A DNA stretch of 63,753 bases, counting the filler, from Rhabdomonas costata (taxonomy: Eukaryota), in assembly GCA_019059605.1 (NCBI GenBank). It is 43 parts of 43 records of this genome, joined end to end, with 100 filler letters (N's around TTAATTAATTAA, not from the genome) between each part and the next. Parts side by side here need not be neighbours in the genome. Positions count along the whole stretch, not along the records: positions 2,973 to 4,358 come from JAHMHO010017502.1; positions 4,459 to 5,845 come from JAHMHO010017503.1; positions 5,946 to 7,330 come from JAHMHO010017504.1; 40 more parts are not named here. One strand, 5' to 3'. The notes beneath the pieces were generated by a model, which ran no database searches, was not told where the DNA came from, and saw only the letters and a program-made list of their open reading frames with translations. The position numbers were made by a program, and so were the translations under genes. Shown piece after piece: positions 1-63,753 of the stretch. Position 1 is the first letter of the stretch. Every line of letters starts with the position of its first letter.

Positions 1-1251
1 GGTGGGGGTGGGCTGACGTTTGGCGTGACCAAGGCGTGGAGCGAGGATGTGATTGAGAGCGTCGCGGTGAACTACCTGGAGCTAGCCTGCACGGTCGCCT
101 GTCTGCGTTTGGGGGACTTCCTTGGCTTCGTGAAGGACGGGACGAACCAACTGGCGATGTACGCGGCAACGTCCAATATAAGCACTGGTTTGATTGCTTT
201 GGGTGGCACCCATCCACTTCCCTGGCGACTGTTCGGCACGGCGCTTTTTATTGACTGACTGTCATCACGTTGTCGTGATAAGGTGCATCAACCTGGGCTG
301 TTTTGTCCGAGCCATGCTGCACGCGGGAGGCGCAAGTTGGGCTACCCTTTGTTTCCCACTGATGCTCGACCACCGGATTTAGGTTCACCCTCAGGGCACC
401 ACAACAGTCTATGTCATCAGATCAGGATAAGAGTCGAGCGTTTTTCAGGTGTGCCTGAAAGCCGTGACCTCATCATCATTGCTCCTTACGAACCCAAGCT
501 TGGTCAGAAAGGGTGAAACGGGACCTGCGGTAGCTTGACAGACTGGTGGGCGAAGTGGCATGATCATCAGGACCATTGCTGTTTGCAGGGGGCGTTAAAG
601 GTTACGCGGTGCTCAACTTTTGGTGGTGGAAAACCGAACATCGCTGAACCCGCTGACGTCCCCACTCGGCTGCCCGTTGGGGTGGCGTGGGGGCCGTAGT
701 GCCGGCACTCTCCCCTCGGCTTGCCAAAACCCATTACAGACGATTTCAATGGTCCATGAAGCTGAATGCTCTCAGCAGTGTCAATCACACCCGTTTAGCA
801 CTTTTAAGCGTATAAAGCCCCCTCCCCAACGATATCTCATAAAGTTTTAATGACTTTGTTGTTCGTCGTTGCTAATCGCCTGCCTGCCTGCCTGCTCAAT
901 CTCCCCTTCTCGGCAGACGACCCGTACCCTGAGACCCTGCGGCACGTGATGATGACCCGGATGATGAGCTACTCCCAGTTTCCGCGAAACTTCACCGGGA
1001 TGACTTCTTTCGTGGGAGTGGGCTCCGGGGTGTTTCTGGCGATGTACTCTGATGTGGATTCGGGTCAGCTGCTGTGGGCGATTAGCTGCAACGAGACGGG
1101 GTACTATCAGGTGGCATGGCCGGCCGCCGAGCTGGCGAAGGACTGCGAGAGCTGCCCAGAGACTGTGCATGGGCTGTGGAGGAAGGATGACTGGAAGAAG
1201 TTTTACGCCAATGGTTATATGGGCACCAACCGCTATAACATCTCAGATACG
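1..1251 (+). CDS. Exons (~1-165 and 917-1251) of a membrane/extracellular protein, possibly the sensor region of a receptor adenylyl cyclase
   Basis: GC3-rich frames GLTFGVTKAWSEDVIESVAVNYLELAC... and DPYPETLRHVMM...NRYNISDT; the second is bounded by cag| (916) and |GT (1252). The family assignment is only a resemblance. Confidence 0.45.
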
Positions 1252-1386
1252 GTGTATCTTGTCTTTTGATGTGCGATATGTCGCATATGGGGTTAGTCTC
1301 AAAACGAGGCTAGCTTTTGTGTCGCTCGGAGGGACGCCTGGGAAACTGCATTTCAGTGGCGATTTTGGTTTCGGTTTAACTGTGCA

Positions 1387-1486
1387 NNNNNNNNNNNNNN
1401 NNNNNNNNNNNNNNNNNNNNNNNNNNNNNNTTAATTAATTAANNNNNNNNNNNNNNNNNNNNNNNNNNNNNNNNNNNNNNNNNNNN
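1387..1486. other. Artificial contig spacer (N-run + TTAATTAATTAA + N-run); first of 42 such linkers
   Basis: The same 100-nt block recurs about every 1485 nt; the 12-mer puts stop codons in all six frames; the flanking sequences are unrelated. Confidence 0.98.
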
Positions 1487-1737
1487 TGCTGTTACAGTTG
1501 TACAATCCTGTGCCTGGCAGCTGTGGAGTGTTGTACATATCTAGAAGGACCCCATCACATTACTCTTGGTGTTAAATGGGGCAATTCCGAAGTGATCCCC
1601 TTCCGGAAGGCCAACCAAATTACGCTCGATGCCTGCCCCCATCCTCATCAGAGCATTCAAGCATTCAAGCACTCAAGGGCGTTAAAATAACAAAGGAATT
1701 CAACAAGACAGCAGATCGAATGGACGCTCGCTCACAG

Positions 1738-2345
1738 AGTACGTGCCCGGGGGCGACTGCATGACCCTCCTGGCACGCCACGGTTGCTTCCCCGTGGACA
1801 CCAGCCGGATTTACATTGCCCAGATGATCCTTGCCGTGGAGTACCTTCACAGCCAGGGCATGGCCCTTTGCTTTCTCTCCCTCTGTATCCTTCCCACACG
1901 CCCCATACTGATTGGTTTTGAGCAAGCGTGCGCGTATACAAGAAAACAAAGGAGCTCTTCAGTGAAACAAACCTGCACATTTCAGCAAGGGCGCAGTAGG
2001 TTTGTGTTCCCGAATTACACACAATACGATACAAAATAAGGTCACCCTGCTTACCCCGCCAACCTTCTCACATAATCCTACTCACATCCACCGCCTCAAG
2101 GCGGGAGATCTTTGCTATGTCGCCATCACCTCTCGCATCTACCCATATCCCCCATGCATTTGAATGCTGGACTCTAGCGGTCTAGCTCTGTTGTGGTGGT
2201 TTTTTTCCCCGCGCCCGGAACAGGAGAGTGACTGGTGGTGGACCAGCGCCTCGCTGCAGTTTTCTTCTGTGTGCGTGGAACCAAAAGTTGATTGTGCTTG
2301 CACCTCACAGGCATTGTTCACCGAGATCTGAAGCCGGACAACATG
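1738..2345 (+). CDS. AGC-family Ser/Thr kinase (MAST/Greatwall/IRE-like), exons 1738-1857 and 2311-2345
   Basis: EYVPGGDCMTLL...IYIAQMILAVEYLHSQG joins GIVHRDLKPDNM (subdomains V-VIb) in frame across a GC...AG intron at 1858-2310. Confidence 0.9.
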
Positions 2346-2972
2346 GTGGGTTTATGTGTGTGCGTGTGCGGATTTGCCACTTTGACTTTCTTACCGTCTG
2401 AAAGTAAGATAGAGAGTTACTTTTACACTTTCCCTTTCAAACGAAAACTCCATATCACCATAATGAGACTCTCATAGAATCAGTCTTGTCCCAGAAGACA
2501 GCAGGCATTGGCACTTCAATCATGAGGATCGTCAATCATCAGGAGTACGCATGTTCTTGCCTCACTTGAAATGACTAGTGTGTAAAGGTGGGTGTGTTTG
2601 CCAGCACAAAACTGGTGGAATCAAACCTGCTCCCCCTTTGTAGCACAGGTGGTGTATCCATCGAAGGCGATTATCTTCTTGTTGATTTCTTTCTCCAAGA
2701 ATTTCGTATCACCGGAACTTATGTGGTCTGATTGGCTCAGCAGCTTGCCCTTTTTTGCGGATGCATGAAGTGTTGAAGCATTCCGTTTCTCCTAAGTGCT
2801 ACCGCACCTTTCTTGTTTCTTTTCTTGTTGCCTCTTGTAATAAATGCACACCCTCACCATCACCCCCCCCCCNNNNNNNNNNNNNNNNNNNNNNNNNNNN
2901 NNNNNNNNNNNNNNNNTTAATTAATTAANNNNNNNNNNNNNNNNNNNNNNNNNNNNNNNNNNNNNNNNNNNN

Positions 2973-3908
2973 GGTTGGTCCGAGAGCTCCACAGCAACCT
3001 GAACGTCGTCCAGCTGCCGGCGCATTTCGCGCAGGCGGGACTGGACTCTCCTGGAGGACAGAACGACATAAACGGCAGCGCGGAACCTGTAACGAAGAAC
3101 CGAGGGCACGGTGCGACAACAGTTCTTCGAAAAATTCTTGTTGGAAGGGCAGCAGCGGTAACGGTTATCAGTGTGATTGGTAACCGTAAATAGTAGGGAA
3201 GTTGCATTGCAGTCATGCCCCATTATAAAATCTTCCTTCCAGCGTAGCAGTCAGGCCGTCTTTAGCATCGGATCCCTTCTTTGCGTGTGGGATACTCGGC
3301 ATCACAAATTCATGCCCAAGAAAGAAACGCGTTTCTCACACAGTTGTATACCGCGCCACAACCACGGCAAGAGCGACGATGACGACTAGTACCGCCGCAA
3401 TGGGCACCAGGATGGGAATCAGGTTCAGCGCGGGCGGGGAAGACAGCGGGGGAATCAGGGGGTTCCCACCACAGGTCAGCGTGCGCAGCACAGCGTCCAG
3501 CTGTGCGGTCTGGCGCCCCAGCGCGGGAACAAAGCCATTGCTTTGCATCTGAGCAGAGCCAACCCAACATCAAGAAAAGAAACACAAGCCACACAAGCCA
3601 GGGTAGGTTCAATTGTCCAGACCTTCCCGCAGGCATCACCCTAGTCCTTGTATATGGTCAAACTGCTTGGCAACACACCATTTCGATATACAATGAGCAG
3701 TCTGCATACTGTGCTGTGAGGGCCGCTTCAAACAAAAAACGCGCGGCAGGAACCAAGTTCGAGGCTGTGGAGTTGGCCACCGCCCACTGCACGAACTCCA
3801 GCAGGCCCGCGGCCTCGGCGCAGCTCGGCCCAGGCACAGCCCTCCGCAGCACAAGCCCGGAGTACACCACAATGGGATATGCCCCTTCCGCGCTGCTGTC
3901 CAGAAGGT
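2973..3908 (-). CDS. Single-pass receptor with a PstS-like phosphate-binding extracellular domain, probably a receptor adenylyl cyclase; exons 3908-3754, 3548-3352, 3050-2973
   Basis: GAYPIVVYSGLVL...LLEFVQWAV...SNGFVP resembles the PstS C-terminus; TM helix LIPILVPIAAVLVVIVALAVVVA; coiled segment RLREMRRQLDDVQVAVELSDQ. GT-AG junctions keep all three exons in frame. Confidence 0.7.
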
Positions 3909-5955
3909 CTGTGGGTGTGGCGGTGCGAGTGCACAGCCGATTCGAAAGGGAGAAAACAGAAGAGATGCGTGGTTGACTTCCGGCCCTTTCAAAACAGATC
4001 AGCACTCGCAGTGTGTTCTTTACACCTTACCACGCATCTTCCTGTGCTGACGGTCAATTTTGTGACTGAACCACGGTGTGCCTTCCACTCAATCTCTGCC
4101 TTGCAAAACAAATTCGGCATTGAGTACGGGGAAACAATCCGTGACCTCAAACTATGCATATTGAAGAAAATCGGAAAGCAGTCCGTATCCAGCATTTACG
4201 ATTTCATGGTGGCACGGATGAATTGGGTTTACAATGTGCCGCATGCTCGATTTCCAAGTGCCCAACGTTCCCAGAAAACGGAGCCCATGACTCGCTCCCA
4301 TTGCCTCGCTGACCCACTAACAACTTGCTGCACCCGTTCCCTTTACAGAGCAAAGTTTNNNNNNNNNNNNNNNNNNNNNNNNNNNNNNNNNNNNNNNNNN
4401 NNTTAATTAATTAANNNNNNNNNNNNNNNNNNNNNNNNNNNNNNNNNNNNNNNNNNNNTTCGTATGTGGTTGGTGATGGTGGTTGGTGTAGAAGGAATTT
4501 CGTAGAGCTTCGTATTAGATAGCAGAAGATTTCGTTGTGTTGGACGAAGAGTTGAGTTGTCTTTGTTGTTGTGTGTTGTTACCTTTCAGGTGGAGCAGAG
4601 AGTACTTTCGCTAACGAGCTACCTTCTTTGTCGTTGGTGTTGTCGCAGCGGGACTTTGAGCAGTGGACAGTGCTGTTGTGGAGGTGGAGTGCTGTGTTGT
4701 TTCTCATGGTGTGAATGCTTTTCGTAAAGAGAAGGGGAAGTTCGTATCGTATAAAGTTAATCTTTCTTGTGGTAAGAATCGTTCAGCTAGAAGAGCTGAG
4801 CCGTTGGAGTGATCGGACGTCGGAGGCAGATGGCATCCTCCGTCCTAGCAGGGGAGAGTGTAACGGCTCAGCATACGTAGGAAGAACGTTTTGTAGTAGA
4901 AATAAAAGAGACAGCTTGGTGAGCCAGACAAGATTTTCGTAGTAGCTTGGAAGCTTGGTTAGTCTCAGAATTTGGTAAGGAGCTCATAGGAGATCGTTTT
5001 AAAGAGCAGAGATCAATTAAGGCTTTGAAGGTGTTCAAGAAATTCGTAGATCAGTGCGAGAGCAGTGGAGAAGCAAGTGTGGAAAGCAGATTTCTCAAAG
5101 GAGATGTTTAAGAAAGAGAGAGTTTTAGGAGCAGAGGCGGTCAAGCTGAAGCTTTGAGCAGAGTGCTGGCAGCGAAGGTGGCGGAAAACAAGAAGGAGAA
5201 GGCGCAGGAGGACGGTGCTGAGGAGAGCCGTTCCGTAGGACGACGTTGTGGTGGACAAGGCCGCAGAGCTGAGCACAAGACGAGTTGGCCGCGCAGTTCT
5301 GGAGAAGTTGAGCGAGAAGGCCGTGGAAAGCAGCCCCGGGAGGACAGGAATGGGGCGGCAAAGTGCAGCAGGCGGCGTGTTGAGGCAGCAAGGCACCGGC
5401 CAGCAGCGCCAGTTGAGGAGAAGTCCTTGGAAAAGCGCAGTGGGACCCCAGTGCAGGAGGGCAAGCTGACGAGAAGAAGCAGAGCGGGACGAGAAGCTGA
5501 AGAAGAACAACCCCGCTAGAGGAGAGGCAGCCCGAAGTCGAGGTCAGCGCAGAGGAAAGGAAGGCATGGCAAAGAAAGAGAAAAGAGAAGAGCAGCCCGA
5601 GCCAAAAAGGACAGAAAAGCCAGAAGCAGAGAGCGAGAGCATATATCAGGAGAGAGGAAAGTGGGACAAAGGAGGCCGAAGCGGAGAGAAAGAGAGGCAG
5701 CGAGAAGCAGGAATAAAAAGGGAGGGAGCAAAAGAGAAGCAAAAGAGCCAGCAGTAGCAGCAGTCAAAAGGCGGAGTTTGAGCAAAAAGACGAGCGAAAG
5801 AGAAGCCAGGAGGCAAAGGGAAGGGCAGCCCGAGCCAAAAAACACNNNNNNNNNNNNNNNNNNNNNNNNNNNNNNNNNNNNNNNNNNNNTTAATTAATTA
5901 ANNNNNNNNNNNNNNNNNNNNNNNNNNNNNNNNNNNNNNNNNNNNGGGGTTTGGG

Positions 5956-6819
5956 TCATATGTCTATGTTTAGGTCTTTTCTAGTAGATGGCATATTAAA
6001 CATAAATTTTTTACTGACCTTTAGCTTTATACCTGGGAAAGTACAGAAAGCCTGTTTGTGCTTAATCAGTTGCACAACACGAAACAAACTTGATTCGTTG
6101 AACATGTCATGAACTTGTATCTGAAACAAAGAATTCCGAATCTGAAACAAAGGATCTCGACTCGAATTAGATTCTTTCTTAAGTTCTTTCACAAATTCTT
6201 TCTCATTTATGCAGTTCTTCAAAGTTCGAAAGTATCTAATCGTATCGTCTGGAATAATCATCTCTTGCTTTGCATTGTTTTTCGACAGATACAATGCATT
6301 ACACATGAAATCAATATTGTCTGATTTCTCGAAGATGATATCAATCTTTATGTAAATCTTGTTGTAACACAACATAAGTTGTGCTCCACCATTTCCAGCA
6401 TATGGTGTCGTTTTCAAGAGATAAATCTTTGTTTTGTCTTCTTGGAATTCCGTGAAGCTTTTAATCGTTTTTGTGCATGCTTCTTCAATCCATTTGTGAG
6501 AACGACCACGTATCGTCATATCATCATCATCTCTGATTTGATTACGTTTGTCAATCAGTTCCTGTGATGCCACGAGATCAATATCATGAGGACAAGTGTC
6601 ATTAATCAGATCACGGATTGACCCACCGAAACAAGTAAATCCATGATTTAGGAACACCGTCATACATTGTATGTATGTTTGTTTTATGTTTATGTTACTC
6701 GTTGAATCAGTATGAACGAGTTTGTACAAGTTTTTGCATGTCATGCATAACTTGAAAAACGACGTAAAGTCCAGACAACTCGAAATCTCAGTGATGAGAT
6801 CAACAGGCAACTTGTTCAT
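5956..6819 (-). CDS. F-box domain fused to a class II (CCA-adding/poly(A) polymerase head-like) nucleotidyltransferase; intronless and AT-rich
   Basis: N-terminal LPVDLITEISSCLDFTSFFKLCMTCKNLYKL fits the F-box pattern; FGGSIRDLINDTCPHDIDL fits GGxxRD...DxD; KIDII supplies the third Asp; DFMCNALY resembles DFTxNA. Confidence 0.85.
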   Translation of the reverse strand: MNKLPVDLITEISSCLDFTSFFKLCMTCKNLYKLVHTDSTSNINIKQTYIQCMTVFLNHGFTCFGGSIRDLINDTCPHDIDLVASQELIDKRNQIRDDDDMTIRGRSHKWIEEACTKTIKSFTEFQEDKTKIYLLKTTPYAGNGGAQLMLCYNKIYIKIDIIFEKSDNIDFMCNALYLSKNNAKQEMIIPDDTIRYFRTLKNCINEKEFVKELKKESNSSRDPLFQIRNSLFQIQVHDMFNESSLFRVVQLIKHKQAFCTFPGIKLKVSKKFMFNMPSTRKDLNIDI

Positions 6820-6905
6820 TTTTCGTATTTTTTAGATCGATGAATCAAGCTTGATTGAATTTTATTTATTATAAGAATATATTGATTTAGTAAAGTATTA
6901 CTTTT

Positions 6906-6913
6906 TCAATTTT
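6906..6913 (-). promoter_or_regulatory. AAAATTGA Mimiviridae-type early promoter motif upstream of the F-box/NTase gene
   Basis: Plus-strand tcaatttt; correct orientation, about 87 nt upstream of the ATG at 6819, in a 160-nt AT-rich divergent intergenic region. Confidence 0.6.
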
Positions 6914-6979
6914 TTAAATATATAAAAAATTATTTTTCGTCATACATATCTTTATTTATTTCCATAATTATGTATAGAG

Positions 6980-7330
6980 ATGTATTTTAAATTAGGTATT
7001 CGATCAAAAAATAATATTAAAAAAATTCATAGACTTCCTGTTGTAAACAAAAAAGATAATAAAAATAATAAAATAGTTGTGTTACCTCCAGAAGATGATT
7101 ATATTTTATTTCGTACTAAATTTCAAAATTATAAACAACTTTATAATAATAAAATACCAAAGATTATATGGTCATATTGGAATGGATCAGAACCGCCAAA
7201 AATTGTAGATTATTGTATTCAAAATTGGAAAATTTTCGCTCCTAATTATGAAATTAATTTTCTTGATGATACAACTATTTTAAAATATATTTCTCCACCC
7301 CCAAATTTTCATAGTTTAACACCAACAAAG
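6980..7330 (+). CDS. Glycosyltransferase, GT32/capsular polysaccharide synthesis-like (5' part, truncated by contig end)
   Basis: KIPKIIWSYWNG...PKIVDYCIQNWKIFAPNYEINFLDD matches the N-terminal signature of DXD-type GT32/Caps_synth proteins. Confidence 0.85.
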
Positions 7331-9367
7331 NNNNNNNNNNNNNNNNNNNNNNNNNNNNNNNNNNNNNNNNNNNNTTAATTAATTAANNNNNNNNNNNNNN
7401 NNNNNNNNNNNNNNNNNNNNNNNNNNNNNNGGGTTGTTGGTTACGCTTCGACTTCGGATAGATCACACACGTTCTACCAAGGAAGATGGCTTATATTAGG
7501 ATTTACGGGGGTTTCGGTGGTCTTGAGTCACGGAGCGGAGCCCTAGATCCAAGATGCTTGGACACAAATACCCTTCTGAAGTAGCATTAAACAAACAAGC
7601 AATGCACACAACTTTGAAACACATGGGAATTGCGAAGCACTAATTGAGCTGCACCTGAAACGCAAAAAAGGTCCAGAGATGTCCACAAAGGTCAACAGAC
7701 AAGAACAAAGAAATAGTTTTTATGATGCTCCCACCTGTGTTGTCGACTCCTTTGCACTTTGCACTTTGCCATTAACTACGTTAGCACTGCATTGTTATAT
7801 ATTAGTCTGACTGTGTATGGAGCCGTATCCGAAGCCGTTTTACTGGGTGGAACCAGTGGAGCCGTATCCGAAACCCAACCTTGGTCGAAGATCGTTGCTG
7901 TACAATTACAAGATCCATTTGGGTGCACATGAGAAGTATGCAAAGGCACTGAGAGGCAGCGACCATCCTCAGCAGTTCCATGGCCTCCCGCTCTGCCAGC
8001 TCCACCAGCTGGCGGTGGGTCTCCTCCTCCGCCACGAGAAAGCCCAGCATCCACCCAATCAAACCCTGTAATTTCACGGAAGCACACACGTACACGCACA
8101 CACACACACTCACCCGTAGGAAAGACGGGGTTAAGCAACAGCAGCAGAAAAAGAAGAAGTGCGCACTGGAGAAAGTTGGAGGGAATTGAGGTTCGGTTAT
8201 GGAGTCCCCCCCCTTGCACCTGTCCAGATGGAACAACATCCCAAAATTTCGTACATTTTGGCGTCCGCTGAGATGGTTTTTACAACAACATACCCCCTCC
8301 CCCAGAGGATAGCGGGCTTGCGTTGTCGTTCTACCATGAGCAAGAGAACTATTCAAGACACACGGTGCCGAAAATTCACACTGGAAAATTCATGCAATCA
8401 TTTTAAAATGGATACATTTCACTCCACCAAACGCGTGGACGAAATCTTCTACTTGCTCGTTTCCGGAGATTGACGCCCTTCATGTTTTCGGCAGTTTGTC
8501 TTGCGCGAGCGGTTGGCGATGCATCCTCGCCCCCGGATTGTGTGGCCCTTTACATTGGACACCTTGCTCAATACGAAGTGCTTCGGCACGGAGGTGGTGC
8601 GTCCGAGCTTTCATTGCAACCACTCTCTCTGCCTTCCAAAAAGACCAGCTCACAGCTTCTTTGCAATTGCATCACCGTTCTCTTCATAGGTAGGCGCCAC
8701 GGGGACTCAGAGGCAGGACCACAACTCTGTTGAAGAGAACGTGCTACCCCGTGGGCCCGCCCACGCTTGATCTCTTCCATCACAGCTTTTCCCTGTAGCA
8801 TGTATTTTCCCATTCGANNNNNNNNNNNNNNNNNNNNNNNNNNNNNNNNNNNNNNNNNNNNTTAATTAATTAANNNNNNNNNNNNNNNNNNNNNNNNNNN
8901 NNNNNNNNNNNNNNNNNGGTGGGGTGGGAAACCCCCCACCCCCACCTCCGGTGAGGTGGGACAGAATATGGGCGCGCACGGCGGGTGGGGTCCAACGAGG
9001 TAACCCCGAGGATTCAAAGACACGGTCGTGGAGTACCCGAAGAAACTCGCAACTGCAGGAACAAGGAAAGAAGGCAGGAAGGCAGAAAGATGCACCCAAT
9101 ATTAGTAGTATTGCACACCCACAAATGCGATCTGTGGGGGGCGGGGGCACTGGTTGGCAGTGGTTGTGCGCCCACCACCCTGTTCACGAATCTCCGGAAA
9201 GCATTGCCACCCGAAGGCCGACGGCTTGTCCTACCCATAGCAATAATGAGCCGACATTCGCACTCTTCAGTTACACAGCCTCTGTCAATGCCAATGGAGA
9301 GAAAAGGGGGCAAGGAACGGGGGCAAGGAACAGGAAAAAGCATAAAGAAGCTCCTCCGTTGTCGTAC

Positions 9368-10270
9368 CTCTCTGTCACGGTGTCCTCCTCAGGGCCCGCC
9401 GCGGCCTCCGCTGGCGACGGGGTGCACCACGCCGAGCACAGGTCCAGCAGCGACTGCGCCAGCGCGGACTGGGGGAGGGCCTCCTCCCCATGTGCGAGGC
9501 CACGCCAGTTACGCTCCTGAGGCGCGTTCGTGACAGCGCGCCTTGTCGGTTGCTCGATAGCCAAAAACAACGCCAATGCCACTTGTACCACCGAACCTTC
9601 TCAACCTCGCCACCGATATGAATCACTGCATCTGTCATGGGAGAGCAGAAAATGGACCGTGGAGCTGACTCCTCCGAGGAAGGGCAAACAGGGCAGTCCA
9701 AGATGATCGGCGGCGCAAGGAATTTCCCATCCATGCAAAAAATTCCGCATTCACTTCTATCTTTTGTCGCATCCTACTGACATACTCACCATATTGTGAC
9801 TTCTGAGTATCGACAGCCGTGCGGAGAGAGTGGTCCAGCACCTACCCCCCTCCTCTCCGAGACTGCGGCTATAAAAAATCCCAGGGCTGAATCAGAAGGC
9901 TCGTATGGATGCACATGAAAGTTAGATGTTACGGCAGACGTTGGAGCTGCTGGGGAAAAAGTTGGGGACAGCAGTAAATGGCCTGGGCATATTCTCGCTA
10001 TGGTTCCACGTGCCACGTGCCCTGTAGGTGGTCACTCGCCGTCCTGAGATGGTGGCAATGGTCTGCTCACACTGCGCTTGAACGAATGAACGAAAGTAAG
10101 CAAAATACCACTGCAGCGCGGAGGCGGCCCAGCTCCCGCTCCTCTGCTCTGAGGGTGGGAACGTCCACGGAACCCACGGCGGAGGCGCGGGACTGCAATG
10201 TGAGCAGCTGCAGCACTCGGGTCCCCAGCCACACGCCAAGCTCCTTGCCCAGCACACCCTCCGGCCGTGA
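9368..10270 (-). CDS. Multi-exon hypothetical protein (exon-like blocks ~10270-10109, 9841-9790, 9516-9368)
   Basis: GC-rich blocks bounded by AG and GT, including a GTGAGT donor at 9789; reading phase not fully resolved and no family recognised. Confidence 0.4.
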
Positions 10271-11887
10271 GGAGGGGAAAAGGAGGAGAGCATGAGGGGA
10301 GGNNNNNNNNNNNNNNNNNNNNNNNNNNNNNNNNNNNNNNNNNNNNTTAATTAATTAANNNNNNNNNNNNNNNNNNNNNNNNNNNNNNNNNNNNNNNNNN
10401 NNGTTCCTCGGGCGGGTGGGACAGCGGATCCCCCAAGGAAGTGCTCTGGTCAAGCGAGCAGGAAAAGCACAGCATGCGGCGGCAGAAACTCAAGGAACTC
10501 AAGAAGAATCAAGGGCCACGAAAAAAAACGTTAGAACTTAACTAAGACAGAAAAGCATCGCTCTCAAAACTTAAATTCTTTGCTGGCCCCCAAGTTCCAA
10601 AGCAAGACAAAAGGAAGGCGGAGATCCCCACTGCAACACGAAAGCTCAGCTTCCTGCACCGAAAATTCCGCTGGGACAGCTGGGGGGGGGTGTCTCCAAA
10701 AACTTGAGACCGTATCCCAGCCGGACGTCACGGACACAGAGTATTTTTGCTCGATCGGCACCTCTCACCTTCTGAATGGAATTGCAAAACATAAACAAAC
10801 CTGCAGGGAGCCATTCGTTGACAGGTTTGCTCCTGCAAAGGAAAAAAGAGAATGCGATTGTATGCCTATCTGGATGCCTGCGTGTGTTTGTGCTCAAAAG
10901 AGCGAGTCAAAAATCAGCGAACCCCCCCAAAAAGAAATCAACAGTCAATGAGGCTCCCTTAGAAGCCCACCTTGCCCGCGGAAGGAGCGATACAACACAC
11001 AATGAAAACCTGCATCTGCCCCAGCTTCGACGCCAGTAGGAGCGAGGCCCTGCTCAGTTGGGTCGGGAGATACTCTCTGAACGTCAGCAGAGCCAGCGCC
11101 GGTGGAAGCTTCTGTAGAGCTGCCTCCATTGGCCTCATCTTCGGAGTGCTTCCGCTCGGGCATCGACGCAGAATACGATCCGTCGAAGTCCTCGGGGTAC
11201 TCCACAGACTCCTTGCACTCTCTGTGTTGTTCACTCTCTTCTCTGGCCTCTGCTAATGAACTTGACGGCAGAGCGACACAGCCGTCGAGAGGAGCTATTT
11301 CCTGTGCGTCCGAGGGTCGACCCACCCTCCAAATGTGTGCTGCAAATATTTGGTCTTTTATCGTAATGCTCTGGTGAGGGTTGGTGACGATTGGCTGCAA
11401 GGAATTACACAAACCGCACTGCGTACAATGGATGTTATCCATGCCTATCATAAGTTGATTGCCCCGAAAAATTCTCCGGGGAGCTGCCCTGGACCTAATC
11501 TTACATAGGTCGGAATGAGAAAAGCCCAACTGCATGCAATATTCAACACTGGACAAAGCATTCCCATGCTACTCACCCATCACCACAAAAAGCAACCATA
11601 AACACAGATCCCACTCTCATTCCCCTTTGGTGAATGTGTGTGTTTGAACAACCCAGGCCCAGCAAACAAACCTGTACGGACGACGTGTCCTGTGGATCAC
11701 CTAAAGAAGTGGAAGCGCCAGCGAAAAAGAAAAGAATGTGCCACCGGGCCAAAATACCACACGAATATTTGATACTACCCACACACCNNNNNNNNNNNNN
11801 NNNNNNNNNNNNNNNNNNNNNNNNNNNNNNNTTAATTAATTAANNNNNNNNNNNNNNNNNNNNNNNNNNNNNNNNNNNNNNNNNNNN

Positions 11888-13131
11888 GTGGGTTTTGAAG
11901 ACGAGGCTGGAGAGGACGTGGCAGCTGCACTGTGCACTTCCGGAATCGCCCTGAGAAAAACAAGCGCGCGGGGCGTTTCCACTCCGAAAGCTAGTGTCGC
12001 ATCAAGGGCGTTTCCTAAGAGAGTGAAAACGTCCCGACGGCAGGGAACAGGATAAGTGGGAATGAGCACGGCATTGTACCGTGAGGCAGTGGATGAAGAC
12101 TGCTGTGAAGCTGGGGGGACAGTGTCAGCAGGTGCAGCAGGGGGCGCAGTAATTTTCCTGGGCTGGGCAGGCGACGATGTTATGGCGAGAGCAGAAGCAT
12201 CGCCCCCCTCATCGCCACCGCTGCTGCTGCTGCTGCTGCTTCCAGCTGCAGAGGTGACTCTTCCGATCGCTGAAGGTGTAGACGCCAGTCTGCTCAAGAT
12301 GGCTGAAAAATCCTGTGGGGTTACAAGAAATATAGGGAGGAGTGTCAACCTCTACCCTTCAAGATCGAATTCAAACATGCGGTGGGACAAGTGTCAAAAA
12401 GAGCGGCAATCAACGACACAGCCGAATTTGTGTGGAGGTTTCCGACGAGGTTGTGGGCCTGTCCTTTCTTTCACGCCTCTACTCTCCAAAACCAAAAGAG
12501 AAATCGATTGGTCTGGAAATATATCGCGCAAGCCAAGCGAAAATAGTGAGAAGGGAATCAAAAGCAAGTTCGCATGATGAAAAAACCCAAAAGAAAACCC
12601 AGCGCCATTTCCCGTTCCGCCATACGAAATGGTGACGTGAGGGGGGGGGGCACAAAGTGTAATGGGTGAAACCTGCCCAGACTGCTCCAGCCAGTGCTTG
12701 TGCTGGGCCCCCTGCAGCTCGGTGACCTGCTGCTGCAACTGCAGCAGGAGGTGGGTGTGCTGCTCCACCCGTCGAGCCAACTCAAGCCCCTTTTGGTTTG
12801 GGGTTCAGCATACTGTTCACAGCTTGCGGATCGCTGGCGCACCTTCACTGTGTGTGGTACCGTAACTGTGCATGGTATTTATAGAGGAGGGGGCAACATA
12901 GGACCAGAGGGAAGTCAATTCAACAATGTCACCACCCAATTTGCAGCAGGAGCTGCAAGCTAGTGTTCGAATAGTTTCAACGCCGAGCAGCACAAACGGA
13001 AACATTAGGATGGTGCGAAAAGGCAGAGCTGCAGAGCCACACACCTCAGAAGATGCCGATCCCGGGACGGAGGTGCTCTGCAGTTGTGAGCTCTCTCGTT
13101 CACGAAGGACTCGCTCCAGCTGAGCAGAAAG
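11888..13131 (-). CDS. Multi-exon hypothetical coiled-coil/low-complexity protein
   Basis: Three same-strand exon-like frames: LSAQLERVLRERESSQLQ, ARRVEQHTHLLLQLQQQVTELQ and DFSAILSRLAST..., with AG/GT boundaries. Confidence 0.45.
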
Positions 13132-13740
13132 CTGAAGCAACGTAAGACAGCGCAATAGCGTGCCTGAGAGCGTGCGTCGAACATGGGTTCATCAGGCATA
13201 TCCATAAAGAGAACAGACCCATAGAACTCCATCGCAAACTGACGTGCCTTTCACACACAACACCACACCACCNNNNNNNNNNNNNNNNNNNNNNNNNNNN
13301 NNNNNNNNNNNNNNNNTTAATTAATTAANNNNNNNNNNNNNNNNNNNNNNNNNNNNNNNNNNNNNNNNNNNNTTGTTGTGTTTGTAGCTTTTCACACACC
13401 TTACGTTGAACCCTGCCAGGACTCATTTACTTACAGGGCCGATTCCTGTGCTACTTTTTCACTGAAAACGAGTGGAAACCGGTGCACCGGCCAGCAGAGG
13501 TCGGATGATCAGGGGACGTGCTGGGGGGAATCATCCGCAGAGGTTTGACTTCAAAAAACCTAATCGTTAAAACCATGTTGACGACTGACACTGTTACACT
13601 TTTAATTTGAACACAATTTTTGCGGTAAGGTTATTTTTCTGAGCAAGGGGCAAGGGGGGACCGTTAAAAGTTCAACGACCCCCATGCCCTTTCTTTGAGT
13701 GGTTTTTGCTGGGAAATACAGAGGGAGTGGGGAGGCCTAC

Positions 13741-14572
13741 CCAGCGCTTCGAAAGCCGGAACTCCGCGGAGGCCTGCGACGGGGAGGGCATCACTCCCCG
13801 AGACGAGCTCACGTTGCTTGATAGCAGCACGTTCTGCGAGATGGTTGGGGAGGCGTAGGTGTCGGACTTCGTGCGGTTGGGCTTCCCCCGAAGTCGGGGG
13901 CTGGTAGTGGCCTGCCCTGCCCTGACGCTAGAGCCAGTGCTGCGGGCGGTGGGGGGGCCCGAGGTCGTGCTTTGCCGGGCACCGGGCATGGCCTTTCAAA
14001 AAAGGAGGATGGAATCGACAGAGAAGCAGCAAGGAACGTCTCGCACGCACGTTTTTACGCAGTCCGTTCTCGTCGGCGGAGGAAAGTCCCAAGAGGAAAT
14101 CTCCCTGACGCATGACCGCGATCAGTGGGCGCAACTTTCTGTGATTCGCAACACATTTGGAGGCGAAGCAATGGGCTCCACGATCTACAGAAAGGCATCG
14201 GCATGGGCATACATAGGACTCGTCCGGTATACTGAGAAGGGATAACTCCAGACCCACCCACAATGACATCGCTTCAAATGCGACCGGCCCGGGAATCCTC
14301 TCGTAAGGTTCACATGGATTCTGTGCAGGAGTTAGCAGGCGACTCAAGGAAAAGGTATGTCGGGGAATCCCCCGGGCTTCTGCTCATACAGTCGCGGTCG
14401 AAGGCACTGCCGTCAGATCATTCCTCGCGGACAAGGTGTCGCTGCCAAGGTCGCCCTCACACTCGTCGTCCCCATACCGCAGCTGGTGCAGTACGGCTTG
14501 AGGGATGTACCGCTTGACTTGGCTGAGACTGAGGAAGATCCTCAGGCAGGACTGCTGCGTGGAGGTCGGGTT
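13741..14572 (-). CDS. Receptor adenylyl cyclase-family protein, cytoplasmic linker exons 14572-14390 and 13992-13741
   Basis: CLRIFLSLSQVKRYIPQAVLHQL carries the K/R-Y-I/V-P-x-x-V pre-catalytic motif also seen in the cyclases near 51500 and 53911; phase-0 GT-AG junction. Confidence 0.55.
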
Positions 14573-17396
14573 CTGCCAGCACAACAGCATGCCATCACCG
14601 CAAAATAAAACCCCGCAGGAGCACAAAAAAATGTGGGGTACATCAGGTACTCCTAATATCAACGATATACCGATATCGCACGTTTGTAGGCATGAGAGAG
14701 AGGAAGGAAAATCTCAGGAAACCAAACCTGCACTTCATTTGCGCCAAGTATAAGTGCNNNNNNNNNNNNNNNNNNNNNNNNNNNNNNNNNNNNNNNNNNN
14801 NTTAATTAATTAANNNNNNNNNNNNNNNNNNNNNNNNNNNNNNNNNNNNNNNNNNNNGCGTTAGAACTGCTAATTGTCAGGAGATACTCATGAATATTTT
14901 TGGCGGTGGTTGCTCTCAGCGTGGGTGGGGTGCGCAAAGGATGTTAACGCATTGGGACCATGCCCAGGCTGGAGCGGAGTGGGAAGAATGCGGTGGTACA
15001 GATCCACGTATTGACACCTTGACGATGTGGTATTGTTTTCCTTTGAAATGGAGCACGCTAGTGGGAGGGGGGTCATATACAAATACTGAGAAGGAGGACA
15101 AGTGTTTGGATAAAAAGGGCCAAGAAAAACAGTGCAAAACATATACTTACCAAATATGGATGGGGAGATGGAAATCGTGGTGGCATAGGATGGGATCAAA
15201 ATCCTGCAGCACATGCGATAATTTTGAAAATTAAAGAGGAAGCATAGGAGCATCCTCCATCATACCTCGAAGCCATTAGATCAGGCTTCCCTCATCTCCA
15301 ACCACCCCATCAAGCACACATATCAGAGCATGGGCAGAAGCAGCCGCAGAAACCATAGCGGCTGGCTGCCTGTCATTCTCGTGGCGCCTTCAGGCACCAA
15401 CTTCAGGAGCTCGACGACGCGAAGAGCAAGAACAACATCACCACCACCAAACGGCACTCATCAATGACGCCATCCACAACCATGTCGTGGGTCATGGTGC
15501 TCGTGCTCGTACCTGTGCTGGTCGTAGTGATCCTCCGTGGCGTCAAGCCCCATGTGTTTGCGCCTGTTCTGACATAGGTGTGGATATGCTCTACACGCCA
15601 TCCACCGTGCTGCACGACATGATTGTGGCGGTGAGGAGTGGGTCCATGAGCATCATCATCACAACCATGAACGGAATCCGAAAGAAACACAACAAAAACG
15701 CAAAGAATCAAAGGGGAAGCAGGAGGAGCAGGAAAACGTAGCAATTGCGTTGCTGCTTTATTGTAATGCTCCCCTCTTTTCTCGCCAGTAAAGAAATAGT
15801 GGAGCACCTCATCTTTTCGCGTTTCACTGGCGTAATTGTGGTAACGTTTTGCAGTTTTTTCAGCTTATTTGCCATGGCAAACGAAAGAATGAAGCACTCC
15901 CAGTATCTGGGACTCGTCCACCTTGAGCAAGGACTGTCTTACATCTTCTCCAACGGACCAGAGCGTGAGGAAATCTACGCTATGAATTGCCTTGTCCTGC
16001 ACGCCGTCGTTGAGAATACGGAACTTGAGACAGCCCAATGGACATTCCACGGCCATGCAAACATCCAAAAGGTAAACACCACAGCGAAGAAGTCCACCTC
16101 CAACATGTTGTGGGTGATGGACAGGAAGTGCAATGTCGCAGCCATTTGCATTGACAAAGATCAGTTTGCGTTGCTGCAAAAATGTGCAAGGAGGTCTTTC
16201 AATGCAAATGGCTGCGACATTGCACTTCCTGTCCACCACCACNNNNNNNNNNNNNNNNNNNNNNNNNNNNNNNNNNNNNNNNNNNNTTAATTAATTAANN
16301 NNNNNNNNNNNNNNNNNNNNNNNNNNNNNNNNNNNNNNNNNNGGGTTGTGGGGTCACAAACGGGGTGCCAACAGTAGCAGCGGCACATCGCAGAGGTGGG
16401 GTGCACACAGGATGGACACAGGAGTGAACGATTGTGGCAGCAACATTGGCGCAGAAGCACAAGGGTACAAACAATGCCACGAACAGCGTTGCGTTTACCA
16501 TCGGCAACGGCAAATCGATGACCTGGCGATCTAACGTTGGCGCCTTATTCTGAAAAGCCATTTCAGGTGGCTTTTGTGGCCTGACAAGGGTATTCCCTTT
16601 ATAACTGCATGGCGGCAAGTATGGGAGCGGATGGGTTGCCGTTTCCATAAACACTTTGTTTCACTCTCTAAATGTTTTTAAACAAAAACAAAAATGATTT
16701 CCCTCCCAATCATAAGCAAACAGGCCCTGAGGGATGGCATACGAACGTCCTTGGCGTAAAGCTTGCCGCTGCACAACAACGCAAGACACATGCGGGGGTG
16801 CACAAGGCGGTACACCAGGCGCAGGATACTTCGAAGGAAAGGGCGCGCACCGCACCAAGTCGCCTGGCATCCAATGCCCAAAGAAAGCAAGCCCCCCCAA
16901 AGGCAGCTGAAGCGCCACGGCTTCAGCCACGGAAGAAGAAGAACGAGCGAGAGAGCTCTAAGTGCACAGAGGAACCCCTGGTTTAGAGGCCACAGAATTC
17001 ACACATGTACAGCAAATGCTTCCACAAGGTCATCTACCGGGAGGGGGAGGGGGGCAGACGTTGCTGGAGGGGAAGGAACACCACAAGCACTGCGGGTCAC
17101 CTAAAAGGCTGGCCTGCTGAGCACCTGCCAAACAATATCCGTATACCACGCCCCTGTGCCCCCTACGCATTAGATCTTATCCTGGACAGCTTCCTTGCGC
17201 TAACCGGTAGAACGACCACACACAAACGAAGCAGGGGAAGAATAGTACACTACATGGTGAGAAGAACCGGAAAGAGAGACATTCCGAAACCCCCTTCCCC
17301 TCCCCTCTTTGGGCTCACCACTCTGGACAGTGCCCTACGGCAGCCCCTTCGGGTATGTCTCTCTGCCTGCCTCCCCACACACACCGTGCCTCTCTC

Positions 17397-17639
17397 TCAT
17401 GTTGTGGCTGCAGCGCGCTTGGGGAGGTGAGTGGAGAGCCAGTCCAGGCCCTCGTAGAGGCCTTCCCCGGTCAGCGCGCAGGTGGGCTGGGCACTCCACG
17501 TGCGGTCCTTGAGCTTCGGCAGCCCCAGCTTCTGCACCACCTCGCTGACGCTCAAGGCCTGTGGCAGGTCCTGCTTGTTCGCCAGCACCAGCAGGGTGGC
17601 GTCCAGCAGAGCGGGCTCGGCCATCAGCCGCTGCAGCTC
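17397..17639 (-). CDS. ADP-ribosylation factor (Arf/Arl) small GTPase, last exon
   Basis: LLVLANKQDLPQALS (G4 NKQD) and TCALTGEGLYEGLDWL (G5); cag acceptor at 17640-17641; TGA stop. Confidence 0.93.
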   Translation of the reverse strand, partial: ELQRLMAEPALLDATLLVLANKQDLPQALSVSEVVQKLGLPKLKDRTWSAQPTCALTGEGLYEGLDWLSTHLPKRAAATT

Positions 17640-19410
17640 CTGCAGGCGGTGTGAGGAAAGCCCTTGGAAGGAGAGCCGGCCACTCAGTGCAGCGCCCGAA
17701 GGAAAAATCCTTGCGAACCCACAACAANNNNNNNNNNNNNNNNNNNNNNNNNNNNNNNNNNNNNNNNNNNNTTAATTAATTAANNNNNNNNNNNNNNNNN
17801 NNNNNNNNNNNNNNNNNNNNNNNNNNNGTTTGGTGATCGAGAGAGACCCTAATCTAATACCGGCTGGGAAAGCGACGGAACGGAAGTTTTCAGGATGATG
17901 AGAATGCTTCTAAAGGAATGCCGGTTCGTGTGGTGCCGGCTGTTGACACACACCAGGTTGATGTGGTTTTCATTATGCACTCGGGAGGCCGGAGGTGGAC
18001 ACGTTTTGCTTTTCACAGACCCTGATGGCCAGTTCGTTCTCCGAGGACTGGATCAAGCTGAGTAGCCTGGTGATGGGGCCTGCACCGGAAGGCTTCAAGT
18101 TCACCGCGAAGCACAAGTCGACAGAAGCGGAGGGATAAACCAGCTCCCCACCACAGAGCTGCACAACGGGTACAATCGAGCTGTATCGGACTGACGTTTT
18201 GCAAGCGTCATTGGTTGACTGATTGAACCCCTCTGAAAAGAAAATGCTCTCGGCGTGAGTCCTTGGTTCCATTTACAATTTACAATGGCGTGACAGCGTA
18301 CCGTCGAAGGCAGCTTGAAAATAAACTCGCCAATGTTGGAGGAACCATCGCGCTGCTTACATTTAAGGCCCTGGCAAGCTTCAGTCCAGGCGAGTATCCC
18401 CTATGGCTGGGGCATTGGGGCATCTTGATTCTTGGAGAGTATAGAAAGATTCCCTGCCCATGGGTGGGACCCCCACAAGTGGATGCGGGGTATAAAATGG
18501 TGCTGCTGTGGGCCTGTGGCGGCTAGGCTAGGCAGGGCCGCAAGAAGGACCCCTTTGCATTGTCTACCAATGGGGGAGTTGTTGCGGAACATCCTAAATG
18601 GCGGTGCGGAGCAACACCAGGATTGGAGTACCATGCGCCTTCGTGGCGTCCGCAGGCCTGGTCACCGTTCTTTTGTTTGCTCGAATGGGGCTATCCGCGG
18701 TGATAAGGAATGCAGGCAATAAGGCATCATTGTTGTCATATTTGTCGTCAACTGCAGTCTTGCCGCGCGATGTCTTCCGTCTTGGTGGGAATTGCGTTTT
18801 GGTTTTGGTTTGGAACCTCCATGTCGTCGGGCAACTGCTCGAGGATCATGACCAGCCTCTTAGTGATCTCCTGCGCCACCTTGGATACACGCACTACCCC
18901 ACGCAGGGTCAAAAAGCACATGTTCCACTTTTCCACTCCAAAAAAACAAGCACGGTAATATTAGTATTAGAGCAGGTAAGGCTACATGAAACAAAAACCA
19001 AGGAAAAAAAGGTGGCTGGTTTTATTTCTTTGATTGAATCACACCTTGGCAGATGCAACTAGCCGGTGCCCACGGCAGAAGCTTGTATGAGTCCCCTTGT
19101 CATGTTCGAACCCGCCGCTTTAGGAGGGGTCCGCAATTACACAAACGCGGTATCAACACCTGCACCCTCACACGCCTATTTAAAAAGCACAAAAACACCA
19201 AACACACCCACANNNNNNNNNNNNNNNNNNNNNNNNNNNNNNNNNNNNNNNNNNNNTTAATTAATTAANNNNNNNNNNNNNNNNNNNNNNNNNNNNNNNN
19301 NNNNNNNNNNNNGTTGGTTTTGTGCAAAAGGAAAACCTGCTGTCTGCGGTGATTCCCACTGTCTTGCGGTAAGGTATCCCCCCCAAACCCCCAACGTGTC
19401 ATCTCTGGAC

Positions 19411-20697
19411 CTGGAAGGTGACCGGGGAAGTCCGGGTAACAAGAGTGACCACCGTCCAAATCACCAGCACAGCCAGCAGGCAGGTCAGGATCAGGGTTGT
19501 CATCGCCCAGAATGTCGGGGTGTAGGTCAGAAGCATCGGCACGTTATCCGTGGAGAGACTTGTGAAGACTAGCAGCAGCGCAGTGGGGGGAGCCTGCAAC
19601 GAATGCCAAATTCGCGCGCGTGCCCAGCCTAAAAAGCATGGTGGGCGTATATTACTGCCAAACAATTCCTGGATGAGACCCAGACCCTCAACATTAGCCG
19701 AGGGTCTCATCGAAAGCGGAGGGGAAGATGACTGCTTACTTCCACCCAAAATGTCAACCTGTTTGCTGGGTGACATACCCTATGGTCACTCCCGGACCGG
19801 GCGGGATCGTAACGTACCGAACACCTAAGATTGATCTCAGACCCATCATTGAGCTGGTGACTTCCCGATTGAACTCAGAACTCACTCTGGATTGACGGGT
19901 TGGGGCTCATCTTTGGTAGTATGGTGGCACTGAGCTGCGTTGGTTGGCAGCTTTTGAGCTTCGAACAACCTCTCTATTCCGAGTTATGACCCCCAAACGT
20001 TTCATACCTTTTTGAGCGCCTTGAAAGAGTGCATTTTTGATGGCATGCAACCTCGGCATTCGGTCTGCTGCAGAGTGAGACGGAATTTCGTTTCGTTTGT
20101 AGAGGTCTTTTGAGGTCGTTTTGGGATATTTGAGGCGTGTGCATTTTATATCGGCTTGGAAGGGCTCTTTTGTGGACCTTTGCCAGCAGTGTATCTGTTT
20201 CCCCAAACGCTTCTTTTTACGAGAGAAACAACTGTAAACTGGAGCGGCAACGAGTTTCGCTGGAGTGTTTCATTTCCTATTGTGGAGAAGTGGACACCGA
20301 AGACATGTGATGATTCTTCACACTGTCGTGTGTCGGGGCAGTGGGGGGCGGGGAATCAGAGTGACCACCAGCAATTGGTGCCTGCTGGATTCCTGAGTTA
20401 TATGGGTACAGATGGTTTGGGCAGGGTGCCAGCAACGGACCAGGGCAGGATTACCTACGTGGGCGAGACCAGACAGGGACACTACCGCGAGAGAAAGATG
20501 AACTGCAAAAAAGCTAGATCGAATTTAAAGAATCACTGCACACCTGGCGGTGCATAATCTGCAGGGGGCCCAGCTCGTGCTTGTCCTTGGCTCTCTTGAT
20601 GAGAATCTGGTGGAACGCCGTGAACAGCGCGGCACAGCACCCGCAGATGCACCCCTCCACAGAGAACTGCACCTCCGTCACCGTGGCCATCAAACAA
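19411..20697 (-). CDS. Nucleotide-sugar/TPT-family transporter (SLC35E3/UXT-like), exons ~20697-20544 and 19593-19411
   Basis: My translation MATVTEVQFSVEG...FTAFHQILIK...LGPLQIMHRQ|APPTALLL...ILTCLLAV...RTSPVTFQ follows the ATVTD...YQAP...TSPVT pattern of this family; phase-0 GT-AG intron. Confidence 0.8.
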
Positions 20698-23600
20698 NNN
20701 NNNNNNNNNNNNNNNNNNNNNNNNNNNNNNNNNNNNNNNNNTTAATTAATTAANNNNNNNNNNNNNNNNNNNNNNNNNNNNNNNNNNNNNNNNNNNNGGT
20801 GTTTTGTATGACTGAAACTAATCAGCAAAAAGGGGTTGAAACATCATAGTCACGAAACGAATAGGGAGCAACATCATATTTCAACCCCTTTTTGCTGATT
20901 AGTTTCAGTCATACGAAGCACCCTCTTTAATTGCAGCCTTCCGTCTTCTTTACTCTTTGTTTTTCTGCCTTCTCGGTCCATTCTGGGTCCCAGTTCGCAG
21001 TGTTTAAAGGCCGGGTGCGATGAGAGAGAGAGAAGTCCCCGTTGTAAGCTGACAATGCGGAATTTTTTACGGTTGGTGTATTCATGGTGTTGGTGTGCAG
21101 ATCTGACATCTACCGGAACCTCTCTGTGCTGCGGCAAAGATGTTGGAGGTCCTTCGAGCTTTCGCTGGGGTATTTCGCCGCTGCCTTTGCGTTAGATCGT
21201 TTCTTATCTAACGCTAACAATGTGGTTTGCTCCTTGTTAATTGTATAGCTGAGCCCCATCTTACTTTCGACAGTAGCTCGTCGTTAATCGCCAAGCCAGG
21301 TTCCCGCCTCAGCTTCCTCCACACCGTTTTGGCTGCGCCGCGTGGCGCTGTCCACCGACTCTTCAATTGATCCCCTTCCTCCGAAGGTCAATTTTCACAT
21401 CTACATGTATCAATCCACCTATGCGTACAGCTTCATGGATACCGCTGCCACTTCGATATCCTGTTGTGTGGTGAACTGCGGCTCACAACAGGAGTATCCG
21501 GATCTCTGTAAGCACCCAGGCAGCGCGCGTTGTGTGTCAGCGACTTTCTTTTCATCCATCTTTCGGGTCCTCGCTTTCTGCCTTTCTTCTTTCAGCCCTC
21601 TCTGTCTCCAAAATTTAACAATATATTGTAATATTCCCGAGGTATGCGCTGCTCATTTCCAAAAGCCTTGGCCTGCGTCTTACCTCCGGCACGCTGTCTC
21701 TCTCGCGTGCGGCGATGCAGGCCGTGTGAGGTTCCGCTGGTGGAATGGTGGGGCACCACCTCAGCGGCCCTCGCCCAGATGGATGCACTGCGGGGCGTCG
21801 CCCTTGCCCAGGCCGTCGCCGCGGAGTCCCACACTCGCAGTCAAAACCAGGCTTACACCGCAGGTACCTCTCTACCTTCCCCCCACTTTTTTCCGGTTTC
21901 AAAATTTCCGAGTACAGTAGGGCTCAGCGCAAGGTGCTGCTGGGCGAACGAATGACTCACTCCCTGCCCAGGCGCAACCGGCCGGGGCTGGGCCCCCCGT
22001 GGGACCGGTTTTCCCCCCTTGCCACAACACAGAGAGCGCCCCGGCGGGAATCAGTTCTCAGGGGTTACAGCTTCATACAAATGTCTTCCCATCCTTCGCC
22101 TCTGCAAGCGGAAGTTCAAGCCACGGCAACCTGTCCCACGATAACACCACCAGTTGTTTTTGAGGTGAGTTCCCCAAAAACCNNNNNNNNNNNNNNNNNN
22201 NNNNNNNNNNNNNNNNNNNNNNNNNNTTAATTAATTAANNNNNNNNNNNNNNNNNNNNNNNNNNNNNNNNNNNNNNNNNNNNTACCTCCTGTTTCTTGCA
22301 GCTCCGCCCCAACTCCGAATGGAAGGATGATTCCGAACTCTATCTAAGCAGGGAAAAAAGTCTTGCAAGGCACTTCGCCAGAGTCAAATGCCGGAAGTGA
22401 GATCACAATTTGTAACGCAAGTGCAACTGAATGTAATGTGGCTGCGACTGTTTGTGCACTTGTACATGAAATCCGCCTTCTGTCGTTTTGGGGGTTCTAC
22501 CAGTAGCAACCATCCTCCTCTGTGGCCTCCGAACCTGTGCACCAATCGTGAGGGATCACCCCGGAAATGGGACCACTTACTCCTGCTCAAGTCACTCTTC
22601 ACTGCTTCACTCTTCACTCTCTTCTCGGGTGACTTTCGACGTGGGCCCGGTACTTGGGAGTGCCCCATTTGGACTTTGCAGGCCTTTACATGCTGAGCCT
22701 AAGCCTAAGCCTTCCGCCGGACCGGCTTAGCATTCTTAAGTGAAGCCCACGAGTGATTCATGCTGGCACCGTACCGTGCTGCCCTGGAGACCAATTGGGG
22801 CTTTTGTGCGTTGCTTGTCTGGCAAAAAAAGGGGAGTTCATGTTAGCTTGCACACCGGCAGTGCCCCCAAGTGTGCCAACAGTTTTGTGTGTATACGGGT
22901 GTCTATGCGTTAGCCTGATGGCGGGGGTTTCGTGCAGACCCTTCGCACAGTGGTGCTCGTTTCCGAGAGCACCTTTGAGGGGGCCACCACCACCTCCTCC
23001 TCTCCCGGGGAGCAGGACCCCTGTGTCGGTGGGGAGCCCATCGAGTTCCGGAAGGTTTCCTCCTTCCTTCGGCTCTTGTCACTAATGTCAACGCATCCCT
23101 TTCTTTTTTTTTCAGTCTCCAGGGTGTTCCACTCAATTCCGGGTGGTCTCACCTGGTTCTCTATTTGAACCATGCGCGTTTCCAAGTTGGGCCAAAGATG
23201 ACAGATTGGCTCGGAAAAGAACGCGGATTACGGTAGTCGGTGTCACTGGCGTCCTTCTTAAATCAGGCCACTGGACCAGCAGGAAGGCAGTCGGGAATTT
23301 TAATCCTGTGACTCTCCTAACCCAGTCTTTGACCAGAAGACTGCACCAGAGAAGACGCCGGGTCATATCAAGCAACGCCGCTCAATACACACCACGAAAG
23401 TTTTTCTTTCCCTTCCGCCAATGATGTGAGTACATCAGAGGGCCAGACCATGCTTCCGGCCCAGTGGCACCTCTTGATAGCTCCTGATGTGAAGCAAAGT
23501 CGCGAGAACAAAAGCGACTCAGGGAGTGGAGGGCTCGCAAAAGACATGACCACTCCGAAAACCTTCTGGTCATGGCACTACCATATTGTTTCTGCCCAAA

Positions 23601-23767
23601 AAAAAACTTTGTGACCTCAGCGTATGTTTTTTTTTGGGCAGAAACAATATGGTAGTGCCACAACCACNNNNNNNNNNNNNNNNNNNNNNNNNNNNNNNNN
23701 NNNNNNNNNNNTTAATTAATTAANNNNNNNNNNNNNNNNNNNNNNNNNNNNNNNNNNNNNNNNNNNN

Positions 23768-24569
23768 GGTTGGGGGGGCGGCTGCCGGAGCTGCTGCACC
23801 CTCGCGAAGGAGCTCCAGCTTCACTCGGGCCTCCACCCCGCCCTCCGTGGTGGGGCCTAGCAGGAGCATGTCAAACGGGAGGGGGCAGTGAGGCTCGATC
23901 TCCGCAAGATAGACCAGATTTTGGCCTAGGAAGACCCTCTTCCCGCCAGGCACGGGCTGATCGTACGCTGCGACCTGAGGGCCAAGCGGTAAGAAGAAGA
24001 AGAAGAAGAAGAGGGGGATGGTGGGGATGGTGGGCGAGCGGGAACACTTTGAAGAGCGCAGAGCTGCCCAAGCTTTGAACGGAGGACGTCATGTGCATAC
24101 CCTTTTGCGGCATTTTATCAAACCACACTCTCGAGAGAGTCCGAAGGGAATGCGGAACAAAATCCAAAAAAATCATTTTCCCTCCCAATGCCAGTTTCAA
24201 ACGACTGCTGCGACTGCTGCGACTGCTGCTCAAAATACCAACGGGTGGGGGTGGGGGGTCAATGGCTATTCAGCTTGCAGATGCCACCAAGCACCACATC
24301 CTCGCAATATCATGCGGCATGCCCTCATCTTAACTACCTGGCTTACCCCATGTGACCCGTCATCACAGCAACACACAAGCACATAAACAAAAAAGCACAC
24401 TAAAGCAAACGCGTACCTCTAGGGACTGGTCCCCAGTGGGAGACACGTCAAAGCAAAACTTCTCGTCAAACGTGGGGTTGCCTCCCGGCCTCGCAGTTGT
24501 GAATACCCACTCATCCTCGCTGGGCACAACATCCTTCCACAGCCGCACCCCAATGCAAGGGTACGTAGC
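23768..24569 (-). CDS. C2-domain protein, exons 24569-24417 and 23974-23768
   Basis: TTARPGGNPTFDEKFCFDV...SLE|VAAYDQ...FLGQNLVYL...RVKLEL fits a C2 beta-sandwich; phase-0 GT-AG intron. Confidence 0.8.
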
Positions 24570-27500
24570 CTAAAAAAGTGTGGGGAAGGACAATCTCCCA
24601 TATCCACCGATAAGACCGAAAGGGATTCAGTGAAGGGACTGGGTTGCAAAAGAGTAAAACAAACCAGAAACCAGAACCGGAACCGAAATTGCTCACCAAC
24701 TAAAGGCATCGGGCCCTCCTTCGCCGTCTCGAATACTGACCCACACTCCATGAACCACATTTGAAAAAATGGAAGAGCATCTGGGGATAAATACAAATGC
24801 ATTTACACTCCCACCCAACTGTTGCAGTGAGTTGCACAGGGCACTGTGCATCCCAGATCGGAAACGCGAAAAAACGTCTTCTTTTCAAAGATGGAGGAAA
24901 AAATTCGAGGGACAGGAAAAAACGAACAAAAAACGCGCAACCGTCACCCAAAAGGCACCAACGAGCAGCACACCTGGGCCAGTCCTGTGGCGGAAACCAC
25001 ACGGACGTTGAGCCGGGCTGGCATAATGCGGAGCCACAAAAAGCACGGTCAACCAAACGAGCGAAATCAAAAGAGAACAACACGGCCCAACCAGAAGAAG
25101 GCCTTTGGGAGTGAAAATTTGCCACTAGAAAAACGAGGGTATGCCCAACACANNNNNNNNNNNNNNNNNNNNNNNNNNNNNNNNNNNNNNNNNNNNTTAA
25201 TTAATTAANNNNNNNNNNNNNNNNNNNNNNNNNNNNNNNNNNNNNNNNNNNNTCCAAGATGATTTTGGTTGGGTGGGTAAGCTTTACCAGTGCTGACCTC
25301 ATTATTATTTAGTTTTGGCTCAAACACTTCGGAGATCACCCGGGGTGTATACTTGTGAGTTCAAAACGAAACCTGCGGTTCACTTCTGAGCTTCCTGAGC
25401 TTCACCACAATGTCCCCAATCTCATCAGCGAGGAAGGGCTGCGACCAAGCAGGCTCCGCGCCTTTGTCCGCCAGAAGCCTCAGACAGACTGCGTTGACGC
25501 CGACCTTTGGTGCAAGTCGAAACGGGTGTGCGCGAGAGTGGGTGGACCCATCCTAGGCCGCCCAATCTCTTATTCGCGACCCCGGACAATTCTTCTGTAC
25601 CCACGTGATGCCACAAACAACGATGGGAAGACGGCTACCGAAATCATGTCGAAGATGAGATGCTTCGCGTCAGCCAAAAGCTTCAGACGAAGCCCAAAAC
25701 TCGGTCCAGTGGTGGTTCCTTTGCCTTCTATGAATGTGAACTCTCTTCATCTATGCCCTGAGCGCGTGGGTATGCTTGGTTGTGTGGCAGGGGTGGCAGG
25801 GTTGTGTGAAGGGGCGTCTGCGTGCATCCATGGAAATGTGGTGACGCTATCCTTCTCTATTGGTTCTTGCTCCGCAGCGATTGGCAGAATCCCAAAGCTC
25901 ACGCAAGCGCTCGAGAGACTGCACATGCGAAACTTCCGTACGTCAAACGTAAACACGCAGGCACGCACCCGCGCGACCACGCAAGCACGCACCACGCGCC
26001 ACACACACATGTCGTGCAGAAGGCGTTCCTTTGGATGAGGTCTTCCTATCTCCGGCGGAATACTCTCCCGCTGCCGGGCCGCTTCTCGGGGTGCAGATCA
26101 CCTCCCCTCTGCTGCTGGCCGGTGGTTCTTGGGGATCTCAATGGCGCCCGCCCGTCTGCTTATATCACTTGGTGGCCTCCCGTCACCTCTTCTTCAGCAA
26201 TGGAATCCTCAGGTTATCTTCTTACCATAAAAAGCCCGAACCGTGGGCCATCATTGACGCTCTCCGCCAGGGCATGTGACTTGGGGACCTTTTGGATTCT
26301 AATCTGCTGCTCACTACGATCTTCGCACACATTCATACACACGCAAACACACTGAGATGGGTGTAAAGGGCAAATACTGGTACGGTTACTGTCAAGCACG
26401 GAAATCGGCTCTATTACGGTCCAACGCGGTGGACTCGATTTGGCGAAGGGCTGAAGGCGACTCTGGCACCAACCAGGTCTTACCCTGTGGAGCACAGGGG
26501 CAGGTGCCTGGTTGGGGACATAAGTTGCCTGAAGATAACTGGAGTCTCGAGCAGTCCCGAGACTTAAGATGATGACTGAGAAAGGTTTATCTCTCCCCCC
26601 CCCCACACACACAAACACACACACACACACCCAACAANNNNNNNNNNNNNNNNNNNNNNNNNNNNNNNNNNNNNNNNNNNNTTAATTAATTAANNNNNNN
26701 NNNNNNNNNNNNNNNNNNNNNNNNNNNNNNNNNNNNNGGGTTTTTTGTACTTGAGGGATCAAAAGCTTGATGCACGCCTCAGTATTATATACACTTCCTC
26801 CTGTTTCATCAGGCAGCCATGGAATTCTGGAATAAGAGGGCATTAAGCTTGTGTAAGCTGATATCCATGCGGGCGTGCCCTCCCTCGCACCTCCCCACCT
26901 CCCTTGCGCAGCAGGCATACTTCGCAATGCACCGGGGTGAGCGCGTCCGAGGCTTCACCCGAAGCGTGGGCATGGTAGCCGCGGCCACCGAGCAACCTGT
27001 CATGCCAACCTCCTTTACCTTGCCCACAGTCTCCCCACTAGGCCACGTCTCTGCCAGAGACACACCGCTTTCCGGCTGTGCCCTGACCTCGGAAAGGACC
27101 TTCCCCTCGGCACTGGCCGGCGTAGCAGCTGCGGCGGCGATTCTGCCGCGCACTGGCGATGCACTGGAAGCTGCAGAACACCGCATAATCCATACAGCAG
27201 ACAACGGCATACATTGAACGCAGTTAAATCAATACAACTCGCGCTGGCAGGGTGCTCGCAAGGAAGTTCCCGTTATCCTGTTGTGAGCCGCGGGGCACCG
27301 GGGCACCACACCACAGGACAGGAATTGCCTGCTCCCAGGTTCCAGGAACAAGCAACACACACAATCCAAAAGAAGAAGAAAGAAGAACAACCCCCATAAA
27401 AAAACGCTCCAGACACGGTCTGCCAAAAAAACGTACTCATGAAATTGACAAAAAAATGTGAAGAAATGTGAATAATGTGAAGAAAATTGGGGTGCGGTTG

Positions 27501-30158
27501 GAATTATCTCAGAAAAACAAGGGTCTCCTTTTGAACTTCGTGTGCATGCCTGTGCTGCGTATGGGAGGCATCGAATAACACGACAGCAACATGAATAACA
27601 CAAGTGCAGTGACCGTGAGGTGGAGAGCAGCCACCCGCTGTGGGAGCGAAGGAGGAGCGGTCGGCAAGGGTGGTGCCGTCGGGGAACTTCCCAGTGTCCG
27701 GGTCCAGCAGGAGCTCTGGAGCACGGCTGAAGACCCGGGTGGCGGTGGGCAAGCCCCGAGTCCGGGAGTACCACGACGGGAAGGACAGGCTGCGGTGCTG
27801 GTCCGTCGGGGCGTCAGCGTCGACCGGAGCGGGAGGGTCTGTGCGAGAGGAACGCCACAACCTCTGCAAGTGAGGCAATTGCGCCGGTAATGTTTGATAG
27901 CAGGGCATTTCTCACACGTCACACATCAAAGAGCAAATATGTGCGAGTGGTCGTGAGACCGCGAGGCAATGGAGCCTAAAAGCACCACACACACACACAC
28001 ACACACACAACTGTGACTGTGGCATAGAGAGCAGATCGAGTCGTGCGGTTTAGGATCCTTTTCTGGGCGCCCAATCCCAATCCAATTCCAATCCGAGTTC
28101 ATTCATCCTCCACACAACCCCCNNNNNNNNNNNNNNNNNNNNNNNNNNNNNNNNNNNNNNNNNNNNTTAATTAATTAANNNNNNNNNNNNNNNNNNNNNN
28201 NNNNNNNNNNNNNNNNNNNNNNGTGGTGTGGGTGTGGAATTGGTCAGCCTGCCTCTACTGGCTCTGAGGTGGCAGAAAAAGTGAGCCCATAAAAACTAAA
28301 TGCAGCTGAAGGACAGAAGCGATGTCTTCCTACCCGAAGTAAAGTAAAGGCGATAGAGTGGACCCGTGGAAAAGTTCTTTCCTGGTTCTTTCCTCCTCAG
28401 CCTTCACGCGACACTGCAAGCCACAGCCGCAGCAGGGGCCCCGCTCGTCCTCACGGGGTGAGCTGATTGGCTCGCACAGTGGATCCCTACGTCGTGCCGC
28501 TGGAACTGGGCCCTGCCCCCAAGCTCAAGGAAGCCATGCCTGAGGCAACCTCACGGCCTTCCAGCAAGTCCAGCACCTTGATGGAAGAAGAGCAGCCATG
28601 CGAGTCAGCGTTCTCCCGTTGAACACTAGTCCGACGCATTTCTAGGGGGGTGGGGTTAATAGGTTTACAGCGTTGGGTGTTAGATGGAGTACCGTTGTTA
28701 AACCATTCAAAGCAACAAAAATCAGGTACGAAACCAGGCTGGGGAGTGCGGGTGAGATTTGCACGGATGCGTCCTGATTGGGCTCTTTTCCGATTGTAGA
28801 GTCTGATACAAAAAGGGCTAAAGAGCTATCAGGCTTGCTGAGCTTTATAATGACCCCAGGCCTGCTTGGCTTCGCCCTCTTCAGTTTTTTGTTTCATAAT
28901 AACATAAAAAACTTCAAATAAACCTCTGCCAATAAAAAAGGTCGCATGTGCAGTGCTGCCGGCGTCCAAAAGAAAGAATTCTCCTTTTCCCACTTTACTA
29001 AACACAGCTAGCGTTCAGTTTACGAGCACATAGCAAAAGGGGGGAAATTACATCGCTTCCAGAAGAAACATCTGCAGAATTCGGTGTGCATATTCCCATT
29101 GATGAGGATGATTGCGCGGCATCGGGTCTGCGAGGGAGGGGGGAGTTATCGCACTATCCGTTCTGGGACAAACGGAAACCACGTGAGTTGCAGTGCTCAG
29201 GATATATATCATCCTCGGCAGGCAAAAGCAGCAACTATTGCTATCGCATTCTCTCCCTCTCTCTCTGTGTGATCGGGAGAGGGTACCGGAAAAATCTCAA
29301 TAACAGAATTACGAGCCCTAGCAGTATTTCCACCTCGGTTCGGTTAGGAGACGGGGAAGGGGAGGGGGAGTGCGCTTGAAACCGACGCAATGAAATTCGC
29401 ATGAATGAAACCCATGAGACACGGGCAGGGTAACATCCGCTTTGAGAGCGGTAGGCAACACTACTAATACCTGCCACGTCTAAACTCGGAGCGAGGTGTC
29501 TGCATAATCAAACACAGAAAGAACCACTCAAAAGGTTAACCTCGACGATCCGGCTTCCCCTTGTTTTCCCCATATTTCCTCCAGTAAGCGAGAAAGAACC
29601 CAACCCNNNNNNNNNNNNNNNNNNNNNNNNNNNNNNNNNNNNNNNNNNNNTTAATTAATTAANNNNNNNNNNNNNNNNNNNNNNNNNNNNNNNNNNNNNN
29701 NNNNNNTGTTTTGGGGATCAATTGCATTATGGAGAATCCCCACCCCCGTATACGGTGTATTTTACACCGCCACGCGAGGTCTCACCCGTGCGCAAATGCA
29801 CGCCTTCGTCTTTTGTCATGTTCTGACAGGTGGACGAGACGCTCACCCTGTGGGGTGTAAAATACACCGTATACGGGGGTGGGGATTCTCCATAATGCAA
29901 TTGATCCGCAAAATACACCATCGCCATTTCTTTTTAACGAGTCATCTTGTGACGCCGTCCTACACATTACGGGTGCTAGCAATGCACTGGGGACAAAAAC
30001 GATACTGAAAAGACAGCGTCTTGATAGATAACCCGGCGCAGAGGTGGACGGCCGGAATGAAGGAGAGGCGAACGTTCCGAAGACACAACCGCAACGCAGT
30101 CAAAGGGGCGCCACGTCCAGAATGGGGCTTGTTGAAGGAAAAAGCATGAGGGGTGGGC

Positions 30159-30602
30159 TCAATGACGTACACGCCTCCACACAGCCCACACGGAGCCCAG
30201 CACCACAACCCCGGAAAGGACCGTGCCAAGAACAAGCTTCCTTATCTGCAAGACCACCATCTCTTGGTATCTGTCGACAATATTGACTACCATGCCACTT
30301 TTCCCGCAGGGCTCGTCGTCGTCGTCCGGAACAAATGGCTGCTCAAAGCGGCACGGAATCGTGGCGGGCATCCCTCGCTGAAGATAGCTCTGTGCCAGGT
30401 GGGAGGTCCGCCCAGAGCATACCTTCTCTGGGAGTGCCCGAAGGTGGTTCAGACCGGTGTTGCACGAGAGCGCCCAGTTGAATTGCTTGGGATGGTTCGC
30501 CCAGTGGCGCTGGTTGAAGTGCTGTACTAGCTCCTGCACAAGGGTGGTGTTCTCCGTGGCGAGATTGTGCCGCTCCTCGGGATCTTCCCAGACATTGAAA
30601 AC
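30159..30602 (-). CDS. Arylsulfatase-family protein, C-terminal part with a terminal TM anchor
   Basis: VFNVWEDPEERHNLATENTTLVQEL fits the sulfatase C-terminal motif (LFNLxxDPxExxNLA); the frame ends in LVLGTVLSGVVVLGSVWAVWRRVRH-TGA. Confidence 0.7.
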   Translation of the reverse strand, partial: VFNVWEDPEERHNLATENTTLVQELVQHFNQRHWANHPKQFNWALSCNTGLNHLRALPEKVCSGRTSHLAQSYLQRGMPATIPCRFEQPFVPDDDDEPCGKSGMVVNIVDRYQEMVVLQIRKLVLGTVLSGVVVLGSVWAVWRRVRH

Positions 30603-32820
30603 CTGAGGGACCGAGAGGGCAGACCGTTGTTGGCCATTCACAAATTTGCAGTGAGCACACTGGGAGCGGTGCCCATCCGACCAACTTGCAGCAGCTGGAA
30701 ACGCAAACATAGCCGGAAATAATCCGTAGTCACTTACAAACCAAAGCAGTTCGGCGCCAGCATGAAGCAGGGGGACTGTGGCAGGAACAGTGTGCAAACA
30801 GAACGTTCCAGCCTGCTCGGGCAGCAGGATGAAGTGTTTCTGGGCTCTGCCCTTAGGCAAGCTAAGCAGCCACGACCGAGCGCATCCAGTTCAGTAAAAA
30901 AAAGAAAGGCACAAAAACCTCAATGCAATCACAGCTGGTGCCTCAAAAGTTGACACTGACTCAACTCGATTCACGAATACAACCTACGGGCCAGGGCTCC
31001 TGCTGTAGCATCCGGACCAGGTGCTGCGATCCGGTTTCGGCTGAGGTCTACGAGCCCCAAATGCGAAATCACCCAGAAAATACCAAAAACCNNNNNNNNN
31101 NNNNNNNNNNNNNNNNNNNNNNNNNNNNNNNNNNNTTAATTAATTAANNNNNNNNNNNNNNNNNNNNNNNNNNNNNNNNNNNNNNNNNNNNGTGGTGTTG
31201 GTTTTGTTCCGTTGTGGGTTGTCCAACTTAGGGCATAGAGGAGGAGCTGGAAACAATGAAAATTGATCATTGGAAGAGCAAAAGTTTGCTTGCGCGGTAT
31301 GTTCTGGGATAAGACTCCCAGTATCTGTCATCCGCTTTTCATCTTGTTGTGGTTTTACCAGCCCTCTTTTCCAGCCTTTCTAAGACGAAGAGCTCACAAT
31401 TGCTGCCCCCAGGCTTTTTGCATCCCACGGAAATTGCCAGGACTGATGAGGTGGGTTTGGGATCACTGCTATTGGGACTACGTTCAAAGCTTTCCCAGTC
31501 ACGTGTTGGTGCACTGAAGATGATGTGCTCTCCGGTCTTCGTGCATGACTTAACTGAACGCGATTACCGTTGTTGAAGCTGAGCTATCGGATGTTTGGCC
31601 GAAAGATTTTCTTCTTCGGAGTTGTTTGGGCTCTTGAAAGAAACTGCACTGGGCGTCTTTTCATCAATTTCGAGACTGCCCGCTCATTCTTTGGGAGAAA
31701 TTGAAGCTGCAGTTGTTTCATTGCCATTGATGTATCTGTGTAACTCTGGGTGTATTGATGTCTTTCTTGTGCGCTGACGGAATTTCAGCCCCTTCGCGGC
31801 TACCAGTCCCGGCGTGGGGTGGGCGGCCTCGAGGAGTCCGTCGGGGGTCTTGTGCAGGCCCTTGGCCCCTCTCAAGATCCCTCCGAAGTCTTGTCTACCT
31901 TTGGGCTGTCCTCCTCTGAGCCCTCCTCAGCGCGGTCCAGCAGTAGAGGGGGCAAGCGCCGCGGCATAGGGCCTGCATCCACATCCTTATGGAATTGAGC
32001 CAGTCAAAACGGAAGCAAAAAAGGTCTCACTCAATCGCACTCTGCTCAGCCGCTGATCCAATCAAACTTGCATGGAAGATTTCTCGTATGGGTGGGGAGG
32101 GCACTGGTGGTGAAGGACCAGGGTCGCAAATTGTTCTTTTTGTGTCAGTTTTGCCCTCCCTGGACTTTCAAATCGGTGCTGGTGTTCTGTGTGTTCGCCG
32201 TCCTGCGTGTATGTATGTTCAAATGATGCGGGGGCGCCATTGTGATCTGCTGGGTGAGTACGGCAGCGCGGAGTTCCTGCATTGTGCCGGGGGCTCCATA
32301 AATGCCGTTGCGCCTTGGTGACTGTACATAGTTTGTCAATTATCTGTCAGTTCCTGACTTCTGATGTTGCTGTCGTGTTTAAAAATGAATCTGTGAGTGG
32401 CTTTGGTTCTGGCATGAATCCTCCAACGATGCTGCGGTGCTGTAGGTTTGTTTTGCTGTTTTCTGTGTTGGCTTGGGTCGGTGGACTTCTGGACGCTTGT
32501 GTTGTCGCTCGGACATTAAAAAGGGCAGGGCGAACGTGCCCGCTTACGTCTTCTCCATGTCAAATATGCTGTACTANNNNNNNNNNNNNNNNNNNNNNNN
32601 NNNNNNNNNNNNNNNNNNNNTTAATTAATTAANNNNNNNNNNNNNNNNNNNNNNNNNNNNNNNNNNNNNNNNNNNNGGTGGTGTGGATACAGAGCCTGCA
32701 CTTCTTCAACGCATCTCCCGCTCACGGCGCCTTCGCCGGCCTGCAGGCTCTGTATCCACCCTTACCCTAGAACGACCTGGTATTCCTGGAGTAGTACTAC
32801 GTCTCTGAAGAGGCCTATAA

Positions 32821-33345
32821 TTTGCCCCCGGATCCTCTGCTGGAACTTCAGGGTTCCGCCCAACATACCTGCGCGAGATGCTGACTTGCGGTACCTCGCA
32901 AGTGTAGCAGTCCATCCTGAGCGTTCTTACACTGGTTGTCAACACCTTAGCTAATGGTGGGACTTTTGCATGCCTCGCCTTATTCACATGCGCGCGCCTG
33001 ATCGGGTTGTGGAAGGAAAATGGCAGGATCCGTCCCATTGCAGTTGGAGAGACCCTGCGGTGGCTGGTGGGAAAGGCTTTGCTGACAGACCAAACACCAT
33101 TTCTTACTTCCATGCTGGCTTTGAGGCAAGAGGGTGTGTGTATACCAATACGTGTGTGCTGATTGTGCCCGCAAGTGCGTGAAGGGAGTTCTAACAACTC
33201 TGGATGTCTGTGTTTGGTACTGGGATTCTCCAATGCTTTCAACTCCATCAGGCGCTACGTGTTTCCCCATGAGCGCCGCAAACGCGCACCTGCTTTGGCC
33301 CCTAAGGCCGATTGGTGTTACTGCTCCGACACACCTCTCTACACG
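32821..33345 (+). mobile_element. Decayed non-LTR retrotransposon reverse transcriptase, CRE/SLACS-like clade
   Basis: One frame reads SSAGTSGFRPTYLREML...ARLIGLWKENGRIRPIAVGETLRWLVGK...LGFSNAFNSIRR...PALAPKADWCY, with in-frame stops at 32905 and 33160. Confidence 0.85.
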
Positions 33346-36300
33346 TATTTCTACTTGTCAAAGTGTGTATCAATGGTACCCGCTGGTTCCCGCACTCTTT
33401 TCTGTGGGCACCCTCCCCGTGGTGGAAAATGCTCATTTTTTGCACGTTGCTTTGCGTTGTTCCTTGATAACGGCCACCTGATGGGCACACCAATTCCACC
33501 TTCAAAAGCTTCATGAACACCACGACATTTCGCTGAATTTCTCCATGTTCAGCGTTTTTGGTGATTGCTCTCTCACCTGCGCGGGGCTTGGGCCTACCGA
33601 GCAGAAAACCCGGCCAGCAAAAGAGGAGCCCAACACGGCAACGCAAGCGGAGAACAACACACAGAGAAGCACAAAAGGAAAGACGATGCCCAGAAAAAAG
33701 GCAAGCCAAGAGGGAGCACCTGCTTTTACAAGAGGGGCCCGCCCGAAAACAATGCGCAGATCGGCCGGAGGCTAAAACAGAAACAACGCAGATATGCCCC
33801 GGAGGTGGCGGGCGTGTGAGGGAAAAGCCTGCCGGCCGGCGGGGTGGAGTGTTCATGTTTAACGATGATGTAAAAGGCACTGTCGTCGGCTAATCTGAGA
33901 AAGGGCGCACGGAAAAAGCAATACGCGGGAGCACAAGCACAGAAGCACAAAACTCTCATTTTCATTGCCTTCCCGTTGCCACACTTTCCCCCGGTTTCCC
34001 TTCAGTTCTGAACGCCTCACACAACAAGCTCGGGGCCCCAGTGCTTTGCAAACACCACCCCNNNNNNNNNNNNNNNNNNNNNNNNNNNNNNNNNNNNNNN
34101 NNNNNTTAATTAATTAANNNNNNNNNNNNNNNNNNNNNNNNNNNNNNNNNNNNNNNNNNNNGTGTGGGTGTGTTTGGTTGTGGTGGTCGATATACGAGAT
34201 TTGAGAGGAATGATTGACCAGCTAAAGATTGCAAGTTCAGCGCTTAAGTTGAGAAGAGAGGAAAGCGTTGTTGCTGCAAGAGCAGAGATAAATTCTATTG
34301 GTGAGATGAGACTTCAGAAAAGCTCAAGAGTTGATGAAGTAGTGGTGCATTTGGATAAAACCATTGGAGGAAGTCACGGAAGATATGGGAGCAGCTGAAT
34401 GGATAGAAAGTTGAGGACGAAGGAAAATCAAGATCAAGAACATATGACCGAGGGGAGTCGGGAAAAAGCACTACCCGAGTATATGACACCCTGCCCGGCA
34501 GAAAAGCAAATCAAGAGAGGAAAAGGGGAGAGAAGGCCGAACCGGAGAGAGAGAGAAGGGCAAGACCCTCGAGCGAGATATTGAGATAAGGGATTGGGAA
34601 GGAAAGTGGAAAAGACGCAAAAAGCAGGAAGGCACGGCAAGCGAAAGGCACAGGAGAAAGGATAGCAGCCAGCGAGCAGAGAGGAGAAGAGATAAAGCGC
34701 ACCCGAGATATAAGAAGAGAGGCGCTTAGATAGACGGGAAAGGCTTGAGGCAAGACAATGGGTAAAAAGAAGGCCAAGCTAAAAGAGGATTATAGAAGAC
34801 GTGGAGATAAATGCTTACGATGATAAAGGAAATCCTTGATGCGCATGTGCAGTTGGGTATGTTGAGCTTTTGCCCAGAGAGGATCAACGAGGTCAAGATC
34901 CTGCAAATTGGAGGAATTTGACGACAAGTGGATGGAGGATTAAAAGAGGAACAAGTCGGTGTTCTTCAACGCCGATTTCAAGAGATTAAGAAAAGAGATC
35001 CCGATAAACGTCTGGAAACCGACGTCTGACGTTGGATGTTTTTGGTTGAGTTTGATTTGGGTATACTTTGGTTTTCGTGGTGTTTTTGGGTTGTGAATCG
35101 AAAGCTCTTTACCTATTTTACAGGTTGCAGCTAAAAGCTCAGCGGAGCGAGGCTAAAGCGAGGTAGAGGCGAGTCATGGCTAAAAGGTTGAGAGCTAAAC
35201 CTTCTCACTTTCCCCTGTGCTGTGCTTTGGTGCCGTTTTCTTCTTGCTTGCCTTGTTTCTTGGGTGGGAAAGGCGTAAGCGGACGGCTGGGTAGAGGCAA
35301 GACCTCCAGGACCCCACCTCCCAGCGGAACCCTCGAAATCAAAGGCCTCATAAACGAGCAGCCAGCAGAAGCCACAGCAAGAGAAGTCCAGCTAAACCAC
35401 CCGCTTTGCCCAAGACCCCGCCCCACCTCAGCTAAAGAGCCCCCACACCCAGCTAGAGCAAGCAAGCGCGGAGCCGAAGAGCCCGACGCCACACACACCC
35501 AAGCAAGAAGCCAAAGATATAGCCCACGCGGCGGCGACAGACCGCAGCNNNNNNNNNNNNNNNNNNNNNNNNNNNNNNNNNNNNNNNNNNNNTTAATTAA
35601 TTAANNNNNNNNNNNNNNNNNNNNNNNNNNNNNNNNNNNNNNNNNNNNTTTTTGTTTTCCGTAAAGTTGGGCTGGGGAACCAAAAACAACGAAAATGGGG
35701 CAACGAGCAAAAGACGACACACGGTGGCGGGCACATTGGAAAAGAAGATAATCACAGGGTCATTGGCCTCATCACCGGGGGCAACGTGCCGCCAACCAAG
35801 TTACCGGTTAAGTTCAGTTTCCCAGCCCAACTTTACGGAAAATAAAAAACACAACGGGCATTGGGTACGGTTCCGCTTTGCCCGTTCTTTTCTTTTCTTT
35901 GCTCCAAAGCGGCTTTCCAAGACCCATGCCCAACACCTTTCGGACTGGACGCCCCGGGAAGTTCTTCCGAGCGCTGTTTTGGTGGGCCTTTCCATAACAC
36001 ATCCCCAGGTCGACCCACGACGTCGTCAGCTAAAGGAGCTGGGACGCGGATGCTGCAGCCGTGAAAATTTTCCTTTTGGTCCATCCGCCTCACCAACAGA
36101 AAACCGCTGGAATATGACTCCAACAGAATGAGGGTGCAACCAAACCACAGAGCGGAGCCATAGACCATGTTCCCCTCGGAATTCTTCGCGTTTGTGAGAG
36201 CACAGAGGACCCACGGTGAGAATCCCAAAAGCAGAAATAGCAGATCTGAGCTTGCTGGGGAGTCTGTTACTCTATTTGCTTCAGAATTGTCAAACCAAGG

Positions 36301-36473
36301 CAGCACAGTACAGCACACGATGAGTTGAATGAGTTGAAAGTCTCCGCAAAAACTTACAAGGACAGAAGTGGCACCCATGGTGTTTTCGGGTTTCACCGTT
36401 GCATCGGCGGCAGTTGAGGGAGGCATGGTGCAAAGCACTTTGGGGCCGACCACCAAGCGCCGAGCGGCGCCAA

Positions 36474-36566
36474 TCAGTCCTTCTCCGCAATAGAGGTGAG
36501 GAACCGGTCAATCTCTGCCTCGGTCAGCATCCTGAACTGCCGGCTGTCGCCCGTGACAACGCCGAC
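36474..36566 (-). CDS. PSMA6: 20S proteasome subunit alpha type-6 (alpha1), last exon
   Basis: VGVVTGDSRQFRMLTEAEIDRFLTSIAEKD-TGA matches the alpha1 C-terminus; cag acceptor at 36567-36568. Confidence 0.9.
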   Translation of the reverse strand, partial: VGVVTGDSRQFRMLTEAEIDRFLTSIAEKD

Positions 36567-37256
36567 CTGGAATAAGACAGAACATAGTTCACCCCCACAC
36601 ACACACACCACCCGGCCCTGGCACACATGCTGTGGGCTGACGTGGTTATGCTGAATGACTATCATCATATCCACACCGGTGTTTTATACAGTGATTGGCA
36701 TTCGGTTGGATTACCCACAGGCTGCCTATGTTAGCATTATAACAGCAAGAACGTACCTAATCGTCAGTGAGTTCAATTCAAGTTTGCATCTTGAAGAAGA
36801 CCGGACAAATAACCACAGGTAATTACTCTCCACATACGCAGCGCAGGCCGCCCGCAACCCTGTATCCACACCGATCCTAATCGCCCAAACTTATCTTGCA
36901 GTTGTCCTATTTCCACCTATTTCCATCCACGTGCTGCTGCCCAAGCCACCTAAAAAGGTGAAAAAAGGTGAAAAAGAGAAACCAAAAAGCCTTCCTTTGG
37001 TCTTACAGGGTGTCAAGGGCCAACACAAACCCANNNNNNNNNNNNNNNNNNNNNNNNNNNNNNNNNNNNNNNNNNNNTTAATTAATTAANNNNNNNNNNN
37101 NNNNNNNNNNNNNNNNNNNNNNNNNNNNNNNNNGGTTGTTGGGTGTAGGTATAGGTATAGGTATAGGTATGGCGTAGTGTAGTAGGTGTAGCTGTAGGGT
37201 ATGGTGTAAGGGTTGGTGTAAGGGTTCCTGTTGGTGCGATGCGTTAGTGTTAGTCT

Positions 37257-38090
37257 CAACCATGCTCTCCGTCTTATGCGTTGTGTGTTGCTGCGACTCA
37301 GGGTGTGTTTGTGGTACGATGTGTGGATTTCAGGGCCTCATGGTGGTTGGATGTCAGGATGTTGCAAGGGCTGTATGGTGCTTGTTGTGTCAGAGGGTGT
37401 GGGCTGCGTGGTGTTGCGAGGTCTCAGGGTCTGTGGGTTGGAGGGGCTGTGCGTCGGAGTCTGAGGGTAGGGTGTTGTGCGATGTCAAGCTGAGTACTAC
37501 GGTGTCATGTTGTCAGTGTGTCAGGGTGTTGGTCTGTGCGTTTCGTGTTTTGGGGTTCGTGGGTTGGTCCGTGGGGTTCAGGTGTTGGGTTCTGTGGTGC
37601 ATGGCTGTACTCTGGTGTTGTGTGTTCTCGAGGCGTAGGGTTGTCAGGGGTTGGTGTGTCGGAGGGTTTCGTGTTGTCAGGAGTGTGGGGCTTTGTGTCG
37701 ATGTTGGTGTCAAGGGCTGTAGTGTGCTGTCATGTTGTGTGTTTCTTGCTGCGTGGGTTTCAGGGTCAGGGTGTGTCGTGTTTTAGTGACGTGAGGGTTG
37801 AAGTCTGAGGGTGTGCGAGTTCCTGATGCCAAGCTGAGACCATGCTGTCATGTTCTGTGGATGTTGAGGGTGTTGGCATTTCGAGGTGTGGGGATTTTGG
37901 GTCCCGGGGTTGAAGTGTCAGGTGTCACGTGTTTCTGTCTCAACGGCTGTGGTGTGGTCTCATGATGTCAGTGTGTCAGGTGGTGTAGGGTGTCAAGGTC
38001 TCACGTTTCGAGGGTCAAGGGTCGAAGGTTTCAGCGTAGGGGGTGTTTCGGGCAATGTCAAGCTGAGGTAAAGGGTGTATGTCATGACCT
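37257..38090 (+). repeat. Degenerate G/T-rich tandem repeat, ~115-bp unit, about 8 copies
   Basis: A CAA(G)GCTG...TGTCATG-like anchor recurs at 37257, 37365, 37486, 37600, 37711, 37830, 37941 and 38059. Confidence 0.65.
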
Positions 38091-38732
38091 CTACCAGAGT
38101 TGAGAGTGAGAAGTGAGAATGGCTGAGGCCTTCACGTGATGCCTTTACCCTTCAACGTACCCTGAGGCCTTCTATCGCGATGCCCTTCACCTTCTACTAC
38201 GCATGGCTCGCTGACGCACCCATGCCTCGTGACCTTAAGCCTTCACCTACTGAGGGGTTCCCTGTGGCTACGCCCGGTCGGAGCATGCACGTACGCACCT
38301 AATGGTGGGGGAGGGCATGCGTAGAGACACGTGTAGCTAATGGGGATGAGGGGCTGAGCGTACCACCCGTGAGTGGTGGGGAGCAAAGAGGACCCCTGGG
38401 AGAAGTTGTTTGGTCTCACAAGGGATTAGGAGGCGATGCACGTTAGAATTGTAAGGTATTGCCCTGGTCAATTGCCCGACCTACGTCGCGCGTTTATTAG
38501 TTATACCCCCAACACCACNNNNNNNNNNNNNNNNNNNNNNNNNNNNNNNNNNNNNNNNNNNNTTAATTAATTAANNNNNNNNNNNNNNNNNNNNNNNNNN
38601 NNNNNNNNNNNNNNNNNNGGTGTTGGGTTGGAAATGCAGCAGAGAAGAGAGGGAAATGAATGAGGGTTGCTGGCAGGTGATAACTGCTGCATTTCCAACC
38701 AAACTGTCCAAGCGCGGAAAGTTTCAAGAAAC

Positions 38733-38885
38733 CTTGTGGAAGTCAATGATGAAGCCCTTGACGGCATCGGGAACGTACGTCTCATCCGTGGTGTCCATGA
38801 GAATGGGCTGACGAGCGTCCTCGTTCTCATCGTAGAAGGGTACCCGAAGTGCAGTGTCAGGAAAGTTAGCTGAGAGGCAACCCAT
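38733..38885 (-). CDS. EIF3L: Translation initiation factor eIF3 subunit L, N-terminal exon
   Basis: A frame absent from the ORF track reads ...PFYDENEDARQPILMDTTDETYVPDAVKGFIIDFHK|GT, resembling the eIF3L N-terminal VPxxVKxFIxxFH segment. Confidence 0.6.
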
Positions 38886-39719
38886 TCAGGTGAAATTTCT
38901 GGTCGCATCCATCACACCACCAGTTGCACCGTTGCATAATGGGGAGGGTTTTAGGAGTTGAAGGGGTATGGGTGGATGGACCGACTAAATTGATTGGATT
39001 TGGTGGTGAAGGGGGTGCATGGAACATCCGAATGCAAATACCTCTGTCCACCAGGTCAGATGCTTCAAAAAACCCAAGCCCAGCCATCGATTTTCGTGGC
39101 TCTGCAAAGTTTTGTCGCTTGCGGTTTGCGTAGTATCCTACCTTTTTCTTCCTGATGACGATTACCCAAACCACAGGTGATCACCTCATGAAGTCAGCTG
39201 ATCGTTGTATTTTATGCTCTATTTTTTTTAAAGAAATTGTTTTAATCAATTCCAAAATTCTGCACTGCGCACAAAGGTTCGGTCATCATCAAACCGACCG
39301 TTTTTACAAGAAGAAGAGAAAATGAAGCAAATGTGTCCGACTCTAACCTAGAGAGGTTATGAGGAAGGTCGCGGTGAGTGAGTGAATGAGTACGTGCGTG
39401 CGTGCGTGAAGTTGGGTGGGTTGCCTGCGCCCCCTTTCGCAGGGATATAGGAAGGTGTTTTTTGCACCCACATTGTGGGTGCTGGGAAAGAAGCGGCACA
39501 ACATTAAGGAAAGCTCCACCAAAGGGCACGGGTGGGTACCGGCCTCCTGCGCAGCGTTTTGGGAGACCCACTGTATATACCTGCTTGGGCCCTCTACTTT
39601 TCCCCACAAACCCAGGTCTTTTTCAGGTCACACTCAGAGCTGCACAACTCCCAAATAATGTATGTGTTGTAAAAAAAAGCCGCCACTCCAAGAGCTAGCA
39701 TGTTCCTTTCACATTTCAG

Positions 39720-39857
39720 ATTTTTTCAAGCAGCGAGGACTTTTCCACCGGGGAGAGCTTGGCGAGCTAAAAGGAACTTCATTGGCGGTGGATGGTCACC
39801 TCTGGCTGAAGAACCTGCAGTACCACTTCAAGGAGCCATGGCACATGGCAATGGGAG
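39720..39857 (+). CDS. MKT1: MKT1-like (XPG/PIN-fold) protein, N-terminal exon
   Basis: FFKQRGLFHRGELGELKGTSLAVDGHLWLKNLQYHFKEPWHMAMGG: XPG-N strand plus the KEPxxxAxGG segment typical of Mkt1; AG/GT bounded. Confidence 0.7.
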
Positions 39858-42190
39858 GTTTCCTTTCTGAAAAAAATTGTGCTGCTTCTTTCCCAGCACC
39901 CACAATGTGGGTGCAAAAAACACCTTCCTATATCCCTGCGAAAGGGGGCGCAGGCAACCCACCCAACTTCACGCACGCACGCACGTACTCATTCACCCAC
40001 ACANNNNNNNNNNNNNNNNNNNNNNNNNNNNNNNNNNNNNNNNNNNNTTAATTAATTAANNNNNNNNNNNNNNNNNNNNNNNNNNNNNNNNNNNNNNNNN
40101 NNNTGTTTTGTGTCTGTGTGTGGGGTCTTAAGCACAAAACCGGATATGCATTGCCAGGTTCCCCAGGAGAGAGTTTGTTTTGTTTTACTTGGTTTGGGTT
40201 GCGCTGTTGCGTTCCCCGGGGTGGGTTCGAAGAAGAAAAAGGCAGCAGGGAAATCGAACAGTGACCGAGGGTGCTTTCGCGCTGACGGGGCAGCTGGGGA
40301 CGCCCGTGAAGTTGGAGGAATGCTCGCCCCAGAGACGGTTGCTGGACGTGGTAGTGGATGCTTGTCGTCCAATCAAAGGCACCCTGGCGTTTCGTGACGA
40401 GCCCGACCAGCAAAGTGAGTCAGGAGATGTCACCTCTTGGCCGGGACGAGATTATCCCCGTCTGCGGCAGCTGCTGCTTTCCCTGCTGTCAGGGTTAGCG
40501 TCGAAGATCCGGATGTACCATGAAGTGGGCACGGCCCCCTGTTGGGTTTCACGGCCCCCTGGCGTCGGACTTACGCCTTTGTGATGCGACGAGGTTATCC
40601 CTCGAATCTTTGGCATCGCCCTCTGGCCCTGGCAGCCCTGCGGCAGGGCGCTTCCTTCAGAAGTTGGAGAAGCTCGTGGTTGCGGTTGCAATGGCGCGGC
40701 TGCTGGTGCGCAAAGCGACAGTCCAAAACACGCGACGAGCACAGTGATCGCGTGTCGAGGTTGGGTTCAGGCTCGGCCGTGTTTAGCCGTTGGTACTTGG
40801 CCCGGTAGGCTTCCCAGAGGTTCAATCACTTCTAAGCTATCGCGTCTGTGTATTTTTAGGGTTCTCTCAGAAAAGGGCCCTGGTGTGGCGTGAGGGGAGG
40901 ACACGCCTCGGACTCGGCCGTCCACAGCTGCTCCTGTTCATCGGCCAACTCAACGCTCTCCTCCAGAAAGGCATCGTCTTGGGGAAGCACCGAGCGAGCC
41001 AGCTCGCGCCAGGGCCTGCCCAGGCGGCAGCTGTTGACGGCATGCACCACGAGCTGGGAGCCTGCGCAGCCGTGGGTGTCTGCCTCGTCCGGGGGCAGAG
41101 TGGCGTCATCCTCCCCCTCAGCCATGAAGCCGCCCCATCGCAGGAAAGCCTGTCACCAAACCAACCCCGGGCGGAAACAGTACGGCGGGCACTTGAATAC
41201 CATGTCCATGCGGGCACCGCGGTGAACTTGGATTACCATCTGACCACCTTTTGACTGAAAGAGAGAGAAAGTGCATTAGAATCGTTCTGAAGCGAAGGAC
41301 ATGCCAGGGGCTCTCGATCCAAAGCTAACCAGAAAAGCAAAGTGAATCAGTAGTGCGTTCACATCGTTCCTCTAGCTATATTTACTGGCTACTGCCTCTC
41401 ATGGAAAAGGAATTCCGCGCTTCTCCCTGCGCAGTTCCTTTTAGCACATCCTCTCCACAAAACGTACAGCAAAGCTCCACACCCCACANNNNNNNNNNNN
41501 NNNNNNNNNNNNNNNNNNNNNNNNNNNNNNNNTTAATTAATTAANNNNNNNNNNNNNNNNNNNNNNNNNNNNNNNNNNNNNNNNNNNNGCCCCCGGGGTC
41601 TGCGGTGGAGCAGCTTCTGGGTGCTTGCACGTGGATCGAGCTGCCGTTCAAGGCGGAGCTGGTGGGGGGCGGTCAGCCGGGCAATGGTTAGGTTGGCGGT
41701 GGCGGCGTTTCGCCCGCCTTGCTGCTGGAGCGCTTCAAGGTATGATTCCCTCAAACATTAATACAAACTGTATCTAGTGCTGAGAAGCAGCCTATTGCAG
41801 CAACACTTAAGGTAGAAGATAACGTCCCGCCTTCTTTGGCCTTTACTTTTGCATCTTGCATCCTTATAATTCCTCCGGACTCCGTTCAATTTTTCTTTCA
41901 TCGTTGCGTTCCTTGAATTTCTGCTCGAGATTTTGATGCTTCGTGCTCATTTTGCCTCATTTATACGTCAAAAACGTAGACCCGAGGCGCCGGTGTGTGG
42001 AGCGCGCTCTGGAGGAAAAAGTCTGTGCCGGTTTGGCTGTTCCCTCGGGCTGCTGAATGCAAGGAGCCGTGGAAAATTGAGCACCACAGATGACCCGTGG
42101 TGAGCACGAGAAAAGAGATGAGTGCTCGATGATTTGATGAGCGTTCGATTTGTCCATTCCGCTGTCTTCGCACTCCCCCCCACAATAAAG

Positions 42191-42904
42191 GCTATCCACG
42201 CCTCCCTGCTGCTGTTTCTGAACCGCATCCGCTCCCTCGCCGTGATCGACGAACTCTCTGGGCAGACCCAGCTCCTCCGGCGCACAGACCATCCCACCCT
42301 GCGTGGCGTGGTCACGCTGCACTGCAACTCCGACCCCACGCACTGGCTGCTGGTCAAGCACACTGCGGAGCCGAGTCCAGGGGTGACCCGAGAGGGGATG
42401 TAGGTCCCCATGACCGAGCTGGCGGTAGCCTTCCCCCTACCGGGCTTGCAGGCCCCGACCCAAGAAACAAGGGGAGGCGAGCCAGAGGTGCTGGGCGACC
42501 TCTTTACAGGCGAGGAAGAGCTGCCCCACCAGAACGTCTGCGCCTTCCTTCCGCTCCGCAGTTACGGCTTCCGGTTCTTGCTACAGGTGCGCCGTTATTC
42601 TTTTTTCAGTTGGTTGAGGTGAGCGGGAACGCCGTTCCAAAAGATGTAATGCGGCGGTGTTAGCATAGCAGTGAAGCCCATACCAAGCAGTGGCAATGAA
42701 TTCGGAGGGGGGGACTATCCAGTGTTGATCGATTTGTAAATGCAATGGTATCTTTCAAACGCATTGACACATTTCGCCTGTTGTTCCGCTTGGGTTCAGG
42801 CAGACTGGGTTGTTCCGAGCTCTCGAGAGGACATCGTCGAGCACAGCCTTTGGAACCAGTGGCTGCGAACTCAAGTGCCCGCGCTGTTTGTCGAGGCACT
42901 GCAG
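42191..42904 (+). CDS. NO VEIN (NOV)/sacsin-like GHKL-associated protein, exons 42191-42586 and 42800-42904, with an in-frame TAG at 42401
   Basis: IHASLLLFLNRIRSL...TELAVAFPL...QNVCAFLPLRSYGFRFLLQ|ADWVVPSSREDI...WNQWL is the characteristic motif series. Confidence 0.85.
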
Positions 42905-43111
42905 GTGCGCGAGGGTAGAGGTGGGTTCCTTTTTTGTGTGTATGTGGAAGATTGTGACGACGCACACGNNNNNNNNNNNNNNNNNNNNNNNNNNNNNNNN
43001 NNNNNNNNNNNNTTAATTAATTAANNNNNNNNNNNNNNNNNNNNNNNNNNNNNNNNNNNNNNNNNNNNGTTGTTTTGTGAGGGTGGGTGGATGTGAGTGC
43101 ACGCCCCGCAG

Positions 43112-44033
43112 GAGTTTGGTGAAGAAGCTGTACTGGGAGCGCTGCCGGGAATTCTCCGTGCTGTGGCGGGAGTGGGCCACGAGGCATCCTAACAGGCCGC
43201 GCCGCCGCCTCTCCAGGGCCACTTGGGCGAAGTTCTTCCAGATTGTCGTCACTGCGATGAACGAGATGCGCATCGATCGCGACGTGCAGACCGCGGTGAT
43301 CGACTCGGTGTCCCCGGAGGTGCCCCACCCCCCACACACTCACTTTATGGCCATGCACAGGTGCACACTTATCGGCAAGCATGCTCCTTGACAAGATGCA
43401 TTGCTTCATATTTCATAGTATCTCCTAATCTTCAGAAAGGGCTTTGCAGGGCGAGGAGGGATCGGTCCTGACTCGCATTAAACATTAAACTCTTTCTAAC
43501 TGTATTGAATATTTCGCTTTGTTTTTTTCCCAACGGTCTGCCGGATGCGCCGTCCCGTTTGCACTATTAGCGTATCGGCACTGTTGGCACTATTGGCACA
43601 TGCCCTGTTCTGATTTTCTCTAAAGCATAAAACGCATTCCTGGTTACGGCCCTCGGGGTGTGCCGCACCGATTTGCTGCCGCATTGCTCTCTAAGTCATC
43701 TTGTCCGTGTCACCTCAAAAAGCCACAACGAAAAAAAAGCGCGTTCAGGCATTTTTCGGAATTTTTGGAAGCGAAATTAACTGGATTTTGATGGAAGCTT
43801 TATTGCTCTCTTTGGGCATGTGTGTCTGCCCCCACCTCTTTCTTTTGAGTTGACGCGGGCCATACTTTGTTGGATTAAATTGTGTGGTCGTGGTGGTGGT
43901 GGGGCGGGGGGTGCAGGGTGACTACCGCGTCGATGTAGAGCCCGAGCTGAAGTTGACGCCCAGCACAGAGTTCTTTCTGGTGCAGCGTAGCAGTAAGGCA
44001 GATTGGTTGCACCTGGTGGATGAGCTCCAGAAG
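43112..44033 (+). CDS. Hypothetical protein, exons 43112-43319 and 43917-44033
   Basis: GC3-rich frames SLVKKLYWERC...DSVSPE|GDYRVDVEPELKL...LVDELQK joined by a phase-0 GT-AG intron. Confidence 0.5.
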
Positions 44034-44951
44034 GCCAACACGGCATCGGTGCGCAGTCTGATCAGAGCCAAATCTTGTCAAAAATACCGTTTTTCATGGG
44101 TGAACATTGAGTTATCCTTCCAGATGGGCCTCTGGCCTCTTCGGACGGTCAACGAAGGCGAGACATTACCCCCTCAAGGTCACTTTTAAGGCTCAGGAAA
44201 ACAATACTTTGCAGGAGCTTTGCCGGCCTACTTGCCGTGAGCTTTCCGCCAGGTCAACTTGATATACGTGGGGATAGGTTTGCCCAGCAGCACCACGTGC
44301 CGTCATCATAGAAGTGGACCTACGGGAACCCTCCCATGAACGTGAACCTTCCAAGGGAACCCTACCGTGACAGTACTCACAACAGTGTCCTTTGTGATTG
44401 TCTAGGATTGTCATGCGCTGTTGCCGCGACCGCTCTAATCACCCCCCCCCCCCNNNNNNNNNNNNNNNNNNNNNNNNNNNNNNNNNNNNNNNNNNNNTTA
44501 ATTAATTAANNNNNNNNNNNNNNNNNNNNNNNNNNNNNNNNNNNNNNNNNNNNGGTTGGGGTTGTGGTCACAGCCGATATTCATCGAGCTTGTGGCGCTG
44601 TAATCCCAACTCAAAAGGGAATCGAATTCGCTACATTTTGCCGCGATTTCAGAAAAAAAGCAATAGGGGTGGGAGAAATAGAATGACATTTCAAAAACAA
44701 AGTTACAGTTCACGCCTAAACGATTTTAAAAGGTAGTACAGATTGGCGCCACCACTTTGAGTACAAGCGACTGATGATGCAGCAGAAACTCAAGAGAAGC
44801 CATGGGTACCTCTTGTTGTGCCCGATTCCTCTCGTATTTCATAAGTTCAGGGTGATGGGTGGGCCCCTCCTTTCTCTTCTGCGTGTTGCCTGTTTCTCTT
44901 CTTCGCAAGGCCTGCGGGGTTCGGTGATGGTGATGGTGGGGTTCAAAATAG

Positions 44952-45196
44952 GCTGTGTGTACAACGACACCTGCACTAAGCTGCTGGCCGCGCTGAAGGC
45001 CTCCAATACGGCCTACAGCACCACCGCGCTGTCCGTGTGTGTGGGTCAGGCCGGGTTGGTGGACACCGTGGGCCCCGCCGCGGCGTTCGTCACGGGGCCT
45101 GTGCAGTGGCACCAGCGGGCCAACGACATCCAACACACGGAGTCGCCGACGTTTCTGATGCGCGGAACTTCGTCGTTTGGGATGTTTCCCGCCACC
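44952..45196 (+). CDS. Exon of a type I periplasmic-binding-like (LivJ-like) extracellular sensor domain, likely of a receptor cyclase
   Basis: GCVYNDTCTKLLAALK...VGPAAAFVTGPVQW; AG/GT bounded. The family call rests on resemblance only. Confidence 0.5.
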
Positions 45197-45214
45197 GTGG
45201 GAAGTACGGACGCG

Positions 45215-45216
<2 letters not shown>

Positions 45217-45248
<32 letters not shown>

Positions 45249-45257
45249 TGTGTGTGT
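45217..45257 (+). repeat. (GT)n microsatellite; other simple repeats are (GAA)n near 23991-24012 and (CA)n near 27985-28008
   Basis: Directly visible simple repeats in intronic or intergenic DNA. Confidence 0.9.
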
Positions 45258-46183
45258 TGGTGTGCGGACGATATTTTTCATGCGGTTGTGTGCAGTCATT
45301 GATTCGTGCATTCAGTTTTTCCCTTCCCCTCCCCTTCATACTTCACTCTCCGCCTTCCAAAGGTTACGTCCATCTGTGTTATCACTTTGCCCAGCTGGTA
45401 GAGGTTGCGTTGACAGGAAATCCTCTTTTGCCGTTCTGGGGTGTCTTCCTGCAGCACCGCACCGAGCTATCCTCCTCTGCGGGTCTTCGGACCCACACCA
45501 ATCATCAGGAGTCACGCCGGGAATGGGGATAGGACCACTTTCTTCTGCTGAAGTCTTCACCCATTTTGCTGGGCGATTTCCGACTTGGGCCCACTGGGTA
45601 CCATAACTTGAGCTTGACGGCTGGTTGGGGCCGATACTTTGTGGGATGGTGGTACACTTCTGAGTTGAGTTGTTTTTTTTGGCGGCTTCCTGAAATGTGG
45701 TATCTCTTTGCACAGTGCCTATCCTCCCATCCTCTCCCAATGACTTCGGTTCCACCCCCACACCCCCTGATACTTTGCATTTTCTCCTCTCAGCCTTTGC
45801 ACCCACGTGTAATTTATTGTATCGTTTTTTGCCGGAAAAATAGGCACCCGCTTGTGGGGGCATGCCCTGTTGGAACCCATCCTGTACTGAAAGCACGTAA
45901 AGAAAGAGGGACATTGAGCGTTTCTGACATTTCACCAAACAANNNNNNNNNNNNNNNNNNNNNNNNNNNNNNNNNNNNNNNNNNNNTTAATTAATTAANN
46001 NNNNNNNNNNNNNNNNNNNNNNNNNNNNNNNNNNNNNNNNNNGTGGTGTTAATAAAGTTATGATTATTTAATTATATATCTTAAATAATGTTTGAGATAT
46101 ATAAGTAAAGCGATCTGCTCAGCGGAGTGCTGCTGAGCAGATCGCTCTACTTATATATCTCAAACATTATTTAAGATATATAA

Positions 46184-46504
46184 TTAAATAATCATAACTT
46201 TATTAACACCACATGCAAGTTTATTTAATAGCCAATAAAATGGATACATTATTAAATAGTAAATAAAGAATGTAGATATAAATCCAATTTTCCATGTAAA
46301 ATCAGGTTCAGGTGCATTACATCCAGCAGTTGTAAATACACGACGAAATCTATCATAATAATTTATTTTATTTTTTCTTACATAAAAAAAATAAATAGGT
46401 ACAAATAGACTTATATTAAATGGATGTATGGGAACAAATGGCATCATTGCCGGTGGGAGAAAACAAAATAATTTAGCAAGATATTTAACTGCTTTCGTTG
46501 CCAT
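46184..46504 (-). CDS. Small hydrophobic protein of unknown function (106 aa), intronless and AT-rich
   Basis: Complete ORF with two hydrophobic stretches, divergent from the 46593 ORF across 88 nt. Confidence 0.65.
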   Translation of the reverse strand: MATKAVKYLAKLFCFLPPAMMPFVPIHPFNISLFVPIYFFYVRKNKINYYDRFRRVFTTAGCNAPEPDFTWKIGFISTFFIYYLIMYPFYWLLNKLACGVNKVMII

Positions 46505-46529
46505 TATTATACTACTATAACAAGTAAAA

Positions 46530-46537
46530 AAAATTGA
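46530..46537 (+). promoter_or_regulatory. AAAATTGA Mimiviridae-type early promoter motif
   Basis: Exact octamer, correct orientation, about 55 nt upstream of the ATG at 46593. Confidence 0.65.
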
Positions 46538-46592
46538 AAATTATATTATTTATAATTATATAAATAATTACAAAACAGAATAAACTATTAAA

Positions 46593-47427
46593 ATGTCTCT
46601 TGAATCACATATGCAATATCATAATGCATACAAAAAAGATATTGTCGGATTTATCTGTCGTGATTTCTTCAATAAAGAATGTACATGCGCATATCATCCA
46701 TATACAAAGATATATTTTAATATTGCATCTCTAGATGATATGAATACAATTGAAAAATATTATAAAAATAAACATGAAATTGAAATTTGTGACAAATGTT
46801 TTGACTGTAATGACATGAATTGTATAAAAATTCATTTGTATGATGAATCTATAGCTTGTCGTTCTTTTATTATTATAGATGATATTAATGATGTTGAAAT
46901 TGTAAAGAAATATGCACATTGGATGGATGTAAATGAAACGAAACCAATTATAAATTTCTGTCTTGATAAAACAAAAACTGTACAATGTACTTCAAATGTT
47001 TTTTTTAAAGAAAATACATGTGTATCATATATCGATGAATACAATATGTATAACATTATTAAAAAGAAAATTATAAGTCATATTGAAAAAAATAAATCTG
47101 AACTAAAAACACAAACAGCTATCAACAATACAAAACAAGAAATACAATCAAAAAATGATGATAAATCAAAAGATAGTGATGATAAATCATCAAAAGATAG
47201 TGATGATAAATCATCACAAGATAATATTTTAGATGATGAAACATCTAAAAATACTGAATTATCATTATCACATGATCCATATATGTTGAATATTGAAGAC
47301 AGAGATAATATTGATAGATATATGGATACAATGTGGTTAATTAATGATAGAAATGTCATTGCACGACAAATTTTGAATTATGAATATACTTATCAACCAG
47401 AATTTATAGAACAAAGTTTAATGTCAG
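46593..47427 (+). CDS. Cys/His-rich protein of unknown function with a D/K/S repeat (3' truncated), intronless and AT-rich
   Basis: 278 open codons in very AT-rich DNA; clusters CRDFFNKECTCAYH and CDKCFDCNDMNCIKIH; three copies of GATGATAAATCA(TCA)AAAGATAGT near 47156-47224. Confidence 0.8.
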
Positions 47428-47905
47428 NNNNNNNNNNNNNNNNNNNNNNNNNNNNNNNNNNNNNNNNNNNNTTAATTAATTAANNNNNNNNNNNNNNNNN
47501 NNNNNNNNNNNNNNNNNNNNNNNNNNNTGTGGGGTTGTCCTCTGTGTTGAAGTCCGCCCTGTCGTCAATCCACAGAATAGGGAGCCCATCAACTGCAGGA
47601 ACACGTTTCGAACGTATCTTGGTTGCTCGGATTCCACTTCTTCCCGGTCGCATTTTCTGTTAGAATGCACATAGCAAGCCATTTTGCAAAAGCTCCAAAA
47701 ACACCGCAGATCTGCCGCTGCCACTCTGATCTCAGCCTTCCGTAGCGGGCTCCCATTCTCGGAAAAGAAAATTGACCTGAGATTTCTTGGGGTTAATTCC
47801 TTGTACAGGCCATTGAGCGTGGTGTACCACTTGGTGGCATTTCCTGGCGGATGCTCGGGATCGAATGCCCCCTTTCGTTTTGGTTCTTTGGGTTCACTTG
47901 CACAG

Positions 47906-48118
47906 GCTCTGCGGATCCTGCTGGGCCACCTGGAGATGCTGTGCTGCAAGTATGGACGATACATTGTACCCCTACTGAGTTTGAGCATCGACTTCTACGT
48001 CAGGGTATTTGTGCGGGTCTTCGGAGGCCGCAACGAGGCCAAGCTGTGCGCCTCGCATGTCGGCCACCTGTACCAGTGCGTGGAGTGCAGCGCGTTCCAC
48101 GTTGGTCCCGTGGGAGAG
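47906..48118 (+). CDS. TRM1: tRNA (guanine26-N2,N2)-dimethyltransferase, internal exon
   Basis: ALRILL...KYGRYIVPLLSLSIDFYVRVFVRV...YQCVECSAFH is the Trm1 signature; cag acceptor, probable GC donor at 48119. Confidence 0.92.
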
Positions 48119-49451
48119 GCACGCCAGGCCGCCCACACCTTCACCTCAACCCCCCACACTTCCCCACACTGTGCATCTGGCCCTCGCACACTCTTGGTGT
48201 GAGGGTTGCTAGATATGATGTCCTAGTACCGCAAAGGTATTAGCAACGGCTGGGATTAAAAATGGATCGGCTCCTTCTTTTCCTTTTCGTTTTGTAAAGA
48301 AATGGATCATCAAAAATGTATCAATGAGGGTCTCTCGGGACCAATCCTTTACATCTTTGAGAGATAAGATTGAATGGATCATCAAATTTTGAAACAGCAT
48401 GTAAGCTGATCAATGGATCCATTACTTTTTTACCGATACTTCAACAATACTTCTACGGTTCTGTCTTTCCTTCGAGTCGTCGGCACCCCGCGGCACCTGA
48501 CAGTGCTTTAGGACCCCCCGTGCGAGCACCCAGGCTGCGCACGTCTTGACTAGGTTCTTTGACAGATGTTTCCCATCCGGGTTCCTGGAAAAGTTTGTTT
48601 TTGAATGCCCAAGCCCTTCGAATCATTCGGGTTTTTGTTGTCAATTTTTGTGATTGAGAGGATGGGAAAGGAGCACAGGCGCTCGAAATGCCAACTTCAA
48701 CTTCAACTTCAACATCCCCAAAGCGGTTTCCTCAAAGCATCGGCACCGGGGCACTGATTTTTGTGTTCGTTCAGGTTGGCTCTTCGAATAAGGCCGTTCG
48801 ACGGGCAGAACGGCTGCAACGAGGCAATGCCTCGGCAACGTCTCCTCGGTCTCCTGCTGGCGGTGACTCACGCTCAGAGTCGGCCTCCACCCCGCGACAG
48901 CACCACCACCCCNNNNNNNNNNNNNNNNNNNNNNNNNNNNNNNNNNNNNNNNNNNNTTAATTAATTAANNNNNNNNNNNNNNNNNNNNNNNNNNNNNNNN
49001 NNNNNNNNNNNNATGGGTTTTGCTACAAAACGTGAACGCTTTTCACGTTCAGAAAACTTTTTTTGGAAGAAAAAAGTAGCCCTTCCGGATGTACTCACCA
49101 AGCTGTGCAGTAAAGACAAAGTAGGGACGCAGCAAACATTTGGAAATGCTTTGTTGACTTAAAAGGCCACGTGCGGACAGTCTGTGTGATCGAAAAACCA
49201 GGGTTGAAGTGCAGTTCAGGAATTGCCAATCGGTCTTGCCATGGTGGTTGGAAAACTTGGCAAGCGATGCTTGTTGACCATTTTCCTGGGTGGCATGGCG
49301 ATATTTCCTCAAAATGTCAGAACCTAGCTAATACCGATAGTGTGTGCGTGCCTCGAAGATGAAGATCCACTCATGTCCTACCAACCGAAGTGCATCTTTT
49401 CAAGACTTCACGGGCAACGGCAGAGAAGGGAACAGCGCAGGGCAGTGAACC

Positions 49452-50058
49452 GTGGCACGGCCGTGACATCGCTGGTGTAGTCGGGGAGCAGCACCGAGGG
49501 CCCCACCACGGCGCCCGAGCGAGTGGTGGGCGTGTTCCACCACCTCCCGTACAGCCGCCCGTACCGCAGGGTGAAGCGGTGCATCCTAGCCCCACCGGTG
49601 CCCTGAAACAAAGGGAGAGGCCGTCCCAAGAGCCACCCTAAAAGCAAAAAAAACGAGCTCACCACGACTTTATCCTTTGTCTTCACATACTAAAAACTCA
49701 ACCACTAATACTATTTAGCGCACCAGCGCTTAGGTCGGTTTTGTTTGGGAGTGCCCTGAACTGATTTCACAGCTCTGACGACAACCCTTGTGACGGTCTT
49801 TATCAGGGCCGCTTAGTCGTTCAAAGGGGAAAAATTCCAAAAATCACTCTGACATGAACCGAATTGAACGCGCCTAGGCACATCAGCTTATCCACGCAGG
49901 CGGGGAGGCAAGTAAGCAGCACACCACGACGACGTGCACGGAAGCCCCCGGGCGGAGCTCGGCCAGGGTAGAGAAGGAGTGGAGCTGCCGCGTGGTGAAG
50001 TTCGCCAGGGCGTGGGTTCGCGTGTACAGGTGCGAGTGCCCGGTTACCACCATCGCAC
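49452..50058 (-). CDS. Calcineurin-like metallophosphoesterase (purple acid phosphatase-like), exons 50058-49925 and 49602-~49452
   Basis: VVTGHSHLYTRT (GHxHxYxR) followed by HVVV|GTGG across a phase-0 GT-AG intron. Confidence 0.8.
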
Positions 50059-50497
50059 CTATATTTTTTTTTCGTTTTATGACGGGGAGAAGAGCACGGA
50101 GGCCGGACCACAGCTGTCCTAGGGATGTCTTTGGCGTGGTTGACAACGCGCACTGAAACAAACATGAGCTTCCCAGGAAAAAATCGACACCGCGAATCTA
50201 CGAGTTTAGCGAGCTCGAGCTCAAAGGAAGGTACAGCGTCTAAGTCAGCTTCAGCCAACCGTAACCAGAACAAAGGTACAAAGGTCACGCTCAACCACAT
50301 TTTTTAAACTAGAGGCGGGGGGACCTGGACAAACGGACAGTGCCTGTCTCTCGCTCCTCAACCCCCTCCCTCCGCGTCCACCCTTTTCTGCCCTCTNNNN
50401 NNNNNNNNNNNNNNNNNNNNNNNNNNNNNNNNNNNNNNNNTTAATTAATTAANNNNNNNNNNNNNNNNNNNNNNNNNNNNNNNNNNNNNNNNNNNNT

Positions 50498-51881
50498 GGA
50501 TTATATGCACATAGTCCAATCATGAAAACTGATAATTTCAATGTTACGTCAATTATAACATTATTACAATGTTTCTATCCAATTATAAGTCTATATTCCG
50601 ACATAGCTTTTATAAATATTAGTGTTGATAATATATGGTCGGTATATTATAATGCAAATTATGATATTTATTTACATCAAAATAAGAAAACTATATATAT
50701 ATATACAGTACATATAATACGGAAAATTATAACATATCTAATTATTATTTAGTACATCCTGAAACAGGAGAAATATTTGATAAAGTATATACATATGAAT
50801 GTATATTTGATAAATGTAATATAACTACATATTTATATAATATAAATTTATTACATAAAATAAAACCGGATAATATTACTAAAAATACAGTTGAAATTTT
50901 TAATAGAAACACAAATAATATATCAGTAAGAATAAATTATAATTTATATAACACATATACTACATTATCAATGATATATAATAATAATATAATACTATGT
51001 AATGGTGTTAATTATACAGAATCATCATCATTCAATATCATTGCTGATAATTTTAATTTTAGTACAAATTTGATAAATACATGGCTAAAAGATAATTACA
51101 ATACAAAAAAATATTTTAGAAATGAAGTTACATTTGATAATTTGTATTTATCAATAAGTACATATGATGCAAAAACAAAAATATATTTTAATATATTATA
51201 CAGTTATTATGATGTTCAAAATGATATGTATAATTTTAAATTAACGACAAATAATATTATTGATACAAGTAATAAAAAATCATTAATTATATTAATTGTA
51301 ACAATTGTAATTACATGTGTATTATCAATATTAATAATTTATACATTGTCTACTTCATTATACAAATTAGCAAATAATATAAACATGATAGCTTTATTAC
51401 AATACGATGATCATAATTATAAACAATATCATTCGTTTTTTTCTGAATTTTCAGCTTGTGAAACATCTTTAAAAAGATTAGAACGTGGAACACGAGCATT
51501 TAGTATGTATATACCTTTACAAATAGTTAGATTTATGTTAGCAGGTACAATAGATACGTCATATGTAATGATAAATACAAGAACAACAATAATGTTTTCT
51601 GATATTATTGGATATACAACATTATGTGAGAAAATAGAATTACATGATTTAATGATTATGACAAATAAATATTTTGATATTATGTGTAAAATAATAAATG
51701 ATTCAAAAGGAATTATAGACAAATTTATAGGTGATTGTATTATGGTAATGTGGAATCCAGTATTTGTTTCAAATCAAGAAGTTGCTTCTTGTAATGTTGC
51801 ATTACAAATGCAATATGATATGCTTAATTTAAACAATGAATTTACAAAAATAGATTTACCGAATTTTAAATTTAAAATTGG
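50498..51881 (+). CDS. Receptor-type class III adenylyl cyclase (extracellular region, TM, HAMP-like linker, catalytic domain); intronless, extremely AT-rich, one frameshift at a (TA)n run near 50692-50705
   Basis: TM LIILIVTIVITCVLSILIIYTL; AFSMYIP; TIMFSDIIGYTTLCE; IDKFIGDCIMVMWNP has the second metal Asp and the ATP-selecting Lys. The contig is open end to end if one TA unit is removed. Confidence 0.9.
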
Positions 51882-53005
51882 NNNNNNNNNNNNNNNNNNN
51901 NNNNNNNNNNNNNNNNNNNNNNNNNTTAATTAATTAANNNNNNNNNNNNNNNNNNNNNNNNNNNNNNNNNNNNNNNNNNNNGTTTTGTTGGTTTGTCCGC
52001 ATATCGCATTTTCCAATTGGAATTCTTGAATGCAAAAGCATGCGAAGCAAGAAAGCAACGAAGCCAACCGTGGTACTGATGTCCTAAGAGAAGATATTTG
52101 TGTAGTTTTCGTTATTGAATTGAAGTGAGCCATATTCTTTTTCAATATTTTTTTTGGCGAACCCATCATAGGGGTGGCGTCTCCTTCCGGGTCGCTTTTT
52201 TATCTTTTGTTGTCGCCAGTGCTGAGCTAAAAGATGAGAGGGCCCAGCATGACCTTTTTTCAGGATCTCCTTTTCTTTGGTACTGTTGTTTCTTCAAAAG
52301 GTGGGACCCCTGTCTCGATCAGCCCCCGTCGAGTTTTTTTTTTTGGTGGTGGTGGTGGTGGTGGTTTTTTTTTGCGCTGTATTCTTTTGGAGTTAGAGGC
52401 AGTTGGGCTTATTTGTTCGCGTTTGTGTATGTTTGTGCGATGTAAAGACAGAAAAGAAACACAGACATGAGACTGGAAAATACACACAGACACGTGAAGG
52501 CGAGCGATGATGGCAAGAAAAGCTACCTCTACCTAAAACGCGCGCAGCCTGGGTGTTCGCACGGAGGGTCCTATAGCTTTGTTGTCAGACGTGGGGTGCC
52601 GGGACACCCAACAACAGGCCAAGACCCTCCGCCTCCCACGTGTCCCACTGGGGCAACACTGGGGCATCAACCCAGCCCCCGTCGAAGTGTTTCCCGTATT
52701 TTTTGCGCTGTTTTTAATTGTAAGAAGCTGCAGAGCTAACCAACAAGGTCAGTGCGAAGGCAGAAAGAAGTGGGCAAACACAGTGCACATTTGTCAAAAA
52801 GGAAGTACCGAGGTACTGAAATCCCAATTCAGCGACTTTACAATTCGCTGCATCATTTCCCAAAAACCACATATAATAGACAGCTTCCAAGCGGAGTGAC
52901 AGGACTAGCCAGCTTTTTCTTCGTTTCCATCTTCAGAGGACCCTTTTTCTTCCGAAGTGGTATCCACTTTTGCGATTTCCAAACATGCGGCTTTCCAGCC
53001 AGCAG

Positions 53006-53301
53006 GTGCCAAGCTGTTTCTGTGGGGGTCCTCACCAAAAAAGGAATACTACGGCGGGGTGTGGCGCAACGACCGGGTGGCTGAAATTCTGGTCGCGGTG
53101 TGCTCGGTGGCCTTTGTGGTGGTGAATCTGTTCCTTTACCGGGTCATCCTGGTGTTCCACCTGCGCACCCTGCGGCAAGGATTGGTGCAGCTGAAAGCCG
53201 CGGTGGACAGCGCGGAGGAGGGCACTGGGGAGGGCGCGGAGGCTATGGTCCAAGTCATCCACAACGTGTCCGTGTTCACGGAGATCCGGGACTTACACCA
53301 G
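53006..53301 (+). CDS. Receptor adenylyl cyclase-like TM + HAMP-like exon
   Basis: TM ILVAVCSVAFVVVNLFLY, then ...SVFTEIRDLHQ|GT, parallel to SFFSEFSACE in the 50498 cyclase. Confidence 0.55.
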
Positions 53302-53894
53302 GTGGGGCCTTTTGTGTGGAACGCTCACGCTCACCGATGGGTGGAGCCTTTCTTCGAGACTGACAANNNNNNNNNNNNNNNNNNNNNNNNNNNNNNNNNN
53401 NNNNNNNNNNTTAATTAATTAANNNNNNNNNNNNNNNNNNNNNNNNNNNNNNNNNNNNNNNNNNNNTGTTTTGTGGATCGACTGGGGCAACATTAATTTA
53501 GGTTTGGAGGCCAGCCGCCGCGGCCCGGCAGGGTCGGAGCGGACAGATGAGGCGGGGATGTGCCATGGGGTGTGCAAAAGTTTAACTTTTGGTGCTTAAC
53601 AGTGTAAACGTTTAACACCATTATAAACACCAAAAAAAGTCTTTGCTTTGCAAAAGGGGTGTTTTCCGAGCACGAGAATTAGGTAAAGTGAGCCAGTACC
53701 CACCAAATGATGTCCGAATAGAGGTTAGATTTACTGTTTTACTGTCTCTTACCTCTTAGATGCCGGTAGTTAAGCTTGAGATTTTCGATGGTATTACCCC
53801 CTCCCCCCGAAACAGCAGCCCCATTCACCTGAAGCAAATATGAATGGCAGCAGGGTATTGGATTTCCGGCGAGCTGCAGCTCAAACAAATAAAG

Positions 53895-54132
53895 GGGTCT
53901 GAAGGCCTTTGTGAAGTACGTGCCCCGGGAGGTGGTGCGGATGACGCTGAACGGGGAGCTGGGGTCCACAAACGTGATGGTGCGGCGGGTGGTATCGATG
54001 CTGTTCATGGACATCGCGGGGTTCAGCGGGCTGTGCGAGGCGATCGATGCTGAGCAGCTGATGCGGCTAACGCAGGACTACCTCAGCGCGATGTGCGAGA
54101 TCATTGTGAAGTCGGGCGGGACGCTGGACAAG
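53895..54132 (+). CDS. Class III adenylyl cyclase catalytic-domain exon (host type, GC-rich)
   Basis: GLKAFVKYVPREVV...SMLFMDIAGFSGLCE...IIVKSGGTLDK|GT. Confidence 0.92.
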
Positions 54133-56722
54133 GTGTGGGCATCCTGCTCTCTGAAGCACCTCAGAAGCAGATTTCGAGCCGGTGGCCATGAGAGATTTCC
54201 CCCCGCCCGTCATTTGTCGTCACAAAAGTATTCCGCAGCTCGTTTCTGTCTGTCGCGTCAGACCCGTTTTCGACAGCGGGATGAAGCAAGAAGTTTAGTG
54301 CGCAAGCGAAGGACAGAAAAAGGTGACTGCAGATACCTCCTGACCGGTGCAACGCTGTGATTCCAAGCCCTTCGTGGGCAGGGGCTCTGCTGGGGATGCC
54401 TCTGATCGCTGGTCGGCAACGCGAGTTTGGGTTGTTCAGAGTTAAAGTCGCACAATTAATGGCACGCACATGTAAGCACACTTTCACACCTCAGGCTGGA
54501 AGTCAAGTTGGGTCCTCCAGGCTAGTCGGAGGAAGATGATGAATGCCTTGCTCCCCAAGGAATTCTGGCCGTGATATGATTGCCATCGTGAATTGAACGG
54601 TCCGCTGACACTCTGGGTCCGAACACTCACTGAGGCCTGAAGATATCATTGCTGCCCACTTGCACATATGAAGAAAAAGCCCAATAGTTGCCCAGACACC
54701 CAAAGAAGGAGGACGGATTCCCACCCACAGACCTGAGACGCAGTCGAGCAGCGCGGTAGCCGGTGGAAAAGGGTACTTGCACGACAACGACGAACGACAC
54801 ACCCTCGCACCCTCCAACGCACCCACACCTCCCATCCCACACCCCACACANNNNNNNNNNNNNNNNNNNNNNNNNNNNNNNNNNNNNNNNNNNNTTAATT
54901 AATTAANNNNNNNNNNNNNNNNNNNNNNNNNNNNNNNNNNNNNNNNNNNNGGTGGGGGTGGAATGGTATGTCCCTCTCGGCCCTGCATTTCTTTGGGCCC
55001 ACATTGACCGGCGGGAGAAGGGTTAACGAGAAACAGAATTAATATCCGTTTTGGGCCCCCTTTTTATTTCGAGTGTGGTCAATTACCAAAAGAAACCTAT
55101 TAAATGAAAACTATTGACAATGGTGCCGTTCTCGGGATGAAACATATGACTTTCAGAACTGTCGTTGTAAAGCAGCCAAACAGAGAGGAGAGAGGGAGGG
55201 AGAGAGAGAGAGGAGGGGGCTCCCGCACACCTTGGAATCCACGAACTTGCTCATGGAGCGATTCGAAAGGAAGCAGCACAGCATGCCAGAGCTGGTACCA
55301 CAGAACACTGCTCCTTTGCTGTTAATACATGGCACAACACAGAGAATTACACAAAGAGCAGGCCAACCGGGAGCAGGGCGGGCTGATGACGGCGGCTGGC
55401 TTCAAGAATCAACGAGACGTGGCTACAAATGCAGAGGATGACAGGGTGTCTGAATTGAAAAAGGTGCTTACCAAGCTCACTGTTGGACAGGACATGGACT
55501 TCAGAAACCAGCTCCGTAGAGTTACACAACTTCACTGCCTGGCCGGGCCTGCTCATAAGCAGCGAAAGAGATGGTGCCCAATCGTAATGCCACCGAAAGG
55601 CACTGTGGAATGAATGAGAATGAGCAAGCATGCCTTTGAGAAGAGCAGTCACTCTGCACGTCTGCAAACACAACGTCTTTGAAGGAGCTTGGCAGGAAGG
55701 CAGGCTTGCCCTCCAGAGACAGCACCACAGAGGGCGGTACCCCTCCGCCGAGGTAAACCTCGCACTGTGGAGGGCAAGCAGAGGGGCAAGAAGAAACAAA
55801 AAAAAGTATGAATCAAGACGAGATCGCTCAGAAAAATCGTCCTGATCGTTTGGGAAATGCTGCCCGAAATTGGAGTGATTGCACAGCAATAACATTGCAA
55901 GTAATTAACCCAGGGTAAAAAAACAAGCAGCGGCTTGCCCCCAAGGCAAGCCATTGCTGGAATTCACATAAGTTGTCAGATACCTTTCCTGTGCCACAGG
56001 AGCAAGCGCATATGAGAGACGAGAAAAGCTGCACCGGAGCTGAAGCACTCCTCCCATATGTCCAAGGGTCAACTCGATGAGCTGAGGTTAGACGCTAGAG
56101 CAGTATGTAATGTGGGAGAAGCAGGAATATGATTGCTGAAGAGAAGAGGTGATGTATCAGTTTGGAGGAGAATGACAACAGAGGAAGAGCACACAGGACC
56201 TTTTGCACGAGACATTTATATAGAAACAGCACGCAAGCAAAAGGTCCTGTGTGCTCTTCCTCTGTTGTCATTCTCCTCCAAACTGATACATCACCTCTTC
56301 TCTTCAGCAATCATATTCCTGCTTCCCCCACACANNNNNNNNNNNNNNNNNNNNNNNNNNNNNNNNNNNNNNNNNNNNTTAATTAATTAANNNNNNNNNN
56401 NNNNNNNNNNNNNNNNNNNNNNNNNNNNNNNNNNTGTGTTGGGTGTGGTTGTTTGGGGCATAGCTACCTATTGCCTGGCTGACCGTTGACCACTATCGAC
56501 TTACGGGCGTGATGTTGGTTTGGGTGCTCGCTGGAGATACCGTCGCAGCGCACGATGTGCGTGCGTATATGTGTGTGGATGGAGCAACTGCACGGCATAA
56601 ATACAACAACACGAGAGAACTGCACCGCGCACGGTTCCGCATGAACTCAAATTCCTACCAATTGAGGGCATTGTAGAGTGCTGCGTGGCCGGACCGTGGG
56701 TATGGGAGGAGGAGGGACAAGC

Positions 56723-56826
56723 CTCGTAGTCGGCAAACTTGCGGCGGCGGAGGAGGGCGCGGTTGCAGTACGCCACGGGATTCTTGGGGTCCAGGGCAAG
56801 GGCTCTGGTGTAGTCCTCCAGTGCCC
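56723..56826 (-). CDS. TPR-repeat protein exon
   Basis: ALEDYTRALALDPKNPVAYCNRA fits the TPR consensus; AG acceptor, probable GC donor at 56722. Confidence 0.85.
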
Positions 56827-59800
56827 CTGTTTTTTTTTCCAGAAGGATTGCGTGTGGGGCGAACTCCGAGTGCAAAAGTCACTGTCAGAACGTCGATATT
56901 CATTGCACAGTATGCTCAACCTCTACACTTGCATTGAAACATTAAGGCTATTTCCCAACTCAGAATCGTTTTCATTTGGCCACAGATTCGAAGCCAGATG
57001 ATCACGAGCATAACAAATATATCGGGGAGAACGGGAAAAAATAAGAGGAGGTACAACCTAATTCCGAGAATTCGCGGTGGAGGTGCAGGAAGCCCCGCGA
57101 CCTGCAACAGCTCCATGGTTTCCCCAAAGGTAACCCGCAGCTTCGGAGCAGTCAGATCCAAGCACGATGTTAGGGAAAGGGCGGAAACTGGGAAGGTCTG
57201 AGGGCTGCAGGAAACGACCCGCTTCGGTTGTTTAAGTGCACTTCGAGGGGTGCTGGCTGAGCTGGTAACCACTACTTTGGTGACCTTCATCTCTTCGACC
57301 TTTCGGCACTGCACCCCAGCCCCAGCACTCCAAATTTGAAATAAAAAACGAGCCGTAGGGATGCTTTACTGACTTCGAGAATCCGAAGCATACCGAAACA
57401 AACCCATTGCCGTCACACCGTCGCAAAGTAGCATAAAAACCACTTTGATGGTACCACGATTGCACGATTCTATCTGTCCTGTCTTCATGCCAGGAACGTG
57501 CATCTTACATTCAACCCATCTGAAGACTATCTCTGGTCGTTTGGTGCTCGTTTATTAGACAATAACGGCCAAAGGGTTGTCTGCATCAGCTTGCGACGTG
57601 CAGCAAGCAGAAAAAAAAACTGAGGACCATGAGGTTGGACCTCATAGCAGACCGCTTGACTATATATACGAAAGAGCTTTTAAAAAACAACCAAGCGCGA
57701 TGTACCCAGCCATGCTATTAGAACTCTCACACAACAGGCAGGCATTACAGGGCATTGCAAACGAACCCGCTCGCCAGCCCACCGGTACCAACCATCAGAT
57801 GCCCTGTAGCCCCCAAAACNNNNNNNNNNNNNNNNNNNNNNNNNNNNNNNNNNNNNNNNNNNNTTAATTAATTAANNNNNNNNNNNNNNNNNNNNNNNNN
57901 NNNNNNNNNNNNNNNNNNNGTTCTTTACTGCCCCCCCCCCTCTCCAACCTGCTGTAACCCACACATGTATGGCCAACAAATGAAAGTTCCTAGGATCTAG
58001 GCCCAAACCATCCTGGAAAGAGCCCGGGGGAACCCGTGCATCGCCTCCTGACCCACTACACGCTCAGGAGGGGCCCCATGAAAGCACTTTTTCACAACTT
58101 AAACATTGTGTTTACCTTACTGAGGAGGGGGGCGGGGGCAGCAAAGGACTAGCGCCTGGGGGAAATTCAGCGTCGGGTTTTCGGAGGGACTGTAGTAGGG
58201 GAAACTTGCGCAAGGGAGACATAACCAGGACATGTTCTCTGTCAGCCCTGTGTTAGCGATATTAATGCTCCTGGGGACGCTGGACGGATGGACTTGTGGG
58301 ATTCTAGCTGTATGACAGCTGGCACTCCGGTGGGCCTAATTTACAGCCCCTCTGGAAATACCTTGAAGTCTTATCGGATGTGTCCTGTACGAATTATGAA
58401 ATGAAAGAATGTGTGGGAAAATGTGAAAACACCCAGAATTTGGTATGCAACAATTTTGACCCCCCCCCCCCAAAAAAAAAACCCAGCTGGCCTCCGCTGC
58501 GAACCCGCGAAGGGGCCAGAACTGCCTTCCATCCGGGGGGGTTTTCATATGAACGAGAGGCGCTCTGTGTGTTTGTGTGTGTGTCCCCAACACCTGCCCA
58601 GCGGTCGGTAGTACACCCCGAATCAGTCCTGTGGGCTCCTAAACTGAACACACGACTGGTGGTTTCTAGGGAATGCCTTTCAGCACGTAAGTGATCCCGA
58701 AATTCCCACCATGTGTGGAGGTCGGGTTTGAACTCAGCCAGGCAGCTGAGTTAGCTGGAACGCCAACCGCCCCAAAACCATCGTGGTTGAACGTAGTTAC
58801 TCCGAGAGCGCAAAGCGTGAGGTCTTTTTGCACTCCCCAGGTGAAGAAACAGCCCAAATTTATGCAAAGTAGAGGACAAAGACGCAGAATTATTCGCCTT
58901 CACACACAGGTGTTAAGAGGAAAGCCGAAACAGGCCTGGGGTCTTTGTATACATAAGGCCTCCCGAAACGCTGCGTGGCGGGTCCTTGAAGGTTTTCTGA
59001 CCTTTCGCCACCGGTTGTCGTGCCCCTTGGCAGTTCTTTCCGAACCGACTTGCTTTTTGAACGTGGGGTCCTTTCAGGGAGACGGTGTTCCAGCCAGCGG
59101 TGAGTGCTTTCCGGACGTTCAGCCCGGTAAAACCCGCCTCGCCGCATAACCTGGCGGAGTTCCTGGCCGCCAGCTCGGACTGGAGCCCCCCCTTTGCCCT
59201 TCGGGTGCGCCTGGAGCAGGAGGGCAAGCTCTCTGAGGACAACACCCTCCCAGAACTGTTCCGCTCCCTGTGAGCGAAACCGAACTCGTGGGGGCTCTTN
59301 NNNNNNNNNNNNNNNNNNNNNNNNNNNNNNNNNNNNNNNNNNNTTAATTAATTAANNNNNNNNNNNNNNNNNNNNNNNNNNNNNNNNNNNNNNNNNNNNT
59401 TGTTGGTGGGGTAGACCTCGGCCAGGTTGCGGTGCATCAGCACCAGACCCCATGTTGTGCCTCCAGACCAGAGCAGGGGCGAGAGCACTGCGTCGAAGAA
59501 GGAGCTTTTTTCTAATCGCTTCTCGCCCGCGCGCCTTTGCTAATGTGCTGTGCTGTTCAATTTTGGGGGCGCTGCTGATCACCTGGCACCTGTTGAGGAC
59601 GGTCACGACAGACCCCCGAAAAACACGTATCCTGAACCCCGGAGGGATGGGAAATAGGTCGATTGGGGAAGACCACTTCGGTCCCCAACTGTCGCCAAGG
59701 GAGAGCATATGAGATGTGTAGTGGGCGCAGAGCGCGCTGGCTCTTGCCTGATCGGCTGCTGGTGACCTCTGCGGGCGCAGGCTGGAGCAAACGGTGCCGT

Positions 59801-59895
59801 GAGGTGCCGGCTCACCGCCGAGCCTTTGTCGCGCAACACTGCATTGCTGCTCGGGTCTCTGAGGCGTGTATGGGGGGGGGGATGCGAGCCGCACC

Positions 59896-60067
59896 AGTTC
59901 CAGCCCATGTCGTTGGTGTTCCCGTTGGGCGTGAAAACCGACCGGAAAGAGTTCGTGAACTCCAACGCGGGTAGCCTCGGGAGCAAATGGGCCACCACTG
60001 CGACCCAGACGAGATGTACCGGGAACCTCACCGAAGCCATTCCAGAGCGCGACCCCATAGAAACCAA
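59896..60067 (-). CDS. Possible first exon of a secreted protein
   Basis: MASVRFPVHLVWVAVVAHLLPRLPA resembles a signal peptide and is followed by a GT donor; no family recognised. Confidence 0.35.
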
Positions 60068-61015
60068 GCACCGGAGCGGGAGCCGATCGAAACCGCAAGA
60101 AAAGACAATCTTGTGAAGTGAAGAGTTGAGTCTTCACCCAAGTCAGGGCTTGGGAGACCCAGATCCAATAGAAAACATTAAAGCAGCATAACAGCAAAAA
60201 AGCAAAATCTAAGGTGTTTAAACGGAAGCATGGGGGTGATCATCTGGTCAGCACAGATAAAGAGCTAACAGGAAAAAGCCCTCCCAGCCAGGACCCTGCT
60301 TCGAAACTATGCGTGTATTCCCACTTACAGAGATTAGGGTAAGGGACTACGATCCATTACGCAGGCCGCCTTCGGACGACTCCCCACTCGATGACATCAA
60401 AAAAGGTATACGTCTGGGAAAAATGACTACACTCTGGAATGCCGCTGGGATGAAGACATTATGAGTTCCCGGAATTTCACGCGGAATCGGTTTGTGGATG
60501 TTGCTGTGACCTTCAGCGGAAAAGACGGGAAAAGAAAGATCGTCTGCTGTATGTCACCTATTCATCCATGAAACGATTCAGGTTCTCCATCAAAGATATC
60601 TATTTTCTCGCATCACGTCGCATCAAAACAATGTCTATACACAACTGCTTCCCTTTTGATAACCTTACAAGAGCTAAGGTGGAAATCGAGCATCACCCTT
60701 GCAGCAAGGCGATCTATTTTGGATAAACCCTTCGGGGTCCCCAATCAGAGGGCACAAAATGGACACTTCGATCACAAAACCCCANNNNNNNNNNNNNNNN
60801 NNNNNNNNNNNNNNNNNNNNNNNNNNNNTTAATTAATTAANNNNNNNNNNNNNNNNNNNNNNNNNNNNNNNNNNNNNNNNNNNNGGTGTGGGGTGGTACT
60901 CTCTGTATGTAATCTTTGTGGTTCCGGGCGCGATCTAGGACTTATCGTTAATGCTGCAACGGTTCCGGCCAGGGGAAAGCCCTCACTCACACGGTCGGTC
61001 CCTCCACTGTCACAG

Positions 61016-61148
61016 CCATTGTTACTGCTTTGAAGGAAGTTGCTCTACTGTAGGGACGTGCTGCCCGCTGTGCAGACGTCAGGTGGACAGATGGTGCCAC
61101 CTGAAGATGTCTTCCTACCACTTCGAAGCGGATGCGGTCAGGATGCAG
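61016..61148 (+). CDS. RING-finger protein exon (C-terminal half of the RING)
   Basis: HCYCFEGSC...CPLCRRQV; cag and GT boundaries. Confidence 0.65.
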
Positions 61149-62368
61149 GTGGGGGGGATGTTGCACAGGAGAGATCAGTTCGACTGAAGCAAAGCCGCTG
61201 CCTTGCCAGAGGACCGAATGATTAGGGTGGCTCTTATTCCTTTTTGTCTCCTTGCATTTTCGCATCAGGAAGGTGCTCTGTTTTCACCTGTGCGCCTGAT
61301 GTGATTTGTGAATTTTCGTTTCCCTTGTTTTTACATTCGGAAAGTTTGGAGCGAATGTGTGTGAGTTGACTGCTCACGACAACCGAATGACTATGAAAAT
61401 CATCCGCTCTCGCACACGCGCAGGCGCGGCTTGCTTACCGTGGGAGGAGGAGCGGTGAGGGCTGGTCGTGCCTCCGCCTTCGGGATGATGGTAGCTCACC
61501 CGGTGAGAGGCCAGCGATAGGACCCCTGTGGGCTCCGGGGAGCCAAAGCAGCCCGTGTGGCGGTGGCCCACCCAGAACTCCATTTGGTCTTCCACCGCTG
61601 TGGAAGAAAATAACAAAAAACACGCACGGAGCAGCCGGACAGCAGGGCACGGGGATCCGGGGACTTTTTTCTCTGTTCCGTTCCGTTCCAAGGACGAAAA
61701 AAAGCCCCGTTCCATTATTTCCTCATCCCTCAACTCCAACTCCACGGAAAGACACCGTGCTGACATTCCATTCTCTGATCTCAGGGTCCAGACACGCACG
61801 AACTACAATAATCAAAGAGAAGGGTCGAAGTGAAGCAAGACCTTCACTAGAGGGATTCTCCCCCTGTTTCTTGGGGGAATGCACTGGAGAGGCCGACGGG
61901 GACCCGTACGCTGAGAGGGACAAAAGAAAAAAGTTGGCTGGCAATTGCGCAAGCCAAAAAATCATCATCAAAAGTAAAAGGGCAAAGTCCTCCAGGGAAA
62001 AAGCCAGAAGCAGCAGAACCCAGGCCAGAAGGCAAGGGCGGGACTTTCCTACTGGACCAGGGCAATGGCATGTGTATCAAAATTAAGGCCCCACGCGACG
62101 CAAATTCCTCCCCGAAGCACCGCGTGCCACACACCACACACCACTTTCGGGATCGCGAACGTGTCGCACTCCCCATTTCGGCCTTGGCCTCCCACAAAAG
62201 CGGAAAAGCTTTCACGCAAAGAAGAAAACAGAAAACAGAAAACACGAAAAGAGGACAACAGCGCACCCNNNNNNNNNNNNNNNNNNNNNNNNNNNNNNNN
62301 NNNNNNNNNNNNTTAATTAATTAANNNNNNNNNNNNNNNNNNNNNNNNNNNNNNNNNNNNNNNNNNNN

Positions 62369-63500
62369 GTCCCGTCCGCTTTGGTGTCTGCGTACACGTT
62401 GACACCCAGGTACACCACTGAGTACCATTCTCCAGTGACCTTGTAGTCCATGCCGTAATCTTCCTGCGCTGAAAGAGGCACACCTGCCGTGTACAGGTCG
62501 TCGATGTACTGGGAGACGGCATCCGACCTTCACGTTTCTAGGTTGTAGGCGTGCTTCCTTTCCACTTGGTAACAAGCCACGTTGGAGATTTGAGGCGCTG
62601 CTGGCATACCCATTGGCATTCTCATGATTTGGCGGCGTACCATGCCTCAGTTGTACGTGTAGTTGTTGGTAATTAGGTATGCGAAAATTTCGCCAACCTG
62701 CTCCTCGTGAAGCCATTCGAAGCGAAATTAAAACCGCACGCGCTCAACGGGAGCTGCTGAGGCGGTTCACCGTAGAATTCCAGGGGACGGTTCACGGCAT
62801 TCTCGTTCTCAAAGGCTTCCCGAATGGATTCATTGACGTTGTTTATCATCGTTGTCAAAGGAAAGGATGTGTACATGGTGCAGAAGTCCGCTGTCTTCTG
62901 CCCATGCTCGAGGACTTTATCTTTTGAGGTTCTCACTATTCGCGTGAACGCTGCGACACTGTCTATCCCCCAAAACGCTTTGATGCCATCATCCCCTTGG
63001 CGCTGCTTGTCCTTTTCCTTGAGGGTTTTCTCCACTTCCTGCAGCAGGCGAACGCTGGGTCTTGTGGGCTTCGAATAGCGGTTGCCGAGATGGACCAGGG
63101 TTGCGCTCTTTGCAGGGATGTGCGGGTTTGGATCTGGTTCCCGCAATAAATCGGAACTTATTCTTTGTCGGCTTCCAAATGCCGTAGTTGTACACCACCA
63201 CGCCATCCCCAGTGCGGAAGCCCCAGTTCGAGTTGAAGTCGATTGCCTTGCACTCACGTCCTTCCAGGTCATGGTGTCGCATGGCTCGAATTCCTTGTTT
63301 TCCTAGAGGTACATGACCATTTCTTGTTGGCACCAGCTCTTGCAGACGACCACCATTCCGTGAGGAGTCCTGTCATTCAGCAGGAAAACCAGATGCTCAT
63401 GCGCTTCCCGAATTGCAGCCCCTAAGCCATGGAAACCTTGCGGCTCAGGGCGGTGAGTGCCATCTTGCGCATTTCTGGCCCAGTTCTTCTTGCAAGATGC
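62369..63500 (-). mobile_element. Penelope-like retroelement reverse transcriptase, frameshifted
   Basis: Ordered motifs across frames: NDRTPHGMVVVCK, YGIWKPTKNKFRFI, TADFCTMYTSFP, QIMRMPMGMPAAPQISN, YIDD (62497-62508), VVYLGV. Confidence 0.8.
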
Positions 63501-63753
63501 GAATACCGCATCCGCCAAGTCCTCGAGCTTCGTGAGACGCGTGGGGTTCAGGGGTCCAGGGAGATCTTCAGGTCAGAGAAGACTTGGTCGATATCCCCCT
63601 GAAGGCGGAACTTGCGGCACCTCTATGCTATTGTCCGGAGATAGGGCCACTTGAGGTTGTTCGTGTCAATGGTGTTGACGTGGCCGAACTCATTGAGACA
63701 GGCCTCCTCGGGCTTGAACAGGCAGCTGCCGCAATGAGTTCGGCAACCCAACA

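What the first reader, a model, noticed from the sequence alone, without database searches (positions are those of the whole stretch)
5946..7330. Giant-virus-like contig among euglenid-like host DNA
Seen: AT-rich, intronless, two divergent genes separated by 160 nt, with AAAATTGA oriented toward one of them. The genes are a eukaryote-type F-box protein and a bacterial-type GT32. Known: this gene mix and this promoter octamer are typical of Mimiviridae. Inference: 3 of 43 contigs share this style, so a substantial viral genome may be present in the dataset, either infecting or endogenised. Giant viruses of euglenids are poorly described.
Basis: partly seen in the sequence, partly recalled or inferred. 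Interest (0 to 1): 0.75.

Follow-up and report, generated by a model that had tools for sequence, protein, structure and literature searches.

The report
Giant-virus-like fragment among protist contigs
A 1.4-kb AT-rich contig carrying two tightly packed genes and a giant-virus early-promoter motif most likely comes from a giant virus (free or integrated) sampled with a protist, but it cannot be tied to the mimivirus family, and integrated giant viruses have already been reported in Euglena.

Summary
The window is 43 contigs of about 1,385 bp. Three are AT-rich (30, 24 and 20% GC); the other 40 are 49-58% GC. Contig 5946-7330 carries a complete 287-aa ORF with an F-box and a PolyA_pol-head-like nucleotidyltransferase. 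A Caps_synth glycosyltransferase fragment runs divergently, 160 nt away. AAAATTGA lies 86 nt upstream of the F-box gene.

I also found the octamer 55 nt upstream of an ORF on the second AT-rich contig. Both intergenic regions in the AT-rich contigs therefore hold it (joint chance about 0.001). A protein-language-model search placed the F-box protein nearest three clusters made up only of Nucleocytoviricota proteins.

A giant-virus origin is the best reading (about 0.7) but is not proven:
- There is no hallmark gene in the 4.1 kb of AT-rich sequence.
- No whole assembly was available.
- Alignment-based searches found only four unnamed metagenomic relatives.

The Mimiviridae assignment is not supported. 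The octamer is also the early promoter of pacmanvirus (44% of its genes) and is reported in ASFV and an iridovirus. Euglena gracilis is already reported to hold eight Asfuvirales-like endogenous giant-virus elements of 25-37% GC. I could not test host identity or integration. Interest is moderate.

The parts
5946..7330 (.). AT-rich contig 5 (1385 bp, 30.1% GC), 88% coding. Its first 11 bases, GGGGTTTGGGT, are G/T only, like the heads of most contigs in the window, so they probably derive from an amplification primer.
5956..6819 (-). Complete 287-aa ORF: an F-box fused to a PolyA_pol-head / class-II-like nucleotidyltransferase. GC3 is 0.39, against 0.09 for the neighbouring gene.
6709..6813 (-). 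F-box domain, residues 3-37 (LPxDLxxEIxxxL...).
   Evidence: PF00646, E 9.2e-7, 29 bits against a cut-off of 20.5
6283..6627 (-). Nucleotidyltransferase head-like domain, residues 65-179. It holds G65-G66-S67...D79-I-D81, a later conserved Asp in YIKID, and DFMCNALY.
   Evidence: PF01743, 18.6 bits, below the cut-off of 23; profile against PDB CCA-adding enzymes, E 0.006; alignments
6820..6979 (.). 160-nt divergent intergenic region, 16.9% GC.
6906..6913 (-). AAAATTGA, within AAAAAATTGAAAA, at positions -94 to -87 from the ATG of the F-box gene. Putative early promoter.
6980..7330 (+). N-terminal 117 aa of a Caps_synth (GT32-like) glycosyltransferase, cut by the contig end before any DXD motif. 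GC3 is 0.09.
46043..47427 (.). AT-rich contig 32 (24.0% GC) with two divergent ORFs 88 nt apart. Its first 81 bases are a fold-back copy of 46132-46212 (artefact).
46530..46537 (+). Second AAAATTGA, within AAAAAAAATTGAAAA, at positions -63 to -56 from the ATG at 46593.
46593..47427 (+). ORF of 278+ aa, Cys/His-rich at the N-terminus with an acidic Ser/Asp/Lys repeat. No family and no relatives found.
46184..46504 (-). 106-aa hydrophobic ORF with no family.
50497..51881 (+). AT-rich contig 35 (20.2% GC), coding throughout. It encodes one long gene ending in a class III adenylate/guanylate cyclase domain. The reading frame changes somewhere in 50686-50749, which holds a (TA)7 run at 50692-50705.

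Best explanation
Contig 5946-7330, and probably the two other AT-rich contigs, is a fragment of a nucleocytovirus (giant virus) genome. It was amplified from the same DNA sample as a GC-normal, repeat-rich eukaryote. Whether the virus is free or integrated is unresolved. The 160-nt spacer is a bidirectional promoter region. Its AAAATTGA element is the early-gene promoter used by several giant-virus lineages (Imitervirales, pacmanvirus-like Asfuvirales, some iridoviruses). It is positioned to drive early transcription of a fusion protein. By inference, the N-terminal F-box of this protein docks on the host SKP1-cullin ubiquitin ligase. Also by inference, its nucleotidyltransferase module, which keeps the GGS...DxD catalytic signature, acts as an enzyme or as the substrate-selecting part. 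The divergent gene is a Caps_synth/GT32-like glycosyltransferase of the kind giant viruses use for their own glycans. Shown: composition, gene layout, domains and motif positions. Inferred: viral origin, promoter activity, SCF docking and enzyme activity. The viral order is open. Asfuvirales is at least as likely as Mimiviridae if the host is a euglenid.
For: (1) GC is bimodal: 3 contigs at 20-30% and 40 at 49-58%, with no chimeric contig. (2) Gene packing: the AT-rich contigs are 84-100% coding (my count from the ORF coordinates), with divergent spacers of 160 and 88 nt. Of the 10 longest open frames in the GC-normal contigs, 0 reached a Pfam cut-off; 1 had a sub-threshold hit. (3) AAAATTGA is present in 2 of 2 intergenic regions of the AT-rich contigs, within 100 nt of an ATG and pointing at it. 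Chance is 0.053 x 0.026 = 0.0014 by shuffling, or 0.081 x 0.013 by a Markov-1 model. The two sites share the 13-mer AAAAAATTGAAAA. (4) The octamer precedes 45% of mimivirus genes (PMC5294985) and 44% of pacmanvirus genes (PMC11788076). (5) The three best clusters in the ESM Atlas for the F-box protein score 0.95, 0.94 and 0.93. All are 100% viruses, most commonly Nucleocytoviricota, and 12-29% of their members carry Gad2. (6) Four of the five intact ORFs share an extreme GC3 of 0.09-0.13, which fits one source. (7) No relative was found in 185,579 prokaryote species genomes or in phage records. (8) There is a precedent: E. gracilis elements of 25-37% GC in a 51% GC genome with over 90% coding density (PMC12455990).
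Against: No hallmark gene (capsid, PolB, A32, VLTF3, RNA polymerase) is among the 5 ORFs scanned, and only 4.1 kb was available. No alignment-based link to any named giant virus was found. Six protein-based scans of IMG/VR gave nothing for five queries and only 3 weak loci (31-52% identity over 45-71 residues) of 36-46% GC for the glycosyltransferase. Two scans of JGI metagenomes found nothing. HMMER against 1.84 billion cluster representatives gave 2 hits, the best E 4.4e-6, both unnamed. The Atlas gives no alignment; it shared 156 of 256 features, below the 170 that typifies same-family hits. The first octamer was the reason the finding was picked, so only the second site is an independent test (p about 0.013-0.026). 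F-box proteins and receptor-type cyclases are typical eukaryote genes, and the cyclase is 39% identical over 85 residues to one on a GC-normal contig. The F-box gene's GC3 (0.39) differs from its neighbour's (0.09).
Confidence: 0.68

Rival explanations
1. The AT-rich contigs are pieces of the Asfuvirales-like giant endogenous viral elements already published for Euglena gracilis, or of a close equivalent in a related euglenid. This is a sub-case of the best explanation. It would make the finding already known, with the virus integrated and eroding.
For: The published elements have 25-37% GC in a host of about 51% GC, over 90% coding density, about 50% ORFans, and capsid genes sister to pacmanvirus (PMC12455990). 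Pacmanvirus uses AAAATTGA before 44% of its genes. The GC-normal contigs here have 49-58% GC. The frame break in the contig-35 gene is compatible with erosion.
Against: Host identity was not tested. I had no tool that could compare the window with that assembly. The paper's main text has 0 occurrences of F-box, glycosyltransferase, cyclase, nucleotidyltransferase or promoter, and its supplements are closed. The published elements make up 1.9 Mb of 2.4 Gb, about 0.08%. Here 3 of 43 equal-length contigs (7%) are AT-rich. Two contigs (24% and 20% GC) lie at or below the lowest published element (25.4%).
Confidence: 0.3
2. The AT-rich contigs come from a second, AT-rich eukaryote with a compact genome (a parasite, prey or contaminant such as a microsporidian- or amoeba-like organism), not from a virus.
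For: F-box proteins, GT32-like transferases and transmembrane cyclases are ordinary eukaryote genes. No viral hallmark gene and no alignment-level viral relative was found. One Atlas cluster, at rank 6 with score 0.89, is from Rotifera. The sample was amplified with degenerate primers, a setting in which foreign DNA is common.
Against: The octamer is in 2 of 2 spacers at promoter distance (joint chance about 0.001). Divergent spacers of 88 and 160 nt are very short for a eukaryote. No intron was found. The three top Atlas clusters are viral only. HMMER against 1.84 billion representatives, which include eukaryote genomes, found no eukaryote-like family.
Confidence: 0.18
3. The AT-rich contigs come from an AT-rich intracellular bacterium that carries eukaryote-like F-box effectors.
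For: The Caps_synth family is best known from bacterial capsule and LOS loci (search listing only). The nearest solved cyclases are bacterial class III enzymes. That some intracellular bacteria encode F-box effectors is recalled, not tested.
Against: No relative of either contig-5 protein was found in one genome for each of 185,579 bacterial and archaeal species. NCBIfam gave only one weak hit: pcnB at 14 bits against a cut-off of 306. No tRNA or Rfam RNA was found. The nearest language-model neighbours are viral.
Confidence: 0.03

Closest known systems
Giant endogenous viral elements of Euglena gracilis (Asfuvirales; PMC12455990, J Virol 2025)
   Same: AT-rich (25-37% GC) and densely coding DNA that is mostly ORFans, set within or alongside a euglenid genome of about 51% GC. 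Its relatives, the pacmanviruses, use the AAAATTGA early promoter.
   Different: No sequence comparison was possible. Host identity and integration are untested. Two contigs here are more AT-rich than any published element. AT-rich contigs make up 7% of this sample, against about 0.08% of that genome. The paper's main text does not mention the genes seen here.
Mimiviridae / Imitervirales, including the kinetoplastid-infecting Bodo saltans virus (25.3% GC; PMC5871332)
   Same: Low GC, short intergenic regions (157 nt on average in mimivirus), AAAATTGA within 150 nt upstream of 45% of genes, and many F-box, repeat and glycosyltransferase genes. Bodo saltans virus is a Mimiviridae member with a euglenozoan host.
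   Different: No hallmark gene or phylogeny ties the contig to this order. The octamer is not specific to it.
Poxvirus and giant-virus F-box proteins (ankyrin/F-box, FNIP/F-box)
   Same: A viral protein carries an F-box predicted to recruit the host SCF ubiquitin ligase.
   Different: Here the F-box is N-terminal and fused to a nucleotidyltransferase-like domain rather than to ankyrin, FNIP or other repeats. By alignment, only four unnamed metagenomic proteins are related (P0001-P0004). P0001 and P0003 are full length and align over the whole protein, including the N-terminal region, but no F-box match was listed for them.
Class II nucleotidyltransferases (CCA-adding enzyme / poly(A) polymerase head, PF01743) and phage Gad2 (PF26128)
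   Same: A GGxxRDxxxxxxPxDID signature, a downstream acidic residue and a DFxxNAL-like motif. The match to human and bacterial CCA-adding enzymes has E about 0.006.
   Different: The score is below the Pfam cut-off. There is no neck, body or tail domain for tRNA. No Gad2 match appears by hmmscan; Gad2 appears only as a label on 12-29% of the members of the Atlas neighbour clusters.

Membership tests
Nucleocytoviricota genome fragment | Hallmark genes (major capsid protein, PolB, A32 ATPase, VLTF3, RNA polymerase subunits, D5) on the contig or in the same bin | tested here: not met
   0 of the 5 ORFs on the three AT-rich contigs match a hallmark family. This covers only 4.1 kb. The whole assembly could not be searched.
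Nucleocytoviricota genome fragment | Composition distinct from the host, high coding density, no introns | tested here: met
   20-30% GC against 49-58%. The contigs are 84-100% coding with uninterrupted ORFs, apart from one frame break on contig 35.
Nucleocytoviricota genome fragment | A conserved early-promoter motif upstream of a large share of genes | tested here: met
   AAAATTGA is in 2 of 2 intergenic regions, at -94/-87 and -63/-56, with joint chance about 0.001. The sample is very small.
Nucleocytoviricota genome fragment | Proteins with alignment-level relatives in known giant-virus genomes | tested here: inconclusive
   The Atlas neighbours are viral. IMG/VR scans found no relative for 5 of the 6 queries. 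The context of the HMMER hits P0001-P0004 could not be fetched.
Mimiviridae / Imitervirales | Phylogenetic placement of hallmark genes in the order | not testable with these tools
   There is no hallmark gene in the window and no assembly is held.
Mimiviridae / Imitervirales | AAAATTGA early promoter | tested here: met
   Present, but shared with pacmanvirus, ASFV and iridoviruses, so it does not discriminate.
Published Euglena gracilis GEVEs (Asfuvirales) | Sequence identity to the eight published regions; flanked by host chromosome | not testable with these tools
   No tool holds eukaryote genomes. No AT/GC junction lies within any of the 43 contigs.
F-box proteins (PF00646) | Match to the F-box profile above the curated cut-off | tested here: met
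   29 bits against 20.5, residues 3-37.
F-box proteins (PF00646) | Binding to SKP1 | not testable with these tools
   No host SKP1 sequence is in hand. No complex job was sent.
PolyA_pol head / class II nucleotidyltransferase (PF01743) | Profile match above the cut-off | tested here: not met
   16.9-18.6 bits against a cut-off of 23. The PDB profile match to CCA-adding enzymes has E 0.006. The resemblance is real but sub-threshold.
PolyA_pol head / class II nucleotidyltransferase (PF01743) | Catalytic G[GS]...DxD signature | tested here: met
   G65-G66-S67 and D79-I-D81 are invariant across the window protein, P0001 and P0002. That this is the defining signature is recalled knowledge.
Gad2 (PF26128) | Profile match | tested here: not met
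   No PF26128 row appears in hmmscan at E up to 1 or 10. It appears only as a label on the Atlas neighbour clusters.
Caps_synth / GT32-like glycosyltransferase (PF05704) | Profile match above the cut-off | tested here: met
   32.4 bits against 24.5, residues 48-107, profile positions 35-96 of 278.
Caps_synth / GT32-like glycosyltransferase (PF05704) | DXD catalytic motif | not testable with these tools
   The ORF is cut by the contig end at residue 117.

The most novel reading that the evidence does not exclude
The three AT-rich contigs sample an undescribed giant virus that is replicating in, or heavily endogenised in, a euglenid-like protist. This would explain why 7% of equal-length contigs are AT-rich, against about 0.08% for the published E. 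gracilis elements. The virus would use the AAAATTGA early promoter to express a previously undescribed effector type: an F-box fused to a catalytically intact nucleotidyltransferase, which would couple host SCF ubiquitin ligase recruitment to nucleotidyl transfer or to recognition of RNA or nucleotides. It would also carry a host-like receptor adenylate cyclase able to rewire host cAMP signalling.
Probability: 0.25. Interest if true: 0.6.

Novelty: new member of a known kind. Interest (0 to 1): 0.38.

Why it matters
If the full assembly confirms hallmark genes, this would add a giant virus, or a further set of endogenous viral elements, associated with a euglenid-like protist. For that host group only one report of endogenous elements exists (2025), and no isolate is known to me. 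The F-box-nucleotidyltransferase fusion is nearly an orphan: four relatives were found across the protein searches, which cover billions of sequences. It could be a new way for a virus to engage the host ubiquitin system. As it stands, the finding mostly repeats a known theme on 1.4 kb of sequence without a hallmark gene. It also shows that the AAAATTGA octamer should not be read as a Mimiviridae marker.

Tried and rejected
- Whole-assembly search for hallmark genes: no genome is held.
- Word-based homologue searches for both contig-5 proteins found nothing.
- A profile search with A1 found only the P0001 family.
- IMG/VR scans with the F-box protein, A1, P0001, the cyclase and both contig-32 ORFs found nothing.
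- The glycosyltransferase gave 3 weak loci, L001-L003. I looked at the ORFs of L001 only; it is tightly packed. Their GC is 36-46%. I did not follow them further.
- Two JGI metagenome scans found nothing.
- Two bacterial and archaeal genome scans found nothing.
- tblastn against phage records: no match.
- AlphaFold2 on the 3-sequence alignment gave mean pLDDT 37 and pTM 0.31. I sent no fold search, because matches would be meaningless.
- The 5-sequence alignment A2 was too shallow to justify a second structure job.
- The Atlas gave no usable hit for the contig-32 ORF.
- Rfam and tRNA scans of the whole window gave 0 hits, so no RNA marker identifies the host.
- TATATA, the ASFV/pacmanvirus late motif, is present in both spacers but is expected by chance in 39-47% of shuffles. 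I rejected it as evidence.
- The 172-nt palindrome at the start of contig 32 was considered as a viral hairpin terminus or a mimivirus-type terminator hairpin. I rejected this because 8 of 8 long inverted repeats in the window touch a contig end, 7 of them on GC-normal contigs. It is an amplification or assembly artefact.
- Literature: 0 papers hold both Gad2 and Nucleocytoviricota. 0 papers hold both Caps_synth and GT32.
- No complex prediction was sent, because no host SKP1 sequence is available.
Full report
WHAT THE WINDOW IS. The 63,753-base window is not one locus. It is 43 contigs of 1380-1389 bp joined by N/TTAATTAATTAA spacers. GC content is cleanly bimodal. Forty contigs have 49.2-58.4% GC. 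Three are AT-rich: contig 5 (5946-7330, 30.1%), contig 32 (46043-47427, 24.0%) and contig 35 (50497-51881, 20.2%). In 200-nt windows, no contig joins an AT-rich part to a GC-normal part. No whole genome is held for this window. Everything below therefore rests on the window itself and on public collections.

- Contig 5 holds a complete 287-aa ORF on the minus strand (5956-6819) and the first 117 codons of a plus-strand ORF (6980 to the contig end). Exactly 160 nt of 16.9% GC lie between them.
- AAAATTGA lies on the minus strand at 6913-6906, pointing at the 287-aa gene. There are 86 nt between the motif and the ATG.
- Pfam confirms an F-box at residues 3-37 (29 bits against a cut-off of 20.5). 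It also confirms a Caps_synth (PF05704) match for the fragment (32.4 bits against 24.5). That PF05704 maps to CAZy GT32 is my recollection; two literature searches did not document it.

Most of the 'F-box protein' is a nucleotidyltransferase-like domain.
- PolyA_pol head (PF01743) matches residues 65-179 at 18.6 bits, below the cut-off of 23.
- A profile of the protein with its two nearest relatives matches human and bacterial CCA-adding enzymes in the PDB at E about 0.006, over the stretch GGxVRDLxNGxxPxDID.
- G65-G66-S67 and D79-x-D81 are invariant in the small family. A later Asp (YIKID) and a DFxCNxLY motif are also conserved.
- Reading these as the Pol-beta-type catalytic signature and as class II motif B is recalled knowledge.

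IS THE OCTAMER MORE THAN CHANCE? In the window as a whole there are 10 sites against 4.1 expected. Eight of them lie in GC-normal contigs with no AT-rich promoter context. Taken alone, the contig-5 site is weak: 5.3% of composition-matched shuffles of the 160-nt spacer hold the octamer on either strand, and 8.1% do under a first-order Markov model.

The independent test is contig 32. It also has two divergent ORFs, 88 nt apart at 10.2% GC. It holds AAAATTGA at 46530-46537, pointing at the ORF that starts 55 nt downstream. Chance for that site is 2.6% by shuffling or 1.3% by the Markov model.

Contig 35 has no intergenic region. So 2 of 2 spacers in the AT-rich set carry the motif at promoter distance, with a joint chance of about 0.001. 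The two sites share the 13-mer AAAAAATTGAAAA. TATATA, the ASFV/pacmanvirus late motif, is also in both spacers. It is expected in 39-47% of shuffles, so I give it no weight.

ORIGIN OF THE AT-RICH CONTIGS: EVIDENCE FOR A GIANT VIRUS.
- The composition is foreign to the other contigs.
- Coding density is 84-100%. By contrast, 0 of the 10 longest open frames in the GC-normal contigs reached a Pfam cut-off.
- No intron was found, and the divergent spacers are very short.
- The promoter motif is present in both spacers.
- In the ESM Atlas, the three nearest clusters to the F-box protein score 0.95, 0.94 and 0.93. All are 100% viral, most commonly Nucleocytoviricota, and 12-29% of their members carry Gad2.
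- Four of the five intact ORFs share a GC3 of 0.09-0.13, which fits one source.
- An intracellular bacterium is unlikely. There is no relative in one genome for each of 185,579 prokaryote species, only one weak NCBIfam hit, and no phage match.

ORIGIN OF THE AT-RICH CONTIGS: EVIDENCE AGAINST, OR MISSING.
- None of the five ORFs is a hallmark gene.
- Alignment-based searches found almost nothing. There were no word-based homologues.
- HMMER against 1.84 billion representatives gave 2 hits, the best at E 4.4e-6. Both are unnamed. One lies on a 490-kb metagenome contig that I could not fetch.
- A profile search added two close relatives of those hits.
- IMG/VR gave nothing for five of six queries. 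For the glycosyltransferase it gave three weak loci of 36-46% GC; I inspected L001 only, and it is tightly packed.
- The Atlas gives no alignment. The 156 shared features are below the level typical of same-family hits.
- The structure model was unusable (pLDDT 37), so I made no fold comparison with viral proteins.

WHICH VIRUS? Neither is specific.
- Passages of PMC11788076 state that AAAATTGA precedes 44% of pacmanvirus genes. [quoted passage not shown]
- PMC5294985 gives 45% for mimivirus genes and cites the IIV-6 DNApol promoter, which begins with the octamer.
- F-box-like domains and glycosyltransferases are described across the phylum (passages of PMC5753266 and PMC10583209).
- PMC12455990 (abstract plus parts 1-2 of the results section) reports eight giant endogenous viral elements in Euglena gracilis. 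They are 86-311 kb long, have 25-37% GC in a genome of about 51% GC, are over 90% coding, and about half of their proteins are unannotated. They are placed in Asfuvirales, with capsid genes next to pacmanvirus.

If the host here is a euglenid, an Asfuvirales-like source is therefore at least as likely as a mimivirus-like one, and the theme is no longer undescribed. Bodo saltans virus (25.3% GC, Mimiviridae, euglenozoan host) keeps the Imitervirales option open.

IS IT THE SAME AS THE PUBLISHED ELEMENTS? I could not compare sequences. Three points argue against a simple identity.
- The published elements are 1.9 Mb of 2.4 Gb, about 0.08%. Here 3 of 43 equal-length contigs (7%) are AT-rich.
- Two contigs lie at or below the lowest published GC.
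- The paper's main text has no occurrence of F-box, glycosyltransferase, cyclase, nucleotidyltransferase or promoter. Its supplements were closed.

A replicating virus, a heavier endogenous load or a separate organism would explain the excess. So would assembly bias in favour of unique AT-rich DNA. Host identity ('euglenid-like') is untested: Rfam and tRNA scans found nothing, and no tool here names eukaryote sequences.

HOW IT MOST LIKELY WORKS. The 160-nt spacer is a bidirectional promoter region. The AAAATTGA element at -94 to -87 would be read by the virus-encoded transcription machinery early in infection, to express the F-box-nucleotidyltransferase protein. This is inferred from the published behaviour of the motif. 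The F-box would dock the protein on the host SKP1-cullin ligase. This is inferred from the family; binding was not tested. The nucleotidyltransferase module keeps its catalytic carboxylates. It may modify an RNA or nucleotide substrate, or serve as the substrate-recognition part of the ligase (inferred). The divergent Caps_synth-type transferase would add sugars to viral or host glycans. Its catalytic motif lies beyond the contig end.

The F-box gene has a GC3 of 0.39, against 0.09 for its neighbour. This suggests a more recent acquisition or a different history within the same 1.4 kb.

RIVALS.
- (a) The published Euglena elements or close equivalents: a sub-case of the main reading, at about 0.3.
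- (b) An AT-rich eukaryote with a compact genome, co-amplified as parasite, prey or contaminant: about 0.18. All the recognisable domains are ordinary eukaryote domains and no hallmark gene was seen. The promoter motif, the very short spacers and the viral Atlas neighbours argue against it.
- (c) An intracellular bacterium: about 0.03.

VERDICT. The giant-virus reading is plausible and is strengthened by a second promoter site, but it is unproven without hallmark genes. The Mimiviridae label is not supported. The biological theme is already in print for E. gracilis. I rate it a probable new member of a known kind, of moderate interest. The most unusual single item is the F-box-nucleotidyltransferase fusion, which is nearly an orphan in very large protein collections.

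Noticed in passing
all 43 contigs, e.g. 5946-5956, 7431-7442, 46043-46050: 31 of 43 contigs begin with 8 bases that are G/T only, and 27 of 43 end with 8 bases that are C/A only (38 of 43 show one or the other). None shows the opposite pattern, and G/T-only 8-mers make up 1.4% of internal positions. This orientation-specific pattern looks like remnants of degenerate G/T-rich amplification primers. If so, each contig is roughly one amplicon from a whole-genome-amplified library. The AT-rich contigs 5 and 32 carry the same heads, so they were amplified in the same library as the GC-normal DNA.
   Followed up: partly
46043-46212; also 39375-40003, 56111-56332, 29709-29913, 20798-20922, 16113-16240, 23567-23666, 35649-35848: Eight long inverted repeats (32-127 nt arms, 92-99% complementary) all touch a contig end. 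They are fold-back artefacts of amplification or assembly, not biology. The one on contig 32 has a GC-rich centre (15-bp stem, 8-nt loop) in otherwise 24% GC DNA. The first 81 bases of that contig are a copied arm and should be ignored.
   Followed up: partly
50971-51879 (+) and 53893-54357 (+): The cyclase on the 20% GC contig 35 is 39% identical over 85 residues (E 9e-22 pairwise) to a cyclase exon on the GC-normal contig 37, including the stretch before the catalytic domain. This pairwise BLASTP score (76 bits) is higher than the cyclase's best phmmer match to any solved cyclase (50 bits, bacterial photoactivated type). It is compatible with gene exchange between the AT-rich entity and the host lineage.
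   Followed up: partly
50497-50970: Contig 35 is open in one frame from its first bases to 50749, and in another frame from 50686 to its end. About 95 codons before the first ATG (50971) carry no stop at 17% GC. So it is one long gene with a frame change within 50686-50749, where a (TA)7 run lies (50692-50705). The cause could be a slip in amplification or sequencing, erosion of an endogenous copy, or a short intron.
   Followed up: no
5956-6819 versus 6980-7330: The two neighbouring genes on contig 5 differ sharply in third-position GC: 0.39 for the F-box/nucleotidyltransferase gene and 0.09 for the glycosyltransferase fragment. All ORFs on contigs 32 and 35 are at 0.07-0.13. The F-box gene may have a different or more recent origin.
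   Followed up: no
GC-normal contigs, e.g. 59400-60239, 44720-45529, 30162-30890: Of the 10 longest stop-free frames (209-280 aa) in the GC-normal contigs, none reaches a Pfam cut-off; one has a sub-threshold Sulfatase_C hit. Recognisable coding pieces (a kinase-like stretch on contig 2, by eye, and the cyclase on contig 37) are short and flanked by stops. This DNA looks like intron-rich or repeat-rich eukaryote genome rather than transcripts.
   Followed up: partly

What the first reader, a model, noticed from the sequence alone, without database searches (positions are those of the whole stretch)
5956..6819. F-box fused to a minimal class II nucleotidyltransferase lacking the CCA-templating motif
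Seen: an F-box (about aa 1-36) precedes an NTase head with intact catalytic motifs (GGSIRD, DID, KID, DFMCNAL). The EDxxRR residues that precede DFTxNA in CCA-adding enzymes are replaced by EKSDNI, and the 287-aa length leaves no room for the usual body/tail. Known: F-boxes bind Skp1 of SCF ubiquitin ligases and normally carry repeat-type substrate domains. Inference: this could be a viral effector linking ubiquitination to RNA tailing or repair, protein NMPylation, or acting as a decoy. I do not recognise the architecture as characterised. The stop codon abuts the amplification tail, so the C-terminus may be incomplete.
Basis: partly seen in the sequence, partly recalled or inferred. Interest (0 to 1): 0.75.

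Follow-up and report, generated by a model that had tools for sequence, protein, structure and literature searches.

The report
Giant-virus F-box fused to minimal nucleotidyltransferase
A short AT-rich, probably giant-virus DNA fragment encodes a rare protein that joins an F-box (a handle for the host's ubiquitin machinery) to a stripped-down nucleotidyltransferase of the kind found in small phage enzymes; what it does is untested.

Summary
ORF 5956-6819 (minus strand, 287 aa) lies on a 1,385-bp, 30% GC contig, one of 43 unrelated amplified contigs chained in the window. Its N-terminus passes Pfam's F-box cutoff (29 bits against 20.5). The rest is a minimal class II-like nucleotidyltransferase (NTase) head. 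Pfam PolyA_pol scores below its cutoff, but profile comparisons support motif A (GGSIRD...DID) and, separately, a motif B remnant (DFMCNALY). It is not a truncated CCA-adding enzyme. The only relatives found among 1.84 billion representatives are complete at 348-359 aa and also lack the RRD arginines, the EDxxR motif and the body and tail domains. The closest annotated relatives of the NTase part are small phage NTases (phrog_1614, 167-212 aa). A preprint says proteins of this kind are annotated as Gad2 family in some phages. The contig is most likely from a giant virus. The fusion appears new, but it is shown only for this protein, because the relatives' N-termini do not score as F-box. Both structure predictions failed. 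Skp1 binding, enzyme activity and the reality of the stop codon at the primer tail are untested. Moderately interesting: a new variant of known kinds.

The parts
5946..5955 (.). G/T-only contig head (GGGGTTTGGG), a degenerate-primer amplification tail and not genomic sequence
   Evidence: Most of the 43 contigs start with a G/T-only run and end with a C/A-only run.
5956..5958 (-). TGA stop codon directly against the primer tail. It may be partly primer-derived.
   Evidence: Reads could not be checked.
5959..6819 (-). Coding sequence of the 287-aa F-box/NTase protein (P0001)
   Evidence: Homologs P0003, P0005 and P0009.
6709..6813 (-). F-box, aa 3-37 (LPVDLITEISSCLDFTSFFKLCMTCKNLYKLV)
   Evidence: Pfam PF00646, E 9.2e-7, 29 bits against cutoff 20.5. 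Weak PDB matches to the Skp2 F-box, E 0.71 and 1.2.
6280..6687 (-). Minimal class II-like nucleotidyltransferase head, about aa 45-180
   Evidence: hhalign against 3 phrog_1614 phage NTases: probability 95.4%, E 2e-8. Against a PcnB/Cca head profile: 67%, E 5e-5. NCBIfam pcnB: aa 59-179 onto profile 28-133, E 0.014.
6577..6627 (-). Motif A: GGSIRD(x8)DID, aa 65-81, with two catalytic aspartates D79 and D81
   Evidence: Invariant in 3 of 3 aligned full-length family members. Aligned to GGxVRD...DxD of PcnB and Cca.
6334..6351 (-). Strand IKIDII (aa 157-162). D160 is the inferred third catalytic carboxylate.
   Evidence: D160 is invariant in the family. Its equivalence to the hEh strand of class II enzymes is my inference, because hhalign did not align it there.
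6289..6312 (-). Motif B remnant DFMCNALY (aa 170-177). The two arginines of RRD are replaced by N and I.
   Evidence: A downstream-only hhalign places it on RRDFTINALYY with score 27.3. None of 100 column shuffles reached that score (maximum 19.2).
5959..6279 (-). C-terminal region, aa 181-287, no recognised family, poorly conserved against the relatives
   Evidence: No Pfam hit. BLASTP found nothing significant here against P0003. A weak RDPLFQIR/EDPVRMLR alignment to PcnB appeared in 1 of 6 comparisons.
6820..6979 (.). 160-bp, 17% GC divergent intergenic region, with AAAATTGA at 6906-6913 on the gene's strand, 87-94 nt upstream of the ATG
   Evidence: 777 of 20000 shuffles contain the octamer. 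It is the mimivirus early promoter motif according to PMC5294985.
6980..7330 (+). Divergent neighbour: the first 117 aa of a Caps_synth-type glycosyltransferase, cut by the contig end
   Evidence: Pfam PF05704, 32.4 bits against cutoff 24.5. Relatives on 3 IMG/VR viral contigs.

Best explanation
This is a real gene on a fragment of a large AT-rich eukaryotic DNA virus (Nucleocytoviricota, possibly mimivirus-like). The fragment was captured in a primer-amplified assembly of a eukaryotic sample. The protein has three parts. The first is an N-terminal F-box (aa 3-37). The second is a stripped-down class II-type nucleotidyltransferase head (about aa 45-180) of the minimal viral kind represented by phrog_1614 and Gad2-annotated phage enzymes. 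The third is a roughly 105-aa C-terminal region of unknown type. The domain calls are shown. So is the conservation, in all aligned family members, of the G-G motif, the two motif A aspartates, a third aspartate and DFxCNxLY. So is the absence of the RRD arginines, the EDxxR motif and the body and tail domains. The rest is inferred. The head is probably an active NMP-transferring enzyme that is neither CCA-adding nor tRNA-specific. The F-box probably docks it on host Skp1, so that the virus places a nucleotidyl-transfer activity at the SCF ubiquitin ligase, or ties the enzyme's lifetime to it, early in infection as a host-manipulating effector. I give about 0.75 to the identity part and about 0.35 to the SCF-docked active enzyme mechanism.
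For: F-box: Pfam 29 bits against cutoff 20.5, and the extra 44 residues lie ahead of the helix that aligns with the first helix of PcnB. NTase: PolyA_pol is the best non-F-box Pfam match in all 3 family members scanned (P0001, P0003, P0004). All 5 PDB matches of the family profile are CCA-adding enzymes (E 0.047-0.16). hhalign gives 67%, E 5e-5 against a PcnB/Cca head profile. With motif A removed, a second collinear match places DFxCNxLY on RRDFTINALYY, and 0 of 100 shuffles reach its score. hhalign gives 95.4%, E 2e-8 against phrog_1614 phage NTases. P0003 and P0005 hit phrog_1614 at 1e-7 and 1e-6. Catalytic residues are invariant across two clades that are only about 30% identical. Not a truncated CCA enzyme: relatives are complete at 348, 354 and about 359 aa, with 126-131 aa after DFxCNxLY against 117 here. 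Viral origin: both Atlas queries land on the same three 100%-virus (Nucleocytoviricota) clusters at 0.92-0.95. The neighbour's relatives are on IMG/VR viral contigs, and one of these also carries sugar enzymes and a cysteine-rich protein that I read by eye as an RBR/IBR zinc finger. AAAATTGA lies 87-94 nt upstream on the gene's strand (PMC5294985). No relative was found in 185,579 prokaryote species genomes. Multi-copy F-box proteins are reported in a giant virus genome (PMC12085832).
Against: PolyA_pol is below Pfam's cutoff (16.9 against 23), and P0001 itself has no phrog_1614 hit at E<=1. All profile matches cover only about 32-40 columns. The motif B match has a modest hhalign probability (13.7%). 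In pairwise tests only 1 of 6 downstream comparisons beat its shuffles. Both AlphaFold models failed (pLDDT 43 and 35), so neither domain has structural support. The relatives' N-termini give no Pfam F-box at E<=10, and P0001's first 44 aa do not score against them (0.9 bits, reached by 64 of 300 shuffles). The fusion is therefore shown in one protein only. Viral origin is indirect: no capsid or polymerase gene is on the contig, no relative was found in IMG/VR, and AAAATTGA arises by chance in about 4% of shuffles. The stop codon may be partly primer-derived. Nothing bears on substrate, activity or Skp1 binding.
Confidence: 0.5

Rival explanations
1. It is a plain stand-alone minimal NTase. 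The N-terminal 44 residues are only a helical cap that happens to resemble an F-box and do not bind Skp1. The protein works like the small phage NTases (phrog_1614, Gad2-annotated) on a nucleic acid or nucleotide substrate, with no link to ubiquitination.
For: The relatives have an N-terminal extension of the same length that Pfam does not call an F-box at E<=10. P0001's N-terminus is not significantly similar to theirs. The NTase module is the only part with demonstrable homology across the family.
Against: P0001's N-terminus passes Pfam's curated F-box cutoff by 8.5 bits, with the LP dipeptide and the CK-x-hydrophobic end in place. The phage NTases have no such extension. F-box proteins are common in giant viruses (PMC12085832).
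Confidence: 0.2
2. It is a conventional SCF substrate receptor. The NTase-like domain is used for binding rather than catalysis, and it presents a host nucleotide- or RNA-associated protein to SCF for degradation.
For: F-box proteins normally work this way (established knowledge of SCF). The ribose-sensing RR and the templating motif are lost, which would fit a decaying enzyme.
Against: G65, G66, R69, D70, D79, D81, D160 and DFxCNxLY are invariant between clades that share only about 30% identity. That is the pattern of an enzyme under selection. The minimal phage NTases lack the RR too.
Confidence: 0.15
3. It is not viral. The contig comes from an AT-rich cellular organism in the same sample, such as an intracellular bacterium with F-box effectors or an AT-rich protist.
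For: The contig carries no viral hallmark gene. Caps_synth is also a bacterial family. One relative sits on a 490-kb contig whose nature I could not inspect. F-box expansions exist in amoeba-associated bacteria (title and abstract of PMC4209131 in the listing).
Against: No relative was found in one genome for each of 185,579 prokaryote species. The nearest Atlas clusters are 100% viral. The neighbour's relatives are on IMG/VR viral contigs. The mimivirus-type promoter octamer lies upstream here and on a second AT-rich contig of the window.
Confidence: 0.1
4. It is a fragment of a canonical CCA-adding enzyme or poly(A) polymerase whose body and tail were cut off by the contig end or by a primer-made stop.
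For: The TGA abuts the primer tail, and reads could not be consulted.
Against: Three full-length relatives end 126-131 aa after DFxCNxLY (117 aa here) and total 348-359 aa. Motif B arginines and motif D are absent. The loop between the third carboxylate strand and motif B is about 8 aa, against about 35 in PcnB.
Confidence: 0.03

Closest known systems
Small phage nucleotidyltransferases of phrog_1614 (Autographiviridae genes next to DNA polymerase or primase, annotated nucleotidyltransferase, tRNA nucleotidyltransferase or polyA polymerase; a preprint says proteins of this kind are annotated as Gad2 family in some phages)
   Same: Both are minimal class II-like heads. They share motif A (xGGxxRD...P.D[FI]D), an hDhhF strand and a short spacer to an FD/DF-x-N motif without the RR pair. 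They share the same below-cutoff PolyA_pol similarity. hhalign probability is 95.4%, E 2e-8.
   Different: The phage proteins are 167-212 aa, have no F-box and have no roughly 105-aa C-terminal region. They come from phages of bacteria (210 records). The similarity is demonstrable only over about 32 columns, and P0001 alone does not hit the phrog.
Gad2, the Gabija anti-defence protein of Bacillus phage SPbetaL7 (Pfam PF26128)
   Same: It is a viral protein whose only recognised feature is a predicted NTase domain (10.1101/2023.05.01.538930, passages). The three nearest Atlas clusters for P0001 and for P0003 are giant-virus proteins of 265-305 aa, and 12-29% of their members carry PF26128.
   Different: Gad2 is 400 aa, acts in bacteria against Gabija, and its mechanism is still unknown. 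Membership could not be tested, because PF26128 is not in the local Pfam copy and I had no Gad2 sequence. The Atlas link is a lead without an alignment.
Class II CCA-adding enzymes and poly(A) polymerase I (Pfam PolyA_pol head, PF01743)
   Same: Motif A and the end of motif B (DFTINxLY against DFMCNALY) occur in the same order. All PDB matches of the family profile are CCA-adding enzymes.
   Different: The Pfam score is below cutoff. The RR of motif B, motif D (EDxxR), the roughly 35-aa loop, and the neck, body and tail domains are all absent. The length is 287-359 aa against 412-465 aa.
Viral F-box proteins (giant-virus F-box families; poxvirus ankyrin/F-box proteins)
   Same: It has a virus-encoded F-box that would recruit host Skp1/SCF. 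CpV-BQ1 encodes six F-box domain proteins of similar size (PMC12085832). Poxvirus ANK/F-box proteins associate with SCF1 (seen only as a reference title in PMC5871332).
   Different: The known proteins carry repeat or unknown substrate-binding domains. None I found carries an NTase. In poxvirus proteins the F-box is C-terminal (recalled).

Membership tests
F-box (Pfam PF00646) | Profile match above the curated gathering score | tested here: met
   29 bits against 20.5, E 9.2e-7, aa 3-37 onto profile 3-37 of 43. F-box-like PF12937 is below its cutoff (21.2 against 24.3).
F-box (Pfam PF00646) | Three-helix F-box fold | tested here: inconclusive
   AlphaFold pLDDT is 31-41 over aa 1-40 in both models. 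Helices are predicted at 6-12 and 18-37, but the models are unreliable.
F-box (Pfam PF00646) | Binding to Skp1 | not testable with these tools
F-box (Pfam PF00646) | F-box present in the protein's relatives (conserved architecture) | tested here: not met
   No F-box hit at E<=10 in P0003 or P0004. P0001 aa 1-44 scores 0.9 bits against the relatives' N-terminal HMM, and 64 of 300 shuffles reach that score.
Class II nucleotidyltransferase, PolyA_pol head (PF01743) | Profile match above the gathering score | tested here: not met
   16.9 bits (P0001), 18.9 (P0003) and 16.5 (P0004) against the cutoff of 23.
Class II nucleotidyltransferase, PolyA_pol head (PF01743) | Motif A, GGxVRD...DxD, with two catalytic aspartates | tested here: met
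   GGSIRD(x8)DID is invariant in the family and aligns to PcnB and Cca.
Class II nucleotidyltransferase, PolyA_pol head (PF01743) | Third catalytic carboxylate on the following beta-strand | tested here: inconclusive
   D160 is invariant in a predicted strand (low confidence). Its equivalence to the IIEVATFR strand of PcnB is my reading and was not produced by hhalign.
Class II nucleotidyltransferase, PolyA_pol head (PF01743) | Motif B, RRD-F-T-x-N | tested here: not met
   DFMCNALY aligns to RRDFTINALYY, but the two arginines are N and I here, and T-T or T-S in the relatives.
CCA-adding enzyme | Motif D (EDxxR) nucleotide template | tested here: not met
   Only a weak RDPLFQIR/EDPVRMLR alignment exists in P0001 (9 of 2000 shuffles reach it). 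E and R are not kept, and the relatives have no counterpart.
CCA-adding enzyme | Neck, body and tail domains for tRNA binding (about 400 aa or more in total) | tested here: not met
   287 aa here. Relatives are complete at 348-359 aa, against 412 and 465 aa for E. coli Cca and PcnB.
phrog_1614 minimal phage nucleotidyltransferase | Match to the family profile | tested here: inconclusive
   P0001 has no hit at E<=1. P0003 hits at 1.2e-7 and P0005 at 9.7e-7, but only over aa 54-105. The family profile against 3 members gives 95.4% by hhalign over 32 columns.
Gad2 (PF26128) | Match to the Pfam model or to Gad2 itself | not testable with these tools
   PF26128 is absent from the local Pfam copy, and no Gad2 sequence was fetched. 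The only link is Atlas feature similarity at 0.92-0.95 to clusters in which 12-29% of members carry PF26128.

The most novel reading that the evidence does not exclude
A giant virus has joined a phage-type anti-defence nucleotidyltransferase (Gad2/phrog_1614 kind) to an F-box. The enzyme would then work at the host SCF ubiquitin ligase, for example by nucleotidylating an SCF component or an SCF-bound substrate. That would be a previously unseen way of coupling nucleotidyl transfer to the eukaryotic ubiquitin system, and a bridge between phage counter-defence enzymes and eukaryotic virus-host conflict.
Probability: 0.12. Interest if true: 0.8.

Novelty: new variant of a known kind. Interest (0 to 1): 0.45.

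Why it matters
Minimal class II-like NTases are widespread in T7-like phages (210 records), and one family member type, Gad2, defeats a bacterial defence by an unknown mechanism. Finding the same stripped-down catalytic head in a probable giant virus of eukaryotes, attached to an SCF-recruiting F-box, would give a handle on what these enzymes act on. It would also add an enzyme class to the range of domains that viral F-box proteins carry. The family is extremely rare: five loci counting this one and a split copy, with 2 hits among 1.84 billion representatives. The practical value therefore depends on recovering the parent genome and on bench tests.

Tried and rejected
Structure. AlphaFold from the single sequence (pLDDT 43) and from the 5-row family alignment (pLDDT 35) both failed. 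I ran no fold search, because matches to such models are meaningless.

Relatives.
- The word-indexed protein search with P0001 found nothing (498 candidates).
- Profile searches added only the P0003 clade.
- No relative turned up in IMG/VR, in JGI metagenome contigs, in GTDB species genomes, or in GenBank phages at E<=0.01.
- A degenerate DNA pattern for FGG[YS][VI]RD[ML]IN found 5 IMG/VR stretches, all chance matches: two long unrelated ORFs and three short ORFs.

- PF26128 is not in the local Pfam copy.
- Complex prediction was not used, because no Skp1 sequence was available.

Weak or negative tests.
- Pairwise tests of the region after motif A were significant in only 1 of 6 comparisons (P0001 against PcnB).
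- hhalign of the family against single PcnB and Cca sequences was weak (21% and 3.8%).

Rejected reading. A truncated CCA-adding enzyme does not fit the full-length relatives.

Literature. My searches found no paper describing an F-box/NTase fusion or Gad2-like proteins in giant viruses. A search for Gad2 with GajA from 2024 on listed 12 of 15 papers by title and abstract, and none reported a Gad2 mechanism.
Full report
WHAT THE WINDOW IS. The 63,753-base window is not one locus. It is 43 separate contigs of 1380-1389 bp joined by N/TTAATTAATTAA/N spacers. Most contigs start with a G/T-only run and end with a C/A-only run. That is the signature of degenerate-primer whole-genome or transcriptome amplification, and my attribution to such a kit chemistry is from memory. 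Forty contigs have 49-58% GC. Three are AT-rich: 5946-7330 (30%), 46043-47427 (24%) and 50497-51881 (20%). Rfam finds nothing in the window. Of the ten longest open frames on the roughly 50% GC contigs, only 1 has any Pfam hit at E<=0.001, and that hit is below cutoff. This fits non-coding-rich eukaryotic DNA. The finding lies wholly on the 30% GC contig, so only 1,385 bases of true context exist.

THE OBSERVATION. The ORF runs from 6819 (ATG) to 5956 (the end of the TGA) on the minus strand and encodes 287 aa. An in-frame stop lies 4 codons above the ATG. Pfam calls an F-box at aa 3-37 above its curated cutoff (29 bits against 20.5, E 9.2e-7). PolyA_pol matches aa 65-135 but below its cutoff (16.9 bits against 23). 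NCBIfam's pcnB model matches aa 59-179 weakly (E 0.014). The TGA sits directly against the 10-nt G/T tail at 5946-5955. Reads could not be consulted.

RELATIVES. A full HMMER scan of 1.84 billion representative proteins gave only 2 hits at E<=0.001: P0003 (348 aa) and P0004 (129 aa).
- Profile searches of the 5.8-billion-protein collection added P0005 (354 aa) and P0006 (245 aa), and nothing more even at E<=10.
- P0004 and P0006 lie on the same 37.5-kb contig and together look like a split copy.
- P0009 (394 aa as called, about 359 aa from its MNIL start) is an intact version.
- P0003 lies on a 490-kb contig.
- These proteins form one tight clade. P0001 is the sole member of a second lineage. 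It is 35% identical to P0003 over aa 1-88 (E 5e-13), with a second weak segment over aa 152-184 (E 0.011).
- No relative appeared in IMG/VR, JGI metagenome contigs, GTDB genomes or GenBank phages at E<=0.01.
- P0001 itself is not in the 15-billion-protein collection.

IS THE SECOND DOMAIN A CLASS II-LIKE NTASE? Several lines agree, each modest on its own.
- PolyA_pol is the best non-F-box Pfam match in all 3 family members scanned.
- All 5 PDB matches of the family profile are CCA-adding enzymes (E 0.047-0.16).
- I built a head-plus-neck profile from 76 of 80 PcnB-type loci fetched from GTDB genomes, plus E. coli Cca. The family aligns to it at motif A with hhalign probability 67%, E 5e-5.
- I then removed motif A from both sides. 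The downstream halves still find each other, and DFxCNxLY falls exactly on RRDFTINALYY. The score is 27.3, against a mean of 12.9, SD 2.0 and maximum 19.2 in 100 column shuffles. This is independent, collinear support.

Some results point the other way.
- hhalign's own probability for that downstream match is only 13.7%.
- Pairwise tests of the same region were significant in 1 of 6 comparisons.
- Both AlphaFold runs failed (pLDDT 43 and 35), so there is no structural confirmation.

Across the two lineages the invariant residues include G65, G66, R69, D70, D79, D81, D160 and D170-F-x-C-N-x-L-Y. That is the catalytic set one expects of an active Pol-beta-type enzyme. Reading D160 as the third carboxylate is my inference.

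WHAT IT IS NOT. Several features of E. coli Cca and PcnB are absent.
- The two arginines of motif B are N and I here, and T-T or T-S in the relatives.
- The EDxxR motif D is missing.
- The roughly 35-residue loop before motif B is about 8 residues here.
- There is no room for neck, body and tail domains.
The complete relatives end 126-131 residues after DFxCNxLY, against 117 here. At most about 15-20 C-terminal residues could therefore be missing, and a 'longer canonical CCA enzyme' is very unlikely. They are motif B, and the templating motif D lies downstream (names recalled).

CLOSEST ANNOTATED RELATIVES. P0003 and P0005 hit phrog_1614 'nucleotidyltransferase' at 1e-7 and 1e-6. P0001 alone does not hit it at E<=1.
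- A permissive tblastn of P0003 against phages gave 18 weak hits (E 0.4-8). All fall on aa 52-87. Of the genes under them, 12 are annotated nucleotidyltransferase or polyA polymerase, 4 are hypothetical and 2 are unannotated.
- Three of these genes encode 167-212 aa proteins that lie next to DNA polymerase or primase in Autographiviridae.
- All 3 match phrog_1614 strongly (E 2e-23 to 8e-39).
- All 3 show the same below-cutoff PolyA_pol similarity.
- All 3 have the same reduced layout: motif A, an hDhhF strand, and FD-x-N without the RR pair.
- Profile against profile, the family matches them at 95.4%, E 2e-8, over 32 columns. This is better than its match to PcnB.
- Proteins of this type occur in 210 phage records.
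[quoted passage not shown] I infer that gp22 is of the phrog_1614 type and did not test that. Independently, the protein-language-model Atlas puts both P0001 and P0003 nearest to the same three clusters. These are 100% viral (Nucleocytoviricota) proteins of 265-305 aa, and 12-29% of their members carry Pfam PF26128 (Gad2) (scores 0.92-0.95). I could not test Gad2 membership, because PF26128 is missing from the local Pfam copy. Gad2 itself is a 400-aa phage protein with a predicted NTase domain and an unknown mechanism (passages).

THE F-BOX. In P0001 it is solid by Pfam's standard. It also sits ahead of the helix that aligns with the first helix of PcnB, so the domain boundaries make sense. 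The relatives have an N-terminal extension of the same length with an F-box-like hydrophobic pattern by eye. However, Pfam reports no F-box in them at E<=10. P0001's first 44 residues score only 0.9 bits against their N-terminal profile, and 64 of 300 shuffles reach that score. The fusion is therefore demonstrated in one protein, and may or may not be ancestral to the family.

ORIGIN. Several observations point to a large eukaryotic DNA virus.
- The contig has 30% GC, two intron-less divergent genes and a 160-bp, 17% GC spacer.
- The octamer AAAATTGA lies 87-94 nt upstream on the gene's strand (777 of 20000 shuffles contain it).
- The same octamer lies 56-63 nt upstream of the long ORF on the 24% GC contig (367 of 20000 shuffles).
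- This octamer is the early promoter motif found upstream of about 45% of mimivirus genes (PMC5294985, passages).
- The neighbour is the start of a Caps_synth glycosyltransferase. Its relatives lie on three IMG/VR viral contigs.
- The best of those contigs also encodes a second glycosyltransferase-like protein, a sugar epimerase/dehydratase-like protein, and a cysteine-rich protein that I read by eye as an RBR/IBR zinc finger.
Giant viruses are known to carry several F-box genes (PMC12085832, passages). None of this is proof, and I keep a cellular origin at about 0.1.

MECHANISM. The shown steps are the domain calls, the retention of catalytic residues under divergence, and the loss of all CCA and tRNA-specific features. 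The inferred steps are these. The head transfers a nucleotide to an unknown acceptor. The F-box docks on host Skp1. The protein acts early in infection as a host-directed effector. I put about 0.35 on the SCF-docked active enzyme. The rivals are a plain minimal NTase whose N-terminus does not bind Skp1 (0.2), an SCF receptor that uses a catalytically idle NTase fold for binding (0.15), a non-viral origin (0.1) and a truncated canonical enzyme (0.03).

VERDICT. This is a real, very rare gene, and its architecture (an F-box plus a minimal viral class II-like NTase) was not described in the papers I could search. It is best filed as a new variant built from two known kinds. Interest is moderate. 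The combination is suggestive, but the evidence is a 1.4-kb fragment with no structure, no context and no functional data.

Noticed in passing
window 1-63753: The window is a chain of 43 unrelated contigs of 1380-1389 bp joined by N/TTAATTAATTAA/N spacers. Most contigs carry G/T-only heads and C/A-only tails from degenerate-primer amplification. Features that seem to span a spacer or abut a contig end should be distrusted.
   Followed up: yes
window 46043-47427: A second AT-rich contig (24% GC). A long ORF starts at 46593 and is still open at the contig end (278 aa). It has cysteine/histidine-rich and acidic serine-rich stretches and no Pfam family. AAAATTGA lies 56-63 nt upstream. A 106-aa ORF lies on the other strand (46184-46504). 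It may come from the same virus.
   Followed up: partly
window 50497-51881: A third AT-rich contig (20% GC). An ORF from 50971 is open at the contig end and has a hydrophobic segment followed by a class III adenylate/guanylate cyclase catalytic domain (PF00211, E 1e-6, 28.9 bits against cutoff 21.9). Its origin, viral or AT-rich cellular, is unknown.
   Followed up: partly
window 6980-7330; L001 2938-3726: The divergent neighbour is the N-terminal 117 aa of a Caps_synth-type glycosyltransferase. It is 52% identical over aa 58-105 to a 262-aa ORF on a 35-kb IMG/VR contig. That contig also carries a second glycosyltransferase-like ORF, an epimerase/dehydratase-like ORF and a cysteine-rich ORF that I read by eye as an RBR/IBR zinc finger.
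   Followed up: partly
proteins P0004, P0006, P0009 (no window coordinates): In one relative the gene is split into 129-aa and 245-aa pieces on the same 37.5-kb contig, while a near-identical intact version exists elsewhere (P0009). This suggests a frameshifted or decaying copy in one genome.
   Followed up: no
L091 1399-2037; L092 1465-1992; L093 1441-1944: Small NTases (167-212 aa) sit directly next to DNA polymerase or primase/helicase genes in T7-like phages, and the type occurs in 210 phage records. They score below Pfam's PolyA_pol cutoff, and their function appears to be unstudied apart from the toxicity reported in one preprint.
   Followed up: partly
window 30162-30890: An open frame on a roughly 54% GC contig has a below-cutoff match to the C-terminal region of aryl-sulfatases (24.3 bits against 30.9). 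It is the only Pfam signal among the ten longest frames of the GC-normal contigs.
   Followed up: no

What the first reader, a model, noticed from the sequence alone, without database searches (positions are those of the whole stretch)
50497..51881. Intronless, extremely AT-rich copy of the host's receptor adenylyl cyclase: candidate giant-virus capture of a cAMP receptor
Seen: this contig encodes a sensor-TM-HAMP-cyclase protein with no introns at roughly 20% GC (by eye). Its segment GTRAFSMYIP...IIDK aligns without gaps to the GC-rich, intron-bounded host exon at 53895-54132 (31 of 79 residues identical by my manual count), including the normally variable linker and the LCE/LM/MCxII details. 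Both metal-binding Asp residues and the adenine-selecting Lys are intact. Known: NCLDVs acquire host genes, lose the introns and drift to viral AT content. Inference: with the two other virus-like contigs, this suggests a virus carrying a host-derived surface receptor cyclase able to rewire host cAMP signalling. A second AT-rich organism is the main alternative.
Basis: partly seen in the sequence, partly recalled or inferred. Interest (0 to 1): 0.85.

Follow-up and report, generated by a model that had tools for sequence, protein, structure and literature searches.

The report
AT-rich intronless euglenid-type receptor cyclase
A short, extremely AT-rich contig in a GC-rich euglenid assembly carries an intron-free, very diverged copy of the euglenids' own membrane receptor adenylyl cyclase, most likely on giant-virus-derived DNA, though nothing on the contig itself proves a virus.

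Summary
The window is 43 contigs of about 1385 bp joined by N spacers. Contig 50497-51881 has 20.2% GC, against 49-58% for 40 of the others. It is essentially one ORF, 398 codons open, with one frame break in a (TA)7 run. It encodes ectodomain, TM, linker and the N-terminal half of a class III cyclase. It matches the host exon at 32/80 residues without gaps.

That identity alone is not host-specific, because bacterial cyclases reach 39-40% over the same segment. Phylogeny does link it to euglenids. Of 1.84 billion proteins, the best organism-named hits are Euglena. It falls in a 13-row euglenid clade (98/90), next to the host exon (98/95). Nested versus sister is unresolved (AU p 0.21).

Viral origin is plausible but indirect. 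GC3 is 0.10 against 0.90 for the host exon, two host intron positions are absent, and the two other AT-rich contigs look like Nucleocytoviricota. Euglena gracilis is reported to carry giant endogenous viral elements of 25-37% GC (PMC12455990). HAMP was not detected. The contig has no viral hallmark gene and no close relative in the viral or metagenome scans.

The parts
50497..51881 (+). AT-rich contig (1385 bp, 20.2% GC), coding over its whole length and open at both ends
50498..50749 (+). Upstream part of the ectodomain, read in frame 2 (84 aa, P0001). It has a weak, colinear match to positions 138-174 of the euglenid family profile.
   Evidence: (E 0.0036 in a search of 3 sequences, 3.3 bits)
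50692..50705 (+). (TA)7 run where the reading frame changes from frame 2 to frame 1. This is either an assembly or sequencing length error in the repeat, or a real frameshift (erosion).
   Evidence: Both frames are open across 50686-49, and the homology passes from one frame to the other here.
50686..51880 (+). Main ORF, 398 codons (P0002), with no stop before the contig end. GC3 is 0.10.
   Evidence: shuffled maximum 106 aa
51280..51348 (+). Transmembrane segment, aa 199-221 (23 uncharged, hydrophobic residues)
   Evidence: read directly from the sequence. It lies inside a long predicted helix at 174-237, pLDDT 73-90 around 190-230.
51349..51582 (+). Juxtamembrane linker, aa 222-299. It comprises about 45 aa with a HAMP-like position but no Pfam HAMP match, followed by the conserved ERG-x-x-AF-x-x-Y(I/V)P helix that leads into the cyclase.
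   Evidence: R267, G268, A271, F272, P277 invariant
51583..51880 (+). N-terminal half of the class III cyclase catalytic domain (Pfam PF00211 positions 9-95 of 183). D306 is at 51601-51603, K346 at 51721-51723, D350 at 51733-51735.
53895..54132 (+). GC-rich host exon of a paralogous euglenid receptor cyclase (GC3 0.90), bounded by AG and GT. It is 61-63% identical to P0085 and P0266.
5946..7330 (.). AT-rich contig with two diverging genes: an F-box plus nucleotidyltransferase-like gene (5959-6828, minus strand) and the start of a Caps_synth glycosyltransferase (6980-7330, plus strand). AAAATTGA sits at 6906-6913 (minus strand) in the 151-nt spacer.
46043..47427 (.). AT-rich contig with two diverging ORFs (46187-46504 minus strand; 46593-47426 plus strand). 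AAAATTGA sits at 46530-46537 (plus strand) in the 88-nt spacer. An 81-nt inverted repeat lies at the contig start.

Best explanation
The contig is a fragment of foreign, extremely AT-rich DNA. Its most likely source is a giant virus (Nucleocytoviricota), either free in the culture or endogenised in the euglenid's genome. It carries an intronless, long-ameliorated homologue of the euglenid receptor-type class III adenylyl cyclase family.

The protein would be a membrane receptor with four parts: a diverged extracellular sensor domain, one transmembrane helix, a helical linker of about 75 residues, and a class III catalytic domain that must dimerise to make cAMP from ATP.

Shown:
- family membership
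- the TM-linker-cyclase architecture
- three intact catalytic residues
- absence of two host intron positions
- foreign composition

Inferred:
- viral carrier
- transfer from host to virus
- catalytic competence (the C-terminal half of the domain is missing)
- a role in resetting host cAMP during infection

The single frame break in a (TA)7 run may mean the copy is an eroding endogenous one, or it may be an assembly error.
For: Family:
- phmmer against 1.84e9 representatives gave a best hit of E 3.4e-37 at 38% identity. Five of the six organism-named proteins in the top 10 are Euglena gracilis, E. longa or E. mutabilis.
- A profile built only from euglenid-clade sequences hits frame 1 at E 6e-66.
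- Careful ML tree, 40 rows and 224 columns: a 13-row euglenid clade at 98/90 and a 4-row clade with the host exon at 98/95. The same 13-row clade appears in the quick trees of 74 and 90 rows (SH-aLRT 96 and 97).

Foreign and intronless:
- GC is 20.2% against 49-58%. GC3 is 0.10 against 0.90 for the host exon.
- The ORF reads through both exon borders of the host paralogue.
- The 398-codon ORF compares with a shuffled maximum of 106 aa.

Viral context:
- Three of the 4 ORFs examined on the two other AT-rich contigs share GC3 of 0.09-0.13.
- The F-box/NTase protein's three nearest Atlas clusters (0.95, 0.94, 0.93) are 100% viruses, most commonly Nucleocytoviricota.
- The Caps_synth fragment is 52% identical over aa 58-105 to a gene on a 35-kb IMG/VR contig whose sugar-modifying enzymes and zinc-finger/RING-like ORFs look giant-virus-like by eye.
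- Spacers are 88 and 151 nt between diverging genes. Each holds AAAATTGA in the orientation of a flanking gene (P of at least 2 by chance is 0.0017).

Literature: E. gracilis holds eight giant endogenous viral elements of 86-311 kb, 25-37% GC against about 51% for the host, with coding density above 90% (PMC12455990, section 4 parts 1-2 read).
Against: - The contig has no viral hallmark gene, intergenic region or junction. Its link to the virus-like contigs is composition only.
- One neighbouring ORF on a virus-like contig has GC3 of 0.39, so composition is not uniform.
- Scans of viral contigs and metagenome contigs with this protein found no relative.
- In the profile scans the best viral or metagenome cyclases are 31-37% identical.
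- 20% GC is below the 25-37% reported for Euglena GEVEs. Those are Asfuvirales, whereas AAAATTGA is (from recall) a Mimiviridae motif.
- The host species is not established. The best named match of the host exon is 63%.
- The AU test does not reject the query lying outside the euglenid clade as its sister (p 0.213).
- The protein's letter make-up is flagged as deviant by the tree tool.
- The frame break may mean the gene is dead.
Confidence: 0.55

Rival explanations
1. The contig comes from a second, AT-rich cellular eukaryote in the sample, such as a parasite, prey or co-cultured protist. That organism either has its own version of this cyclase family or acquired one.
For: - The contig has no viral marker.
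- The family also occurs in other protists: Mastigamoeba and Andalucia are among the top 20 hits.
- A sister position to the euglenid clade is not rejected.
- At least one published euglenid draft came from non-axenic, amplified DNA (PMC8219788, passages only).
Against: - The 13-row euglenid clade has 98/90 support, and the named non-euglenid protists fall outside it.
- Nothing closer than 38% identity exists among 1.84e9 representatives, which include EukProt proteomes.
- The other two AT-rich contigs have giant-virus-like genes and very short spacers.
- I know of no euglenid with about 20% GC (recall).
Confidence: 0.25
2. It is the host's own nuclear gene or pseudogene in an AT-rich region with no viral history, for example a hypermutated paralogue.
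For: - It groups with the host exon's subfamily.
- It has one frame break.
- The assembly gives no linkage information.
Against: - GC3 of 0.10 against 0.90 for the host exon, the one host coding stretch measured.
- A 398-codon ORF survives at a chance stop frequency of about 0.10 per codon, P about 2e-19. That argues for selection in an AT-rich genome, not decay.
- It has no introns where the host paralogue has two.
Confidence: 0.1
3. It is a bacterial contaminant: a dCache-TM-cyclase gene of an AT-rich bacterium.
For: - The word-indexed search returned mostly bacterial dCache_1-cyclase proteins.
- These are 39-40% identical over the exon segment.
Against: - The full HMMER search ranks euglenid proteins first.
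- All sequences with bacterial names, and the bacteria-like groups (unnamed metagenome proteins and 18 IMG/VR cyclases), fall outside the euglenid clade.
- Pfam finds no dCache or HAMP domain.
Confidence: 0.03

Closest known systems
Euglenid receptor-type class III cyclases, for example Euglena gracilis EG_transcript_1227 (P0087), E. longa (P0090), E. mutabilis (P0089), eukprot RCo052278 (P0266) and metagenome protein P0085
   Same: - TM, linker of about 75 aa and cyclase align without large gaps.
- Shared motifs include SE-x-x-x-x-E/Q-x-S-x-x-x-x-ERG-x-x-AF and DKFIGDC.
- 26 columns are invariant.
- They form one clade.
   Different: - Identity is only 22-33% overall and 36-38% over the conserved 210 aa.
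- The ectodomain is barely alignable and about 45 residues shorter.
- GC3 is 0.10 against 0.90 for the host exon.
- It has no introns.
- The C-terminal half of the catalytic domain and the tail are not on the contig.
Giant endogenous viral elements of Euglena gracilis (Jivaji et al., J Virol 2025, PMC12455990)
   Same: AT-rich (25-37% GC), densely coding, foreign DNA inside a euglenid genome of about 51% GC. The paper reports erosion of the elements.
   Different: - Those elements are Asfuvirales.
- Their main text has no occurrence of 'cyclase', and the supplements could not be seen.
- This contig has 20% GC.
- Its host is not shown to be E. gracilis.
- Integration is not shown.
Bacterial dCache_1-TM-cyclase proteins (P0003, P0005, Alphaproteobacteria and others)
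   Same: Same order of sensor, TM, linker of about 47 aa and class III cyclase. The TM-to-cyclase region aligns without gaps at 39% identity.
   Different: They form separate clades. Pfam detects dCache_1 in them but not here.
bPAC, the photoactivated adenylyl cyclase of Beggiatoa (PDB 5mbk)
   Same: It is the best solved-structure match (E 4.5e-12). The handle helix and the first half of the catalytic domain align, including FSD and KFIGDC.
   Different: bPAC is a soluble BLUF-regulated enzyme with no membrane sensor.
Phage-encoded class III cyclases, for example Pelagibacter phage HTVC008M 'adenylate/guanylyl cyclase'
   Same: A virus-borne class III catalytic domain, 30% identical over aa 301-393.
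   Different: It is a phage gene of bacterial type. It has no euglenid affinity and the match does not include a receptor part.

Membership tests
Class III nucleotidyl cyclase (Pfam PF00211) | Profile match above the curated cut-off | tested here: met
   28.4 bits against a cut-off of 21.9, aa 300-389, profile positions 9-95 of 183
Class III nucleotidyl cyclase (Pfam PF00211) | Two metal-binding Asp residues and the adenine-selecting Lys | tested here: met
   D306, D350 and K346 are invariant in 12 of 12 family members and align to the FSD and KFIGD motifs of bPAC. The residue roles are recalled from the literature.
Class III nucleotidyl cyclase (Pfam PF00211) | Second specificity residue, and the transition-state Asn and Arg in the C-terminal half | not testable with these tools
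   The contig ends at profile position 95 of 183. No other piece was found in the window.
Euglenid receptor cyclase clade | Phylogenetic placement with named euglenid sequences | tested here: met
   13-row clade at 98/90; 4-row clade with the host exon at 98/95. Quick trees give 96 and 97. Nested versus sister is unresolved (p-AU 0.213).
Euglenid receptor cyclase clade | Homologous extracellular domain | tested here: inconclusive
   The family profile aligns only positions 391-600. There is a weak colinear hit of frame 2 to positions 138-174 (E 0.0036 in a search of 3 sequences). The AF2 model has pLDDT 51 and is unusable.
HAMP domain (PF00672) | Profile match between the TM segment and the cyclase | tested here: not met
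   No HAMP match at E<=1 in P0002 or in any of the 11 clade relatives scanned with it. Only the length and position are HAMP-like.
Nucleocytoviricota genome or endogenous element | Hallmark genes (MCP, PolB, A32, VLTF3 and others) on or linked to the contig | tested here: not met
   The contig is a single cyclase ORF.
Nucleocytoviricota genome or endogenous element | Composition unlike the host, intronless genes and dense coding | tested here: met
   20.2% GC against 49-58%. GC3 is 0.10 against 0.90. There are no introns at two host intron sites.
Nucleocytoviricota genome or endogenous element | Relatives of its genes in known giant viruses | tested here: inconclusive
   Met for neighbouring AT-rich contig 5946-7330. 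Not met for the cyclase itself.
Mimiviridae-type early promoter (AAAATTGA; the motif's meaning is recalled) | Motif in the spacer upstream of genes | not testable with these tools
   The cyclase contig has no intergenic DNA. On the other two AT-rich contigs the motif is present in both spacers (P 0.0017).

The most novel reading that the evidence does not exclude
A giant virus of a euglenid carries a working receptor-type adenylyl cyclase captured from its host lineage. Its AAAATTGA spacers suggest a Mimiviridae-like virus, which would be a different lineage from the Asfuvirales elements published for Euglena gracilis. The virus uses the cyclase to put the infected cell's cAMP, and with it motility, taxis or encystment, under control of an external cue. 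This would be the first receptor cyclase described in the Nucleocytoviricota.
Probability: 0.3. Interest if true: 0.75.

Novelty: new member of a known kind. Interest (0 to 1): 0.5.

Why it matters
Giant viruses are known to pick up host genes, and giant viral elements in Euglena were described in 2025. I found no paper describing a membrane receptor cyclase among their cargo. One search returned no papers and in another the 12 of 35 listed were unrelated. The supplementary gene tables of PMC12455990 could not be read.

If the carrier is viral, the gene points to viral control of cAMP signalling in a protist. It would also be a marker for a second, very AT-rich viral lineage associated with euglenids. 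If it is only a contaminant, it still shows that this cyclase family extends beyond the sampled euglenids.

Tried and rejected
Tools not available:
- No whole genome is held for this window.
So there was no coverage comparison, contig extension or expression test.

Searches that found nothing useful:
- Viral-contig scans with the cyclase, the F-box protein and orf278 found no relatives.
- The metagenome scan with the cyclase found none.
- The genome-contig scan failed twice with a machine error.
- The search for homologous proteins found nothing for the F-box protein.
- The Atlas had no usable hit for orf278.

IMG/VR cyclases:
- 555 of 600 stretches examined were relatives, and the best 80 were kept.
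- Of these, 18 ORFs were put in the tree. None grouped with the query.
- Neighbours of two large contigs (PcfJ, QueF, FecR, RNR) do not look like NCLDV genes.

Trees and models:
- The AF2 model of P0002 with a 12-row alignment had mean pLDDT 51, so no fold search was run.
- The careful tree of 90 rows did not finish in two 300-s runs. I replaced it with a 40-row careful tree whose rows I chose from the quick tree.
- Two long-branch rows (P0121, P0127) were dropped before the 90-row tree.

Readings rejected:
- A ciliate or other alternative genetic code. The ORF has no in-frame stop and Gln is encoded by CAA.
- An organelle origin. The gene content does not fit.

Full report
What the window is. 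The window is not one locus. It is 43 contigs of 1380-1389 bp joined by N44-TTAATTAATTAA-N44 spacers. Forty contigs have 49-58% GC. Three are AT-rich: 5946-7330 (30.1%), 46043-47427 (24.0%) and the target 50497-51881 (20.2%). No Rfam family reaches its threshold anywhere in the window. Linkage, depth and extension could therefore not be examined.

The observation. Frame 1 of the target contig is open for 398 codons (50686-51880, P0002) and runs off the 3' end. In 500 shuffles of the contig the longest ORF was 106 aa. At the contig's base composition a stop is expected about once in 10 codons, so P is about 2e-19 for 398 open codons. Upstream, frame 2 is open from the first base to 50749 (P0001). 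Both frames are open across 50686-50749, which holds a (TA)7 run at 50692-50705. The family alignment passes from one frame to the other at this point without loss of residues. The break therefore looks like a length difference in the dinucleotide repeat, not an intron. Whether it is an assembly error or a real frameshift cannot be told.

Pfam finds the class III cyclase domain at aa 300-389, matching profile positions 9-95 of 183 (28.4 bits, cut-off 21.9). The C-terminal half of the catalytic domain is missing. A 23-residue hydrophobic stretch (aa 199-221) precedes a linker of about 75 residues.

BLASTP against the GC-rich exon at 53893-54132 gives 32/80 identities, no gaps, E 2e-21. The exon is bounded by AG and GT, and tblastn with four close relatives finds no further exon in that contig. 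D306, K346 and D350 are invariant in the family alignment and align to the FSD and KFIGD motifs of bPAC, the best solved-structure match (5mbk, E 4.5e-12). That these are the two metal ligands and the adenine-selecting lysine is recalled knowledge of class III cyclases. 'HAMP' is not confirmed. Pfam reports no HAMP or Cache domain at E<=1 in this protein or in any of the 11 clade relatives scanned with it.

Is the match to the host specific? On its own it is not. Over the same 80 residues the AT-rich protein is 40% identical over 75 residues to P0004 and 39% over 77 to P0003, both ungapped. The host exon is 35-39% identical to bacterial dCache cyclases. The ungapped linker is a family-wide feature.

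The exhaustive search and the trees do tie the protein to euglenids. phmmer against 1.84 billion representatives gave 18,600 hits at E<=1e-3 and only 2 at E<=1e-30. The top ten hits break down as follows:
- Euglena gracilis, two proteins
- E. longa, two proteins
- E. mutabilis, one protein
- Mastigamoeba, one protein
- four unnamed metagenome or Logan proteins

Ranks 11-19 are a mix of bacteria (Pseudobdellovibrio, a 'Candidatus' bacterium), Mastigamoeba, Andalucia and unnamed proteins.

A profile built from 11 clade members without the query hits frame 1 at E 6e-66, profile positions 391-600. Quick ML trees of 74 rows and of 90 rows, the latter including 18 IMG/VR cyclase ORFs, put the query in a 13-row clade with every named Euglena sequence and the host exon (SH-aLRT 96 and 97). 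A careful tree (40 rows that I chose from the quick tree, 224 columns, LG+C20+F+G4) gives that clade 98/90. It gives a 4-row clade of query, host exon, P0085 and P0221 a support of 98/95.

Against this, the AU test does not reject a tree in which the 12 euglenid-clade rows exclude the query (delta lnL 6.12, p-AU 0.213). 'Belongs with the euglenid family' is solid, whereas 'nested inside it', and hence host-to-carrier transfer, is only favoured. The tree tool flags the query's letter make-up as deviant. The host exon fills only 36% of the kept columns and P0221 46-48%.

The host exon's best named matches are eukprot RCo052278 (63%) and RCo005129 (74% over 53% of the exon), plus P0085 (61%). The host is euglenid-like but matches no proteome in the collection closely, and I leave the species open. 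P0221, an unnamed 109-aa prediction from a 1746-bp contig, diverges after the same ...LDK as the host exon. This suggests a conserved intron position that the AT-rich gene lacks.

What carries the gene? The evidence here is indirect. GC3 is 0.10 in the cyclase ORF and 0.90 in the host exon. That is a long-ameliorated foreign gene, not a recent copy, and not a decaying host pseudogene given the intact ORF.

The two other AT-rich contigs have ORFs with GC3 of 0.09, 0.12 and 0.13, and one at 0.39. They look like giant-virus DNA for these reasons:
- Diverging genes are separated by only 151 and 88 nt.
- The F-box plus nucleotidyltransferase-like protein (Pfam F-box 9.5e-7, PolyA_pol 0.0087) has as its three nearest Atlas clusters (0.95, 0.94, 0.93) groups that are 100% viral, most commonly Nucleocytoviricota, some with Gad2.
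- The Caps_synth glycosyltransferase fragment is 52% identical over aa 58-105 to a gene on a 35-kb IMG/VR contig that also encodes sugar-modifying enzymes.
- Each spacer holds AAAATTGA in the orientation of a flanking gene. The expected count for the two spacers is 0.06, so P of at least 2 is 0.0017.

That this octamer is the Mimiviridae early-promoter motif is recalled. It does not occur in the text of the Bodo saltans virus paper.

The literature makes viral DNA in a euglenid assembly unsurprising. Jivaji et al. [quoted passage not shown] They are 86-311 kb, 25-37% GC against about 51% for the host, with coding density above 90% and signs of erosion. They are assigned to Asfuvirales, with one 25%-GC outlier of possibly distinct origin. 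'Cyclase' does not occur in the main text, and its supplementary annotation tables could not be seen.

Evidence against, or missing for, the viral reading:
- The cyclase contig has no hallmark gene and no intergenic DNA.
- Single-protein scans of IMG/VR and of metagenome contigs found no relative.
The best are 31-37% identical. The 18 IMG/VR ones placed in the tree group with bacterial clades. Neighbours of two large IMG/VR contigs look phage-like or bacterial.
- 20% GC is lower than any published Euglena element.
- The motif evidence points to a different viral order from the published one.
- The host is not shown to be E. gracilis.

How it most likely works. By homology with its family and with solved class III cyclases, the product would be a membrane receptor with these parts:
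- an extracellular domain, here highly diverged and about 45 residues shorter than in the Euglena proteins
- one TM helix
- a helical juxtamembrane segment ending in the conserved ERG-x-x-AF-x-x-Y-(I/V)-P element
- a catalytic domain that forms a head-to-tail homodimer with two active sites and converts ATP to cAMP

The three catalytic residues that can be seen are intact. The other three or four lie beyond the contig end. A viral copy expressed in the infected cell would add a cAMP source with its own, diverged, input domain. Which host process it would steer is inference only. If the frame break is real, this copy is inactive.

Novelty. The gene family, host-gene capture by giant viruses, and giant viral elements in Euglena are all known. 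A receptor-type cyclase as viral cargo was not found in my searches. 'adenylate cyclase' + 'giant virus' + 'Nucleocytoviricota' returned 0 papers. 'cyclase' + 'giant virus' + 'cAMP' returned 35 papers, and the 12 listed were unrelated. The one I checked mentions only lycopene cyclase. Phage-borne class III cyclases are annotated. I rate it a new member of a known kind, of moderate interest, limited by a 1.4-kb contig without linkage.

Verdict.

Noticed in passing
window 1-63753: The window is a concatenation of 43 contigs of nearly equal length (1380-1389 bp) with N44-TTAATTAATTAA-N44 spacers. Neighbouring stretches are not physically linked.
   Followed up: yes
window 46043-46212: An 81-nt inverted repeat (99% complementary, 8-nt loop, GC-rich centre in AT-rich DNA) begins at the first base of the contig and overlaps the 3' end of the minus-strand ORF. 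Only 1 of 43 contigs has such a terminal fold-back. It could be an amplification or assembly chimera, or a read-through of a hairpin DNA end.
   Followed up: partly
window 6906-6913 (-) and 46530-46537 (+): AAAATTGA lies in both short spacers between diverging genes of the two other AT-rich contigs. The window total is 10 matches against 4.09 expected. From recall this is the Mimiviridae early-promoter motif, which would not fit the Asfuvirales assignment of the published Euglena viral elements.
   Followed up: partly
window 5959-6828 (-) and 6980-7330 (+): Two adjacent genes on one AT-rich contig differ strongly in GC3. The F-box/nucleotidyltransferase-like gene (nearest clusters are Gad2-bearing Nucleocytoviricota proteins) has 0.39, and the Caps_synth glycosyltransferase has 0.09. 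This suggests genes of different age or origin side by side.
   Followed up: partly
window 46593-47426 (+): A 278-aa ORF with a Cys/His-rich N-terminal part and an acidic Ser/Asp/Lys repeat. It has no Pfam family above cut-off, no Atlas hit and no IMG/VR relative.
   Followed up: partly
P0221 (unnamed 109-aa protein from a 1746-bp contig) compared with window 54130-54134: This predicted protein loses homology right after the same ...LDK as the host exon. The intron position before FIGDC therefore seems conserved between two euglenid-like genomes.
   Followed up: no
L001-L010 (IMG/VR): A tight group of 485-495-aa TM-cyclase genes on IMG/VR contigs of about 30% GC (one contig is 296 kb). In the tree they sit next to a clade that holds a Pseudobdellovibrio protein. 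These 'viral' contigs may be bacterial, or phages of such bacteria.
   Followed up: partly
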